From an uncultured Candidatus Saccharibacteria bacterium (GTDB taxonomy: Bacteria; Patescibacteriota; Minisyncoccia; Phycocordibacterales; UBA9973), in contig CAZQCV010000002.1 of assembly GCA_964591665.1 (NCBI GenBank), forward strand, positions 1 to 43,744: a DNA stretch of 43,744 bases. Direction: 5' to 3'. The notes below the pieces were generated by a model that saw only the letters and a program-made list of their open reading frames with translations, did not search any database and was not told the origin of the DNA. Each line of letters opens with the position of its first letter. The first letter of the stretch is position 1. Positions 1 through 43,744 of the stretch are shown here, one piece after another. The translations under genes were made by a program, and so were the position numbers.

Positions 1-280
1 TGTTTTTGATGTAGTCAGCGTGACCTGGAGCATCAATGTGAGCATAGTGACGAGTTGGAGTCTCATACTCGTTGTGAGAAAGCGCGATAGTAATACCACG
101 AGCTTTTTCTTCTGGAGCTGAGTCAATCTGATCAACTGACTTCATTTTTGATGAGTAACCATTTCCTTCACGTCCGAGAACTGTAAGGATAGCCGCAGTA
201 AGTGTTGTCTTACCGTGGTCCACGTGACCAATAGTACCTACGTTCACGTGAGGTTTTGTACGATTAAATTCTTCTGCCAT
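1..280 (-). CDS. tuf: Elongation factor Tu, N-terminal ~93 codons (rest of gene lies beyond the window edge)
   Basis: Reverse complement from the ATG at 278-280 reads [35 protein letters not shown]...[34 protein letters not shown]. This contains the EF-Tu G1 motif GHVDHGKT and G3 motif DAPGH. It is absent from the ORF track only because it is truncated. Confidence 0.93.
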
Positions 281-424
281 ATATATGTTGTGCAGTACCT
301 AACGAAGTATACGAGAACGCGTTACTTTGTTAGAAACTACATAAAAAGAACTACTTATAAATAGTCACTTCTTCCGGAAACTTCTTACCTACAAATAAAA
401 AGACCGCAAGGAGCGATTACTAGT

Positions 425-453
425 AATATAACGTATTATGAAAAATAAGTCAA
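425..453 (-). promoter_or_regulatory. Candidate sigma70-type promoter for tuf (TTGACT-17 nt-TATATT)
   Basis: On the minus strand, TTGACT (448-453), a 17-nt spacer and TATATT (425-430) lie about 145 nt upstream of the tuf ATG. Confidence 0.4.
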
Positions 454-489
454 TAATGGATTAGTACAATCTTTTTGTGTACCCCTACT

Positions 490-521
490 AAAAACACCCC
501 TTTTATGAGGGGGGTGTTTTT
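490..521 (-). terminator. Intrinsic terminator hairpin downstream of the 272-aa gene
   Basis: There is a perfect 10-bp stem, aaaacacccc (491-500) with ggggtgtttt (511-520), flanked by A/T tracts. It lies 18 nt past the stop codon at 539. Confidence 0.6.
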
Positions 522-538
522 AGTACCGATGTTTTAAG

Positions 539-1357
539 TTAGAAATTAAGCGCCTTAAGTGCTTTATTGACTGTATGTGCATCTTTTGAGGCAACCTCAA
601 GATCTGCATGCGCTGCTTTAATTGCTACTTGAGCATTTTGTAGAGCAGTCTTGTTGCTTTGTGACATACCTTGATCTCCTTGGTCAGGGGTAAGTGAGGC
701 TACAAGAGTAATTGCTGTTTGGGCTTGAGCTTTTGCGTCAGCAATCTTTGCTTGCATTTCAGTAAGTGAAGCATTCATGGTCGTAACATCTTTACCAGCG
801 GTCTGAGCTGCGGTCACACGTACTTGGAGTTTACCTTGCACGGTTGTGAGATTATCAGATGTAGCGATGATTCTATCAGCAGCTGCAATGATACGTCCTT
901 GTGGATGAACAAGCGCAAAGATACGATATGACTTAGTGATTGACTTTACGTCAGTTTTGAGTGTTTCAATATCAGTATCAGCTGCGATTTTTGCCTTGAG
1001 TGTGGTGAGATTTGAAATATTAGTCTGTGCAGTAGCGACCAATGAAGCTTTTTGTGCATCAGACAACTTCTGCATTGCGTTAATGCGACTAATATCTTTA
1101 TTGAGTAATGCTATACGACGATCAATCTCTCGCGCCGCATTAGCTTTTATAGCATCCATACGTGTTGCGGCATCAGTACCAAACTTTTTATTCTCTTTTA
1201 AGATTTTATTTTCTCCTTTTTCTGTTTGGGAACCAAGACGAGCATCTGCTTCACCACGAAGACCAAGTGAAAACGCAGAAGCTGTTGATGCGGTACCAAG
1301 TGTTGCGATGAGTCCAAGAGCAACAAGTGTACCAGTAATAGTTGTTGTTTTTTTCAT
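539..1357 (-). CDS. Secreted alpha-helical Ala/Thr/Gln-rich protein, unknown function
   Basis: The 272-aa ORF has an N-terminal signal peptide (MKKTTTITGTLVALGLIATLGTASTASA). The remainder is low-complexity and helix-prone (AKIADAKAQAQTAITL...). It sits between fusA and tuf. Confidence 0.7.
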   Translation of the reverse strand: MKKTTTITGTLVALGLIATLGTASTASAFSLGLRGEADARLGSQTEKGENKILKENKKFGTDAATRMDAIKANAAREIDRRIALLNKDISRINAMQKLSDAQKASLVATAQTNISNLTTLKAKIAADTDIETLKTDVKSITKSYRIFALVHPQGRIIAAADRIIATSDNLTTVQGKLQVRVTAAQTAGKDVTTMNASLTEMQAKIADAKAQAQTAITLVASLTPDQGDQGMSQSNKTALQNAQVAIKAAHADLEVASKDAHTVNKALKALNF

Positions 1358-1363
1358 AAAATA

Positions 1364-1369
1364 ATTATA
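1364..1369 (-). promoter_or_regulatory. -10 hexamer TATAAT placed 6 nt upstream of the ATG (leaderless-type promoter)
   Basis: The minus strand reads TATAAT tatttt ATG. The ATG is at 1355-1357. Confidence 0.45.
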
Positions 1370-1449
1370 TAGGTTTATATTATTGATAATAATGAATGTA
1401 TATACCTACATGTGGTATAACGAATCGAGTAGATATAATGTGACAGGTA

Positions 1450-1752
1450 TCATTCTTGAGGAATTGGTGTGTCATTGATCCCTTCACTTATATCTTTACT
1501 ATCTGAGGATATAATTGTGAGATTTGCATCAACTGCTGCCATATCTTGGTCAACAGAACTGGTAGACGTAGGGTTCGGAGGATTTGTTACTCCAGTATCA
1601 AAATTAGTTGCTGGTGTTTGCTCCTGAGATATTGGATTTTGATTTTCCTTCATACGATTGTTTCGAACAACGAAGAAGACGATGACTAATATTACAATAG
1701 TTATAACGATCCATGGAATAACATTGCCTTTTGTATAAATAGTTTTTTGCAT
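1450..1752 (-). CDS. Small single-pass membrane protein with an acidic Pro/Thr/Ser-rich tail
   Basis: The start is trimmed to the internal ATG (MQKTIYTKGNVIPWIVITIVILVIVFFVVRNN...), which immediately precedes a strong TM helix. The upstream part of the track ORF contains a TGCTATTAT -10-like element. Confidence 0.55.
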   Translation of the reverse strand: MQKTIYTKGNVIPWIVITIVILVIVFFVVRNNRMKENQNPISQEQTPATNFDTGVTNPPNPTSTSSVDQDMAAVDANLTIISSDSKDISEGINDTPIPQE

Positions 1753-1775
1753 AAAGATAGTAACGTTATTATTAC

Positions 1776-1784
1776 ATAATAGCA
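1776..1784 (-). promoter_or_regulatory. Extended -10 element TGCTATTAT upstream of the small membrane protein
   Basis: The minus strand reads TGCTATTAT, 23 nt upstream of the ATG at 1750-1752. Confidence 0.35.
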
Positions 1785-1850
1785 CCACATACAGTATACA
1801 CCGTACACGTAGTAATAACGAGTGCAATATCCACGGTGTGACAGATATAT

Positions 1851-1878
1851 AAAAACACCCTATTTCTAGGGTGTTTTT
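1851..1878 (-). terminator. Intrinsic terminator after fusA
   Basis: There is an 11-bp stem, aaaaacaccct (1851-1861) with agggtgttttt (1868-1878), and a 6-nt loop. It lies 10 nt past the fusA stop. Confidence 0.7.
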
Positions 1879-1888
1879 ATATATTATC

Positions 1889-4048
1889 TTATGCTATCTT
1901 TCGAGATTTAATGATTTCGTCTGCAACGTTTTGAGGGACAACGTCATATCGTACGAATTCCATAGTGAACCCTGCACGACCTTCTGTCATAGAGCGAAGC
2001 GTTGTCATGTATCCAAACATTTCAGATAGTGGCACGACTGCTTTTACAACCTGGTTAAGACCGCGAGTTTCCATACCTTCGATAAGACCACGTTTTGCAG
2101 AAAGAGAACCTGTTACATCACCCATGAACTTGTCTGGAGTAACTACTTCTACTTTCATCATTGGTTCAAGGATAACTGGACGAGCTGCTTTTGCCGCGTC
2201 TTGCATTGCCATAGATGCTGCAATTTTGAACGCCATTTCGTTTGAGTCAACTTCGTGATAACTACCATCATAGAGATCTACCGCAACATCAACCATTTTG
2301 AATCCTGCAAGTACACCGCGATCGAGACCTTCTTTAAATCCTTTTTCACAAGCTGGGATGTATTCTTGTGGAATAGCACCTCCTTTGATGTTGTTTGTAA
2401 ATTCAAAGTGGTCTTCACGTTTAACGTTTCGTGGTAAGTCTTCGATTTGTTCTTTAGTAAGAGACATATCCATAGGCTTGACTTTGATGCGAACGTGACC
2501 GTAGTTACCGCGTCCACCAGACTGTTTGATGTATTTACCTTCTACATCTGCTGTTCCTTGAATAGTTTCTCGATATGCAACCTGTGGTTTACCAACATTT
2601 GCATCTACTGCGAATTCGCGCTTCAAACGATCGACGATAATTTCAAGGTGAAGTTCTCCCATACCCGCAATAATAGTTTCTCCTGTTTCTTGATCAGAAG
2701 TAACACGGAATGTTGGGTCTTCTTGTGCAAGACGAGAGAGAGCCATACCCATTTTTTCTTGGTCAGGTTTTGTTTTTGGTTCAATACGAAGTGAAATAAC
2801 TGGTTCTGGAAACACGATACGGTTAAGCTCAATTGGATGTGCTTCATCACAAAGTGTATCTGAAGTAATAGTATCTTTGAGTCCCACCGCAGCTGCGATT
2901 TCACCAGCATATACTTTCTTTACTTCTTCACGATCGTTTGCGTGCATACGAAGGATTCGTCCAATACGTTCTTTGTTTCGAGTGCGTGGATTGTATACGT
3001 ATGATCCAGCTGCAAGTGAACCAGAGTACACACGGAAGAAGATAATCTGTCCTACGAATGGATCAGTTGCAACCTTAAACGCAAGTGCTGCAAATGGCTC
3101 TGAATCAGATGCTTTACGATCTTCTGGTTGATCTGTTTCTGGATTGATACCAGGAATTGGAGGAATATCTGTTGGTGCTGGAAGATAGTCGATAACAGCG
3201 TCGAGTACAAGCTGCACCCCTTTGTTTTTAAGTGCTGAACCAGCAAATACTGGGAAAATATCATTCGCAATAACAGCCTTTCGGAGTGTCTTTTTCAACG
3301 TAGCAATATCTGGAATAACACCATCGAGGTATGCAGTCATAAGTGCATCATCTTGTTCTACGATCTTTTCAATCAATTCTGCTCGATACTTTTCTGCATC
3401 AGCCATCATATCAGCTGGAATTTCACCTTCGATAATTTTTTCACCCATCGATCCTTCTGAACGATATGATTTCATCGTGAGAAGGTCTACCACACCTTCG
3501 AACTTATCTTCAAGACCGATTGGAAGTTGCATGCGAACAGCATTTTTATTGAGACGATCGAGAATAGTAGCAAATGAATGTTCGAAAGATGCACCTGTTC
3601 GGTCGAGTTTGTTTACGAAACAAATACGTGGAACCCGTGCTTCGTCAGCATAGCGCCAGTTTGTTTCTGATTGAGGTTCTACACCAGCAACACCGTCGAA
3701 TACTACTACCGCGCCATCAAGCACTCGGAGTGAGCGTTTTACCTCTACCGTAAAGTCAATGTGTCCAGGAGTGTCGATAATGTTGAAGCGATGTTTCTTT
3801 GTTTTGTCAGTAGGAGCATATGTCGGAGTCCAAAAACACGTGATCGCAGCAGATGTGATAGTGATACCACGCTCTTTTTCCTGCTCCATCCAGTCAGTTG
3901 TTGCTTCACCATTGTGCACCTCACCGATTTTGTGAGACATACCAGTATAATAAAGCACGCGTTCAGACGTGGTTGTTTTACCGGCATCAATGTGAGCAAT
4001 GATACCGAAGTTTCGAACTTTTTCGAGTGGATAGTCGCGGGTGTCCAT
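1889..4048 (-). CDS. fusA: Elongation factor G
   Basis: The 719-aa ORF contains [44 protein letters not shown] and GELHLEI, and shows full-length EF-G collinearity. Confidence 0.97.
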
Positions 4049-4108
4049 AAAATAATGAGAATTACGTTTTTAGTAAGTAAAAAAGCGAGTGTTTCGCCTT
4101 ATACACAT

Positions 4109-4117
4109 ACTATAGCA
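4109..4117 (-). promoter_or_regulatory. Extended -10 element TGCTATAGT upstream of fusA
   Basis: The minus strand reads TGCTATAGT about 60 nt upstream of the fusA ATG. The same TGCTATA(G/C)T word precedes rpsL. Confidence 0.35.
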
Positions 4118-4154
4118 TATAGAAGAGGAAAAGCAAGATGAAACGTAAGAATAT

Positions 4155-4183
4155 TTGACAGGATATAGTTTTAATTCTAAAAT
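4155..4183 (+). promoter_or_regulatory. Near-consensus sigma70 promoter (TTGACA-17 nt-TAAAAT)
   Basis: TTGACA lies at 4155-4160, followed by a 17-nt spacer and TAAAAT at 4178-4183. The ATG follows at 4203. Confidence 0.55.
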
Positions 4184-4202
4184 ACAGAAAATTTTAAATA
4201 CC

Positions 4203-4760
4203 ATGAAAAGAAACGGAAAACTCTATGTAGTGATGTTGGAGTGCACTATTGCCTCTCTTGACTCAGTTAAAAAAGCTTTGGGTATCATAAGTTCAAATAT
4301 GGTAGTCGGAGGAGATAGAATTTATTTCATAATAAATGACGACAACACCGAACAGCCAGATGCAATTTTATATAGGGCAACTATGCTTGAATTATACACA
4401 AGAATAGTATCAGGGCCGAAGGAAAAAATTACTATACGAAATGAGAGACAATATTTCGGAGGGCTAGGAGAAGAACTTTTAAATGAAACAGAAGATAAAG
4501 TCGACCGATGGCTTTTCAGACCACTAAAACTAAAAGATCAAAAAGCCTTTATATTAATGGCAAAGATAATTTCTTGTATAGCTATTAATAAGCAATATAA
4601 AGAGATAGAATTTTATCTTACAGAGTTTAATGGTTCAGAAAAAGTTTTTGAATTATTCATGAATCATTTAGATCAATCACTCGATACACTCACCAAGCGA
4701 GGAGAGATTCCAAAGATTAGAATATCTCTCGTAAACAAATCATATGAACCGCCTTCATAA
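4203..4760 (+). CDS. Hypothetical protein (185 aa), orphan on the opposite strand
   Basis: The start is moved to the ATG at 4203 (MKRNGKLYVV...) because the TTG start in the track is the -35 hexamer of the promoter. The gene has its own promoter and terminator. I recognise no family motif. Confidence 0.6.
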   Translation: MKRNGKLYVVMLECTIASLDSVKKALGIISSNMVVGGDRIYFIINDDNTEQPDAILYRATMLELYTRIVSGPKEKITIRNERQYFGGLGEELLNETEDKVDRWLFRPLKLKDQKAFILMAKIISCIAINKQYKEIEFYLTEFNGSEKVFELFMNHLDQSLDTLTKRGEIPKIRISLVNKSYEPPS

Positions 4761-4776
4761 GAAGCGGTTCTTTTTT
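4746..4776 (+). terminator. Intrinsic terminator of the orphan gene
   Basis: The stem gaaccgc (4746-4752) with gcggttc (4764-4770) is followed by TTTTTT (4771-4776). The hairpin spans the stop codon. Confidence 0.65.
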
Positions 4777-4781
4777 ATTTC

Positions 4782-6050
4782 CTAAAACTTCAAAACTTCT
4801 TTGAACGAAGCATCTGTTTCAAACGGACCGATGAGTGCGAGATTCAAGTGCTTATTCACGAAAATCTTTTTTGCCATATCTTGGATTTGTTTTGCAGTCA
4901 CCTTGCGAATCTCTTTTTCAACTTCTTCTGGAGATTTTATTTTCTTCTTGAGAATTTCTTGCATGCCATAAAATGACGTCCATGCATCAGAAGACTCCAG
5001 TTCGAGTTTCATATTTCCTACGAGATATTCTTTCACTTTTGCGAGTTCTTCTTTTGAGACTGGTACTTCAACAAGTTTTTTACATTCAAGTAATATTTCT
5101 CGTATCACTTCCGGTACTCGGTCATTTGAAATACCTGCAGAGATTTCAAGACATCCATGATCGGTAGATGTGTCGTTATGTGAACGCACATAATATGCAA
5201 CACCGAGATCTTCACGGAGTTTTATAAAAAGTCGAGATGACATTCCGCCTGCAAGAATCGTCGAGAGTACGGTAAGTACTGGATTGTTTTTATTATATGC
5301 ATCAAAGGTTCTCACACCTAACACCAGGTGCGTTTGATCTGTTTTTTTGTACTGCACGAGCACTTCTGGCTTTGACTGCTTCTCAATCGTCTTTAACTTT
5401 GATGCTTTTGCGTGATTCTTGAGTGTACCAAATATCTTCGCAACTTCTTTTTCTACTTCTTTTGCACTTACCTTTCCTGCGACAATTACTGTTGTTGCCT
5501 TCGGAACATAGTGTGCATGTTTGTATTCAACAAAATCATCACGAGTGAAACTTTTTACGTTTTCTCGTGTACCTGCAATGTTCCAACCAGCAGGTTGATC
5601 TCCATAGAGAAGTGACGTAAAAAGATCCTGCACATGACGATGTGGCATATCTTCATACATATTTATTTCTTCTACAATCACACCTTTTTCTTTCTGCATT
5701 TCTGCTTCAGGAAATGTTGAGTTCAAATAAATATCAGAAATCACGTCAAAGAGTTGTTTAAAATGTTTTGCGTCACTTTTTGCATAGTAGCCAGTATATT
5801 CCTGTCCGGTAAATGCATTGTACTGACTACCGAGACCATCGAGCTCACTTGCGATCGTATGCGCTGTTGGACGCATTGTTGTACCTTTGAAACACATGTG
5901 TTCTAGAAAATGTGAGATACCATTGTTCTTTTTATTTTCATATTTTGAACCGGTCTCTACGAGCACAAGTACGGTAACAGTCGGATTATCCTTCATTGGA
6001 ACAGTAATGACTCGAAGTCCATTTTTGAGTTTTGATTTTGTGTATTTCAT
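4782..6050 (-). CDS. M16-family (pitrilysin-like) zinc peptidase
   Basis: The inverted zinc motif HxxEH is present as GISHFLEHMCFKGT, and the 422-aa length is typical for this family. Confidence 0.85.
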   Translation of the reverse strand: MKYTKSKLKNGLRVITVPMKDNPTVTVLVLVETGSKYENKKNNGISHFLEHMCFKGTTMRPTAHTIASELDGLGSQYNAFTGQEYTGYYAKSDAKHFKQLFDVISDIYLNSTFPEAEMQKEKGVIVEEINMYEDMPHRHVQDLFTSLLYGDQPAGWNIAGTRENVKSFTRDDFVEYKHAHYVPKATTVIVAGKVSAKEVEKEVAKIFGTLKNHAKASKLKTIEKQSKPEVLVQYKKTDQTHLVLGVRTFDAYNKNNPVLTVLSTILAGGMSSRLFIKLREDLGVAYYVRSHNDTSTDHGCLEISAGISNDRVPEVIREILLECKKLVEVPVSKEELAKVKEYLVGNMKLELESSDAWTSFYGMQEILKKKIKSPEEVEKEIRKVTAKQIQDMAKKIFVNKHLNLALIGPFETDASFKEVLKF

Positions 6051-6055
6051 GATGT

Positions 6056-6490
6056 TTATTTTGGTAGCTGATCAATAATTTTAGGTAGTGCATATTGCCA
6101 TGCGGTATGAAGCGGTGTTGGTATTGTATCCAGTGTAACCCATTTTATTTCTTCAAATTTATGCGGTTCACCATTTTGGACTTGTTTTGGATCAACCTCA
6201 ACAAGAAACACCAAAGACAACCAGTGTGTTTTCTTTCCTTCATGTTCACGAAAAATATCAAAGTAAGAGATAAATTTTGAAGAAAGTACATCAGCACAGT
6301 ATTCTTCTTTTATTTCTTTATGCAACGTTTGGTCGACAGTATCTCCAAAATCAACTCCGCCACCACCAAAGTCCCATGTGCCATGTTCATCACGACAGTT
6401 TATACTTCGTTTATTCATCAGATAGTTTCCTTTTCCATCGTGACACATGTATGAAACAGTAATTCCAATATAATCAATTCCTTTTTGCAT
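6056..6490 (-). CDS. NUDIX hydrolase (degenerate Nudix box)
   Basis: GGGGVDFGDTVDQTLHKEIKEEYCA matches Gx5(E/D)x7(R/K)ExxEE. The 144-aa length fits the family. Confidence 0.7.
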   Translation of the reverse strand: MQKGIDYIGITVSYMCHDGKGNYLMNKRSINCRDEHGTWDFGGGGVDFGDTVDQTLHKEIKEEYCADVLSSKFISYFDIFREHEGKKTHWLSLVFLVEVDPKQVQNGEPHKFEEIKWVTLDTIPTPLHTAWQYALPKIIDQLPK

Positions 6491-6493
6491 ATA

Positions 6494-7375
6494 TTAATTT
6501 TTATCTAAAGTATCAATAATTGTATTTGCAATACTATTTCCCAGAGATTTCATTTCCTCTCTTAAGAGCATTTTTTCTTTTGCTAATTTCTCAGATTCAA
6601 CTGAATCAGAATACCTAACCGGTTCAGTGTATTTATTATCATAATTCTTGGTAACCCCAACTGCTTCGGAACCAGCGTAAGAGAACCTTAGCCTCCCATT
6701 CTTATCCGGATTACCTTCGCTATTATCTTGAAATTGATATCCACCCTTGGCTTCAAATTCTCCATCTCTTTTTTTAAGAGTATGTGACGTCCCAATAGAG
6801 TATGATCTTATATCTCGAGAATCAAATGCTCTTTTTATTTCATCTAATGAAATTTGCCAAGCATGAAAGTCATCTATAATTGCCATTTTAAAATCAGGGA
6901 TCACTGATGTATATTCTTCTATTTCTTGGGCTCTTTCTTTCATAAGAGCTCTGCTTATTGTCGTTTTCTCTACTTCAGCAGTTTTTACATAATCTTCAAT
7001 AAGCATTTTATGATCATTTTCAGAGATGTGTTCTTTGATAGCACTTCTTAAATCTTCACTACTGTTAATTCTTCCCTCCATTCCTTCATAACGTTCAAGG
7101 TAGATTTGCATTCCATGCGGATTTTTCCCAACATTAAAGAACACAAATTTTGGAATTTTAGTATTTTTATTTTCTTGCAGCTTTTTAAAAATTGGAGCTA
7201 ACAAATAAGATAGCGGACGGGCTGCTGTTTCCGGAAGAAGAATCACATCAGGGAAATTATTCTCAAAGTCAGCATACATGTGTTTTATAACACTCTGCGC
7301 TCCTTCTGTAAGATATTTTCTATCCCAATCATTTAGAATTTTTTCTTCTTTTTTAGGAAACTCAAAATGTTCCAT
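6494..7375 (-). CDS. Hypothetical protein (293 aa), translationally coupled between glyQS and the NUDIX gene
   Basis: The ORF is clean, with gaps of only 1 nt and 3 nt to its neighbours. There are only weak PRTase-like strings (VILLPETAARPLSYL, KMAIIDDFHAWQ), so I make no family call. Confidence 0.65.
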   Translation of the reverse strand: MEHFEFPKKEEKILNDWDRKYLTEGAQSVIKHMYADFENNFPDVILLPETAARPLSYLLAPIFKKLQENKNTKIPKFVFFNVGKNPHGMQIYLERYEGMEGRINSSEDLRSAIKEHISENDHKMLIEDYVKTAEVEKTTISRALMKERAQEIEEYTSVIPDFKMAIIDDFHAWQISLDEIKRAFDSRDIRSYSIGTSHTLKKRDGEFEAKGGYQFQDNSEGNPDKNGRLRFSYAGSEAVGVTKNYDNKYTEPVRYSDSVESEKLAKEKMLLREEMKSLGNSIANTIIDTLDKN

Positions 7376-7376
7376 G

Positions 7377-8774
7377 TTATTCTAAAACTTGTCTGATATA
7401 CTCAATCAAACCGCTTATTTGTACTCGCTCTTGTTCTCCTGTATCTCGATTACGAATAGTTACAGTATCTTTAAGATTAATAAGATTAACAGTATCCCCA
7501 AGTGTATCAAAGTCTATGACGATACAATACGGTGTACCGATTTCGTCCTGTCGTCGGTAGCGTTTACCGATATTGCCATTATCATCATAGATAACATTAC
7601 CGAATTCTTTTTTAAGCATCATAAACACTTCACGGGCTTTTGTCTGAAGTTCTGGTTTGTTTTTGAGTAGTGGCGAAACCGCTGCAATATATGGCGCAAC
7701 TTTTGGAGACAATTTGAGATACGTGCGTGTTTCTCCGCCAAGTGTATCTTCACGATATGCAGATGAAAGCACTGCGAGTAATGATCGTCCAACACCAAAC
7801 GACGGTTCAATCACATGTGGTACAAATCGTGTTTTTGTTTCTTCGTCAAAGTACGAAAGATCAACTTTTGATGCTTCTGCATGTTTCGTAAGATCATAGT
7901 CAGTTCGATATGCGAGTCCATAGAGCTCTTTGCGACCAAACGGAAAATCAAATTCGAAATCTATAGTACGCTTCGAATAGTGCGCACGATCTTCGTCGGA
8001 AACTTCGAGTTCATGAACACCTTCTTGAGTAAGACCAATATCTTTCGTAAATTCCCAAACCTGTTTTCTGAATTCTTCAAATGCGCGTTCCCAGTCCTCA
8101 GATTTTACAAAGTATTCGATTTCCATTTGTTCGAGTTCACGTACACGGAAAATAAAATCACGTGGAGCAATTTCGTTTCGGAATGCTTTACCAATCTGCG
8201 CCATACCGAAGGGCAACTTTGGATGAAAGGAATCAAGCACGTTTTTAAAATTCACAAACATACCACCTGCAGTTTCTGGACGAAGATAAGAAATAGAACT
8301 ATCGTCTTCGATGGCACCAATGTGCGTCTTGAGCATCATGTTAAACTGACGGACTTCGCCAAGCGCATTCCCATCAGGACTCTTTAAACCTTTTTCTTTT
8401 ATTATCCGATCCATATCTGTAAGTTTCATACCTTTTGGATCAATGTCGTTTGCTTCGAGAAGATGATCTGCGCGATATCGCTTTTTTGTTTCAAGATCTT
8501 CGACAAGTGGATCAGAAAATCCCGCAACGTGTCCTGATGCTTTCCACACCTCTTGGTTCATAAGAATCGCCGCATCCATACCATACATATCTTCACGGTC
8601 GAGTACGAAACGCTTCCACCAAAGATTTTCAATATTCTTTTTGAGTGCTACACCGAGAGGCCCATAGTCCCAGGTCCCTGCAAGACCACCATAGATTTCA
8701 GAGCCTTGATAAATAAATCCGCGTTGTTTACAGAGAGAAACAAGCTTTTCCATAGTTAGTGTATTTTCGTGCAT
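7377..8774 (-). CDS. glyQS: Glycine--tRNA ligase (dimeric class II type)
   Basis: The sequence contains LCKQRGFIYQGSEIYGGLAGTWDYGPLG, FRNEIAPR and a C-terminal anticodon-binding region. The length is 465 aa. Confidence 0.93.
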   Translation of the reverse strand: MHENTLTMEKLVSLCKQRGFIYQGSEIYGGLAGTWDYGPLGVALKKNIENLWWKRFVLDREDMYGMDAAILMNQEVWKASGHVAGFSDPLVEDLETKKRYRADHLLEANDIDPKGMKLTDMDRIIKEKGLKSPDGNALGEVRQFNMMLKTHIGAIEDDSSISYLRPETAGGMFVNFKNVLDSFHPKLPFGMAQIGKAFRNEIAPRDFIFRVRELEQMEIEYFVKSEDWERAFEEFRKQVWEFTKDIGLTQEGVHELEVSDEDRAHYSKRTIDFEFDFPFGRKELYGLAYRTDYDLTKHAEASKVDLSYFDEETKTRFVPHVIEPSFGVGRSLLAVLSSAYREDTLGGETRTYLKLSPKVAPYIAAVSPLLKNKPELQTKAREVFMMLKKEFGNVIYDDNGNIGKRYRRQDEIGTPYCIVIDFDTLGDTVNLINLKDTVTIRNRDTGEQERVQISGLIEYIRQVLE

Positions 8775-8780
8775 ATGGTA

Positions 8781-10709
8781 CTACTGTACCACTTTTTCGT
8801 TTGTTGGGCTATAGTTTTGATCGTTGTAGAGTTTTGTGGTGAGCTGATTCCATTTTGCTTCGAGTTTTGCCGTTGTTGCAGAATCAGTACCTTTTGCTCT
8901 GATTTCTTGTACAAGCACAGGGCTCGTACCAATATCTGAAACAGAAGGAAGGAGTTCTACTTGGAAATACAAAGTCTTCGGAGTCACACCATATCCTGCA
9001 CCACGAGCCACATCACCTGCTTTCCAGACTATCTCACCAGTCCGACTGTCTTGAGTCACATCTGAGTTTGCAGGAGAAAATGTTCCAAGATATTTTACAT
9101 TGATAGGCAATGCTGCACGAACTTCTGTCCCAGAGACTAGATTTGCGGTATTTGTAAGTGTCCACTTAATTGTATACGTAGTTTTTTGATTTGCACGAGG
9201 TGGCAACGGACCAGTATTAGTGAAAGGACCGTTGAAATACGAAGCAGCACCTGTAATCTGGAAATCAGTTGAGAAACGAATTTTTTTGGTATCAGAACTT
9301 GCTGTTTGCTGGAGACCACCACCATCGATAGGAACTTTTGCTGTAATACTTACATCAAGTCCAACTTCAGGTGCACTATTTACTACCGTTCCCTGACTAT
9401 AGAGACCCTTGGTAGCAAAACTAAAACCAAAGGTTCCTGTTTTGCTCGGATCCACCGCTGCGAGTTCTCTATTAGTATTTTTATTCCAGGTTATAGTATT
9501 TTCAGAAGAATTATAATACCCTCCAAAGGCTTGTACTGTTCCTTGATCAATCAACTGGCCCCCGAGTTTGAGTACAATCTCCATATCAGACACTGAGGTT
9601 GAAAGATTATTTGTCCACACAACTTGACCTTGCACGGTTGATTTTGCTTGAGTAACTATTTCTTTTGCAGCACTACCATTAACCAGTAGTCGAGCATCAA
9701 CAGCTGGTCGATCTATTTGCGCAGTGACAAGTTTTGACGCATAGACTGCACCTATGGTTTGAGGGTTATCTTTCGCAGGTTCACCAACATACGCACGAAT
9801 AGTTCTATCTTCACCATCTTCGGCGTTCATAATTCCAGATATTTCTATAGTCTTTGGCTTTCCTGGCTCAATATTCCCTAACGACCATGTATTTTGGAAC
9901 AAGGTAGGTTTCGGATTTGCATCTTTGAATTCAAATCCAACTGGATAATCAACTTTAAGAATCATATTAGGAACCGTTTTCGTAGTATTCGCGGCAACGG
10001 TAATACGAGACTTGTAGGCTTGACCAGAGGCGGTTGTGGTAGGCGCTTCGAGTGTAAGCACAAGTGGCGCAGAACTAATCTTTACAGGGAAAATACGATC
10101 CTTGCGAAACGACACAGTCGAACCAGATACACGGTACTCAAGTGTTAATTTAATTTGCTTCATGCTACCTTCTTCACCGACAAGCATCAATGATAATTTT
10201 TGACGAGCAACTTTTCCAGGGGCTACCGTACCAACAGAGAGACGAGATTTTACAAGATCACTTGGTGCACCAATATCTGCACCTGTTTTAGGATATTCGA
10301 TAATGAGGTCTGCGAGTTCAAGTGGAACAGCGTTTTGGTTTGCTATCTCGACTTCAAGAGGTAGTTCTTCGCCACCTGGTGTAAATGAGTTACCGCGGAC
10401 ATTGATACTTATGTTGTCACTAGAAACCTGATTATTACCCTTGAAGAACGTCCACCCAACAAAACCGAGCGCAATCAAAAAGAAACACACTGCAACAATA
10501 AAAAAGGTTTTGAAAAAATTCCTCGGTGGTGGTGCATCAGTCCCTGAAGTTTCTGGTGCTTGTGGTACACTTTTCCAAAGCTCTTCTACGGTATATCTAT
10601 TTGAATGCAAAACACCTTGTCGTGGACCAGTGACCTTTGCCGTACGACTATATAACTTTTTATTTAAAGAATCGAGACGATTTGGAACGTCATCTTGTGG
10701 TTCTATCAT
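8781..10709 (-). CDS. Bitopic membrane protein with a large beta-rich, repeated Ig-like ectodomain, unknown function
   Basis: The 642-aa ORF has a cytoplasmic N-terminus and a TM helix (FFKTFFIVAVCFFLIALGFVGWTFF). About 550 aa of repeated beta-strand-like segments follow (WSLGNIEPGKPKTIEISG, YTIKWTLTNTANLVSGTEV). Confidence 0.75.
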   Translation of the reverse strand: MIEPQDDVPNRLDSLNKKLYSRTAKVTGPRQGVLHSNRYTVEELWKSVPQAPETSGTDAPPPRNFFKTFFIVAVCFFLIALGFVGWTFFKGNNQVSSDNISINVRGNSFTPGGEELPLEVEIANQNAVPLELADLIIEYPKTGADIGAPSDLVKSRLSVGTVAPGKVARQKLSLMLVGEEGSMKQIKLTLEYRVSGSTVSFRKDRIFPVKISSAPLVLTLEAPTTTASGQAYKSRITVAANTTKTVPNMILKVDYPVGFEFKDANPKPTLFQNTWSLGNIEPGKPKTIEISGIMNAEDGEDRTIRAYVGEPAKDNPQTIGAVYASKLVTAQIDRPAVDARLLVNGSAAKEIVTQAKSTVQGQVVWTNNLSTSVSDMEIVLKLGGQLIDQGTVQAFGGYYNSSENTITWNKNTNRELAAVDPSKTGTFGFSFATKGLYSQGTVVNSAPEVGLDVSITAKVPIDGGGLQQTASSDTKKIRFSTDFQITGAASYFNGPFTNTGPLPPRANQKTTYTIKWTLTNTANLVSGTEVRAALPINVKYLGTFSPANSDVTQDSRTGEIVWKAGDVARGAGYGVTPKTLYFQVELLPSVSDIGTSPVLVQEIRAKGTDSATTAKLEAKWNQLTTKLYNDQNYSPTNEKVVQ

Positions 10710-10715
10710 GTTCTT

Positions 10716-10721
10716 AGTATA
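10716..10721 (-). promoter_or_regulatory. -10 hexamer TATACT placed 6 nt upstream of the ATG (leaderless-type)
   Basis: The minus strand reads cggTATACT aagaac ATG. The ATG is at 10707-10709. Confidence 0.4.
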
Positions 10722-10744
10722 CCGAAAAAATACAAAATAATAAA

Positions 10745-10772
10745 CAAAGTCATCTTGCTAGAGATGACTTTG
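10745..10772 (-). terminator. Hairpin plus T-rich tract at the recO stop codon (possible terminator)
   Basis: caaagtcatct and agatgactttg form an 11-bp stem around the recO stop. On the minus strand this is followed by tttattattttgtatttttt. Confidence 0.45.
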
Positions 10773-11333
10773 TCGGAACGCACGGTTTATATCTTGTATA
10801 TATTGAGCACTATGGAATTCTTTTGATGTTATATGCTCCATGATCGCTTCATGTGTCAGTGCAAAATTATCTCGTCGTGTGGTATACCCAAGATACGAGA
10901 GAAGACTGTGCATAAAATAAATTTCTGCTCGATGCAGATACGGTTGCGCTTCTGACGTCGAGACAAAACTACAAAATGTCTGTACAGTTCCCCATAGTTC
11001 TTCATCTGGTTCATCTTTCGGTGCCATGCGTTTCATTACAAGTACAAACCGAGACCAGAGACGTCGTCCAGATTGTGTACGTAGTAACTGTTGAAACCCA
11101 TTTTCTGGAATCGCAGATGTTACCTGCCACATGTCTTTTGCTTTTATAAGATCAAGCATAATGTGTGAGCCAATCTGAAGTGCATAGCGAAGTTTTGATT
11201 GATGCGCACGTACACCATGAGCAACTGCATAGAGCAGTCCGAGTTCTTTCGTCAATACAAAATACACCATATCGGTCTCTTTGGATGTGGTTGCGTCAAC
11301 AACAATCGCTTCCGTGTGATAGATATGGTGCAT
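10758..11333 (-). CDS. recO: RecO-like DNA repair protein
   Basis: The N-terminal OB-fold pattern is HTEAIVVDATTSKETDMVYFVLTKELGLLYAVAHGVRAHQSKLRYALQ. The 191-aa length fits compact RecO proteins. The start lies 5 nt after the ileS stop. Confidence 0.6.
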   Translation of the reverse strand: MHHIYHTEAIVVDATTSKETDMVYFVLTKELGLLYAVAHGVRAHQSKLRYALQIGSHIMLDLIKAKDMWQVTSAIPENGFQQLLRTQSGRRLWSRFVLVMKRMAPKDEPDEELWGTVQTFCSFVSTSEAQPYLHRAEIYFMHSLLSYLGYTTRRDNFALTHEAIMEHITSKEFHSAQYIQDINRAFRQSHL

Positions 11334-11338
11334 ACGTA

Positions 11339-14300
11339 TTACGCAATTTTACTAATAGCAATTTTGAAAGTCAGGTCATCGAATACTATTTCAGATGCAT
11401 CAACTGTTTCATAGATAATCTCCGTAGCGCCAACGGTTTTCATAATATCTGATTTAAAATCTTCAACGATAGATTTACCAGAGTCCGTAGTTTCTACGGT
11501 AAGCTGTATTCGATCATCTGGAGAAAAACCACTGGTTTTCCGCAAATCTTGGATCGCGCGTATAAGTTCACGCATAACACCTTCTCGTTTGAGTTCTGGA
11601 GTAATAGCTGTATCAAGTTTTACACTTATCGCAATGTCATTTTCATAGTAAGCGGTAAACTCCACTTCTTTTACATTGAGTTCATCTTTCAATATTTCTA
11701 CATATAGTACGTTTAGAGGAGCGGCTTTTACTTCGATTTTCCCAAGTGGTTGTCTAACTTTTATATTTGCTTTCTGCCGTGATTCTAGACCAAGAGTCAC
11801 TATGTTACGGATTTTTTGCATATCTTCAAGAACAGAAATATCTACATCTTTTGAATTTTCTGGCCAATCGGTCAAATGCACGCTTTCTGCTTCGCTAGAA
11901 ATTTTTAGTTTTTGCCAGATCTCTTCTGCAATAAATGGTGTAAATGGAGCAAGTACTCGCGCAGTAGTCTTGATCACATAGTATAATGTTTGTTTTGCTT
12001 CTTTATCACCATCTTTGATTCGATCACGTGAACGTCTAAGATACCATGTCGAAATATCATCAACAAAAAGATCAAGTGGTCGAAGTGCTTTGTCGAGTTC
12101 GTATGACTCCATACCATTCGTTACCTGTTCGATGACTTGATTGAGTCTCGCGACGATCCACTGGTCGAGTACATGCATAGATGGACTTACCGTATTTTCT
12201 TCAAGTGAAACATCTCTGTATAGCTCGTAAAACGAAAGTACATTCTCAAGTCTACCGAGAACTTTACTTGCAACCTGTGCAATATCTTTTTCTGAAAGAC
12301 GAAGTTCTTCTGCCTGTACCACCTGACTACCGAGTAGATAATATCTGAGCGCATCTGCTCCATGCTTGTTCACAACCTCCATAAGATCAGGATAATTCTT
12401 GAGACGTTTTGACATTTTCTGTCCATCTTCTGCAAGAATAAGTCCGTTCACAATAACACGTCTATAGGGAGACTGATCAAAGAGCGCAACACCAAGTACC
12501 ATGAGCGAATAAAACCATCCACGTGTCTGATCGAGCCCTTCGGCAATAAAATCAGCAGGATACCGTTGTCTAAAGAGTTTTCCTTCAGGAGTAGTATCGT
12601 CACCCATGTAATGTAGTGACGCAAATGGCATGGACCCTGACTCGAACCAACAGTCAAAGACTTCCGGCACACGAATCATTGGTAGACCTGAATCATCAAC
12701 AAGCACAACGGTATCGATGTATGGACGATGAAGATCAAGTTCGAAGGTACTATTGTGTGGCAATGGAACAAACGAAAGTTCACGCACAGTAGCGTTGCCC
12801 ACAAAGTCTTGTTGATAATTACCATTGTTTGCACCGTATCTAATTCGTATGGTTTCTTCCATATCAGCACCAACAGCAACAGACTGCATCATCCAGAGCG
12901 ATGCACCATGTCCGACGAATAGGATTTTTTCATTCGTGTATGTTTTTTCAACTTCATAAAGACAAGCACCAACACGAGCTTTTACTTCAGCAAGGGTCTC
13001 ACCGCCTTCTGGTCGATGAACAAATCTTTTCCGCTGATCGATAGCACCAGATGCATCATGGAACATCTCAAAATATTCACCCCATGTTCTACCTTCATAG
13101 ATACCAGCATTGATATCAATAAGTCGTTCATCATACACAATAGCGTCTTCAGTGAGACCTAACGTCTCTCGAACAATTTCGGCAGTTTGCTTTGTACGCA
13201 AAAAAGGAGAGGCAATAATTTTGGTTATACCTTTATCTTTGAGATTTACCGCAGACTCTTTAACTTGTTCAACTCCTTTTTCTGTAAGCGGTGTAACTGA
13301 ACCATGTTGATAACTGACGACACCAGCCACATTGCTTTCTGCCTCGCCGTGACGAATCATAAAATACGTATTGTTCGAAGTACGAGTATGTTTCTTTAGA
13401 GTATCCAGACTATTAATAACCACATATTCGCCATTTTGTTTTTTCCAGACAGGTATAGGTGCACCCCAGTATCGTGATCGAGAGATAGCCCAATCACGTG
13501 CACCTTCAAGCCATTTACCAAAACGACCTTCTTGTAAGTGATCAGGAATCCAAGTAACAGTTTTATTGGCTTCAATCAATTTGTCTTTGAGTGCAGTTAC
13601 TTTTACAAACCAAGAACTCGATGCATAATTAAGCAGCGGTGTATCACAACGCCAACAGTGTGGATATGAGTGGGTAATCTTCTGTTTCTCAAAAAGATGA
13701 TGATTATGTGCAAGGTATTTTATGACTTCAATATCACTTGCTTGGTGATTGTCTTTTGGCTTGGCAGGGAGACCAGCGAAGTGTGTTACTTCTGGTGCAA
13801 ACCTTCCATCGGTGCCTACGTGTTTTATAAGCGGAAGTCCGACTTGATCGGCAAGCTCCTTGTCTTCTGCACCAAACGCGGGAGCTTCGTGTGCGATACC
13901 AGTACCAGCATCTGTAGTGACAAAATCTGCATGATAAATCTTCCAAGCATTTTCTTTGTGGGCAATATCAACATGTTGATAGTAATCAAACGGTGGTGTA
14001 TATGATTTCCCAACAAAGGTACTTCCAAGTGCTTCGCGCAAAACGGTATATGTTTTACCCTGTAAGACGTTCGCAACGAGATCCTTTGCTATAACATATT
14101 GTGACTTTTCATCACCTTCAATTTGAACATACACATAAAGAGCATCTTTGTTGAGCGCGAGTGCAACGTTCCCTGGTAATGTCCATGGTGTTGTGGTCCA
14201 TGCAACCATATATGTACCTGGTTCGTCTTTAAGTTCAAATTTTACAAACACCGAAATATCAACAATATCTTTATACCCCTGACTTACTTCAAAGTTTGAA

Positions 14301-14860
14301 AGTGTGGTCTCACATCGAGGACAAAGGTGCATTATTTTGTATCCTTCATACAGTAATCCTTTTTTGTGAAGTTCTGCAAAAGACCACCAAATGGATTCGG
14401 TATAGGTTGCATCCATGGTTTTATAATCATGATCCATGTCCACAAAACGTCCCACACGAGGTACAATATCTTTCCACTCTGAAGCATATTCAAGTACGCT
14501 ACATTGTGCTTCGGTATTAAACCGATCGATACCATAGGTTTCAATATCTTTTTTGGTTTCAAGATTCAACTTCTTTTCAATAAGATTTTCAACAGGCAAT
14601 CCATGGCAATCCCAGCCCCACATACGCGGAACATACTTCCCTCGCATAGTCTGATACCTTGGTATTGCATCTTTTATGGTTCCAGCAAGAATATGTCCAT
14701 AATGAGGAAGTCCGGTACCAAACGGTGGACCATCATAAAACACATACGGGTCTCGACTCGTATCTAAGGTTTTTTCAAAAATAGCGTGCTCTTTCCAAAA
14801 CTGTTCTATATTTTGCTCTCTGAGAGCTCGTTCACTTATGTAATGAGATTGTTCTTGCAT
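11339..14860 (-). CDS. ileS: Isoleucine--tRNA ligase with an embedded histidine-phosphatase domain
   Basis: The sequence contains HYGH (HIGH), KMSKR (KMSKS), the CP1 editing motif TTTPWTLPGN, CPRC/CWRC, DWAISRSRYWGAPIPVW and FDCWFESGSMPF. The start is set to ATG 14858-14860 (MQEQSHYISERALREQNIEQFWKEH) because the 87 nt upstream in the track ORF are the T-box switch. Residues about 492-706 of this product are a PGAM-type phosphatase (see findings). Confidence 0.93.
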   Translation of the reverse strand: MQEQSHYISERALREQNIEQFWKEHAIFEKTLDTSRDPYVFYDGPPFGTGLPHYGHILAGTIKDAIPRYQTMRGKYVPRMWGWDCHGLPVENLIEKKLNLETKKDIETYGIDRFNTEAQCSVLEYASEWKDIVPRVGRFVDMDHDYKTMDATYTESIWWSFAELHKKGLLYEGYKIMHLCPRCETTLSNFEVSQGYKDIVDISVFVKFELKDEPGTYMVAWTTTPWTLPGNVALALNKDALYVYVQIEGDEKSQYVIAKDLVANVLQGKTYTVLREALGSTFVGKSYTPPFDYYQHVDIAHKENAWKIYHADFVTTDAGTGIAHEAPAFGAEDKELADQVGLPLIKHVGTDGRFAPEVTHFAGLPAKPKDNHQASDIEVIKYLAHNHHLFEKQKITHSYPHCWRCDTPLLNYASSSWFVKVTALKDKLIEANKTVTWIPDHLQEGRFGKWLEGARDWAISRSRYWGAPIPVWKKQNGEYVVINSLDTLKKHTRTSNNTYFMIRHGEAESNVAGVVSYQHGSVTPLTEKGVEQVKESAVNLKDKGITKIIASPFLRTKQTAEIVRETLGLTEDAIVYDERLIDINAGIYEGRTWGEYFEMFHDASGAIDQRKRFVHRPEGGETLAEVKARVGACLYEVEKTYTNEKILFVGHGASLWMMQSVAVGADMEETIRIRYGANNGNYQQDFVGNATVRELSFVPLPHNSTFELDLHRPYIDTVVLVDDSGLPMIRVPEVFDCWFESGSMPFASLHYMGDDTTPEGKLFRQRYPADFIAEGLDQTRGWFYSLMVLGVALFDQSPYRRVIVNGLILAEDGQKMSKRLKNYPDLMEVVNKHGADALRYYLLGSQVVQAEELRLSEKDIAQVASKVLGRLENVLSFYELYRDVSLEENTVSPSMHVLDQWIVARLNQVIEQVTNGMESYELDKALRPLDLFVDDISTWYLRRSRDRIKDGDKEAKQTLYYVIKTTARVLAPFTPFIAEEIWQKLKISSEAESVHLTDWPENSKDVDISVLEDMQKIRNIVTLGLESRQKANIKVRQPLGKIEVKAAPLNVLYVEILKDELNVKEVEFTAYYENDIAISVKLDTAITPELKREGVMRELIRAIQDLRKTSGFSPDDRIQLTVETTDSGKSIVEDFKSDIMKTVGATEIIYETVDASEIVFDDLTFKIAISKIA

Positions 14861-15117
14861 AATATCTTTTGTGTTTTGTGCACAGAAAAACTCGTCCACG
14901 CACAACAAGTTATTGTTATACAAGGACGAGTTTCCCCGCGGTACCACCTTGATTATCCATTACTGGATCAGCTTATAGAATGGGCTCTACTTAGAAATAA
15001 GATATATTTCATTTCTTCCCGAGGCTTCGAGGTGATTAGTCTCATCAACGCCTATATGACTAGCATAGCATTTTATGAGCCTTTTGCAATCATTTGCTTT
15101 ACTTATAGAATAAAGTA
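14861..15117 (-). promoter_or_regulatory. T-box riboswitch leader (tRNA-sensing transcription attenuator) of ileS
   Basis: The minus strand reads AAUCAAGGUGGUACCGCGGGG at 14934-14954, which matches the conserved T-box GGUGGUACCGCG. The antiterminator is CAAGG (14947-14951) paired with CCUUG (14921-14925), with a 7-nt UGGUACC bulge. A competing terminator lies immediately downstream. A GAUGAG K-turn-like string sits at 15041-15046. Confidence 0.85.
14886..14933 (-). terminator. T-box terminator hairpin
   Basis: In the RNA, AAACUCGUCC (14924-14933) pairs with GGACGAGUUU (14888-14897), followed by a U-run. The 5' arm overlaps the 3' strand of the antiterminator, so the two structures are mutually exclusive. 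Confidence 0.8.
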
Positions 15118-15123
15118 TCACAT

Positions 15124-15152
15124 ACTATAGAGACTAGTTACTAGATAACGAA
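15124..15152 (-). promoter_or_regulatory. Possible promoter of the ileS leader (TTCGTT-17 nt-TATAGT)
   Basis: On the minus strand, TATAGT lies at 15124-15129 with a weak -35 TTCGTT at 15147-15152. Confidence 0.3.
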
Positions 15153-15160
15153 CTATATAT

Positions 15161-15328
15161 ATGGACACACCACATGATCAGTCAACAGAGGAGAAAGTTT
15201 CCGAAGTTATTGAAACAATCAAAGATATCGCAACAGGAGAAGGTTCAGTGATGGATATACTTGCAGATGAGACTAAGAATCTTGCAGATAAAACAGTAGC
15301 TCCTCTTACAGAAGAACATGACTTATAA
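15161..15328 (+). CDS. Possible small acidic protein (55 aa), below the ORF-track size cutoff
   Basis: The ATG at 15161 opens MDTPHDQSTEEKVSEVIETIKDIATGEGSVMDILADETKNLADKTVAPLTEEHDL, ending at TAA 15326-15328. The stop runs directly into a terminator hairpin. There is no clear promoter or RBS. Confidence 0.3.
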   Translation: MDTPHDQSTEEKVSEVIETIKDIATGEGSVMDILADETKNLADKTVAPLTEEHDL

Positions 15329-15354
15329 AAACACTCGTCTACGCGAGTGTTTTT
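15327..15354. terminator. Bidirectional terminator between the small ORF (+) and argS (-)
   Basis: There is an 11-bp stem, aaaaacactcg (15327-15337) with cgagtgttttt (15344-15354), flanked by an A-tract and a T-tract. Confidence 0.7.
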
Positions 15355-15358
15355 ATAT

Positions 15359-17083
15359 TTACATCTTTTCTGGAATTTGTATTGCCAAGAGGTTGAGTCC
15401 ATTCTGCATAGTCTGATGGAAAGCCTGCACAATAGCGAGACGATGTTCGGTTTCTGTTTTATCAGTAGCGACAATAACCTGCTCAGATGCATAGTATTGG
15501 TTGAATAATCCAGCAAGTTCAGAAAGATAGGTCACAATATGATGTGGCTCGTAATCCTGAAGGGATCGTACTACAACCTCTGGGAATCGATAGAGGTAAC
15601 GTTCGAGCGCTGATGGTGTGATCGTTTCGTGCACTGTTGGAGTAAATCCTAAACCTTTTGCTTTTGAAAGGATAGTCGCTGCACGAACAGCTGCATATTG
15701 TAGATACGGACCAGAGTCACCTTCGAATGAAATAGACTTTTCAAAATCATAGACGATATCACTTCCGAGCGATGAACGAAGAATAGAATATTTAAGTGCA
15801 GCGATACCAACAATTTGTGCGATATGTTCTTTATCATCTGCAGAAAATTCACGATCTTTTATTTTTTCACGGACAACATCACACGAGTCTTCTATGAGTG
15901 ACTCACCTGTTACGACGTTTCCTTTTCGTGAAGACATCTTGCCACTTGCGAGTCGCATCATACCGTGCGTGACGTGCTTCATCCGTGTTGCATATTCGGG
16001 TTGTATTTGTTCAATCGCTTTTGTAACGACCTTCATATACTCTTTTTGCTCTACTGCGGTCGTCGTAATAGAAATATCTGGATTCTCTTTTTCAAACTTC
16101 GTCATCGTGAGACCAATTTCTTTTGTCTCGTACATCGGAAGTCCAAGGGAGCTTATGAACACACGAGTGTGAAGTTTCGGATCATATTTTTCTGCATGAA
16201 AGACAATCGCTCCATCTGATTCTTCAAATACGTTCGGTACATTATCCTGAACAATCTTTGTACCAACCGGAGCCATCTGACTCTCAAAAAAGTAATGGTT
16301 AAAAGACGTTCCAAGTTTTTTATAAATTATTTCAAATGCTTCAAGTGTAATAGCACGACCCCAGTCATAGAGCGCATTGATAGCTTCATCACTTCTGTCA
16401 TAAATTTTTCTATTAAGCGCATCTACTTCATCTTTTGTATTTTTTTCATCTTCATATAAACCTGATGCATATGAATAGCATTCACCGATATATTGCGCCT
16501 GAGCGCTGACATCGAGAGATTCATTTGGTTTACCTCGCTGCAAAATTCCCCAGATCGCCTTTGCAACATGTAGCCCAACATCACCCTGATAGTTTGCACG
16601 GATAGTGTTTGCACCAGAGAATTCTACAAGTCGAGAAACAGCTTCACCGATCGAGTTGCTCATCAAGTGCCCAATATGAAACGGCTTGAACGGATTCGGC
16701 TGTGTGTATTCAACCATAACCTTTTTATCAGCAAGTACGGTATTTGCACCCCAGCGTTGTTCTTGTGCAAGAATAGTTTTGAGTGATTCAGTATAAAAAG
16801 CAGGTGCAAGTGTAATATTTATAAATCCTGGACCAGCGACAGAGATGTCTGCAATAAGTGAATTATCTTTCTGTTTTAGATTCTGAATAATTGATTCTGC
16901 TAAAACCTTCGGATTTTTGCCTAGTTGCTTTGCATATGAGAGTGCAACATTCGTTGCGTAATCACCATGAGACAGTTCCGTCGGATGTTCGAGAATAACC
17001 TTTGGCGCATTAACACCTAGCTCTTTCAGAATCTCTTCTATTTCTTTTTGTAGCGTCTCACGAATCATGGGTTTATAGTACAC
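15359..17083 (-). CDS. argS: Arginine--tRNA ligase
   Basis: The sequence contains PNPFKPFHIGHLMSN (HIGH), GKMSSRKGN (KMSKS-like) and a C-terminal DALR-type anticodon-binding region. The true start may be the MIRETL methionine at 17068. Confidence 0.93.
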   Translation of the reverse strand: MYYKPMIRETLQKEIEEILKELGVNAPKVILEHPTELSHGDYATNVALSYAKQLGKNPKVLAESIIQNLKQKDNSLIADISVAGPGFINITLAPAFYTESLKTILAQEQRWGANTVLADKKVMVEYTQPNPFKPFHIGHLMSNSIGEAVSRLVEFSGANTIRANYQGDVGLHVAKAIWGILQRGKPNESLDVSAQAQYIGECYSYASGLYEDEKNTKDEVDALNRKIYDRSDEAINALYDWGRAITLEAFEIIYKKLGTSFNHYFFESQMAPVGTKIVQDNVPNVFEESDGAIVFHAEKYDPKLHTRVFISSLGLPMYETKEIGLTMTKFEKENPDISITTTAVEQKEYMKVVTKAIEQIQPEYATRMKHVTHGMMRLASGKMSSRKGNVVTGESLIEDSCDVVREKIKDREFSADDKEHIAQIVGIAALKYSILRSSLGSDIVYDFEKSISFEGDSGPYLQYAAVRAATILSKAKGLGFTPTVHETITPSALERYLYRFPEVVVRSLQDYEPHHIVTYLSELAGLFNQYYASEQVIVATDKTETEHRLAIVQAFHQTMQNGLNLLAIQIPEKM

Positions 17084-17103
17084 AAATTAGTGCTTTTGGG
17101 CAA

Positions 17104-17526
17104 TTAGAACTTTCCCGTACTTCCGAAACCACCAGCACCACGTTCGCTCTCCGAAAGTTCAGTAGCTTCTTCAAGTTCAGCAATCGCTACAGGAAGGATG
17201 ACAAGTTGACTTACCTTTGATCCTTTCTCTATGGTATATGGAGTATCTGAGAGATTTACGAGATGTGTATTGTATTCACCGCGGAATCCAGCATCGAAAA
17301 CACCACCCATAGTCTTTAGTCCTGCTTTTGATATGCTCGATTTATCCATGACAATTGCGGCATAACCTGTTGGGAACTCAAGCGCAAACCCGTGCATGAC
17401 AAAAAGGTGTTCACCTGGATTAATTACTTTTTCTTCAAGAGAGAAAAGATCCATGCCAACGTCACCTGGTAATGCATATTTTGGTAATTTTGCCTCTGGA
17501 TGTAGTTTTTTAATTTTGATGTGCAT
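17104..17526 (-). CDS. dut: dUTP diphosphatase
   Basis: The sequence reads MHIKIKKLHPEAKLPKYALPGDVGMDLFS...ERGAGGFGSTGKF, which are classic trimeric dUTPase motifs. The start is trimmed to ATG 17524-17526 because the track extension overlaps the divergent gene. Confidence 0.9.
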   Translation of the reverse strand: MHIKIKKLHPEAKLPKYALPGDVGMDLFSLEEKVINPGEHLFVMHGFALEFPTGYAAIVMDKSSISKAGLKTMGGVFDAGFRGEYNTHLVNLSDTPYTIEKGSKVSQLVILPVAIAELEEATELSESERGAGGFGSTGKF

Positions 17527-17530
17527 TGTA

Positions 17531-17560
17531 GTGACAGTATAGCGCAAATAGGTATATAAT
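17531..17560 (+). promoter_or_regulatory. Promoter GTGACA-18 nt-TATAAT, with the -10 6 nt upstream of the ATG (leaderless-type)
   Basis: TATAAT lies at 17555-17560, followed by aaaact and then the ATG at 17567. Confidence 0.5.
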
Positions 17561-17566
17561 AAAACT

Positions 17567-18085
17567 ATGCAAACATTACATCCTCTTTTGGTACATTTTC
17601 CAGTCGCCATGCTTAGTCTCTATGCAGTTGTAGAAATTGTATCGCGTATACCACTCTTCAAAAGATTTGATCTGACACTTACTAAAACAGTACTTATAAC
17701 CGTCGGCTTTATTGGCGGACTTATTGCGTCATCTTCTGGTGAAGCAATCGAGCATAACTTCAAAGGCATACGAGACCTTGTCGAAATGCACAGCACCTTT
17801 GCGACTGCGACAAATATCCTGGCTGGGATTATTTTTGTCATTTATGCAAAGATAGTATTCGGACCACTTTTTATAGAAAAATTAAAACCAGGTAAGTTAC
17901 AAACGATGAGTATGAAATCACTAGCCTTTTGGAATACCATACAAAGAAACTGGTTATTCATGGTAGTACTTGCACTTGCAGTTGCGACAACCATAACCAT
18001 CACGGGTGCACTTGGTGCAGTAATTGTCCACGGTCCAGAGGTAGATCCAGTCGTCAAAATGATTTACACAGCGCTGGTAAAATAA
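17567..18085 (+). CDS. DUF2231-like integral membrane protein
   Basis: The N-terminal signature is MQTLHPLLVHFPVAML, and there are about 4 TM helices. Confidence 0.7.
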   Translation: MQTLHPLLVHFPVAMLSLYAVVEIVSRIPLFKRFDLTLTKTVLITVGFIGGLIASSSGEAIEHNFKGIRDLVEMHSTFATATNILAGIIFVIYAKIVFGPLFIEKLKPGKLQTMSMKSLAFWNTIQRNWLFMVVLALAVATTITITGALGAVIVHGPEVDPVVKMIYTALVK

Positions 18086-18101
18086 AAATAATCTGTAAAA
18101 T

Positions 18102-18124
18102 AAAATGCCCGATCGGGCATTTTA
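18102..18124. terminator. Bidirectional terminator palindrome between the DUF2231 gene and tmk
   Basis: aaaatgcccgatcgggcatttt is a perfect palindrome that overlaps the tmk stop. Confidence 0.6.
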
Positions 18125-18808
18125 TTTTAGCTTGGTAACTTGTTCATATACTTTTTCATGAATTTCTTCACGAGATAAAATCTGTGCTTTTTTTGTACAA
18201 TCGATTTTTATGAAATACGGAAGTGTTTTAGAGAGCCATAGTGCTGACTCGCGAGAATTTTTTTGAAATGCAACGTCTACCTCGTGAACATCCTTTTTGC
18301 TTCCAGCGTAGTTTCTCTTTGCGGTTGCATTTCTCTCTTTCATCATCTTTTGGGAAACTTCAAAAGGGACAGAAAGATACAGCACCACATCTGGTCTAGG
18401 AATACCGAAAACTTTATGCTCCATCTCGTCTAACCACTTTAAGAATTCTTTGCGTTTTTTTGTATCTTTAATCTTACCTCCTTGATGAATTTGATTGGCA
18501 GAAACATATCTATTAGCAATTACCACGTAGCCTTTTTTAATCCAAGATTCTATTTGATCTTTTGATTCGAAACGATCAGCAGCATAGAGTACAGATGCAA
18601 TTTTCGGATGTACATTGATAAAATTATAGTACTGCTCAGTGAGACAATGGCCAATAAATTTCCCGAAGAAATTTTTATAGTACTCAGGAAAATCAACCAG
18701 TTTCACCGTCTTCCCTTCTTTTTTGAGTCGTGCTGCAAGAAGCGCAACCTGCGTTGCCTTTCCGCTACCATCGGTTCCATCTATTACGATAAATTTTCCT
18801 TTTTTCAT
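18122..18808 (-). CDS. tmk: Thymidylate (dTMP) kinase
   Basis: MKKGKFIVIDGTDGSGKATQVALLA contains the P-loop, and DRY-like and lid regions are present. The start is trimmed to ATG 18806-18808. Confidence 0.88.
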   Translation of the reverse strand: MKKGKFIVIDGTDGSGKATQVALLAARLKKEGKTVKLVDFPEYYKNFFGKFIGHCLTEQYYNFINVHPKIASVLYAADRFESKDQIESWIKKGYVVIANRYVSANQIHQGGKIKDTKKRKEFLKWLDEMEHKVFGIPRPDVVLYLSVPFEVSQKMMKERNATAKRNYAGSKKDVHEVDVAFQKNSRESALWLSKTLPYFIKIDCTKKAQILSREEIHEKVYEQVTKLK

Positions 18809-18815
18809 ACACTGA

Positions 18816-18824
18816 AGTATATCA
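18816..18824 (-). promoter_or_regulatory. Extended -10 TGATATACT placed 7 nt upstream of the tmk ATG (leaderless-type)
   Basis: The minus strand reads TGATATACT tcagtgt ATG. Confidence 0.45.
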
Positions 18825-18895
18825 AAAAGCATGCAGTGTATGTATTTGACATATATATAAAAGCTATGTAATGTATAAGTAATAAAAACATTGAC

Positions 18896-19372
18896 ATGGC
18901 AATAATAGGACAAATAAAAGGCTACGACAGTGAAGACTGTATGAAAAATATGTCTGTAGGATCTTCAGGATTCATGGATGCTGAAGAAATTTTAACTACA
19001 TATAAAGGAGTGTTTATTGCTCTTTATAACGAGATTTTACAAGAAGATGATTTAAAAGAGCACCATCTCGACTATGAAGATGTGGTAAAAATAACAAGAA
19101 TAGGGCCGGGTTTGACTGAAAATGATTTTGAGTTAGATTTTAGTCAATGCACCACACCATTTTGTATAGAAAGTTTTGCACATGGTAAAAATGAATTCTC
19201 CTGGGAAGAACATATTGTATTTAAAAATGGATTAACTATTGTTAAAGTAGAGGAAATTGAAGCAAACACAACTCCTTTATCTTTAGAAGAACAATTAAAA
19301 GAAGCCGAAAAGAATCAGGATTACGAACAAGCACAGATAATAAGAGATAGAATAGAAAAAGGAGAGAAATAA
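18896..19372 (+). CDS. Hypothetical protein with a C-terminal UVR-like motif
   Basis: The C-terminus LEEQLKEAEKNQDYEQAQIIRDRIEKGE resembles the UvrB/UvrC UVR helical hairpin. The N-terminal 120 aa are unrecognised and the start is ambiguous (18896 or 18941). Confidence 0.55.
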   Translation: MAIIGQIKGYDSEDCMKNMSVGSSGFMDAEEILTTYKGVFIALYNEILQEDDLKEHHLDYEDVVKITRIGPGLTENDFELDFSQCTTPFCIESFAHGKNEFSWEEHIVFKNGLTIVKVEEIEANTTPLSLEEQLKEAEKNQDYEQAQIIRDRIEKGEK

Positions 19373-19393
19373 TTTTCTTTATCTGAATAATAT

Positions 19394-19422
19394 AGTGTTG
19401 GTACTTTGCCAACACTTTTTTA
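19394..19422 (+). terminator. Intrinsic terminator
   Basis: The stem agtgttgg with ccaacact has a 7-nt loop and is followed by TTTTTT. Confidence 0.7.
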
Positions 19423-19423
19423 T

Positions 19424-19825
19424 TTACAAAAAATTTTGGTTTTCTAACACTTCTTTAAAATAAGCATCAAGCGCGTCTGTTTCGTTTAGTTCTTGTCGAC
19501 TAAACCATTTGTATTCTGTATTTTCTTCATCAAGAACTATATCACCCCGTGCTTCACCAATATACGTAAGTCTCACCACATGTTTATCAGATTTCAGAAT
19601 ATCCTGTGCAGCGATTAGTTTCGGTTCACCTACAAGCTCAAGTTTTGTTTCTTCAAAAATTTCTCGTTTTAAATTTTTGAGTAGCGGTGTGCCTGGTTCT
19701 ATACGTCCACCCACCATGTCCCACATCGCACCAACTTCTGGATATTTTTCAGATGAACGTCGAACAAGAAGATACTTGCTTTCTTTGTTTTTGAGTAGAA
19801 TTTTTACACCGACTTGAAGTTGCAT
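19424..19825 (-). CDS. NUDIX hydrolase
   Basis: The canonical Nudix box is present as GGRIEPGTPLLKNLKREIFEETKLEL. The start lies 2 nt after the glyA stop. Confidence 0.85.
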   Translation of the reverse strand: MQLQVGVKILLKNKESKYLLVRRSSEKYPEVGAMWDMVGGRIEPGTPLLKNLKREIFEETKLELVGEPKLIAAQDILKSDKHVVRLTYIGEARGDIVLDEENTEYKWFSRQELNETDALDAYFKEVLENQNFL

Positions 19826-19827
19826 GA

Positions 19828-21006
19828 TTACTTTTTCCCTCGCAATACCTTATCTATTTTCTTCGCAATAATAATCATATCTTTTTCTTTTTTACCACGA
19901 GTTGTTTCTGCTGGAGTACCTATGCGAATACCAGACGGGTCCATAACACCACGTGGATCTTGCGGAATCGTATTCATATTTACGATAATCCCTGCTTTTT
20001 CGAGACGGCGACTTGCTTCTGCCCCACTGACACCAGCACCGTTCATCCATGTGTCGACGAGTAGCAGGTGCGAATCAGTTCCACCAGAGACAATTCTCCA
20101 GCCGAGTTTTTGCAACTCTTTACCAAGTGTTTGTGCATTTTTTATAACCTGTTTAGCATATTTTTTGTATGCTGGACTCATTGCTTCTTTGAGTGCGACT
20201 GCAACACCTGCAATATTATTTTCGTGTGGACCACCTTGGAGACCTGGGATGATCGTCTTGTCGATTTTTTTATCAAATTCTCGTGAATCTTTTCGCACAA
20301 AGATCATCGCCTGGCGTGGACCACGCAGTGTTTTGTGTGTTGTTGTCGTAACCACATCAGCATATGTAAATGGTGTCGGGTACGCTTCACCAGCAACAAG
20401 TCCAGCAAAGTGTGACATATCTACCATAAGTATCGCACCAGAAGCATCAGCGATCTCACGGAATTTTTTGAAATCTACGACTCGTGGATACGCAGTAAAT
20501 CCAGCAACGATGATATCTGGTTTTTCTGCTAGAGCAATTTTTTTGAGTGCATCATAATCCAACATCTCTGTTTTTGGATCAACCTCAAACGGTACTTGCT
20601 TCCAAAACTTGCCCGTCATAGAAACCGGCTGTCCGTGTGTAAGGTGACCACCAGATGAAAGTTTCATTCCCATAATTTTTCCTCCAAGTGGAATAAGTGC
20701 AGAGTATACAGCGAGGTTTGCAGGTGACCCTGATAATGGCTGTGCGTTCACATGCCATTTTGTATTACTGAGTTTAAAAAGTTTGAGTGCGCGTTCGATA
20801 GTAAGCGATTCAACTTTATCGATGACTTCATTACCACCATAATACCGCTTGCCAGGATATCCTTCGGCATATTTGTTGGTAAGTTTTGAGCCGAGTGCCT
20901 TGAGTACATCATCAGAAACATAATTCTCAGAAGCGATCAAATTAATAACACTTTTTTGACGTTTGTCTTCGGCTTTGATAAGTTTTTCGATTTGTTTATC
21001 TTTCAT
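19828..21006 (-). CDS. glyA: Serine hydroxymethyltransferase
   Basis: The sequence contains LIASENYVS, YPGKRYYGG and the PLP-lysine region TTTTHKTLRGPR. Confidence 0.95.
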   Translation of the reverse strand: MKDKQIEKLIKAEDKRQKSVINLIASENYVSDDVLKALGSKLTNKYAEGYPGKRYYGGNEVIDKVESLTIERALKLFKLSNTKWHVNAQPLSGSPANLAVYSALIPLGGKIMGMKLSSGGHLTHGQPVSMTGKFWKQVPFEVDPKTEMLDYDALKKIALAEKPDIIVAGFTAYPRVVDFKKFREIADASGAILMVDMSHFAGLVAGEAYPTPFTYADVVTTTTHKTLRGPRQAMIFVRKDSREFDKKIDKTIIPGLQGGPHENNIAGVAVALKEAMSPAYKKYAKQVIKNAQTLGKELQKLGWRIVSGGTDSHLLLVDTWMNGAGVSGAEASRRLEKAGIIVNMNTIPQDPRGVMDPSGIRIGTPAETTRGKKEKDMIIIAKKIDKVLRGKK

Positions 21007-21012
21007 GAGTAC

Positions 21013-21021
21013 AGTATATCA
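21013..21021 (-). promoter_or_regulatory. Extended -10 TGATATACT placed 6 nt upstream of the glyA ATG (leaderless-type)
   Basis: The minus strand reads TGATATACT gtactc ATG. Confidence 0.45.
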
Positions 21022-21034
21022 GACCCAAGAGCTA

Positions 21035-21062
21035 AAACAAAAACGCCTTTCGGCGCTTTGTT
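21035..21062 (-). terminator. Intrinsic terminator after rpsG
   Basis: The minus strand reads aaagcgcc-gaaa-ggcgtttt, followed by tgtttt. Confidence 0.55.
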
Positions 21063-21083
21063 TTTGAATTATTATGTTTGATT

Positions 21084-21554
21084 CTACCAAGCAAAGTGAG
21101 CGAACGCTTTGTTTGATTCTGCCATTTTGTGTGTATCTTCGCGTTTCTTTACAGCTGAACCTTCACCCTTAGAGGCTGCAATAAGTTCATCTGCGAGCTT
21201 TTCGTGTGTCGGTCGGCCTTTACCACTTCGAGCTGCTGCTGCAATCCAACGAATAGCAAGCGACTGGCGACGTTCTGGGCGAACTTCACGAGGTACCTGG
21301 TAGTTTGCACCACCAATACGTCGTGAGCGAACTTCCATGAGTGGACTCGCATTTTTAAGTGCGAGTTCGAAAACTTCAAGAGGATTTTCTACGTTCATCT
21401 TTTCTTTGATAAGATCAAGTGCTCCGTAGACAATTTTTCGAGAGGTTTCTTTTTTACCATCCCACATCATGTAGTTGATAAACTTTGCAAGCTTATCAGA
21501 ACCATACACAATATCTGGAGATGGAATATTTCGGTTTGTTACTTTGTGTCGCAT
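21084..21554 (-). CDS. rpsG: 30S ribosomal protein S7
   Basis: The 156-aa ORF contains MEVRSRRIGGANYQVP and ends KAFAHFAW. Confidence 0.97.
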   Translation of the reverse strand: MRHKVTNRNIPSPDIVYGSDKLAKFINYMMWDGKKETSRKIVYGALDLIKEKMNVENPLEVFELALKNASPLMEVRSRRIGGANYQVPREVRPERRQSLAIRWIAAAARSGKGRPTHEKLADELIAASKGEGSAVKKREDTHKMAESNKAFAHFAW

Positions 21555-21557
21555 AAA

Positions 21558-22001
21558 CTATTTTTTCTTACCAGCTGGAGCTGCTGCACCTGCTTTTGGA
21601 CGCTTATTACCATAAAGTGAACGACCTTTACGACGTTTTTCAACACCAGAGGCATCGAGACGTCCACGAACAATGTGATATCGTACTCCGATCAAGTCTT
21701 TCACACGACCACCGCGGAGCATCACCACTGAGTGTTCTTGGAGATTGTGACCCATACCTGGAATATATGCTGTTACTTCCATACCATTTGAAAGACGAAC
21801 ACGAGCGATTTTTCGAAGCGCTGAGTTTGGTTTCTTTGGAGTGGTAGTAGTTACTTTTGTACAAACACCACGCTTAAATGGAGAAGGATAGAAAATCGGT
21901 TTGTTATGAATCGTGTTAAATCCACGAGCCATAGCAACTGATTTTGATTTTTTCACCACAGCTTTTCGTGGTTTGCGAACCAATTGACTAATTGTTGGCA
22001 T
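21558..22001 (-). CDS. rpsL: 30S ribosomal protein S12
   Basis: The sequence contains [22 protein letters not shown] and [18 protein letters not shown]. Confidence 0.97.
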
Positions 22002-22093
22002 GTATTAAATAAATTTTACTAAGGAAATAAAGCAACTCGGGCAAAAGATCCTATAAAAGAGTTCAGACTGCTCTTTTAGGTTTGCTGCCATAA

Positions 22094-22102
22094 AGTATAG
22101 CA
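22094..22102 (-). promoter_or_regulatory. Extended -10 element TGCTATACT upstream of rpsL
   Basis: The minus strand reads TGCTATACT about 90 nt upstream of the rpsL ATG. Confidence 0.35.
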
Positions 22103-22115
22103 CAATAATGAATAA

Positions 22116-22149
22116 AAGCAAGACCTCACTGATCAGTGAGGTCTTGCTT
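22116..22149 (-). terminator. Strong hairpin after the 648-aa gene
   Basis: There is a 14-bp perfect stem, aagcaagacctcac with gtgaggtcttgctt. It starts 4 nt past the stop and is followed by a T-rich tract. Confidence 0.65.
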
Positions 22150-22152
22150 AAA

Positions 22153-24099
22153 CTATATTTCTATTTTGTGACTTAAAACACCTTTCTTTACTTGTATTGG
22201 TTCTGATTTATGTATGACCGGACCATGGTTTCCATCTGGTTGTTGTTTCTGCACCGTTACCTGATAAACACCATCTTTGACAAGTGCATAGTAGTATCCA
22301 TCTTCATCAGTAACTTTACGGCCAACTTCTACGCCAGTTGTTGCACTATAGATACGTACCAGAGCTGAGGCAATAGGAGTCTCTGTTAATCTTTCGAAGA
22401 CTGCACCCATAGATGTTTTCGGTGGTAATCCAAGTTCAGATATAATAAACAACACAATATAGATAGCAAACATTATGATATTCCACTTAATCGGATGAAG
22501 AAAAACATTGTATGCAGTAAGTGCAAATCCAACCCAGAACAAGAGGTTGAGCACTTTACCAAAGATATGCGACGCATGGCGCTTTGCTGCTCCCATTCGG
22601 ACTTTCTCTTGTTCATTCCAATCCTCAGCAATTGGATCCATTGGAATATTTTTTGTAATCAATTGATTATCATTTTCTACTACAATAGGGTCTCCGAAAT
22701 AAAGTGAATCATAGACATCATCACTATCACGTCCTCTCATGAGAACTGAGGGGAAAATATAGTGTGTTTTCTTTGGGACAACATAGTATGTTCCTTTACG
22801 AACCTTAAATCCATAACGTCCTTCCATATCGGTAATCACGCTTTCAAGTTCTTCATGAATATGGCTATAGAGAGTCACATACACCGGATCAAGTGGCCGT
22901 TTTGTTTTTGCGTCATAAACAATACCCCATGGCTTACGACGAATACCGACAATCCAAAGGAATCCTGTCCACAAACGAAACGGTAGGGTGACCAAATCTT
23001 TTGCAACAAGAGGATTAACCGCAACCAAATTTGTAAGTGTGGTCACCACCCCAACAATCAAACCAGTCGCCGTTGCCACTGGGACAATAGGAGCTGCTGC
23101 TGCAGGAATAGAAGGAAGAGTAAAACCTCCGGTAGTAGAGGATGAAACACTAGAAGAAGATGAACCTGATGATCCAGTGACTGTTCCAGAAGTCGTCGGC
23201 CCTGTTGAAGATGTGGTAGTTGTACCAGAAGTCCCCGTAGTTGTAGTAGGTGTTCCACTTGTACCTGCAGCTGTCCCACTCACGGTACCGGAGGTTCCAG
23301 AAGTTCCTGTTGTAGTAGTTGTTGTAGGTGTGCCACTTGTTGATGTACCAGTAGTTGCTGTCGTACCAGAGGTGCCTGTACCCGTTGTTGTGGTAGTAGT
23401 TGGTGTTCCAGAAGTTCCTGTTGTAGTAGTTGTTGTAGGTGTGCCACTTGTACCTCCTGTCGTTGTAGTTGTAGGTGGAATAAATACTCCGCCCGTACTA
23501 CCACCTCCAGTAGTCGTAGTAGTCGTAGTAGAAGAACAAACAGGGGGATGCCAATCTGTTACCGTACATTTGCCTGCTGCTTTCCCTCCCGAAGAACAAT
23601 CCCACTCTATCCATCCGCCACCAGCACCACTTGCCCACGCGTACCCGTTCCACTCACCACTTGTATTAATAGTAACTTGTGGGGCTTGGACAACAGGAGT
23701 GTTGATAGAAAAAGGACCAAAATTCACCCATCCAAGCGTTGACCATGCATACCCAGAGAGAGTTGCAGGGACACCACAGGTCGTACTATCAACTGAAACT
23801 TTATAATTTACGATTCCACAGGTACTATTATTTGCACAGTTAAGGTTTATCCAACCAAGCGTCGAACCCCACATATAACCAAGTAGCGAAGTATCAGTAA
23901 CGGTTGCATTATAACTTGGTTGAACCTGAAAATTACCTGAGTTAATTTGCATGCCCGCATTTGGACCTCCAACTAATTTTGCAAATTTATAACCAAGGTT
24001 TGTTGGATCAATAGTTCCGGTAAGCGCAAACGCCCGTGTTACACCCACAACAAAAAATAATATAGAGAGGATGACTGCTGATAGATATCGTAATTTCAT
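22153..24099 (-). CDS. Large envelope protein with four regions: signal peptide plus GW-repeat module, Thr/Gly/Ser/Pro linker, TM segments, and two carboxypeptidase-regulatory-like beta domains
   Basis: The signal peptide is MKLRYLSAVILSILFFVVGVTRAFA. The three repeats are GYMWGSTLGWINLNC, GYAWSTLGWVNF and GYAWASGAGGGWIEWDC. A low-complexity linker of about 135 aa follows. The TM helices are interleaved with WGIVYDAKTKRPLDPVYVTLYS...EGRYGF and ALVRIYSATTGVEVGRKVTDEDGYYYALV. Confidence 0.8.
   Translation of the reverse strand: MKLRYLSAVILSILFFVVGVTRAFALTGTIDPTNLGYKFAKLVGGPNAGMQINSGNFQVQPSYNATVTDTSLLGYMWGSTLGWINLNCANNSTCGIVNYKVSVDSTTCGVPATLSGYAWSTLGWVNFGPFSINTPVVQAPQVTINTSGEWNGYAWASGAGGGWIEWDCSSGGKAAGKCTVTDWHPPVCSSTTTTTTTGGGSTGGVFIPPTTTTTGGTSGTPTTTTTTGTSGTPTTTTTTGTGTSGTTATTGTSTSGTPTTTTTTGTSGTSGTVSGTAAGTSGTPTTTTGTSGTTTTSSTGPTTSGTVTGSSGSSSSSVSSSTTGGFTLPSIPAAAAPIVPVATATGLIVGVVTTLTNLVAVNPLVAKDLVTLPFRLWTGFLWIVGIRRKPWGIVYDAKTKRPLDPVYVTLYSHIHEELESVITDMEGRYGFKVRKGTYYVVPKKTHYIFPSVLMRGRDSDDVYDSLYFGDPIVVENDNQLITKNIPMDPIAEDWNEQEKVRMGAAKRHASHIFGKVLNLLFWVGFALTAYNVFLHPIKWNIIMFAIYIVLFIISELGLPPKTSMGAVFERLTETPIASALVRIYSATTGVEVGRKVTDEDGYYYALVKDGVYQVTVQKQQPDGNHGPVIHKSEPIQVKKGVLSHKIEI
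23125..23535 (-). repeat. Thr/Gly/Ser/Pro-coding low-complexity tandem-repeat region inside the 648-aa gene
   Basis: The protein here reads TTTTTTTGGGSTGG...GTSGTPTTTTTTGTSGTPTTTTTT...SSSSSVSSS. At the DNA level a 46-bp unit, ttccagaagttcctgttgtagtagttgttgtaggtgtgccacttgt, recurs exactly at 23295-23340 and 23406-23451. Confidence 0.85.
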
Positions 24100-24113
24100 A
24101 AAAAGAATTTTGA

Positions 24114-24746
24114 TTAGATCATACTACCAGTGAATAATTTAAAGAGGATACGCACTGGGATTGATAATATATCGATGCCAAAAATATTGAGGACGAGCAT
24201 CACTGCTATTAGTATAACAAATCCATACGTATCAAGAAAGCGTTCTATCTGTTGAAAACGTGCAGGCAGTAATGCAACAATGACGCGAGATCCATCAAGA
24301 GGAGGAATCGGAAGCAAATTAAAAAGCGAGAGTGAAATATTTATAAGAACCACAAGTGCAAAGAACATGACAACGGGAGTACTTAATCCCAATACACTGC
24401 TTATACGAATAAATATAGCAAAGATGACTGCTAAAAGAAGATTCGTACCAATACCAGCTAGTGCAATGATAATTCGTGGGAATCTACCAGACTTCACATT
24501 GCGTAAATTTACAGGAACAGGTTTTGCCGCGGCAAAAGGAAATGGAAACTGAAACAAAATAAGTAGTGCAGGCAACATCACAGAAGAAAACCAATCGAGA
24601 TGCCGTATCGGATTGAGTGTGAGTCGACCAGCATAGTAAGCTGTTTTATCGCCAAAAAAGAGTGCAGCATATCCATGTGCCACCTCATGCAGGATTACTG
24701 AGGCTAAAAGTATACTAATAAGCGCGAGTATGTTGACTTCTTGCAT
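24114..24746 (-). CDS. M50 / site-2-protease-family membrane metalloprotease
   Basis: The HExxH motif lies within a TM helix (VILHEVAHGYAA). A downstream LPIPPLDGSRV motif is present, and the 210-aa protein is polytopic. Confidence 0.8.
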   Translation of the reverse strand: MQEVNILALISILLASVILHEVAHGYAALFFGDKTAYYAGRLTLNPIRHLDWFSSVMLPALLILFQFPFPFAAAKPVPVNLRNVKSGRFPRIIIALAGIGTNLLLAVIFAIFIRISSVLGLSTPVVMFFALVVLINISLSLFNLLPIPPLDGSRVIVALLPARFQQIERFLDTYGFVILIAVMLVLNIFGIDILSIPVRILFKLFTGSMI

Positions 24747-24752
24747 AATTGT

Positions 24753-24758
24753 ATTTTA
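24753..24758 (-). promoter_or_regulatory. -10 hexamer TAAAAT placed 6 nt upstream of the M50 ATG (leaderless-type)
   Basis: The minus strand reads TAAAAT acaatt ATG. Confidence 0.35.
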
Positions 24759-24787
24759 TATGATAGCATACGAGAACAGAAACGTAT

Positions 24788-25033
24788 ATGGCAAAAACAT
24801 GTCCAATCACAAAAAAATCATCTCTTGTCGCTGGGGGCTACTCTAATCGAGTTCGTGCTACCAAGTTCAACCCAACAGGGGCAAAGAGAAAGTATGTAAA
24901 TCTTCAAAAAAAGAAGGTTTATATTCCTGAACTCAAAAAGAGCGTTACACTCGAGATTTCAACACGTGCGATCCGTACAATAAACAAACGCGGCGCATTC
25001 GTAACACTCAAGAAAGCAGGTCTCATCTCTTAA
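24788..25033 (+). CDS. rpmB: 50S ribosomal protein L28
   Basis: The sequence reads MAKTCPITKKSSLVAGGYSNRVRATKFNPTGAKRKYVNLQKKKVYIPELKKSVTLEISTRAIRTINKRG. Confidence 0.9.
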   Translation: MAKTCPITKKSSLVAGGYSNRVRATKFNPTGAKRKYVNLQKKKVYIPELKKSVTLEISTRAIRTINKRGAFVTLKKAGLIS

Positions 25034-25046
25034 TCATATGAAACAA

Positions 25047-25074
25047 AAAATCCTCGGATATCCGAGGATTTTTT
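25047..25074 (+). terminator. Intrinsic terminator after rpmB
   Basis: aaaatcctcgg-atat-ccgaggatttt is followed by a T-run. Confidence 0.75.
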
Positions 25075-25101
25075 GTTTATTGTATTGTTTTGAGATACAC
25101 T

Positions 25102-26922
25102 ATGTGTATGATGAAACGTCTCATAACTCTATTTCAAAAAATAGAACATAAGATTGTCGAATTTGTATCTCTCGACTATCGCTCCCTCGCTTTGTTACGT
25201 ATCACTATTGGTATTACGCTCATGCTTGATCTGGCACAACGAGCAACGAGCCTCTATGCACACTACACTGACAGCGGAGTATTGCCGAGACTCGACATAC
25301 TTAAATACTGGAACAACGACTGGTGGATCTCGATCCATATGGCAAACGGCGCTCTATGGTTCCAAGTAGTACTATTTAGTATCGCATGTATCTTTGCATT
25401 ATCGCTTACGTTCGGGTACAGAACCAAGCTATCAATGATAGTTTCGTGGTTTTTGTTAATCTCGCTTCATGCAAGAAACCCACTTGTACTTCAGGGTGGA
25501 GATGTCGTATTGAGAGTAATAACTTTTTGGATGATGTTTTTGCCACTTAATAAACGATGGTCTTTGGATAGATTGTTTAACAAAACAGCACCAGCCGACG
25601 AAAAAACGTACGCGAGTATCTCGAGTGTCGCATACATTGTTCAGATATGTCTCTTGTATGTTATGACTGGTCTTCTCAAAACAGGTGCAGCGTGGCATGC
25701 AGACGGAACGGCAACATATTATGCACTATCTATTGATCAACTTATCACACCAACAGGTGCGTGGGTTTTGACTCATTTAGGACAAGTGCTTCCCTGGCTT
25801 ACATGGTTCGTGCTATATGTCGAGACATACGGAGCAATACTTTTATTTATACCGTTCTTTACACCACAATTCCGAATACTCGGTCTCAGTCTATTTGCAA
25901 TACTTCAAATAGGATTTAACACCAACATGCGTCTCGGATTGTTTGGACTTATTGCCATTGGAGTAACACTCGGCATGCTGCCTTCATATTTTTGGGATAA
26001 ACTTAATACATTTATGCATAGGAGAGTTCGTGCTCGTGCAAAAGAAGATCTTTCCATATATTACGACGGAGACTGCACCTTTTGTGCAAAAGTAGTTTCT
26101 ATTATAAAAAGATTGTTTTTACTACACGAGAACACACACATCGCGCCAGGATATACCGATGAAAAAGTGCTCAAAGAGATGGATGCCCGTACCTCATGGG
26201 TGATTGTTGACAGCAACGGAAACCAAACATATGGGTGGAATGGGCTTGCTACGATACTTGGGTATTCACCATATCTTGCCTGGGCACAATCTATTGCTCA
26301 TCTAAAACCGATCGCCTGGTTCGGCGAAAAAATATACGCATTTGTTGCGACACATAGAAAAACAGTTTGCACACCATTAATCCCTGAAGAAAAAACATTT
26401 ATCAAAAAGCTAGTAGGGACAGCGACACAAGCATTTCTATTGGTGCTACTTATCTATGTTGTACTTATGAATATCGACACACTAGGAAAGACTCAATATA
26501 TAAGTGCTCAAGTGCAGTGGATCGGATCACTCACGAGACTCGATCAACGGTTTGACATGTTCGCACCGACACCACTACTCGAAGACGGATGGTATGTATT
26601 CCCAGGAAAACTAAGTGACGGAACAGAAATCGATGTATTCAGAAACGGCGCACCAGTATCATATGCAAAACCAAAATGGGGCGCATACGAATACAAAGAT
26701 CAACGTTGGCAAAAATATATGATGAATCTTTGGTCTGCGAATCTTTCACAGTTTCGTGAGGGCTACGGTAAGTATCTCTGCCGCGAGTGGAATAAAACAC
26801 ATACGGGAGAAAAACAACTCATGGAATATGACATGATGTTTATGGTAGAACGCACACCAGCACCAGGGCAACCACAATCACCTGTCGAACCACAGACGAT
26901 CTGGCATCATCAGTGTTTTTAG
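25102..26922 (+). CDS. Fusion of an HTTM (vitamin-K-carboxylase-like) membrane domain, a DCC-type thiol-disulfide oxidoreductase domain and a C-terminal extracytoplasmic domain
   Basis: The N-terminal part is polytopic and HTTM-like (DYRSLALLRITIGITLMLDL...). The DUF393/DCC motif is SIYYDGDCTFCAKVV, with CxxC at about 26074-26085. A TM helix and a domain with FDMFAPTPLLEDGWYVFPG...DQRWQKYMMNLW follow. The start is ambiguous (ATG at 25102, 25108 or 25111); the track TTG at 25090 is unlikely. Confidence 0.75.
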   Translation: MCMMKRLITLFQKIEHKIVEFVSLDYRSLALLRITIGITLMLDLAQRATSLYAHYTDSGVLPRLDILKYWNNDWWISIHMANGALWFQVVLFSIACIFALSLTFGYRTKLSMIVSWFLLISLHARNPLVLQGGDVVLRVITFWMMFLPLNKRWSLDRLFNKTAPADEKTYASISSVAYIVQICLLYVMTGLLKTGAAWHADGTATYYALSIDQLITPTGAWVLTHLGQVLPWLTWFVLYVETYGAILLFIPFFTPQFRILGLSLFAILQIGFNTNMRLGLFGLIAIGVTLGMLPSYFWDKLNTFMHRRVRARAKEDLSIYYDGDCTFCAKVVSIIKRLFLLHENTHIAPGYTDEKVLKEMDARTSWVIVDSNGNQTYGWNGLATILGYSPYLAWAQSIAHLKPIAWFGEKIYAFVATHRKTVCTPLIPEEKTFIKKLVGTATQAFLLVLLIYVVLMNIDTLGKTQYISAQVQWIGSLTRLDQRFDMFAPTPLLEDGWYVFPGKLSDGTEIDVFRNGAPVSYAKPKWGAYEYKDQRWQKYMMNLWSANLSQFREGYGKYLCREWNKTHTGEKQLMEYDMMFMVERTPAPGQPQSPVEPQTIWHHQCF

Positions 26923-26947
26923 AAAAATAAAAAAACAAGTTAAAAAG

Positions 26948-26979
26948 TAAGGATAGTAAACACTAATCCTTATTTTTTT
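26948..26979 (+). terminator. Intrinsic terminator after the HTTM-DCC gene
   Basis: The stem taaggat with atcctta has an 11-nt loop and is followed by TTTTTTT. Confidence 0.6.
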
Positions 26980-27034
26980 ATATTGTAATTTGACTTAATG
27001 AGAAAAATATGTTTATATAAAGAAAACGAAAAAA

Positions 27035-27700
27035 ATGAATAAAGGAAAATTAAGAATAGTAGTGCTATTCTCAGGCGGCGCAAGTGCGGCACAGTATCTA
27101 ATCGGAAATGATCCAAATTACGGCAAAAACTATAAATTTGTTTTTGGCTTAACTGATAAAAAAGATGCATCTGGTTTGTCATACTTTGATGAACAAGAAA
27201 TACCGTGTACTATTGCAGCAATAAAACAATTTAATGCAAGAAATGGTTATTTTGGAAAAGTTAGAGATATGCCGGACAACATACGCAGAGCATATTTCAC
27301 TCACTTACAACATATTGTTAAACAATTTGAACCAGATCTTATTTTATTGTCTGGCTTTATGCTAAAAATTGTAGCGCCATTATTAGGATACTGTCCGATT
27401 ATTAATGTACATCCAGCGGATTTACGAATCAAAAAGGAAGATGGAACTCCAAAATATACAGGCGATGATGCTGTAACACTCGCAATAAATGCTGGTGAGA
27501 CATCTACTGCTTCGACAATACATGTCGTTGAAAAAAAAGTTGATGAAGGAAAAATTATCTGCGTTTCACAACCACTTACTGTTCAACCTGAGGTGCCTAT
27601 TATAGAACATCAAAACAGAATGAAGATTTTCTGCGACGGTCCCGCATATATACGAGCGTTAGAAATGATTTGTAGCGGAGAATTTAAATTTGAGGCTTAA
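27035..27700 (+). CDS. Formyltransferase-family protein (PurN/GAR-transformylase-like)
   Basis: The sequence contains LRIVVLFSGGASAAQYL, LILLSGFMLKIV, the catalytic IINVHPADL (Asn/His) and VDEGKIICVS (Asp). Confidence 0.7.
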   Translation: MNKGKLRIVVLFSGGASAAQYLIGNDPNYGKNYKFVFGLTDKKDASGLSYFDEQEIPCTIAAIKQFNARNGYFGKVRDMPDNIRRAYFTHLQHIVKQFEPDLILLSGFMLKIVAPLLGYCPIINVHPADLRIKKEDGTPKYTGDDAVTLAINAGETSTASTIHVVEKKVDEGKIICVSQPLTVQPEVPIIEHQNRMKIFCDGPAYIRALEMICSGEFKFEA

Positions 27701-27723
27701 TAAAAATAGAAGATAGAAATTCG

Positions 27724-27752
27724 CAGGTTACTCTTTTGAGTAACCTGTTTTT
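27724..27752. terminator. Terminator hairpin shared by convergent genes
   Basis: caggttactc-tttt-gagtaacctg is followed by TTTTT. It overlaps the stop of the minus-strand MBL gene. Confidence 0.65.
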
Positions 27753-28617
27753 AATTCTCACGATTACAATCGAGTTTTTCACCATCAGTTGTACAGGTGA
27801 CGGTTCCCTCTTTTGCTGTTTCGAGAAGTATAATATCTCGAGCTCGAATACGATCAACTACTTCAGAGTGCGGATGTCCATACGTGTTACCCATACTATA
27901 CGACACGATCGCATACGTCGGTGAAACCGCATCAAGAAATGCTTCACTTGTTGAGGTTCTAGACCCATGATGTCCAATTTTGAGTACATCACTTTTTAAT
28001 AATTCCTGCTCATTCCTTACACGAACAATGGATTCAGTAAATGTAGTCGCATCCCCTGTTAACATAAACGATCTCGTACCATAAGTAAGCCTCCCGACAA
28101 TAGAGGCATCATTATGCTTCCAACCAGAAACATTGTGGTCAGGAAAAAGTATTGAGAATTTTATATCACGTTTTTGATCAAGTACTATTTCCATGCCATT
28201 ACGCGCAATGAGCCTAGGTATTTTTTCTTCGGTCACAAGTCGATCAAAACTCTGATATGATTTGGAAGTTGATCGTGTACCCGATTCAACAACCGTACCC
28301 ATGCTATATGTTTTCATAAGATCAAGTATTCCTGCAAAATGATCAGCATCTGGATTTGTAAGCACAAATACATCAATATGTTTTTTAGAAATAGTCTGCG
28401 CAGCTTTGAGTGGAGCAACAAGGGACCCGCGTGGCCCAGCATCGACAAGCATTGTCCGACCATTTGGTGCCTCAATATAAATCGCATCACCTTGTCCAAT
28501 ATCAAGAACTGATACATGGAGATCTGTCGTGGGCACAAGAGCAGCGCTTACACTGTAGCCAAGTGCAAATATCGCACAGAAAAGTAGATAAATGACATGG
28601 ATGAGTCTCGTTCGCAT
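27751..28617 (-). CDS. Stand-alone ComEC-type metallo-beta-lactamase-fold domain protein with signal peptide or membrane anchor
   Basis: The sequence contains LHVSVLDIGQGDAIYIEAPNGRTMLVDAG, NPDADHFAG, SFMLTGD and KIGHHGSRTSTS, as in the ComEC/Rec2 C-terminal domain. The N-terminus is MRTRLIHVIYLLFCAIFALGYSVSAA. Confidence 0.8.
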   Translation of the reverse strand: MRTRLIHVIYLLFCAIFALGYSVSAALVPTTDLHVSVLDIGQGDAIYIEAPNGRTMLVDAGPRGSLVAPLKAAQTISKKHIDVFVLTNPDADHFAGILDLMKTYSMGTVVESGTRSTSKSYQSFDRLVTEEKIPRLIARNGMEIVLDQKRDIKFSILFPDHNVSGWKHNDASIVGRLTYGTRSFMLTGDATTFTESIVRVRNEQELLKSDVLKIGHHGSRTSTSEAFLDAVSPTYAIVSYSMGNTYGHPHSEVVDRIRARDIILLETAKEGTVTCTTDGEKLDCNREN

Positions 28618-28672
28618 ATTGTTATAAAAAGAGTATACTATAGATACATCAGTAATTTAAACTAGCACATTT

Positions 28673-29260
28673 ATGAAACGATTTACACCACACACATTTA
28701 CTATAGGCGGGCTCGATGGTATTTCACCTAAAACCATAGAAGAACATATAAAACTCTACCAAGGATATGTAAAGCACGCGAATCTTATACTCGATCATAT
28801 TGAGGAACTTTCGGAAGACTCTGAAAAATATGCATATGAACTTGCGGAATTGCAACGACGATTTGGATTTGAGTTTGACGGTATGAGAAATCACGAATAC
28901 TACTTTCACGGATTTGAAGGTGGTTCACAAACACTTCCTGCTGAGAGTATACTTCGAGCAAAAATAGAGAAGGACTTTGGTAGTTTCGATACATGGCTTA
29001 CACGATTCAAATCTATCGCCATGACGCGTGGTATCGGTTGGGCGATCCTCTACTATGATCAACATACAGATACATTACTTAACGCATGGGTAGACGAACA
29101 ACATCTCGGGCACCTCACGGGCCTCACACCAATCATCGCGCTTGATATGTGGGAACATTCATACCTCATCGATTATATACCGAGTGAAAAGAAAAACTAC
29201 ATCGAAGCATTTTTTAAAAATCTCAACTGGAATACTATCGAGAAAAATTTCACTAAATAG
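28673..29260 (+). CDS. Fe/Mn-family superoxide dismutase
   Basis: The C-terminal metal motif is ALDMWEHSYLIDY, the mid region is NHEYYFHGF, and the N-terminal region EEHIKLYQGYV is divergent from HHxKHHxxYV. Confidence 0.8.
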   Translation: MKRFTPHTFTIGGLDGISPKTIEEHIKLYQGYVKHANLILDHIEELSEDSEKYAYELAELQRRFGFEFDGMRNHEYYFHGFEGGSQTLPAESILRAKIEKDFGSFDTWLTRFKSIAMTRGIGWAILYYDQHTDTLLNAWVDEQHLGHLTGLTPIIALDMWEHSYLIDYIPSEKKNYIEAFFKNLNWNTIEKNFTK

Positions 29261-29278
29261 CTATTTCATAAAAAAGCA

Positions 29279-30784
29279 TTATTGAATCTCAGTAATGCTT
29301 TTTATGTTTCGTGACGTGTAATATACATAGAGTAAACCGAATATGAGTACATATATACCAACCAGAAACAATGTCGCAAATTCAGGGATCGTCGTTGAGG
29401 CATATGGTACATGTGAAAGTTTTGTCGCTGTTCCTATAACAAACTCGAGCATTGCGTAAAGCGGATATGAAACAATAGGAATAAAAAATGAAAGACCAAG
29501 AACAGAGCTGATGGTAGCAATGAATCCAATCAGCATAATGATCGATATAAAAGGTAGCACAATCAAATTTGCGAGTGGACTAATAAACGACAATGTACCG
29601 ATACTGTATGCAATCCATGGCGTGACAAGCATTTGTGCAGCAAGTGTACTCGCAAGCGTTTCACGGATAAGTTTCATACGGATCCACGAAAGCCAGTCTG
29701 TCATTGGTGGTAAGAAGAGAATAATAGAAAGCGTCGCAAGAAATGATAGCTGAAAGGAAATATCATAGAGCAGTATTCGTGGGTTGATCGCAACCATAAT
29801 AAACGATACATACCACAGTGCGCGTAGTGCGTTATACATACGACCACTACCTTTAATAAACAGAAGTACACACGCCATTGCTCCAGCACGTATAGCAGTA
29901 GTCTGTAGCCCAGTCATAACCACAAAAGCAAAGATACCAATACCACCAAATATAAAGGTAACACTTCGTGAGAACATTGTTCTTAGAAGCCGAATAACAG
30001 CATCAGCAACAATCGTTACGTTATATCCAGAAAGTGCCACAATATGAATCGTTCCCGTTTTTACAAACGAAGTACGTAAGTCTGCATCGAGAGCACTTTT
30101 CTGTCCAAGCAAAATTCCAGACAGGAGTCCGGCACCTGTATCGGGTAAAAGTTTGTATATGTGTGAAACAAAAAACGTATTGAGTGCGGATAACTTGCGT
30201 GAAACAAGACAGCACCGTTGCACAGAGGTATCTTCGTATAGAGACGAGGCTTTAAAAATCACCGAGATGCCATCTTTCTTCAGATAGTTTCCGTAATCAA
30301 AAGTTCGATCGGCATCAGTGACAAATGATTTCGGGATAGTGGGTGTACCAGTGACATGTATATATGCGCCCATTGATGGAACGTCTTTTCCCGTTGTAGT
30401 TATCAGTACATTTTCATCTTTTGTTTTAAGTATAAACCGTGTTGAATACTCACCAACATCGGGCGTGGTCGTAATATATCCTTCAATTTGTACTGCAGAT
30501 CCTATGCGTTCACGAAGTAGTGAAACATTTGCGCGCGCATCAATGTGAAACCGAATCACACCCAAAACACAGAAGACTAAACCCAGAAAAAGGAAGAGCG
30601 TCCTGCTACGAACAGATTTAAAAAACATGCCACATAATACAAGAATAAGAAAAATACTACTTACTCCTATTATTGTATATGTTTCATGAAACAAGGTGAA
30701 AATATTTCGTGAACCCAAAAAGATACCAAAGAAAAATGCGCACACAGTGAAACCGACTGTTGTATCGAACTTATACCACTTCAT
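29279..30784 (-). CDS. comEC: ComEC/Rec2 membrane channel portion (N-terminal OB/DUF4131-like plus competence domain), lacking the MBL domain
   Basis: The 501-aa polytopic protein contains the competence-domain strings FVKTGTIHIVALSGYNVTIV and LQTTAIRAGAMA. It ends without a beta-lactamase-fold domain. Confidence 0.85.
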   Translation of the reverse strand: MKWYKFDTTVGFTVCAFFFGIFLGSRNIFTLFHETYTIIGVSSIFLILVLCGMFFKSVRSRTLFLFLGLVFCVLGVIRFHIDARANVSLLRERIGSAVQIEGYITTTPDVGEYSTRFILKTKDENVLITTTGKDVPSMGAYIHVTGTPTIPKSFVTDADRTFDYGNYLKKDGISVIFKASSLYEDTSVQRCCLVSRKLSALNTFFVSHIYKLLPDTGAGLLSGILLGQKSALDADLRTSFVKTGTIHIVALSGYNVTIVADAVIRLLRTMFSRSVTFIFGGIGIFAFVVMTGLQTTAIRAGAMACVLLFIKGSGRMYNALRALWYVSFIMVAINPRILLYDISFQLSFLATLSIILFLPPMTDWLSWIRMKLIRETLASTLAAQMLVTPWIAYSIGTLSFISPLANLIVLPFISIIMLIGFIATISSVLGLSFFIPIVSYPLYAMLEFVIGTATKLSHVPYASTTIPEFATLFLVGIYVLIFGLLYVYYTSRNIKSITEIQ

Positions 30785-31526
30785 GTCCTTGCCAGAGTTT
30801 TACGAGGTCGTCGTATTCTTCTTTGGAAAAAACTTTCTTAAATCTTGCTCCTTTTTTACCTTTTACACGTTTTTCGCACGCTGCCCATGTTTCATCTTTG
30901 TATACAGAACCATCAACACAGGAAGCATACGCATATGGTTTTTTGTTTTTAGAAGAAGACTTTTGAGATGTACTAACAGTACTTGTAAATAGTTCTTTTT
31001 CATCAATACTCATAAGTTTCAAGTAACTTTCTAAAGCACCAGTATAGAGTAGCGGTTGTGAACTGTCTGCGTATTCTGTGGCGATCTGATCAACACGCTC
31101 GTTTGCCCAGATACCACTATGACCTTTTACTTTTATCCATTCGAGTCCTTGTTTTGATTTTATTCGAAACGAGATAGCAGCAAGTGCCCTCCATAAATCT
31201 TGATTGAGCACCTCATCACCGTTTTGAGTTTTCCATCCATTCTTTTCCCAACCGAAAACCCAACCAGTGATACCGTTTAGAACATATGCAGAGTCTGTGT
31301 GGACTTCGACTTTTCCTGCAATTTTTCTTTCTTCAATATATTGTAAAGATTCTAGTGTTGCGAGAAGTTCCATGCGATTATTTGTGGTGTGATCTTCGTG
31401 ACCACCGAGCTCTACAACTTTTTTATGTTCCTTTTCATCAGTGATTATTAGCAAGGCACCAAAACCACCAGGACCAGGATTGCCCCGAGATGAGCCGTCA
31501 GTGTAGATGATCGTTTTTGGATTCAT
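30771..31526 (-). CDS. rnhA: Ribonuclease HI with a C-terminal hybrid-binding (HBD/Cauli_VI-like) domain
   Basis: The DEDD residues lie in IIYTDGS, NNRMELLA, VHTDS and ERVDQIA. The C-terminus YAYASCVDGSVYKDETWAACEKRVKGKKGARFKKVFSKEEYDDLV matches the RNase H1 HBD pattern (YAV..G...W.EC...V.G...ARFKKF..EEA). The start is trimmed to ATG 31524-31526. The 3' end overlaps the comEC start by 14 nt. Confidence 0.85.
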   Translation of the reverse strand: MNPKTIIYTDGSSRGNPGPGGFGALLIITDEKEHKKVVELGGHEDHTTNNRMELLATLESLQYIEERKIAGKVEVHTDSAYVLNGITGWVFGWEKNGWKTQNGDEVLNQDLWRALAAISFRIKSKQGLEWIKVKGHSGIWANERVDQIATEYADSSQPLLYTGALESYLKLMSIDEKELFTSTVSTSQKSSSKNKKPYAYASCVDGSVYKDETWAACEKRVKGKKGARFKKVFSKEEYDDLVKLWQGHEVV

Positions 31527-31562
31527 GATAAGTACATGATACCACATATTCATTAGAGAAAT

Positions 31563-31600
31563 AAAAAATAGCCAACAGTACCTTTAAATACTGCTGGCTA
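31563..31600 (-). terminator. Intrinsic terminator after purC-purE
   Basis: The minus strand reads tagccagcagta-tttaaagg-tactgttggcta (one mismatch), followed by TTTTTT. Confidence 0.55.
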
Positions 31601-31625
31601 GTTATCTACATATCCATAATATGTT

Positions 31626-33074
31626 TTACATTTTGGGAAAATAATAGTTTTGAACCATATTGTTTCTCATCTTTCTTACTTTCGTCTGCAATTCGTTTTT
31701 GAATTCGCCCAAATATTTTGCAAGTGATGGATCAGCAGTTGCTAATATTTGTAACGCCAATAACCCTGCGTTCTGTGCACCATCTAACGCCATTGTTGCA
31801 ACAGGAACACCACCAGGCATCTGCAAAATAGACAAGATGCTGTCCCAGCCATCTATTGAGTTACTTGATTTTACGGGAACGCCTATAACAGGAACTATCG
31901 TGTGCGCTGCAATCATACCAGGCAAATGTGCAGCACCACCTGCACCGGCGATAACTACTTTGACGCCACGAGCAACAAGCTCCTGTGCGTATACCTGTAG
32001 CATAACTGGTGTACGATGTGCTGATACACAAGACAACTCAAAAGGGACTCCTGCCTCTACTAATACATCTGCTGCTTTTTTCATTACAGGTAAATCTGAT
32101 TCGGAACCCATAACGATACTTACCTTTGGTCCTTCAGCTGCGGGTCTTATTTTTACCAAAGACGCGCAAACCTTTTCATACAGGTCATCATCATTGACTG
32201 AAAGTTCTGTGTAAGGTGTTCCTACTACAATTTGATACAGCTCCTGGTAGCGATCCTTGATAGTTGCTTTGAGTGCATCATCAAACACCGGCAGTACATC
32301 ACCATCTTTGCCTTGCCAATTATGTTCGACCAACCATTGTCGTACAAATTCTTTTGACAAAGCTTTTGGTTCTTCATTTTCTGCCAATGCTGTCTCATAT
32401 GTGTTGGCATACCAGTATCTACTGGAATCTGGTGTATGAATTTCGTCAATAAGATAGACTTCACCTGATTCATCTTCACCGAATTCATATTTCGTATCAA
32501 CAAGGATTAATCCGCGATCAGCAGCCATTTCTTGTCCTCTCAGAAAAAGCTTACGCGAAACACGATTAATATGTTCCAACTGGTTTTTAGTCATAAGACC
32601 ACGCTCTAAAATATCTTCAAAAGAAATGTCTTCGTCGTGTTCTCCTTTTGGGGCTTTCGTCGTCGGGGTGATAAAAACTTCTGGCAGTCTTACATTTTTT
32701 TTGCAATCCGAAGGAATAGAATAACCCCATGGATTTGCTTTACCTGCTTCAACATAATTTCGATAGAAAGAACCTGTGTTAAACCCTCTAACAACAAATT
32801 CTACCTTAAAGGGTTTAACCTTCTTCCATATTGAAACTCTCGGATGCGGAACGTCTAAAAGGCAATTCTTCACAATATCTTCCGTGGCTCTCATAAAATG
32901 AGCAGCAATAAGATTAAGAATTACTCCTTTGCGAGGTACTTCAAAGGGTAATACAACATCAAATGCAGAGATCCTGTCGGTCGTTTCAGCAACGATGACA
33001 CCACCTACTGTGTGTAAATTGCGGACTTTTCCTTCATAGAAGGAGCCTTGTCCTGGATAGATTTTTTGATTCAT
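31626..33074 (-). CDS. purCE: Bifunctional SAICAR synthetase (PurC, N-terminal) / PurE-type carboxyaminoimidazole ribonucleotide mutase (C-terminal)
   Basis: The PurC part contains TTDRISAFDVVLP, LILVDTKYEFG and EIHTPDSSRYW. The PurE part starts at about 32129 and contains KVSIVMGSESDLPVM, SAHRTP and AGAGGAAHLPGMIAA. Confidence 0.88.
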   Translation of the reverse strand: MNQKIYPGQGSFYEGKVRNLHTVGGVIVAETTDRISAFDVVLPFEVPRKGVILNLIAAHFMRATEDIVKNCLLDVPHPRVSIWKKVKPFKVEFVVRGFNTGSFYRNYVEAGKANPWGYSIPSDCKKNVRLPEVFITPTTKAPKGEHDEDISFEDILERGLMTKNQLEHINRVSRKLFLRGQEMAADRGLILVDTKYEFGEDESGEVYLIDEIHTPDSSRYWYANTYETALAENEEPKALSKEFVRQWLVEHNWQGKDGDVLPVFDDALKATIKDRYQELYQIVVGTPYTELSVNDDDLYEKVCASLVKIRPAAEGPKVSIVMGSESDLPVMKKAADVLVEAGVPFELSCVSAHRTPVMLQVYAQELVARGVKVVIAGAGGAAHLPGMIAAHTIVPVIGVPVKSSNSIDGWDSILSILQMPGGVPVATMALDGAQNAGLLALQILATADPSLAKYLGEFKNELQTKVRKMRNNMVQNYYFPKM

Positions 33075-33178
33075 AAAAAATATTTTTTGATTTAAATTTC
33101 ACTCACAGTACCATTTTCAGTAGTTATTGTCAAAATAGTATTTTCATGGTAATGTGAAAGCAATAAAAATTTACAAAA

Positions 33179-34750
33179 ATGAATACTTTAAAACAACAAA
33201 TTATTGCATTTCTTTTAGAGAAAGGGATCATTAAAACAAATTTCAAACAGCCAATTACCTTTAAGTCTAAGATCAAAAGTCCGATTTATTGTGACTTTCG
33301 AAAATCTTCGTCATATCCTGAATTAATGGAAATGATTGCCAGAGGTTTCAGATATCTGAGCGAAGGTAAAGACATTGACGGTGTTATCGGTGTAGCAACT
33401 GGAGCAATTTCGCATGCGACACATTTTGCGCTGAAAAATAATTTACCATCTGGATATATCCGACCTGGTGCTACAGCAAAAGACTATGGCTTGGGAAATT
33501 TAATTGAAGGCTTGGAAGTATCTGGTAAGTCAATCAAGCTTATTGAAGACCTTGTTACAAGCGGTGGTTCGGTAATTGAAAATGCACGAATTTTGGAAAA
33601 AGCTGGTGCAAGAGAAATTGAAATCTCTTCTATTTTTTCATATAGCACGAAAAAAGCAGACCAGGAGTTTGCAGATGCTGGATTTACCTACACATCAATC
33701 ATCACGATTCACGATGTATTACCTGAACTACAAAAGATTCTTTCAACCGAAGAATTTGAAATGTTGGAAGACTGGGTGCGTGATCCTGACGGTTGGTTCA
33801 ATCGTCACAAAACAAAATTCGATTTTGGTTACCTGACTTTTTTACGCATGTCAGCACAGAAAACGAAGAGTCTTATTTGTATGGGATTGGACCCTGTCGT
33901 AGAAGCATTGCCTGTGGAACAAAATGAGATAGGTACGATAAATGATGCAATAGGATATTTCAAAATTTTATTACATAAAATGAAAGAAAAAAATATACTA
34001 CCTGCAACATTTAAACCAAATGAAGGATTTTTCTCTAAATTTGACAACAAAGGTGATACAAACGGTTCCCAGTTTTTGGCAGATTTTACGAACAAAAATT
34101 CAATAAATGCCTTAACAACGTTGAAATTACCCGTTATCATTGATTGCAAACGTGGTGATATTGGCAAAAGTTCTGCAAACTACGCAAAACAGTATTTAGA
34201 AAATATGGATTACGACGCGATAACCATATCACCATATATGGGTTTTGATTCTGTAGAACCATTCATTAAATATTGCAACGCAGAAGATGCAAAAGGTGTG
34301 TATATTTTGGTAAGAACATCAAATCCTGGTGCAGCAGATTTCCAAAATCGAAAGATGGAAGATGGAAGACCTCTATATCAACACGTCGCTGATAAAGTCA
34401 TCGAATGGGCAAAAGACAGACCTGGTGTTGGTGCAGTAGTAGGTGCTACGTCGTTACCTGAACTTGGTGAAATATTGAAAATGTTCGCAGGTAAAGACAT
34501 ACCGGTGTTGGTTCCTGGTGTTGGTGCACAAGGTGGCAGCGCAAAAAATGTTGCAGCTATCGCACGCGAAGTTGGTTTTGAATTGGAATTGTTGCGTATC
34601 AATTCATCTAGTGGGTTAACTCACCCATGGTACAAAAATCTCGGTGATGCTATTCCAGAAGTAGATATGTGCATAGAAATGTGTATTAACGAACTGAAGA
34701 AATTAAATGAAGAGGTTGGTTATCAGCCCGCTTATAATTTTAAGTATTAG
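33179..34750 (+). CDS. pyrEF: Bifunctional orotate phosphoribosyltransferase (N-terminal) / OMP decarboxylase (C-terminal), UMP-synthase-like
   Basis: The OPRT PRPP motif is KLIEDLVTSGGSV. The ODCase part starts at about 33830 and contains LICMGLDPV, IIDCKRGDIGKSS (DxKxxD) and a long type-2-like C-terminal half. Confidence 0.88.
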   Translation: MNTLKQQIIAFLLEKGIIKTNFKQPITFKSKIKSPIYCDFRKSSSYPELMEMIARGFRYLSEGKDIDGVIGVATGAISHATHFALKNNLPSGYIRPGATAKDYGLGNLIEGLEVSGKSIKLIEDLVTSGGSVIENARILEKAGAREIEISSIFSYSTKKADQEFADAGFTYTSIITIHDVLPELQKILSTEEFEMLEDWVRDPDGWFNRHKTKFDFGYLTFLRMSAQKTKSLICMGLDPVVEALPVEQNEIGTINDAIGYFKILLHKMKEKNILPATFKPNEGFFSKFDNKGDTNGSQFLADFTNKNSINALTTLKLPVIIDCKRGDIGKSSANYAKQYLENMDYDAITISPYMGFDSVEPFIKYCNAEDAKGVYILVRTSNPGAADFQNRKMEDGRPLYQHVADKVIEWAKDRPGVGAVVGATSLPELGEILKMFAGKDIPVLVPGVGAQGGSAKNVAAIAREVGFELELLRINSSSGLTHPWYKNLGDAIPEVDMCIEMCINELKKLNEEVGYQPAYNFKY

Positions 34751-34765
34751 GATATTTTTATTTAC

Positions 34766-34794
34766 AAGGTTAACCATTTGGTTAACCTTTTTTA
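34766..34794. terminator. Terminator hairpin shared by convergent pyrEF and recJ
   Basis: aaggttaacc-attt-ggttaacctt is followed by TTTT. It overlaps the recJ stop at 34792. Confidence 0.7.
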
Positions 34795-36420
34795 TTTCAC
34801 ATCAACAATCCGCATACGGAGCTCTGGTCGTCCACGGAAATATGACATCTCGAGCGTTGCAACGAGTGTACACATTTCACCGAGTTCGAGTTTCGGATAA
34901 TCGCTCGATTTTTTAAAAAAAGCGATCGCTGTTTTTGAAACTTTTCCATCTGAAACCATAATTTCCAAATGATCTCCGTCAGCACCAAAATGCTTTATAT
35001 TCATAACCCGAACATTATCAAATGCAAAAATAGGTTTCGGATTACCAACACCAAACGGTGCGAGTTGTGCAATCTCGTTATAGAACTTTGGTGTTATATC
35101 TGTAAGGATTAAATGCGCATCAATAGTATAAGAAGAACTGAGCTCTTTTTCTTTTTTTACTTTTTCATACGCAGAAGTTAGTTCATCATGGAAGACAAGC
35201 AGTGAGGATTTCGGTAAACTAAATCCACCAGAAAATTCATGCCCACCGAAGACGTCAAAGAGGTGTGAGACCTTGGTCATAAGATCAACCACATGCACAC
35301 TACCATCAGACCGACACGATCCTTTATATGAATCTCCTTCACCGCCCCAGACAAACGCTGGTTTCTGATACGTTTCAACAATCTTTGAAGCAACAAGACC
35401 GAGTACTCCTGGTCGCCATGTCGGATCACCGATGATGATAATTGAAGACGAGGACAACTCTTCCATTCTCGTGTGTACTTTTTTCATTATTGTTGCGACA
35501 AGTGTTTTACGAGTATCATTTGTCTTTGTGAGATGTTCCGCTTCTTGAATACCGAGAACCTCATCTGTAGTGGAGAGCATACTAAATGCTCGCATCGGTG
35601 AATCAAGTCGTGAAGCGACGTTGATACGTGGCGTTATCATAAACGTTAGGTCGTCCTCAGTAAGATGGAGCACATCAAGTTTTGTCTTTTTAAATAAATG
35701 TCTCAGCCCTGGGCGACGGGTCTTCGGCAACACTTTCATTCCATAGTATGCAAATACGCGATTCTCGCCAACAAGCGGCACCATATCAGAAAGCGTTGCA
35801 AGTCCAACCATATCAAGCAGCCATTTATCAAAACCAATGGGCACAGAGACTTTTGTCATGAGCGCTTGTATGAGTTTAAACATCACACCAGAACCACACA
35901 GTTCTTTGAACGGATAGTCACATCCTGGTTGTTTCGGATTAAGAATTGCAAATGCTGGTGGTAACGTCTCATGTGGTATATGGTGATCGGTAACAATAAC
36001 ATCAACACCCGACTCCTGTGCATACGCGATTTCAGGAATAGCAGTAATACCAAGGTCGATAGTAATTATAAGATTCGTACCTTGTGCAATAAAACTTTCT
36101 ACCGCATCACGGTGAAGTCCATATCCTTCATCATGCCGATCTGGAATATATACAGTGAAGTTGTCATAGTTGATAACCTTAAAAAAATCATGCAGTATCA
36201 CCGCACCAGGTATACCATCACAGTCGTAGTCACTATAGACAACAATATTTTCTTTATTCTCGATAGCTTTGAGAATACGCTCTACGGCCTTATCCATATC
36301 TTTCATGAGAAACGGATCATGGGTACCAGCTACATAGTTCGGAGATAAAAAAGCTTCCCAAGAATCCTCGGGAATCGCTCTGTTTTTGAGCAGTTGTCGA
36401 ATCATATCAGTCATTGGCAT
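34792..36420 (-). CDS. recJ: Single-stranded-DNA-specific exonuclease RecJ
   Basis: The DHH motifs are VYSDYDCDGI, ITIDLGI and VIVTDHHIP, and the DHHA1 region contains GGHEFSGG. Confidence 0.92.
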   Translation of the reverse strand: MPMTDMIRQLLKNRAIPEDSWEAFLSPNYVAGTHDPFLMKDMDKAVERILKAIENKENIVVYSDYDCDGIPGAVILHDFFKVINYDNFTVYIPDRHDEGYGLHRDAVESFIAQGTNLIITIDLGITAIPEIAYAQESGVDVIVTDHHIPHETLPPAFAILNPKQPGCDYPFKELCGSGVMFKLIQALMTKVSVPIGFDKWLLDMVGLATLSDMVPLVGENRVFAYYGMKVLPKTRRPGLRHLFKKTKLDVLHLTEDDLTFMITPRINVASRLDSPMRAFSMLSTTDEVLGIQEAEHLTKTNDTRKTLVATIMKKVHTRMEELSSSSIIIIGDPTWRPGVLGLVASKIVETYQKPAFVWGGEGDSYKGSCRSDGSVHVVDLMTKVSHLFDVFGGHEFSGGFSLPKSSLLVFHDELTSAYEKVKKEKELSSSYTIDAHLILTDITPKFYNEIAQLAPFGVGNPKPIFAFDNVRVMNIKHFGADGDHLEIMVSDGKVSKTAIAFFKKSSDYPKLELGEMCTLVATLEMSYFRGRPELRMRIVDVK

Positions 36421-36427
36421 ATAGGTT

Positions 36428-36436
36428 ATTCTAGCA
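36428..36436 (-). promoter_or_regulatory. Extended -10 TGCTAGAAT placed 7 nt upstream of the recJ ATG (leaderless-type)
   Basis: The minus strand reads TGCTAGAAT aacctat ATG. Confidence 0.45.
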
Positions 36437-36442
36437 TATACT
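36437..36442 (+). promoter_or_regulatory. -10 hexamer TATACT placed 7 nt upstream of the HIT ATG (leaderless-type)
   Basis: The plus strand reads TATACT actgtgt ATG (36450). It abuts the recJ -10 on the other strand. Confidence 0.4.
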
Positions 36443-36449
36443 ACTGTGT

Positions 36450-36827
36450 ATGAGTGATTGTATATTTTGCAAAATCGTGGCCGGGCATATACCGAGTCAC
36501 ACTCTATATGAAGATGATAAATTCATCGCTTTTTTAGATATTAACCCAAAAACAAAAGGTCATACGCTACTCCTCACAAAAGAGCATTATACATGGCCGA
36601 TAGATGTGCCAAACTTTGGAGAATACTTCGAAGCGGCAAAAAAAGTAGGCTTATTGTTAAAAGAAAAATTACATCCAGAATATTTGAGTTTCCAAACGTT
36701 TGGAACTGAAGTTGCACACGCACATATACATATCGTACCTTTTTACAGCATGACCGAAGAATCCCATAGAACAAGACCGAGTACCGAAGAACTACTTGAG
36801 CTCGTAAAAAAAATCAAAGGAGCATAA
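36450..36827 (+). CDS. HIT-family (histidine triad) nucleotide hydrolase/transferase
   Basis: The sequence starts CIFCKIVAGHIPS and contains the histidine triad HAHIHIVP. Confidence 0.88.
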   Translation: MSDCIFCKIVAGHIPSHTLYEDDKFIAFLDINPKTKGHTLLLTKEHYTWPIDVPNFGEYFEAAKKVGLLLKEKLHPEYLSFQTFGTEVAHAHIHIVPFYSMTEESHRTRPSTEELLELVKKIKGA

Positions 36828-36831
36828 AAAT

Positions 36832-36857
36832 AAGCAGAGTGAATACTCACTCTGCTT
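36832..36857. terminator. Terminator hairpin between convergent HIT and pyrC
   Basis: aagcagagtga-atac-tcactctgctt has an 11-bp stem. Confidence 0.65.
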
Positions 36858-36879
36858 TAATATATTTTGATAACAAATG

Positions 36880-38232
36880 TTATCTATCAAATTCAATTTG
36901 TTTTGCTTCGTGTTTGAAGAAATCGCCTTTGTTATAGACAATATTCCCATTCACAAAGGTAGTCACTACTTTTGATTTAAACGTTCTGCCTTCGAAAGGT
37001 GACCAGCCACATTTGTACAGAATATTTTCTTTAGAAACAGTCCATGGATCATTCAAGTCCACAAGTACCATATCTGCATAGCATCCTTCTTTGATGTAGC
37101 CGCGATCAGCAACGTTAAAGATAATTGCAGGATTGTGACACATCAGCTCAACAACTCTTTCTAAAGAGATCTTACCTTGATGATAAAACTCTAACATCGA
37201 AACAAGTGAATGCTGTACCATCGGAGCGCCGGATGGAACTGTTAGGTAGTTTCCGTGTTTTTCTTCCCAAGTATGTGGAGCGTGATCGGTGGCTATGACG
37301 TCTATCGTTCCATCGAGGACCGCTTGGAATAATGCATCACGGTCTTTTGCTGTTTTTACTGCAGGGTTTTGTTTTATAAGATGTCCTAACTCCTGGTAAT
37401 CACCTGCTGCAAAATTCAAATGAATAATACACGCTTCAGAAGTGATACGTTTTTTGTCGAGCGGTATATCATTTTTAAACAACTGCAATTCTTCTGCGGT
37501 AGTTATATGATACACGTGAAGACGTGTATTAAACTTTTCAGCAAGGGCCACAGCATATGCCGATGATTTCCAACACGCTTCTGCTGAACGAATAAGCGGG
37601 TGAATATGAGGTGGTATATAACTACCTTTGTACACGTCTTTATAATATTCCAAATTGTTTTTAACGGTCTCTTCATCTTCGCAATGTACGCAAATAGGAA
37701 TTGGAGAACTGTAAAACACCGTTTCTAAAACACCTTGTCTGTCCACCAGCATATCGCCAGTACTACTACCCATAAATATTTTTATAGCGGGCATAGTTTT
37801 TTTATATTTCTGTGCCATTTTGATAGTAAGTTCAGCGTTAGTATTGGTTAAACCAAAATTAAAACCATAGTTTGCAAAACTTTTTTCTTTAGCAATTTCA
37901 TTTTTCTTTAACCATGATTCTTCAGTTATTGTTTGAACTCCAGTGTTAGGTTGTTCAAAATAACTGGTAATACCACCTGCAACAGCAGCGCGTGATTCTG
38001 TAAAGATGTCTGCTTTATGCATCAAGTTACCTGGCTCACGGAAGTGAACTTGGTCATCAATGACACCTGGAATCAGGATTTTTCCTGTCCCATCTATCGT
38101 CTGATATCCTAAGTATCGATAGGTAGGATCGTTATAATATACTTTTTCAATACGATCCCCTGTAATAAGGACATCGAACAAACCTGTACATCCTTCAGAT
38201 ATAACAGTCACATTTCTGATTATTTTCTTCAT
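36880..38232 (-). CDS. pyrC: Dihydroorotase (amidohydrolase superfamily)
   Basis: The sequence contains PGVIDDQVHFREPG and VIATDHAPH. The 450-aa length fits the type-I long form. An allantoinase/hydantoinase relative cannot be excluded without a search. Confidence 0.8.
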   Translation of the reverse strand: MKKIIRNVTVISEGCTGLFDVLITGDRIEKVYYNDPTYRYLGYQTIDGTGKILIPGVIDDQVHFREPGNLMHKADIFTESRAAVAGGITSYFEQPNTGVQTITEESWLKKNEIAKEKSFANYGFNFGLTNTNAELTIKMAQKYKKTMPAIKIFMGSSTGDMLVDRQGVLETVFYSSPIPICVHCEDEETVKNNLEYYKDVYKGSYIPPHIHPLIRSAEACWKSSAYAVALAEKFNTRLHVYHITTAEELQLFKNDIPLDKKRITSEACIIHLNFAAGDYQELGHLIKQNPAVKTAKDRDALFQAVLDGTIDVIATDHAPHTWEEKHGNYLTVPSGAPMVQHSLVSMLEFYHQGKISLERVVELMCHNPAIIFNVADRGYIKEGCYADMVLVDLNDPWTVSKENILYKCGWSPFEGRTFKSKVVTTFVNGNIVYNKGDFFKHEAKQIEFDR

Positions 38233-38333
38233 GTTTTCAAATTTTTATTACCTTCACCATACTATAAAATCACAGAATGTAAAGTTGACTACAGAGTCTA
38301 TGCATGGTTTAAATAAAAGAAAATTAACATTAG

Positions 38334-39368
38334 ATGAAAACAAACTATTTTGATTCACCAGTTATAGCCGCATCAGGTATGATGGGTTTTTTCGGTAAAG
38401 GCTACACCTATAGCCGCTTACTAAAATGGATATTACCTATCCTTTATTCATGGAGATGGATAACCTTCCATTCAAAGACAACAACAGCAGAAGCAAACAA
38501 AGGAAATATGAAACTCCACGGTCCAGAAAAAGACTATGAACCCGTAAAGTTCCACCCGTACTGTATTCATGCTGACGTACTAAATGGTGTTGCGGTAAAC
38601 AATGTTTCACTATCAGGACCAGGAATAAAAGCCCTGCTCAGAACTGGTAAGTGGCAAAAAATGACTGGAGAAATCCACCTCAACTTTATGCTTATTGGAA
38701 CGACAAAAGAACAAAGGATGGAAGAGATTGATTTGATAACAAAACAATTAGCGAAATACTTATCTGGTTTCAAAGCAAAAAAAGTTTTCTTGCGATGGAA
38801 TCTATCTTGCCCTAACACAGGGCATGATGTATTTAAAAACTTCATAGAAAGTTTTGATGATGAGTATGCAATAATCAGTACTTTAAAAATACCCATTATC
38901 GTAAAAATCGGATACAACTTTCCTTATGAAGTTGCTAAGAAGTTAGAAGAGTACGAATATATATTCGGATTTGAAGCAATCAACACCATACGATTCGATG
39001 AACTTCCAGATAATGAGAAAAAAGAATATTTCGATGAGAAATATATAAAAACAGGACATGATACCTTTAAAGTTACATATCCTTCACCGCTCGAAAAAGA
39101 ACAGTACCGTCTCAACGTAAAAGGTCCTGGAGGAGTTTCAGGAAACCCGATACGCAAATACGCACTTGCCTGGATACAAGGCGCACGTGAGTATGGTATC
39201 AACAAGCCGATCATCGGTGGTGGTGGAATTCTTTGGCCATGGCATGTATATCAGTTTAGAAATGCTGGTGCAAATGCAGTATCATTAGGTTCTATATCAT
39301 TTTTACGACCTTGGTGCATGCTCGCTTGTGTTTTAACAGCAAAGTTTGCTTTCAGAAAGGGACACTAA
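38334..39368 (+). CDS. pyrD: Divergent dihydroorotate-dehydrogenase-family (class 1-like) TIM-barrel protein
   Basis: The sequence contains SPVIAASGMMGF, NVSLSGPG, NLSCPNTGH (the catalytic-Cys loop of class 1 DHODs), IIVKIGYN, GGVSGNPIRKYAL and IIGGGGI...AGANAVSLGS. It also carries unusual insertions. Confidence 0.6.
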   Translation: MKTNYFDSPVIAASGMMGFFGKGYTYSRLLKWILPILYSWRWITFHSKTTTAEANKGNMKLHGPEKDYEPVKFHPYCIHADVLNGVAVNNVSLSGPGIKALLRTGKWQKMTGEIHLNFMLIGTTKEQRMEEIDLITKQLAKYLSGFKAKKVFLRWNLSCPNTGHDVFKNFIESFDDEYAIISTLKIPIIVKIGYNFPYEVAKKLEEYEYIFGFEAINTIRFDELPDNEKKEYFDEKYIKTGHDTFKVTYPSPLEKEQYRLNVKGPGGVSGNPIRKYALAWIQGAREYGINKPIIGGGGILWPWHVYQFRNAGANAVSLGSISFLRPWCMLACVLTAKFAFRKGH

Positions 39369-39390
39369 CGCCCATACAACATAAATTAAA

Positions 39391-39417
39391 CCGCGTGAAT
39401 ATTCACGCGGTGTTTTT
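39391..39417. terminator. Terminator hairpin shared by convergent pyrD-like and pgk
   Basis: ccgcgtg-aatatt-cacgcgg is followed by tgttttt. It overlaps the pgk stop at 39416. Confidence 0.7.
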
Positions 39418-40519
39418 ATTTCAACGCTTTAATAGCAGGCAATGTTCCCGTAGAAAGAAAGTCTAGTGTTGCACCACCACCAGTAGAGACAAACGTAAAA
39501 TCTTTCTCCATGTTGTATCGTGATACCAGATCAACCGTATCACCACCACCGATGATCGAAACAGCTTTCGAGACAGCAATCATTTCAAGTATTTTTTTTG
39601 TACCTTGAGGCAACTTCCCGACAGGTCCGTTCCAAAGGATAAACTTCGCAGCGTTTATTTTTTCTTTAATCATAGCCAAACTTTCTTTTCCGATATCAAG
39701 CATCGCTTCGTCTTTTGCGATAGAATCTGGAGTCGTGGTTCGTTTACCTTTTGGAGAAACAACAACGAGATCAAGCGGAAGCAATATTTTCTTATTCTTT
39801 AATAGTTTCTCAAGACCAAAAGTTGCGTCTTCAACAACTGATTGCCCTACAGGGAATCCGTGTTCTTTAAAAACTTGGTTTGCAAGAGCTCCTGCAATAA
39901 ATATTTCATCTGCTGTTTTTAGAAATTTAGTAATGAGTGGAAGTTTTGTCTCAAATTTTGCACCACCTATAATAAACAGAAACGGATGCTTGGGATCAAA
40001 TACCTTTGATAGCTGTTCTACTTCTTTTTGCAACTGGTATCCAGCATATGACGGCAGATATTTCGGAATACCGACGAGCGACGCGTGGGCTCGATGTGAG
40101 ACAGAAAACGCATCATTTATATACACGTCACCGAGACTCGCAAGTGATTTTGCAAACACTTTATCGTTTGTTTTTTCTCCGTCAAATCTGCGAATATTTT
40201 CGACAACAAGTACCGTTCCAGGAGTAAGTGTTTCTATCACTCGTGCGACACCTTCTATGTCTTTTACTCTGGTAAAAACTGTCTGCACCTTGCTTCCGAG
40301 ATATTTTGCGACTGGTTCGAGTGTCGCACTACCATCATCACCCAAGTGCGCAAGGATAATCACAATCGCTTTTTTCTTGAGCAGATAGTTAATCGTCGGC
40401 ATTGTTTTATCTATGCGAAACGTGTCTTCAATTTTTTTTCCTTTCATGGGAACATTAAAATCTGCACGAAGTAACACACGAGTGCCTTTGGTAATAGGTG
40501 CTTTGGTAAGTGATTGCAT
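39416..40519 (-). CDS. pgk: Phosphoglycerate kinase
   Basis: The sequence contains VLLRADFNVP, FIIGGAKFETK and FVSTGGGATLDFL. Confidence 0.95.
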   Translation of the reverse strand: MQSLTKAPITKGTRVLLRADFNVPMKGKKIEDTFRIDKTMPTINYLLKKKAIVIILAHLGDDGSATLEPVAKYLGSKVQTVFTRVKDIEGVARVIETLTPGTVLVVENIRRFDGEKTNDKVFAKSLASLGDVYINDAFSVSHRAHASLVGIPKYLPSYAGYQLQKEVEQLSKVFDPKHPFLFIIGGAKFETKLPLITKFLKTADEIFIAGALANQVFKEHGFPVGQSVVEDATFGLEKLLKNKKILLPLDLVVVSPKGKRTTTPDSIAKDEAMLDIGKESLAMIKEKINAAKFILWNGPVGKLPQGTKKILEMIAVSKAVSIIGGGDTVDLVSRYNMEKDFTFVSTGGGATLDFLSTGTLPAIKALK

Positions 40520-40534
40520 AAAAATAAATTATTT

Positions 40535-41311
40535 TTAATAAGTAATTGCGGCACAAGTACGAGCATACTCTTTTGGATCAAGACTCGCTCGTCCGAGAAG
40601 TAATCCATCTACACCGCCTTCTTGGACAAGATCCTGTGCATCTTTGCTATCTACAGAAGCACCGTAGAGAATTTTTACTTCCAGCAGTACGCTCGGTCCA
40701 AACAAATCAACCAATACTTTTTTTATAAAAATAACAACTTCACGGACTTCTTCCGCGGTTGCAGGGCGAGGAGCATGCTTCCCTATTGCCCAGACTGGTT
40801 CATAGGCAATAACTATCGAACTAATATCTTTGCGAGGAACTTGATTGAGCGCTTTTTCTAACTGATCACGGATGACACCAAAAAACAGAATCCCATGATC
40901 ACGTTCTTTTTCTCCGACGCAGAGAATCACTTTTGATTTTGCTTTAAGCGTAAGTAATACTTTTTTATTGATATCTTGATCTGTCTCACCCAACGCACGA
41001 CGCTCAGAATGCCCACACATAACGTACAGTGGTTGTTTATTAAACATAGATAGTGCAATGTCGCCCGTATGTGCTCCATCGAGTTCATGGTGAATATTTT
41101 GCACACCGAGCGAAATTACTTTTTGTTTCACTGCACGAAGCGAAGCATAATACACAGCGGGAACAAGAAGAACGCGTACTAGTTTTGATTTTTCTGGAAC
41201 TGTTTTTACTAACGCCTTAAAAAGAGTAATAGCTTCTTTTTCAGTTTTCGGATTCATCTTCCAATTACCAACGACCGATCGTGATGTGTGTCCTGTTCGA
41301 GTTATAGCCAT
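40535..41311 (-). CDS. tpiA: Triosephosphate isomerase
   Basis: The sequence contains VVGNWKMN, MCGHSERR and IAYEPVWAIG. Confidence 0.95.
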   Translation of the reverse strand: MAITRTGHTSRSVVGNWKMNPKTEKEAITLFKALVKTVPEKSKLVRVLLVPAVYYASLRAVKQKVISLGVQNIHHELDGAHTGDIALSMFNKQPLYVMCGHSERRALGETDQDINKKVLLTLKAKSKVILCVGEKERDHGILFFGVIRDQLEKALNQVPRKDISSIVIAYEPVWAIGKHAPRPATAEEVREVVIFIKKVLVDLFGPSVLLEVKILYGASVDSKDAQDLVQEGGVDGLLLGRASLDPKEYARTCAAITY

Positions 41312-41317
41312 AGCAAT

Positions 41318-41326
41318 ATTCTATCA
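41318..41326 (-). promoter_or_regulatory. Extended -10 TGATAGAAT placed 6 nt upstream of the tpiA ATG (leaderless-type)
   Basis: The minus strand reads TGATAGAAT attgct ATG. Confidence 0.45.
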
Positions 41327-41342
41327 TAGACAGTACTAAACA

Positions 41343-41372
41343 AAAAACAGCTTCTCTAGAGAAGCTGTTTTT
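41343..41372. terminator. Palindromic terminator after the 571-aa gene
   Basis: aaaaacagcttct-ctag-agaagctgttttt is symmetric, with a U-run on both strands. Confidence 0.7.
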
Positions 41373-41377
41373 ACTGG

Positions 41378-43093
41378 TTATCTTGTTTTATCTTCGGTCA
41401 CGCCTGGTTTTGTTGTGGTTGAAGGAGGAATATCTACACATCTTGGATCATCTGGGTTATAACTACAATAACAAGGTTTACTCTCCTCAAATGTTGTTGT
41501 GGGTGTACAAGTTACACAAGCATTTGTATTTATAGCGATACTTGCAGATGCTAGGGCTGGAGTATCCGGACTTGTCGTTGAACTATAACATTGAACTTTA
41601 TATGAACCACTAGACACAGGACTATATGTATCTGTAAGGCCTAGATTTCCTGTTGAAATACGTGTTGTACCTCTGAATACTCGACAAGTTGTTGCAGTCC
41701 CACCACCAGCTCTCCAAGAAATTCTCTGAGTCAATGGATTAGTTGCGGGAATATTACATGAACTACCTACCGCTATACTTGTTGGTGGCTCTGTTGCACA
41801 AGAAGGTGTGTCTATCGTTACCGTATTACTTGTCGCTACTTGTGTACCACTTGTGTTGTAACAACGAACTTCGAAGTTTCCACTTTCAGCAATAGGTGCT
41901 TTAGCATCGTTGAGTCCGAGACTCGTTGCATATACAGCACCGTCTTTAAAGAGTTTACAAGTCGTTGCTGCGCCTGTGTACTGCCATGTTGCTTTTGCTG
42001 TTGGATTTGTCGGACTATTGTCATAACAAGCCCAGTCAAGTGTCACAGGAATTATGTGACGTTGTACTGGTGCCCAGTTTGAATACACAGGACTGTTGTC
42101 TGAAGCACGAGTACAAGTGATACGATACTCGACTTTATCTGCAGGAACGGTAGTTGTTTGTGTTTGGTCAGCAGCAGGAGCGATACTTGGAGGAAGTAAG
42201 TTAGTATTACCAGTCCAACCTGGCGCAGTAATAGTAACTGGCGATCCAGGGATACTTACATCACGAGCTTCTGCCGTACATTTTGCAGGAGAGAATCCAT
42301 ATGGTGTTGTTGTGGTCTTCCAAGTAAGGGTGACGTTATATGGCGTTGAGACTGTCGAAGCGTTTGGAGTAAGCACAAGGTCAAGCACATTTGGGTCAAT
42401 AGTCACACTTGCACGACTTGCATCAATCCAACCCCAATTAAGTCCACCCCACCCGAAACCAGTAAGTGCCGCAGGGCTACCCAAGGTAACGCTACCGAAC
42501 TTTGGTCCATACGTACTCGTACCTGTAGCACAGTTTGGGTTAACTTGAACACCTGGGATGAGAAAGTTATGATCGTTTCTACAGTTCCAACTTATCCAAC
42601 CAGCACCTTTTCCTCCATTTGGTTGTCCAGAATCATACAAGCCACCATAGCCAGCACCACCGTCAATTTTTGCGTAGCCAACCAGCTCAGCATTATTCCA
42701 TGTTGTACCAGATTTTCTTACTTTGGTACGACACGCAACTTCTGCAGTACCACCCGCAGGCAAAAATCCTGCTGAATCTTGTGGACAGCCATTTGATGGT
42801 TCATCCATAGTAAGCCAACCCATGTAATCAGACCAAGCCTTCCCAGACCAGAAACCCTGTGCATCTTGTTTTACTCCATAATCCTGAGATGAAGGAGCCT
42901 GCGTATTACTACAATTAAGACTTATCCAACCAGCACCATCTGACCACATCCAACCTGAAACATTGTATTTTGTTGGATCACAAGAACCTGCTGCTTTTGC
43001 AGAAGGAGCACTAGAAATATTGCCAATTTGAAAACCAAATACAATGAGTGTAACGACCGCAAAATATGAGAGGATACGACGTGAGTAGTGCAT
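41378..43093 (-). CDS. Secreted Cys-rich protein: GW-repeat module followed by tandem Ig-like modules
   Basis: The signal/anchor is MHYSRRILSYFAVVTLIVFGFQIGNISSAPSAKA. The repeats are GWMWSDGAGWISLNC, GKAWSDYMGWLTMD, GAGWISWNC and GFGWGGLNWGWIDA. About three beta modules follow, with paired Cys (TTCKLFKDG...FEVRCYN and TTCRVFRGT...YKVQCYS). There is no C-terminal anchor. Confidence 0.8.
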   Translation of the reverse strand: MHYSRRILSYFAVVTLIVFGFQIGNISSAPSAKAAGSCDPTKYNVSGWMWSDGAGWISLNCSNTQAPSSQDYGVKQDAQGFWSGKAWSDYMGWLTMDEPSNGCPQDSAGFLPAGGTAEVACRTKVRKSGTTWNNAELVGYAKIDGGAGYGGLYDSGQPNGGKGAGWISWNCRNDHNFLIPGVQVNPNCATGTSTYGPKFGSVTLGSPAALTGFGWGGLNWGWIDASRASVTIDPNVLDLVLTPNASTVSTPYNVTLTWKTTTTPYGFSPAKCTAEARDVSIPGSPVTITAPGWTGNTNLLPPSIAPAADQTQTTTVPADKVEYRITCTRASDNSPVYSNWAPVQRHIIPVTLDWACYDNSPTNPTAKATWQYTGAATTCKLFKDGAVYATSLGLNDAKAPIAESGNFEVRCYNTSGTQVATSNTVTIDTPSCATEPPTSIAVGSSCNIPATNPLTQRISWRAGGGTATTCRVFRGTTRISTGNLGLTDTYSPVSSGSYKVQCYSSTTSPDTPALASASIAINTNACVTCTPTTTFEESKPCYCSYNPDDPRCVDIPPSTTTKPGVTEDKTR

Positions 43094-43114
43094 ATAGATA
43101 CTGTTTATTAATTA

Positions 43115-43453
43115 TTATTTTTGTAATGCTTCAAGTGCTTGAAGACGGTTCTGTGTTTGTTCTGGAGTAAGTGGTTTTTGTTCTTTCGCAAGTGCCTCAA
43201 GTGCGGTCACACGGAGTTTTGTTTCTGCTTCAGTGAGTGTCTTTGAATTTTTATCAAGTTCTTCAAGAGCTTGGAGTCGGGCACGGAGCGCGTCCTGAGC
43301 CATATCACGTTGTTTTTTTTCACGAAAAACATACAAAAGACCGCCAAGTGCTACAAGCGCAATCGCAAAGAGTGCAATGATTTTTGGATTCTTAAAAATA
43401 TTTTTTCCTGAACTTGTATCTTCGACGGGACCCATTGTTTGCAAGTTTTCCAT
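43115..43453 (-). CDS. Small N-anchored coiled-coil protein
   Basis: The sequence opens MENLQTMG and has a TM helix IIALFAIALVALGGLLYVF. Repeated LQALEEL/LEALAKE/LQALEALQK heptad-like segments follow. The start could be ATG 43451-43453 or the TTG at 43465. Confidence 0.6.
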   Translation of the reverse strand: MENLQTMGPVEDTSSGKNIFKNPKIIALFAIALVALGGLLYVFREKKQRDMAQDALRARLQALEELDKNSKTLTEAETKLRVTALEALAKEQKPLTPEQTQNRLQALEALQK

Positions 43454-43561
43454 AAAACACTTCAAAAGAAATTAGTATTAAAAGTATAAGGATAGTTTAC
43501 CATAAAAATAACTGTGAATATAGCACTAAAATAGGGCCTGTGGAAAAGTGGATAACAAAAT

Positions 43562-43591
43562 TTGACACATAGTAAAAAATAGTTGTATAAT
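43562..43591 (+). promoter_or_regulatory. Consensus sigma70 promoter (TTGACA-18 nt-TATAAT)
   Basis: TTGACA lies at 43562-43567 and TATAAT at 43586-43591, about 70 nt upstream of the ATG at 43661. Confidence 0.6.
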
Positions 43592-43660
43592 TTGACAAAG
43601 ACCGCAATGTGTGTTTTTTACTGAAATTTTAAAAAAATTGAAAATTAAATAAATTTAACC

Positions 43661-43744
43661 ATGAAAAAGTTATTAAAAAACTACCTAAAGGTTACTGCAA
43701 CCTTAATCTTCTGGTTTGTAATTACAAACACAGTAGAAGCAGAA
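43661..43744 (+). CDS. 5' end of a secreted or membrane protein (truncated by the window edge)
   Basis: The ATG at 43661 opens MKKLLKNYLKVTATLIFWFVITNTVEAE, which is signal-peptide-like. The frame stays open to the window end. Confidence 0.4.
   Translation, partial: MKKLLKNYLKVTATLIFWFVITNTVEAE

Follow-up and report, generated by a model that had tools for sequence, protein, structure and literature searches.

Why should an isoleucyl-tRNA synthetase (IleRS) carry, within its own reading frame, what looks like a complete histidine phosphatase? The ileS locus described here, part of a 43,744-nucleotide stretch of DNA (the window), raises this question for an enzyme class that hardly seems to call for it. 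Aminoacyl-tRNA synthetases are among the best-studied enzymes, and their accessory domains for editing, tRNA binding or signalling have repeatedly given new biology. We know, however, of no step in the aminoacylation cycle at which a phosphate ester is hydrolyzed.

The IleRS hosting the insert is a fully canonical housekeeping type-2 enzyme of an uncultivated bacterium of the Parcubacteria group (CPR). Its parts are listed below, with the CP1-CP3 domain borders adopted from the papers on Candida and yeast IleRS.

11339..14860, minus strand: ileS::php gene, type-2 isoleucyl-tRNA synthetase with nested histidine phosphatase (1173 aa plus stop)
13385..14860, minus strand: IleRS N-terminal part, residues 1-492 (first half of the Rossmann fold, CP core, CP1 editing domain, CP2, first half of CP3)
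14693-14704, minus strand: HYGH (HIGH-type motif) in the first Rossmann half
14168-14197, minus strand: TTTPWTLPGN, CP1 editing motif
12743..13384, minus strand: inserted segment, residues 493-706 (214 residues), PhoE/CobC-like branch-1 histidine phosphatase domain plus conserved linkers
11342..12742, minus strand: IleRS C-terminal part, residues 707-1173 (remaining CP3 with DLHRPYID, second Rossmann half with FDCWFESGSMPF, anticodon-binding domain, type-2 C-terminal domain DUF5915)
12404-12418, minus strand: KMSKR in the IleRS C-terminal part

The open reading frame runs uninterrupted from 11339 to 14947 on the minus strand, with neither stop nor frameshift across the insert. The ATG at 14860 is the probable true start of ileS because the upstream GTG-ATG stretch overlaps the terminator of the leader RNA (see below). 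With 857 bits against the NCBIfam model TIGR00392 (ileS; cut-off 621) the product qualifies as an isoleucyl-tRNA synthetase, and the presence of HYGH, KMSKR, TTTPWTLPGN and GTGIAH along with a C-terminal DUF5915 domain assigns it to type 2. Its best match in the PDB is IleRS2 8c8u (719 bits vs 303 bits for IleRS1 1ffy). The full-length AlphaFold2 model (pLDDT 90.1, pTM 0.83; pLDDT 84-96 in the insert region) retrieved only IleRS structures in a Foldseek search, 8c8u with a TM score of 0.82. All IleRS landmark motifs quoted in a first-pass annotation of the window are thus present, and their coordinates were verified.

Alignment with the Priestia megaterium enzyme (8c8u) breaks at residue 492 of the query (chain residue 478) and restarts at residue 707 (chain residue 485), which defines residues 493-706 as the extra segment; these 214 residues take the place of a CP3 loop of about six residues. 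The segment includes conserved linkers, namely Asn497 ahead of strand 1 and an F-x-P-L-P-H-N stretch behind the last strand. The first-pass annotation had reported about 210 extra in-frame residues at 12743-13387 inside the catalytic core. Their number, position and in-frame nature were borne out (214 residues at 12743-13384), with the qualification that the insertion site is a surface loop of CP3, which among the insertions into the Rossmann fold is a peripheral, naturally variable subdomain. Variability of CP3 among IleRSs has been described in the Candida IleRS paper.

Pfam assigns the insert to the branch-1 histidine phosphatases. The His_Phos_1 profile (PF00300) scores 121.5 bits (cut-off 21.7) and, as had been anticipated, interrupts the tRNA-synt_1 match (E=6e-130), which is split in two around it. 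The following features, with counts among 121 fused homologues, make up the predicted active site.

12836..13363, minus strand: Pfam His_Phos_1 match, residues 500-675 (E=4.4e-35, profile positions 2-171 of 194)
13346..13354, minus strand: RHG motif with Arg503, His504 (predicted phospho-accepting nucleophile) and Gly505 (Arg and His 121/121, Gly 119/121)
13196..13198, minus strand: Arg555, second phosphate-pocket arginine, in an S-P-x-x-R-T-x-x-T motif (121/121)
13115..13117, minus strand: Asp582, predicted general acid (Glu in 116/121, Asp in 5)
12908..12910, minus strand: His651, second catalytic histidine (121/121)

Asn510, the asparagine after RHG, completes the predicted phosphate pocket with Arg555 and His651 and is invariant like Ser551 (121/121 each), while Glu621 and Arg629 are each found in 120/121. 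The acidic proton donor expected after the third strand is provided by Asp582; at the aligned position, PhoE has the Glu of 'RLREI' and PspA that of 'IIEI'. The catalytic residues are invariant or nearly so despite an overall identity of only about 40-45% inside the insert, and judged from these sequences the catalytic set is under selection.

Modelled alone, the insert folds confidently as a histidine phosphatase (pLDDT 90.7, pTM 0.88); structure prediction had been proposed as a check on whether it is a discrete domain. The best Foldseek matches of this model are PspA (4ij5/4ij6), TIGAR, PhoE and CobC, and it superposes on PspA, PhoE (1h2e) and CobC with TM scores of 0.70-0.74. By sequence, PspA 4ij5 (E=1e-13), PhoE and TIGAR are the nearest entries of the PDB; the best NCBIfam phosphatase models are PRK07238, the acid-phosphatase half of RNase H/CobC fusions (84 bits), and CobC (79 bits). 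Profiles, conserved residues, AlphaFold model and Foldseek search therefore agree with the earlier view of a complete branch-1 histidine phosphatase with its catalytic residues. On the strength of its modelled structure, the insert is a folded domain of the PhoE/CobC/PspA type, which we call php, and it is very probably catalytically active.

More specific identities were tried and rejected. Scores stayed below the cut-offs for the dPGM models (dPGM_arch 67.7 vs 225 bits, N-terminal half only; PRK01295 37 vs 316; GpmB 67 vs 261), for CobC α-ribazole phosphatase (TIGR03162, 78.9 vs an equivalog cut-off of 162.9), and for SixA phosphohistidine phosphatase (TIGR00249, 34.2 vs 74.5, the match being limited to residues 529-599 of the GTG-numbered ORF). 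No feature of the insert beyond the generic PhoE/CobC pattern points to an RNA, nucleotide or protein substrate, and the window contains no second histidine-phosphatase copy.

Far from being rare, the nested architecture is the usual one in much of the Parcubacteria group. PF00300 is present, in the same architecture, in all of the 120 best IleRS homologues (50-58% identical), and a search for the same insertion point found the junction shared in 120/120; every best homologue bearing a taxon name belongs to the Parcubacteria group of the CPR. At least 509 phosphatase-encoding stretches were detected in GTDB species genomes by a scan seeded with the narrower alignment A3, the broad alignment A2 being too divergent as a seed. 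Some IleRSs contain two to four phosphatase copies, distributed over four different loops of which one lies in the anticodon-binding domain, and tandem arrays occur. The catalytic Arg-His, Arg, Glu and His are intact in every complete copy of these multi-copy variants, and the Arg and His of RHG are also present in every multi-copy domain and stand-alone protein examined. Among the best 150 library matches, every phosphatase-bearing protein of more than 700 aa also matched IleRS. As had been presumed, no description of an IleRS with a histidine phosphatase was found in the searchable literature.

The closest free-standing relatives of php are proteins of about 189 aa from the same bacterial group, encoded directly upstream of an ileS gene that is devoid of the insert. 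They align with the insert from end to end, including the invariant Asn ahead of strand 1. In five of five stand-alone loci examined the gene order is argS-php-(0 to 3 genes)-ileS-recO, the IleRS lacking the insert and measuring 931-982 aa, and php and ileS are often spaced by a few nucleotides (1-3 nt) or overlap. Gene order in the window matches that of these php-adjacent relatives, with the phosphatase nested, as seen from the flanking genes.

15359..17083, minus strand: argS (Pfam), upstream neighbour; relatives place free-standing php between argS and ileS
10758..11333, minus strand: recO, downstream neighbour and synteny anchor

Among 80 species-level loci, php is nested in 41, adjacent upstream of ileS in 36 (26 of them with no more than 125 nt between the php and ileS matches), truncated in one, and without an ileS downstream (within 5.9 kb) in two. 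No locus (0/80) has both forms, and nested and adjacent php were thus shown to be mutually exclusive. php remains linked to ileS in two types of IleRS whose identity to each other is only about 33%. The two exceptions, L063 and L068, are similarly named MAGs of one lineage in which php is followed by a gene of unknown kind, priA and secY, a neighbourhood without a clue to function; in L063, argS is still located upstream of php although ileS has moved away. In the adjacent form, php is linked to argS as tightly as to ileS.

Neighbour-joining trees of the phosphatase and of IleRS minus the insert interleave nested and adjacent forms, which suggests that the arrangement is easily changed; being quick trees, they settle neither the ancestral state nor the number of switches. 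Certain nested inserts are closer to stand-alone php (49-54% identity) than to other nested inserts (about 40%). Sister lineages have this phosphatase as a separate gene immediately upstream of ileS, and nested php is its fused counterpart. Given this separate gene and the argS-php-ileS order, phosphatase and synthetase constitute a conserved two-enzyme module. What is new here is that free-standing php directly precedes an ileS lacking the insert, in the order argS-php-ileS-recO.

Upstream of ileS the window encodes a leader RNA, for which T-box control had been claimed.

14919..15057, minus strand: T-box-like leader with very short Stem I (RF00230, 44.9 bits vs gathering score 93, E=5.5e-9 in a 301-nt search)
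14937-14950, minus strand: T-box motif AAGGUGGUACCGCG, conserved T-box sequence with UGGN bulge
15033-15037, minus strand: 'AAUCA', possible AUC(Ile)+A specifier, without covariation support
14881..14940, minus strand: terminator hairpin with U-run, overlapping the T-box motif, 20 nt before the ileS ATG

The T-box sequence with its UGGN bulge, overlapping a terminator in front of an aminoacyl-tRNA synthetase gene, looks real, and the predicted fold of the leader is stable (-64.8 kcal/mol, z=-5.2). The RF00230 score remains below the gathering threshold; the distal part of Stem I comprises 6 nt where RF00230 has 75 positions. Rfam at gathering threshold and ARAGORN found nothing over the window. 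An RF00230 T-box was likewise not found in four adjacent-type loci (E<=0.01); the leader is a lineage-specific feature outside the php-ileS module.

Since relatives encode the same phosphatase directly before the synthetase gene, php and IleRS look like working partners. We regard a genuine functional partnership as likely, and lean, somewhat less firmly, towards php being an active PhoE/CobC-like phosphomonoesterase that serves as conserved partner of IleRS. By analogy to its superfamily, His504 would attack a phosphomonoester to form a phospho-histidine intermediate, with the phosphate held by Arg503, Arg555, His651 and Asn510; Asp/Glu582 would protonate the leaving group and then activate water. 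Meanwhile, IleRS would keep charging tRNA-Ile, its HIGH, KMSKR and editing motifs being intact. The role we propose is that php acts on a phosphorylated molecule tied to the IleRS reaction cycle. The existence of four insertion sites, including one within the anticodon-binding domain, and of tandem arrays argues against a mechanism that needs precise alignment with the aminoacylation site; it may be tethering to IleRS rather than precise geometry that matters. The same sites and arrays fit equally well with IleRS as a tolerant host of a passenger enzyme.

Regarding the substrate, our views are tentative. Slightly ahead is a small metabolite of another kind, for which IleRS would be merely host or co-expression partner; a phosphomonoester of nucleotide type and tRNA-Ile with a terminal 2'/3'-phosphate, taken together, are rather doubtful, and phospho-IleRS or another phosphoprotein is improbable.

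Some observations were counted against a partnership: the php-argS linkage is as tight as that of php and ileS, ileS has moved away in L063 and L068, and ileS has unlinked operon neighbours elsewhere. Indeed, neighbours of ileS in its operon that have no known functional link to it exist in other bacteria, ribF-ileS being an example.

The alternative that survives best, though we doubt it, is that php is an ordinary metabolic or salvage phosphomonoesterase without mechanistic connection to aminoacylation, which is co-expressed with IleRS in a streamlined genome and settled in a CP3 loop that tolerates large insertions. Its generic PhoE/CobC-like sequence and structure, the four different insertion sites with variable copy number, and the natural variability of CP3 are in line with this model, as is the insertion of another enzyme domain (GNAT) in these IleRSs. 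Genes of nucleotide metabolism are abundant nearby (dut and tmk in the window; pyrH, Nudix and HD_3 in relatives), and the interleaving of nested and adjacent forms in both trees suggests an arrangement that changes easily. Against a passenger speak the linkage to ileS, which is kept in 77 of the 79 informative loci and in both of two deeply divergent types of IleRS, and the mutual exclusivity of nested and adjacent forms. Moreover, the larger proteins among the best 150 library matches nest the phosphatase only in IleRS, and php-ileS overlaps or spacings of 1-3 nt are typical of subunits made in a fixed ratio.

Less probable still is a clearing role, in essence the speculation offered in the first-pass annotation: php would enable charging by stripping tRNA-Ile of a terminal 2'/3'-phosphate (or pyrophosphate), or by dephosphorylating a nucleotide that is a by-product or inhibitor. 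Among NCBIfam models, the nearest one describes the phosphatase half of a fusion with RNase H, another nucleic-acid enzyme, and free-standing php is encoded between two tRNA synthetase genes. The branch-1 enzymes Det1 and YOR283w, which can remove the terminal phosphate from DNA and ATP, provide a precedent (PMC2737285). In addition, CP3 directly follows the CP2-CP3 linker, which in yeast IleRS contributes to the pocket that takes up the 3' end of the tRNA. Against this stand the copies in the anticodon-binding domain, which would be distant from the acceptor end, the lack of an obvious reason why tRNA-Ile alone should need such a step, and the fact that an RNA-binding feature was looked for in the phosphatase and none was detected. 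A charge signal for docking to RNA or IleRS was considered as well and rejected: the difference in median pI between stand-alone (9.9) and fused (5.6) php nearly vanishes in matched species loci (9.67 vs 8.78; IleRS 8.5 vs 8.8), and the basic charge of stand-alone php is therefore a lineage composition effect. It is tempting to speculate that php gives the synthetase a third catalytic site, which unblocks or repairs the end of tRNA-Ile (a 2'/3'-phosphate or pyrophosphate left by damage, as processing remnant or as toxin-installed block), although we consider this more specific version unlikely. Such an unblocking step would be either built into an aminoacyl-tRNA synthetase or supplied in trans, across the Parcubacteria group.

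There is only a very slight chance that php is a catalytically dead structural or tRNA-binding module which enlarges CP3, for example in place of a lost Zn knuckle. CP3 of the window protein indeed lacks the CxxC...CxC cysteines, which relatives without the insert and roughly half of the fused homologues have, and the pTM of 0.83 suggests rigid packing of the domain. However, that half of the fused homologues retains cysteines and insert alike, and the catalytic constellation is invariant in the 121 fused homologues, all complete extra copies and the stand-alone proteins examined, which is unexpected for a pseudo-enzyme.

We can practically dismiss a chimeric assembly, an intein and the recent transfer of a mobile or selfish insertion, as independent assembly gave a 99%-identical protein of this architecture (cluster P0001: 13 member sequences, 3 contigs), the junction is common to all 120 best homologues and recurs in hundreds of independent assemblies, GC content and composition show no anomaly across the insert, Pfam finds no Hint/intein or transposase family, and the fold is that of a histidine phosphatase. 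The first-pass annotation was right in preferring a domain insertion to an intein or mobile element. The C-terminal junction in the window (PHN followed by S, i.e., H-N-S) resembles an intein splice junction only superficially; in most homologues Glu, Asp or Ala follows H702-N703.

In hundreds of species belonging to a major uncultivated radiation of bacteria, an apparently active phosphomonoesterase is tied to IleRS, either as a nested domain or through its gene just in front of ileS, and a working partnership is the interpretation we favour. As no phosphate-ester hydrolysis is known in tRNA charging, functional coupling, if true, would imply an unrecognised substrate, repair or regulatory step in that process, or a physiological peculiarity of the CPR. 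The existence of both fused and split forms offers a ready experimental handle, and the repeated switching between nested and adjacent forms, together with the multi-copy arrays, makes php a good case for studying domain insertion into essential enzymes.

How does this synthetase compare with known systems? With the type-2 IleRSs (mupirocin-resistant-type, eukaryote-like) of P. megaterium (8c8u/8c8v) and Thermus thermophilus (1ile) it shares the HIGH, KMSKR and CP1 editing motifs, the type-2 C-terminal domain and the overall structure (TM 0.78-0.82), and it differs from 8c8u in having 214 residues at the short CP3 loop. It is neither MupA nor MupB (751 and 725 bits, respectively, vs a cut-off of 1900). 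The insert shares fold (TM 0.66-0.74), the RHG...R...E...H set and similar size with PhoE (1h2e/1ebb), the Hydrogenobacter phosphoserine phosphatase PspA (4ij5) and CobC (6nru/6e4b). Yet these proteins are only 21-28% identical to it, every equivalog cut-off is missed (CobC 79 vs 163 bits, PspA 63 vs 350), and the php family has its own invariant Asn before strand 1 and is nested in IleRS or coupled to its gene. The RNase H/CobC-type acid phosphatases (PRK07238; Rv2228c/SCO2299 type) are likewise a case of a nucleic-acid-processing enzyme joined covalently to such a phosphatase; there, however, the fusion is end to end and the partner is RNase H, whereas php is nested in a synthetase and its score is well below the cut-off (84 vs 326 bits). 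To our knowledge, the reason for that fusion is not understood either. In ileS_w_GNAT (NCBIfam NF040702) another catalytic domain resides inside IleRS, with domain and insertion site differing from those of php. The window IleRS contains no GNAT domain (295 bits vs a cut-off of 1999), while one patescibacterial IleRS (P0071) combines GNAT in CP1 (residues 285-415) with the phosphatase in CP3. The CP1 editing domain of class Ia synthetases is itself a precedent for a hydrolytic domain nested in the IleRS Rossmann fold and acting on a product of the synthetic site; it is universal, has a different fold and hydrolyzes an aminoacyl ester, whereas php is predicted to hydrolyze a phosphate ester.

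The IleRS of the window contains a folded, conserved histidine-phosphatase catalytic centre. Its gene occupies a continuous reading frame without stop or frameshift, and all IleRS and phosphatase motifs named in the first-pass annotation were found, with their coordinates verified. The frame and its leader are located as follows:

11339..14947, minus strand: single uninterrupted ORF (ORF analysis)
14919-15057, minus strand: T-box-like leader, RF00230 (permissive scan; 44.9 bits vs 93, E = 5.5e-9 in 301 nt)
14881-15057, minus strand: whole minimal T-box-like leader including the terminator

The initial 29 codons of the ORF, beginning with GTG, coincide with the leader terminator, and homologue alignments begin at about residue 5 counted from an ATG at 14860; the start was therefore placed at 14860, yielding a protein of 1173 aa. 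NCBIfam identifies it as ileS (TIGR00392; 857 bits vs a cut-off of 621), nearest to MupA/MupB-like type-2 enzymes. A Pfam search of the ORF returned tRNA-synt_1 in two pieces (E = 6e-130) interrupted, as had been expected, by His_Phos_1 (E = 4.4e-35; 121.5 bits vs a cut-off of 21.7) and followed by Anticodon_1 and the type-2 C-terminal DUF5915. Base composition shows no step at the insert.

The T-box control of ileS proposed earlier is plausible in view of the perfect T-box sequence, the UGGU bulge and the terminator, although the score stays below the Rfam gathering score of 93. At that threshold Rfam reported no match for the window, and standard annotation would miss the leader because it scores so far below it. 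Stem I is drastically short, its distal part comprising 6 nt versus 75 positions of the Rfam model. The leader folds with z = -5.2, and a long hairpin with a U-run overlaps the T-box sequence and stops 20 nt before the ATG. AUC within AAUCA (15033-15037) is possibly the specifier. No T-box was detected in four relatives of the adjacent type, in which a separate phosphatase gene lies upstream of an insert-less ileS.

In the alignment with 8c8u, the structure of Priestia megaterium IleRS2, residues 13-492 correspond to chain positions 12-478, and the next block starts at residue 707 (chain position 485). The insert is thus delimited as residues 493-706 (214 residues; window 12743-13384), standing in place of a loop of about six residues. 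The positions aligned near 493-497 in yeast and Candida IleRS fall within CP3 (residues 459-526 and 473-534, respectively), a small module set into the Rossmann fold between its halves; the structure of CP3 varies among IleRSs (zinc knuckle, three-helix or beta-beta-alpha-alpha). Flanked by the helix SLDTLKK and by DLHRPYID, the insert begins about 30 residues past the CP2-CP3 linker (DWAISRSRYWG in the window IleRS), which lines the pocket receiving the 3' end of the tRNA. The full-length AlphaFold2 model, for which 59 homologues were used, has a mean pLDDT of 90.1 and a pTM of 0.83, and matches IleRS2 structures with TM 0.78-0.82; pLDDT below 50 is confined to the mobile KMSKR loop, and the insert reaches 84-96 save for two short dips at 77-79. 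In keeping with the phosphatase read from the motifs, the insert modelled by itself adopts a histidine-phosphatase fold (pLDDT 90.7, pTM 0.88) resembling PspA, TIGAR, PhoE, CobC, GpgP and a riboflavin-pathway histidine phosphatase (TM 0.65-0.74). A histidine-family phosphatase of riboflavin biosynthesis, 9mmh, occurred among both the Foldseek neighbours and the sequence matches. The gene upstream of ileS in many other bacteria is ribF (riboflavin kinase/FAD synthetase); this parallel may be coincidence, though a role as an FMN or flavin-precursor phosphatase is conceivable.

Conservation was counted over the window IleRS and 120 homologues (50-58% identical overall; n = 121). Arg503, His504, Asn510, Ser551, Arg555 and His651 do not vary, while Gly505 is kept in 119 sequences and Glu621 and Arg629 in 120. 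As predicted general acid, 116 sequences have Glu and five have Asp (Asp582 in the window protein). An Asn two residues upstream of strand 1 is kept in the preceding linker (120/121), and the linker past the last strand has a conserved F-x-P-L-P-H-N. In alignments the conserved insert residues pair with catalytic positions of PhoE and PspA, which, together with the His_Phos_1 match, bears out the first-pass annotation of a complete branch-1 histidine phosphatase. The domain reached no specific NCBIfam equivalog cut-off (dPGM, CobC, PspA, SixA). The insert is a predicted generic PhoE/CobC-like phosphomonoesterase rather than a glycolytic mutase, very probably active judging from these residues; given the established chemistry of the superfamily, it would hydrolyse a phosphomonoester via phospho-His504.

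Misassembly and recent mobile insertion are both practically excluded because the same architecture recurs in related genomes, PF00300 and IleRS domains occurring together in all 120 best whole-protein matches, and because a 99%-identical counterpart (cluster P0001) is present in independent assemblies. An intein, for which the earlier reading had likewise seen no boundaries, is excluded as well: the Pfam search of the ORF gave no match to Hint/intein families, and the 'HN|S' junction of the window lacks the conservation of an intein junction among homologues. Those of the 120 matches that carry a taxon name all belong to the Patescibacteria/Parcubacteria group (Wolfe-, Yonath-, Kaiser-, Taylor- and Lloydbacteria, Paceibacterota).

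Some IleRSs carry two to four phosphatase domains, in CP3 or in three further surface loops, and every complete copy retains the catalytic Arg-His, Arg, Glu and His.

Phosphatase copies in multi-copy IleRSs (P, protein clusters; L, genomic loci)
P0250, P0237: two tandem copies in CP3
P0231, P0267: one copy in CP3, one at the start of the anticodon-binding domain
L049 (3639-4985), L056 (6001-7353): one copy in CP3, one just ahead of the second Rossmann half
P0122 (partial protein): one copy near the CP-core/CP2 border, three in tandem in CP3

P0071 (1325 aa) combines a GNAT acetyltransferase in the CP1 editing domain (residues 285-415) with a phosphatase in CP3 (residues 664-827). IleRS of the Patescibacteria/Parcubacteria radiation is evidently a hot spot for gaining enzyme domains. 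Locus L059 holds a tandem pair of ileS::phosphatase genes (4531-7956 and 8092-10875); of these, the second has diverged, and HMM positions 200-387 of the N-terminal part, roughly the CP1 editing domain, are missing from it.

When only the insert served as query, an exhaustive HMMER search yielded fused IleRSs, free-standing proteins and a few tandem two-domain proteins. The free-standing relatives (187-198 aa; 35-42% identity to the insert), of which the Patescibacteria group holds many (cluster P0194 is named Paceibacterota), align with the insert end to end, conserved Asn included (MKLNNxYYxLRHGE vs SGNxYFxMRHGE). All five context look-ups gave the order argS, phosphatase, insert-less ileS (product of 931-982 aa), recO, large unknown protein and class II synthetase; zero to three genes lie between phosphatase and ileS, and in three cases the two are spaced by 1-2 nt or overlap by 7 nt. 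The window has the same order, but with the phosphatase located within ileS. A scan of one genome per species gave at least 509 phosphatase-encoding stretches, the best 80 of which were classified with local HMMs (L029 was set to nested by hand).

Phosphatase position in the best 80 of at least 509 stretches
Nested in ileS: 41 loci
Directly upstream of an insert-less ileS (adjacent): 36 loci
Contig truncated: 1 locus
No ileS within 5.9 kb downstream: 2 loci (L063, L068)

In adjacent loci the matches are at most 125 nt apart (26 of 36) or separated by 0.6-1.8 kb of intervening genes (10 of 36). L063 and L068 come from similarly named MAGs, and argS remains upstream in L063. None of the 80 classified loci had a nested and an adjacent copy together. 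The phosphatase and ileS are strictly coupled genetically, in two configurations. Split and fused forms make up a classical Rosetta-stone pattern, on which we chiefly base the view that the phosphatase and IleRS cooperate.

The surroundings vary. Extra genes separate the phosphatase gene from ileS in some loci of the adjacent type, L003/L011 (10652-11819) and L005/L017 (6814-7806): in L003, a toxin-antitoxin pair of RHH/ParE type and an HD_3 (YfbR-like nucleotidase) gene immediately 5' of ileS; in L005, a 330-aa gene of unknown kind. Between ileS and recO, L007 (10716-12078) carries a bAvd-like gene next to a reverse transcriptase gene (RVT_1), a pair resembling a diversity-generating retroelement on a Patescibacteria contig. 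Two window proteins, of 642 aa (8781-10709, minus strand) and 293 aa (6494-7375, minus strand), have no Pfam match; the gene of the former occupies the slot between recO and the class II synthetase, filled in relatives by a 554-610-aa gene with only faint CLIPPER/DUF7619 matches. Nucleotide-metabolism genes are abundant nearby (dUTPase, thymidylate kinase and Nudix at 17104-18913 and 6056-6490 of the window, minus strand), and upstream of argS, L003, L005 and L006 carry Nudix and a gene of the amino-acid-kinase family, probably UMP kinase.

The insert-less IleRSs encoded downstream of a free-standing phosphatase fall into two deeply divergent types. These share 48-49% and 33% identity, respectively, with the window enzyme, fill the same syntenic slot (L001, L007 vs L003, L005, L006) and differ in motif (DCWFESGSMP vs SPWLDAGIVS). 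According to a quick NJ tree, the more divergent type is entirely adjacent, whereas nested and adjacent forms are intermixed within the window's type; the phosphatase tree likewise intermixes them, and certain nested inserts share more identity with stand-alone proteins (49-54%) than with other nested inserts. These crude trees point either to several switches of arrangement or to recombination of the region between lineages. A charge difference between stand-alone and fused forms was rejected as a functional sign, being a lineage artefact.

The phosphatase might be a well-tolerated passenger enzyme, of which multiple insertion sites, tandem arrays, a linkage to argS as tight as that to ileS and a generic active site would also be expected; the same features disfavour any mechanism requiring alignment with the synthetic site. 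However, the association with ileS is specific and persistent, the two forms are mutually exclusive, and the close gene spacing suggests translational coupling, which together argue for real coupling. We therefore consider the phosphatase a likely functional partner of IleRS. As to the substrate, another small metabolite is the leading though tentative candidate, and an ester of nucleotide type or a phosphate at the end of tRNA-Ile is only slightly less likely; a phosphoprotein would be quite improbable, and a substrate of some further kind is also conceivable.

Databases label the homologues 'isoleucyl-tRNA synthetase', 'class I tRNA ligase family protein' or 'hypothetical'. The first-pass annotation knew of no characterised IleRS with a phosphatase, and we likewise found no mention of a histidine phosphatase in or beside IleRS in the literature searched, which covered a 2026 survey on the evolution of IleRS domains and the description in AARS Online. 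This synthetase with an acquired accessory catalytic domain is widespread yet uncharacterised, and neither the operon/fusion duality nor the multi-copy forms have, to our knowledge, been described. 'IleRS with GNAT' (NCBIfam NF040702) is an existing model for another enzyme domain inserted in IleRS. Precedents also make a nucleic-acid substrate chemically plausible: branch-1 enzymes can remove the terminal phosphate of DNA and ATP (PMC2737285), and RNase H fused to a CobC-type phosphatase (NCBIfam model) exemplifies a nucleic-acid enzyme joined to a phosphatase.
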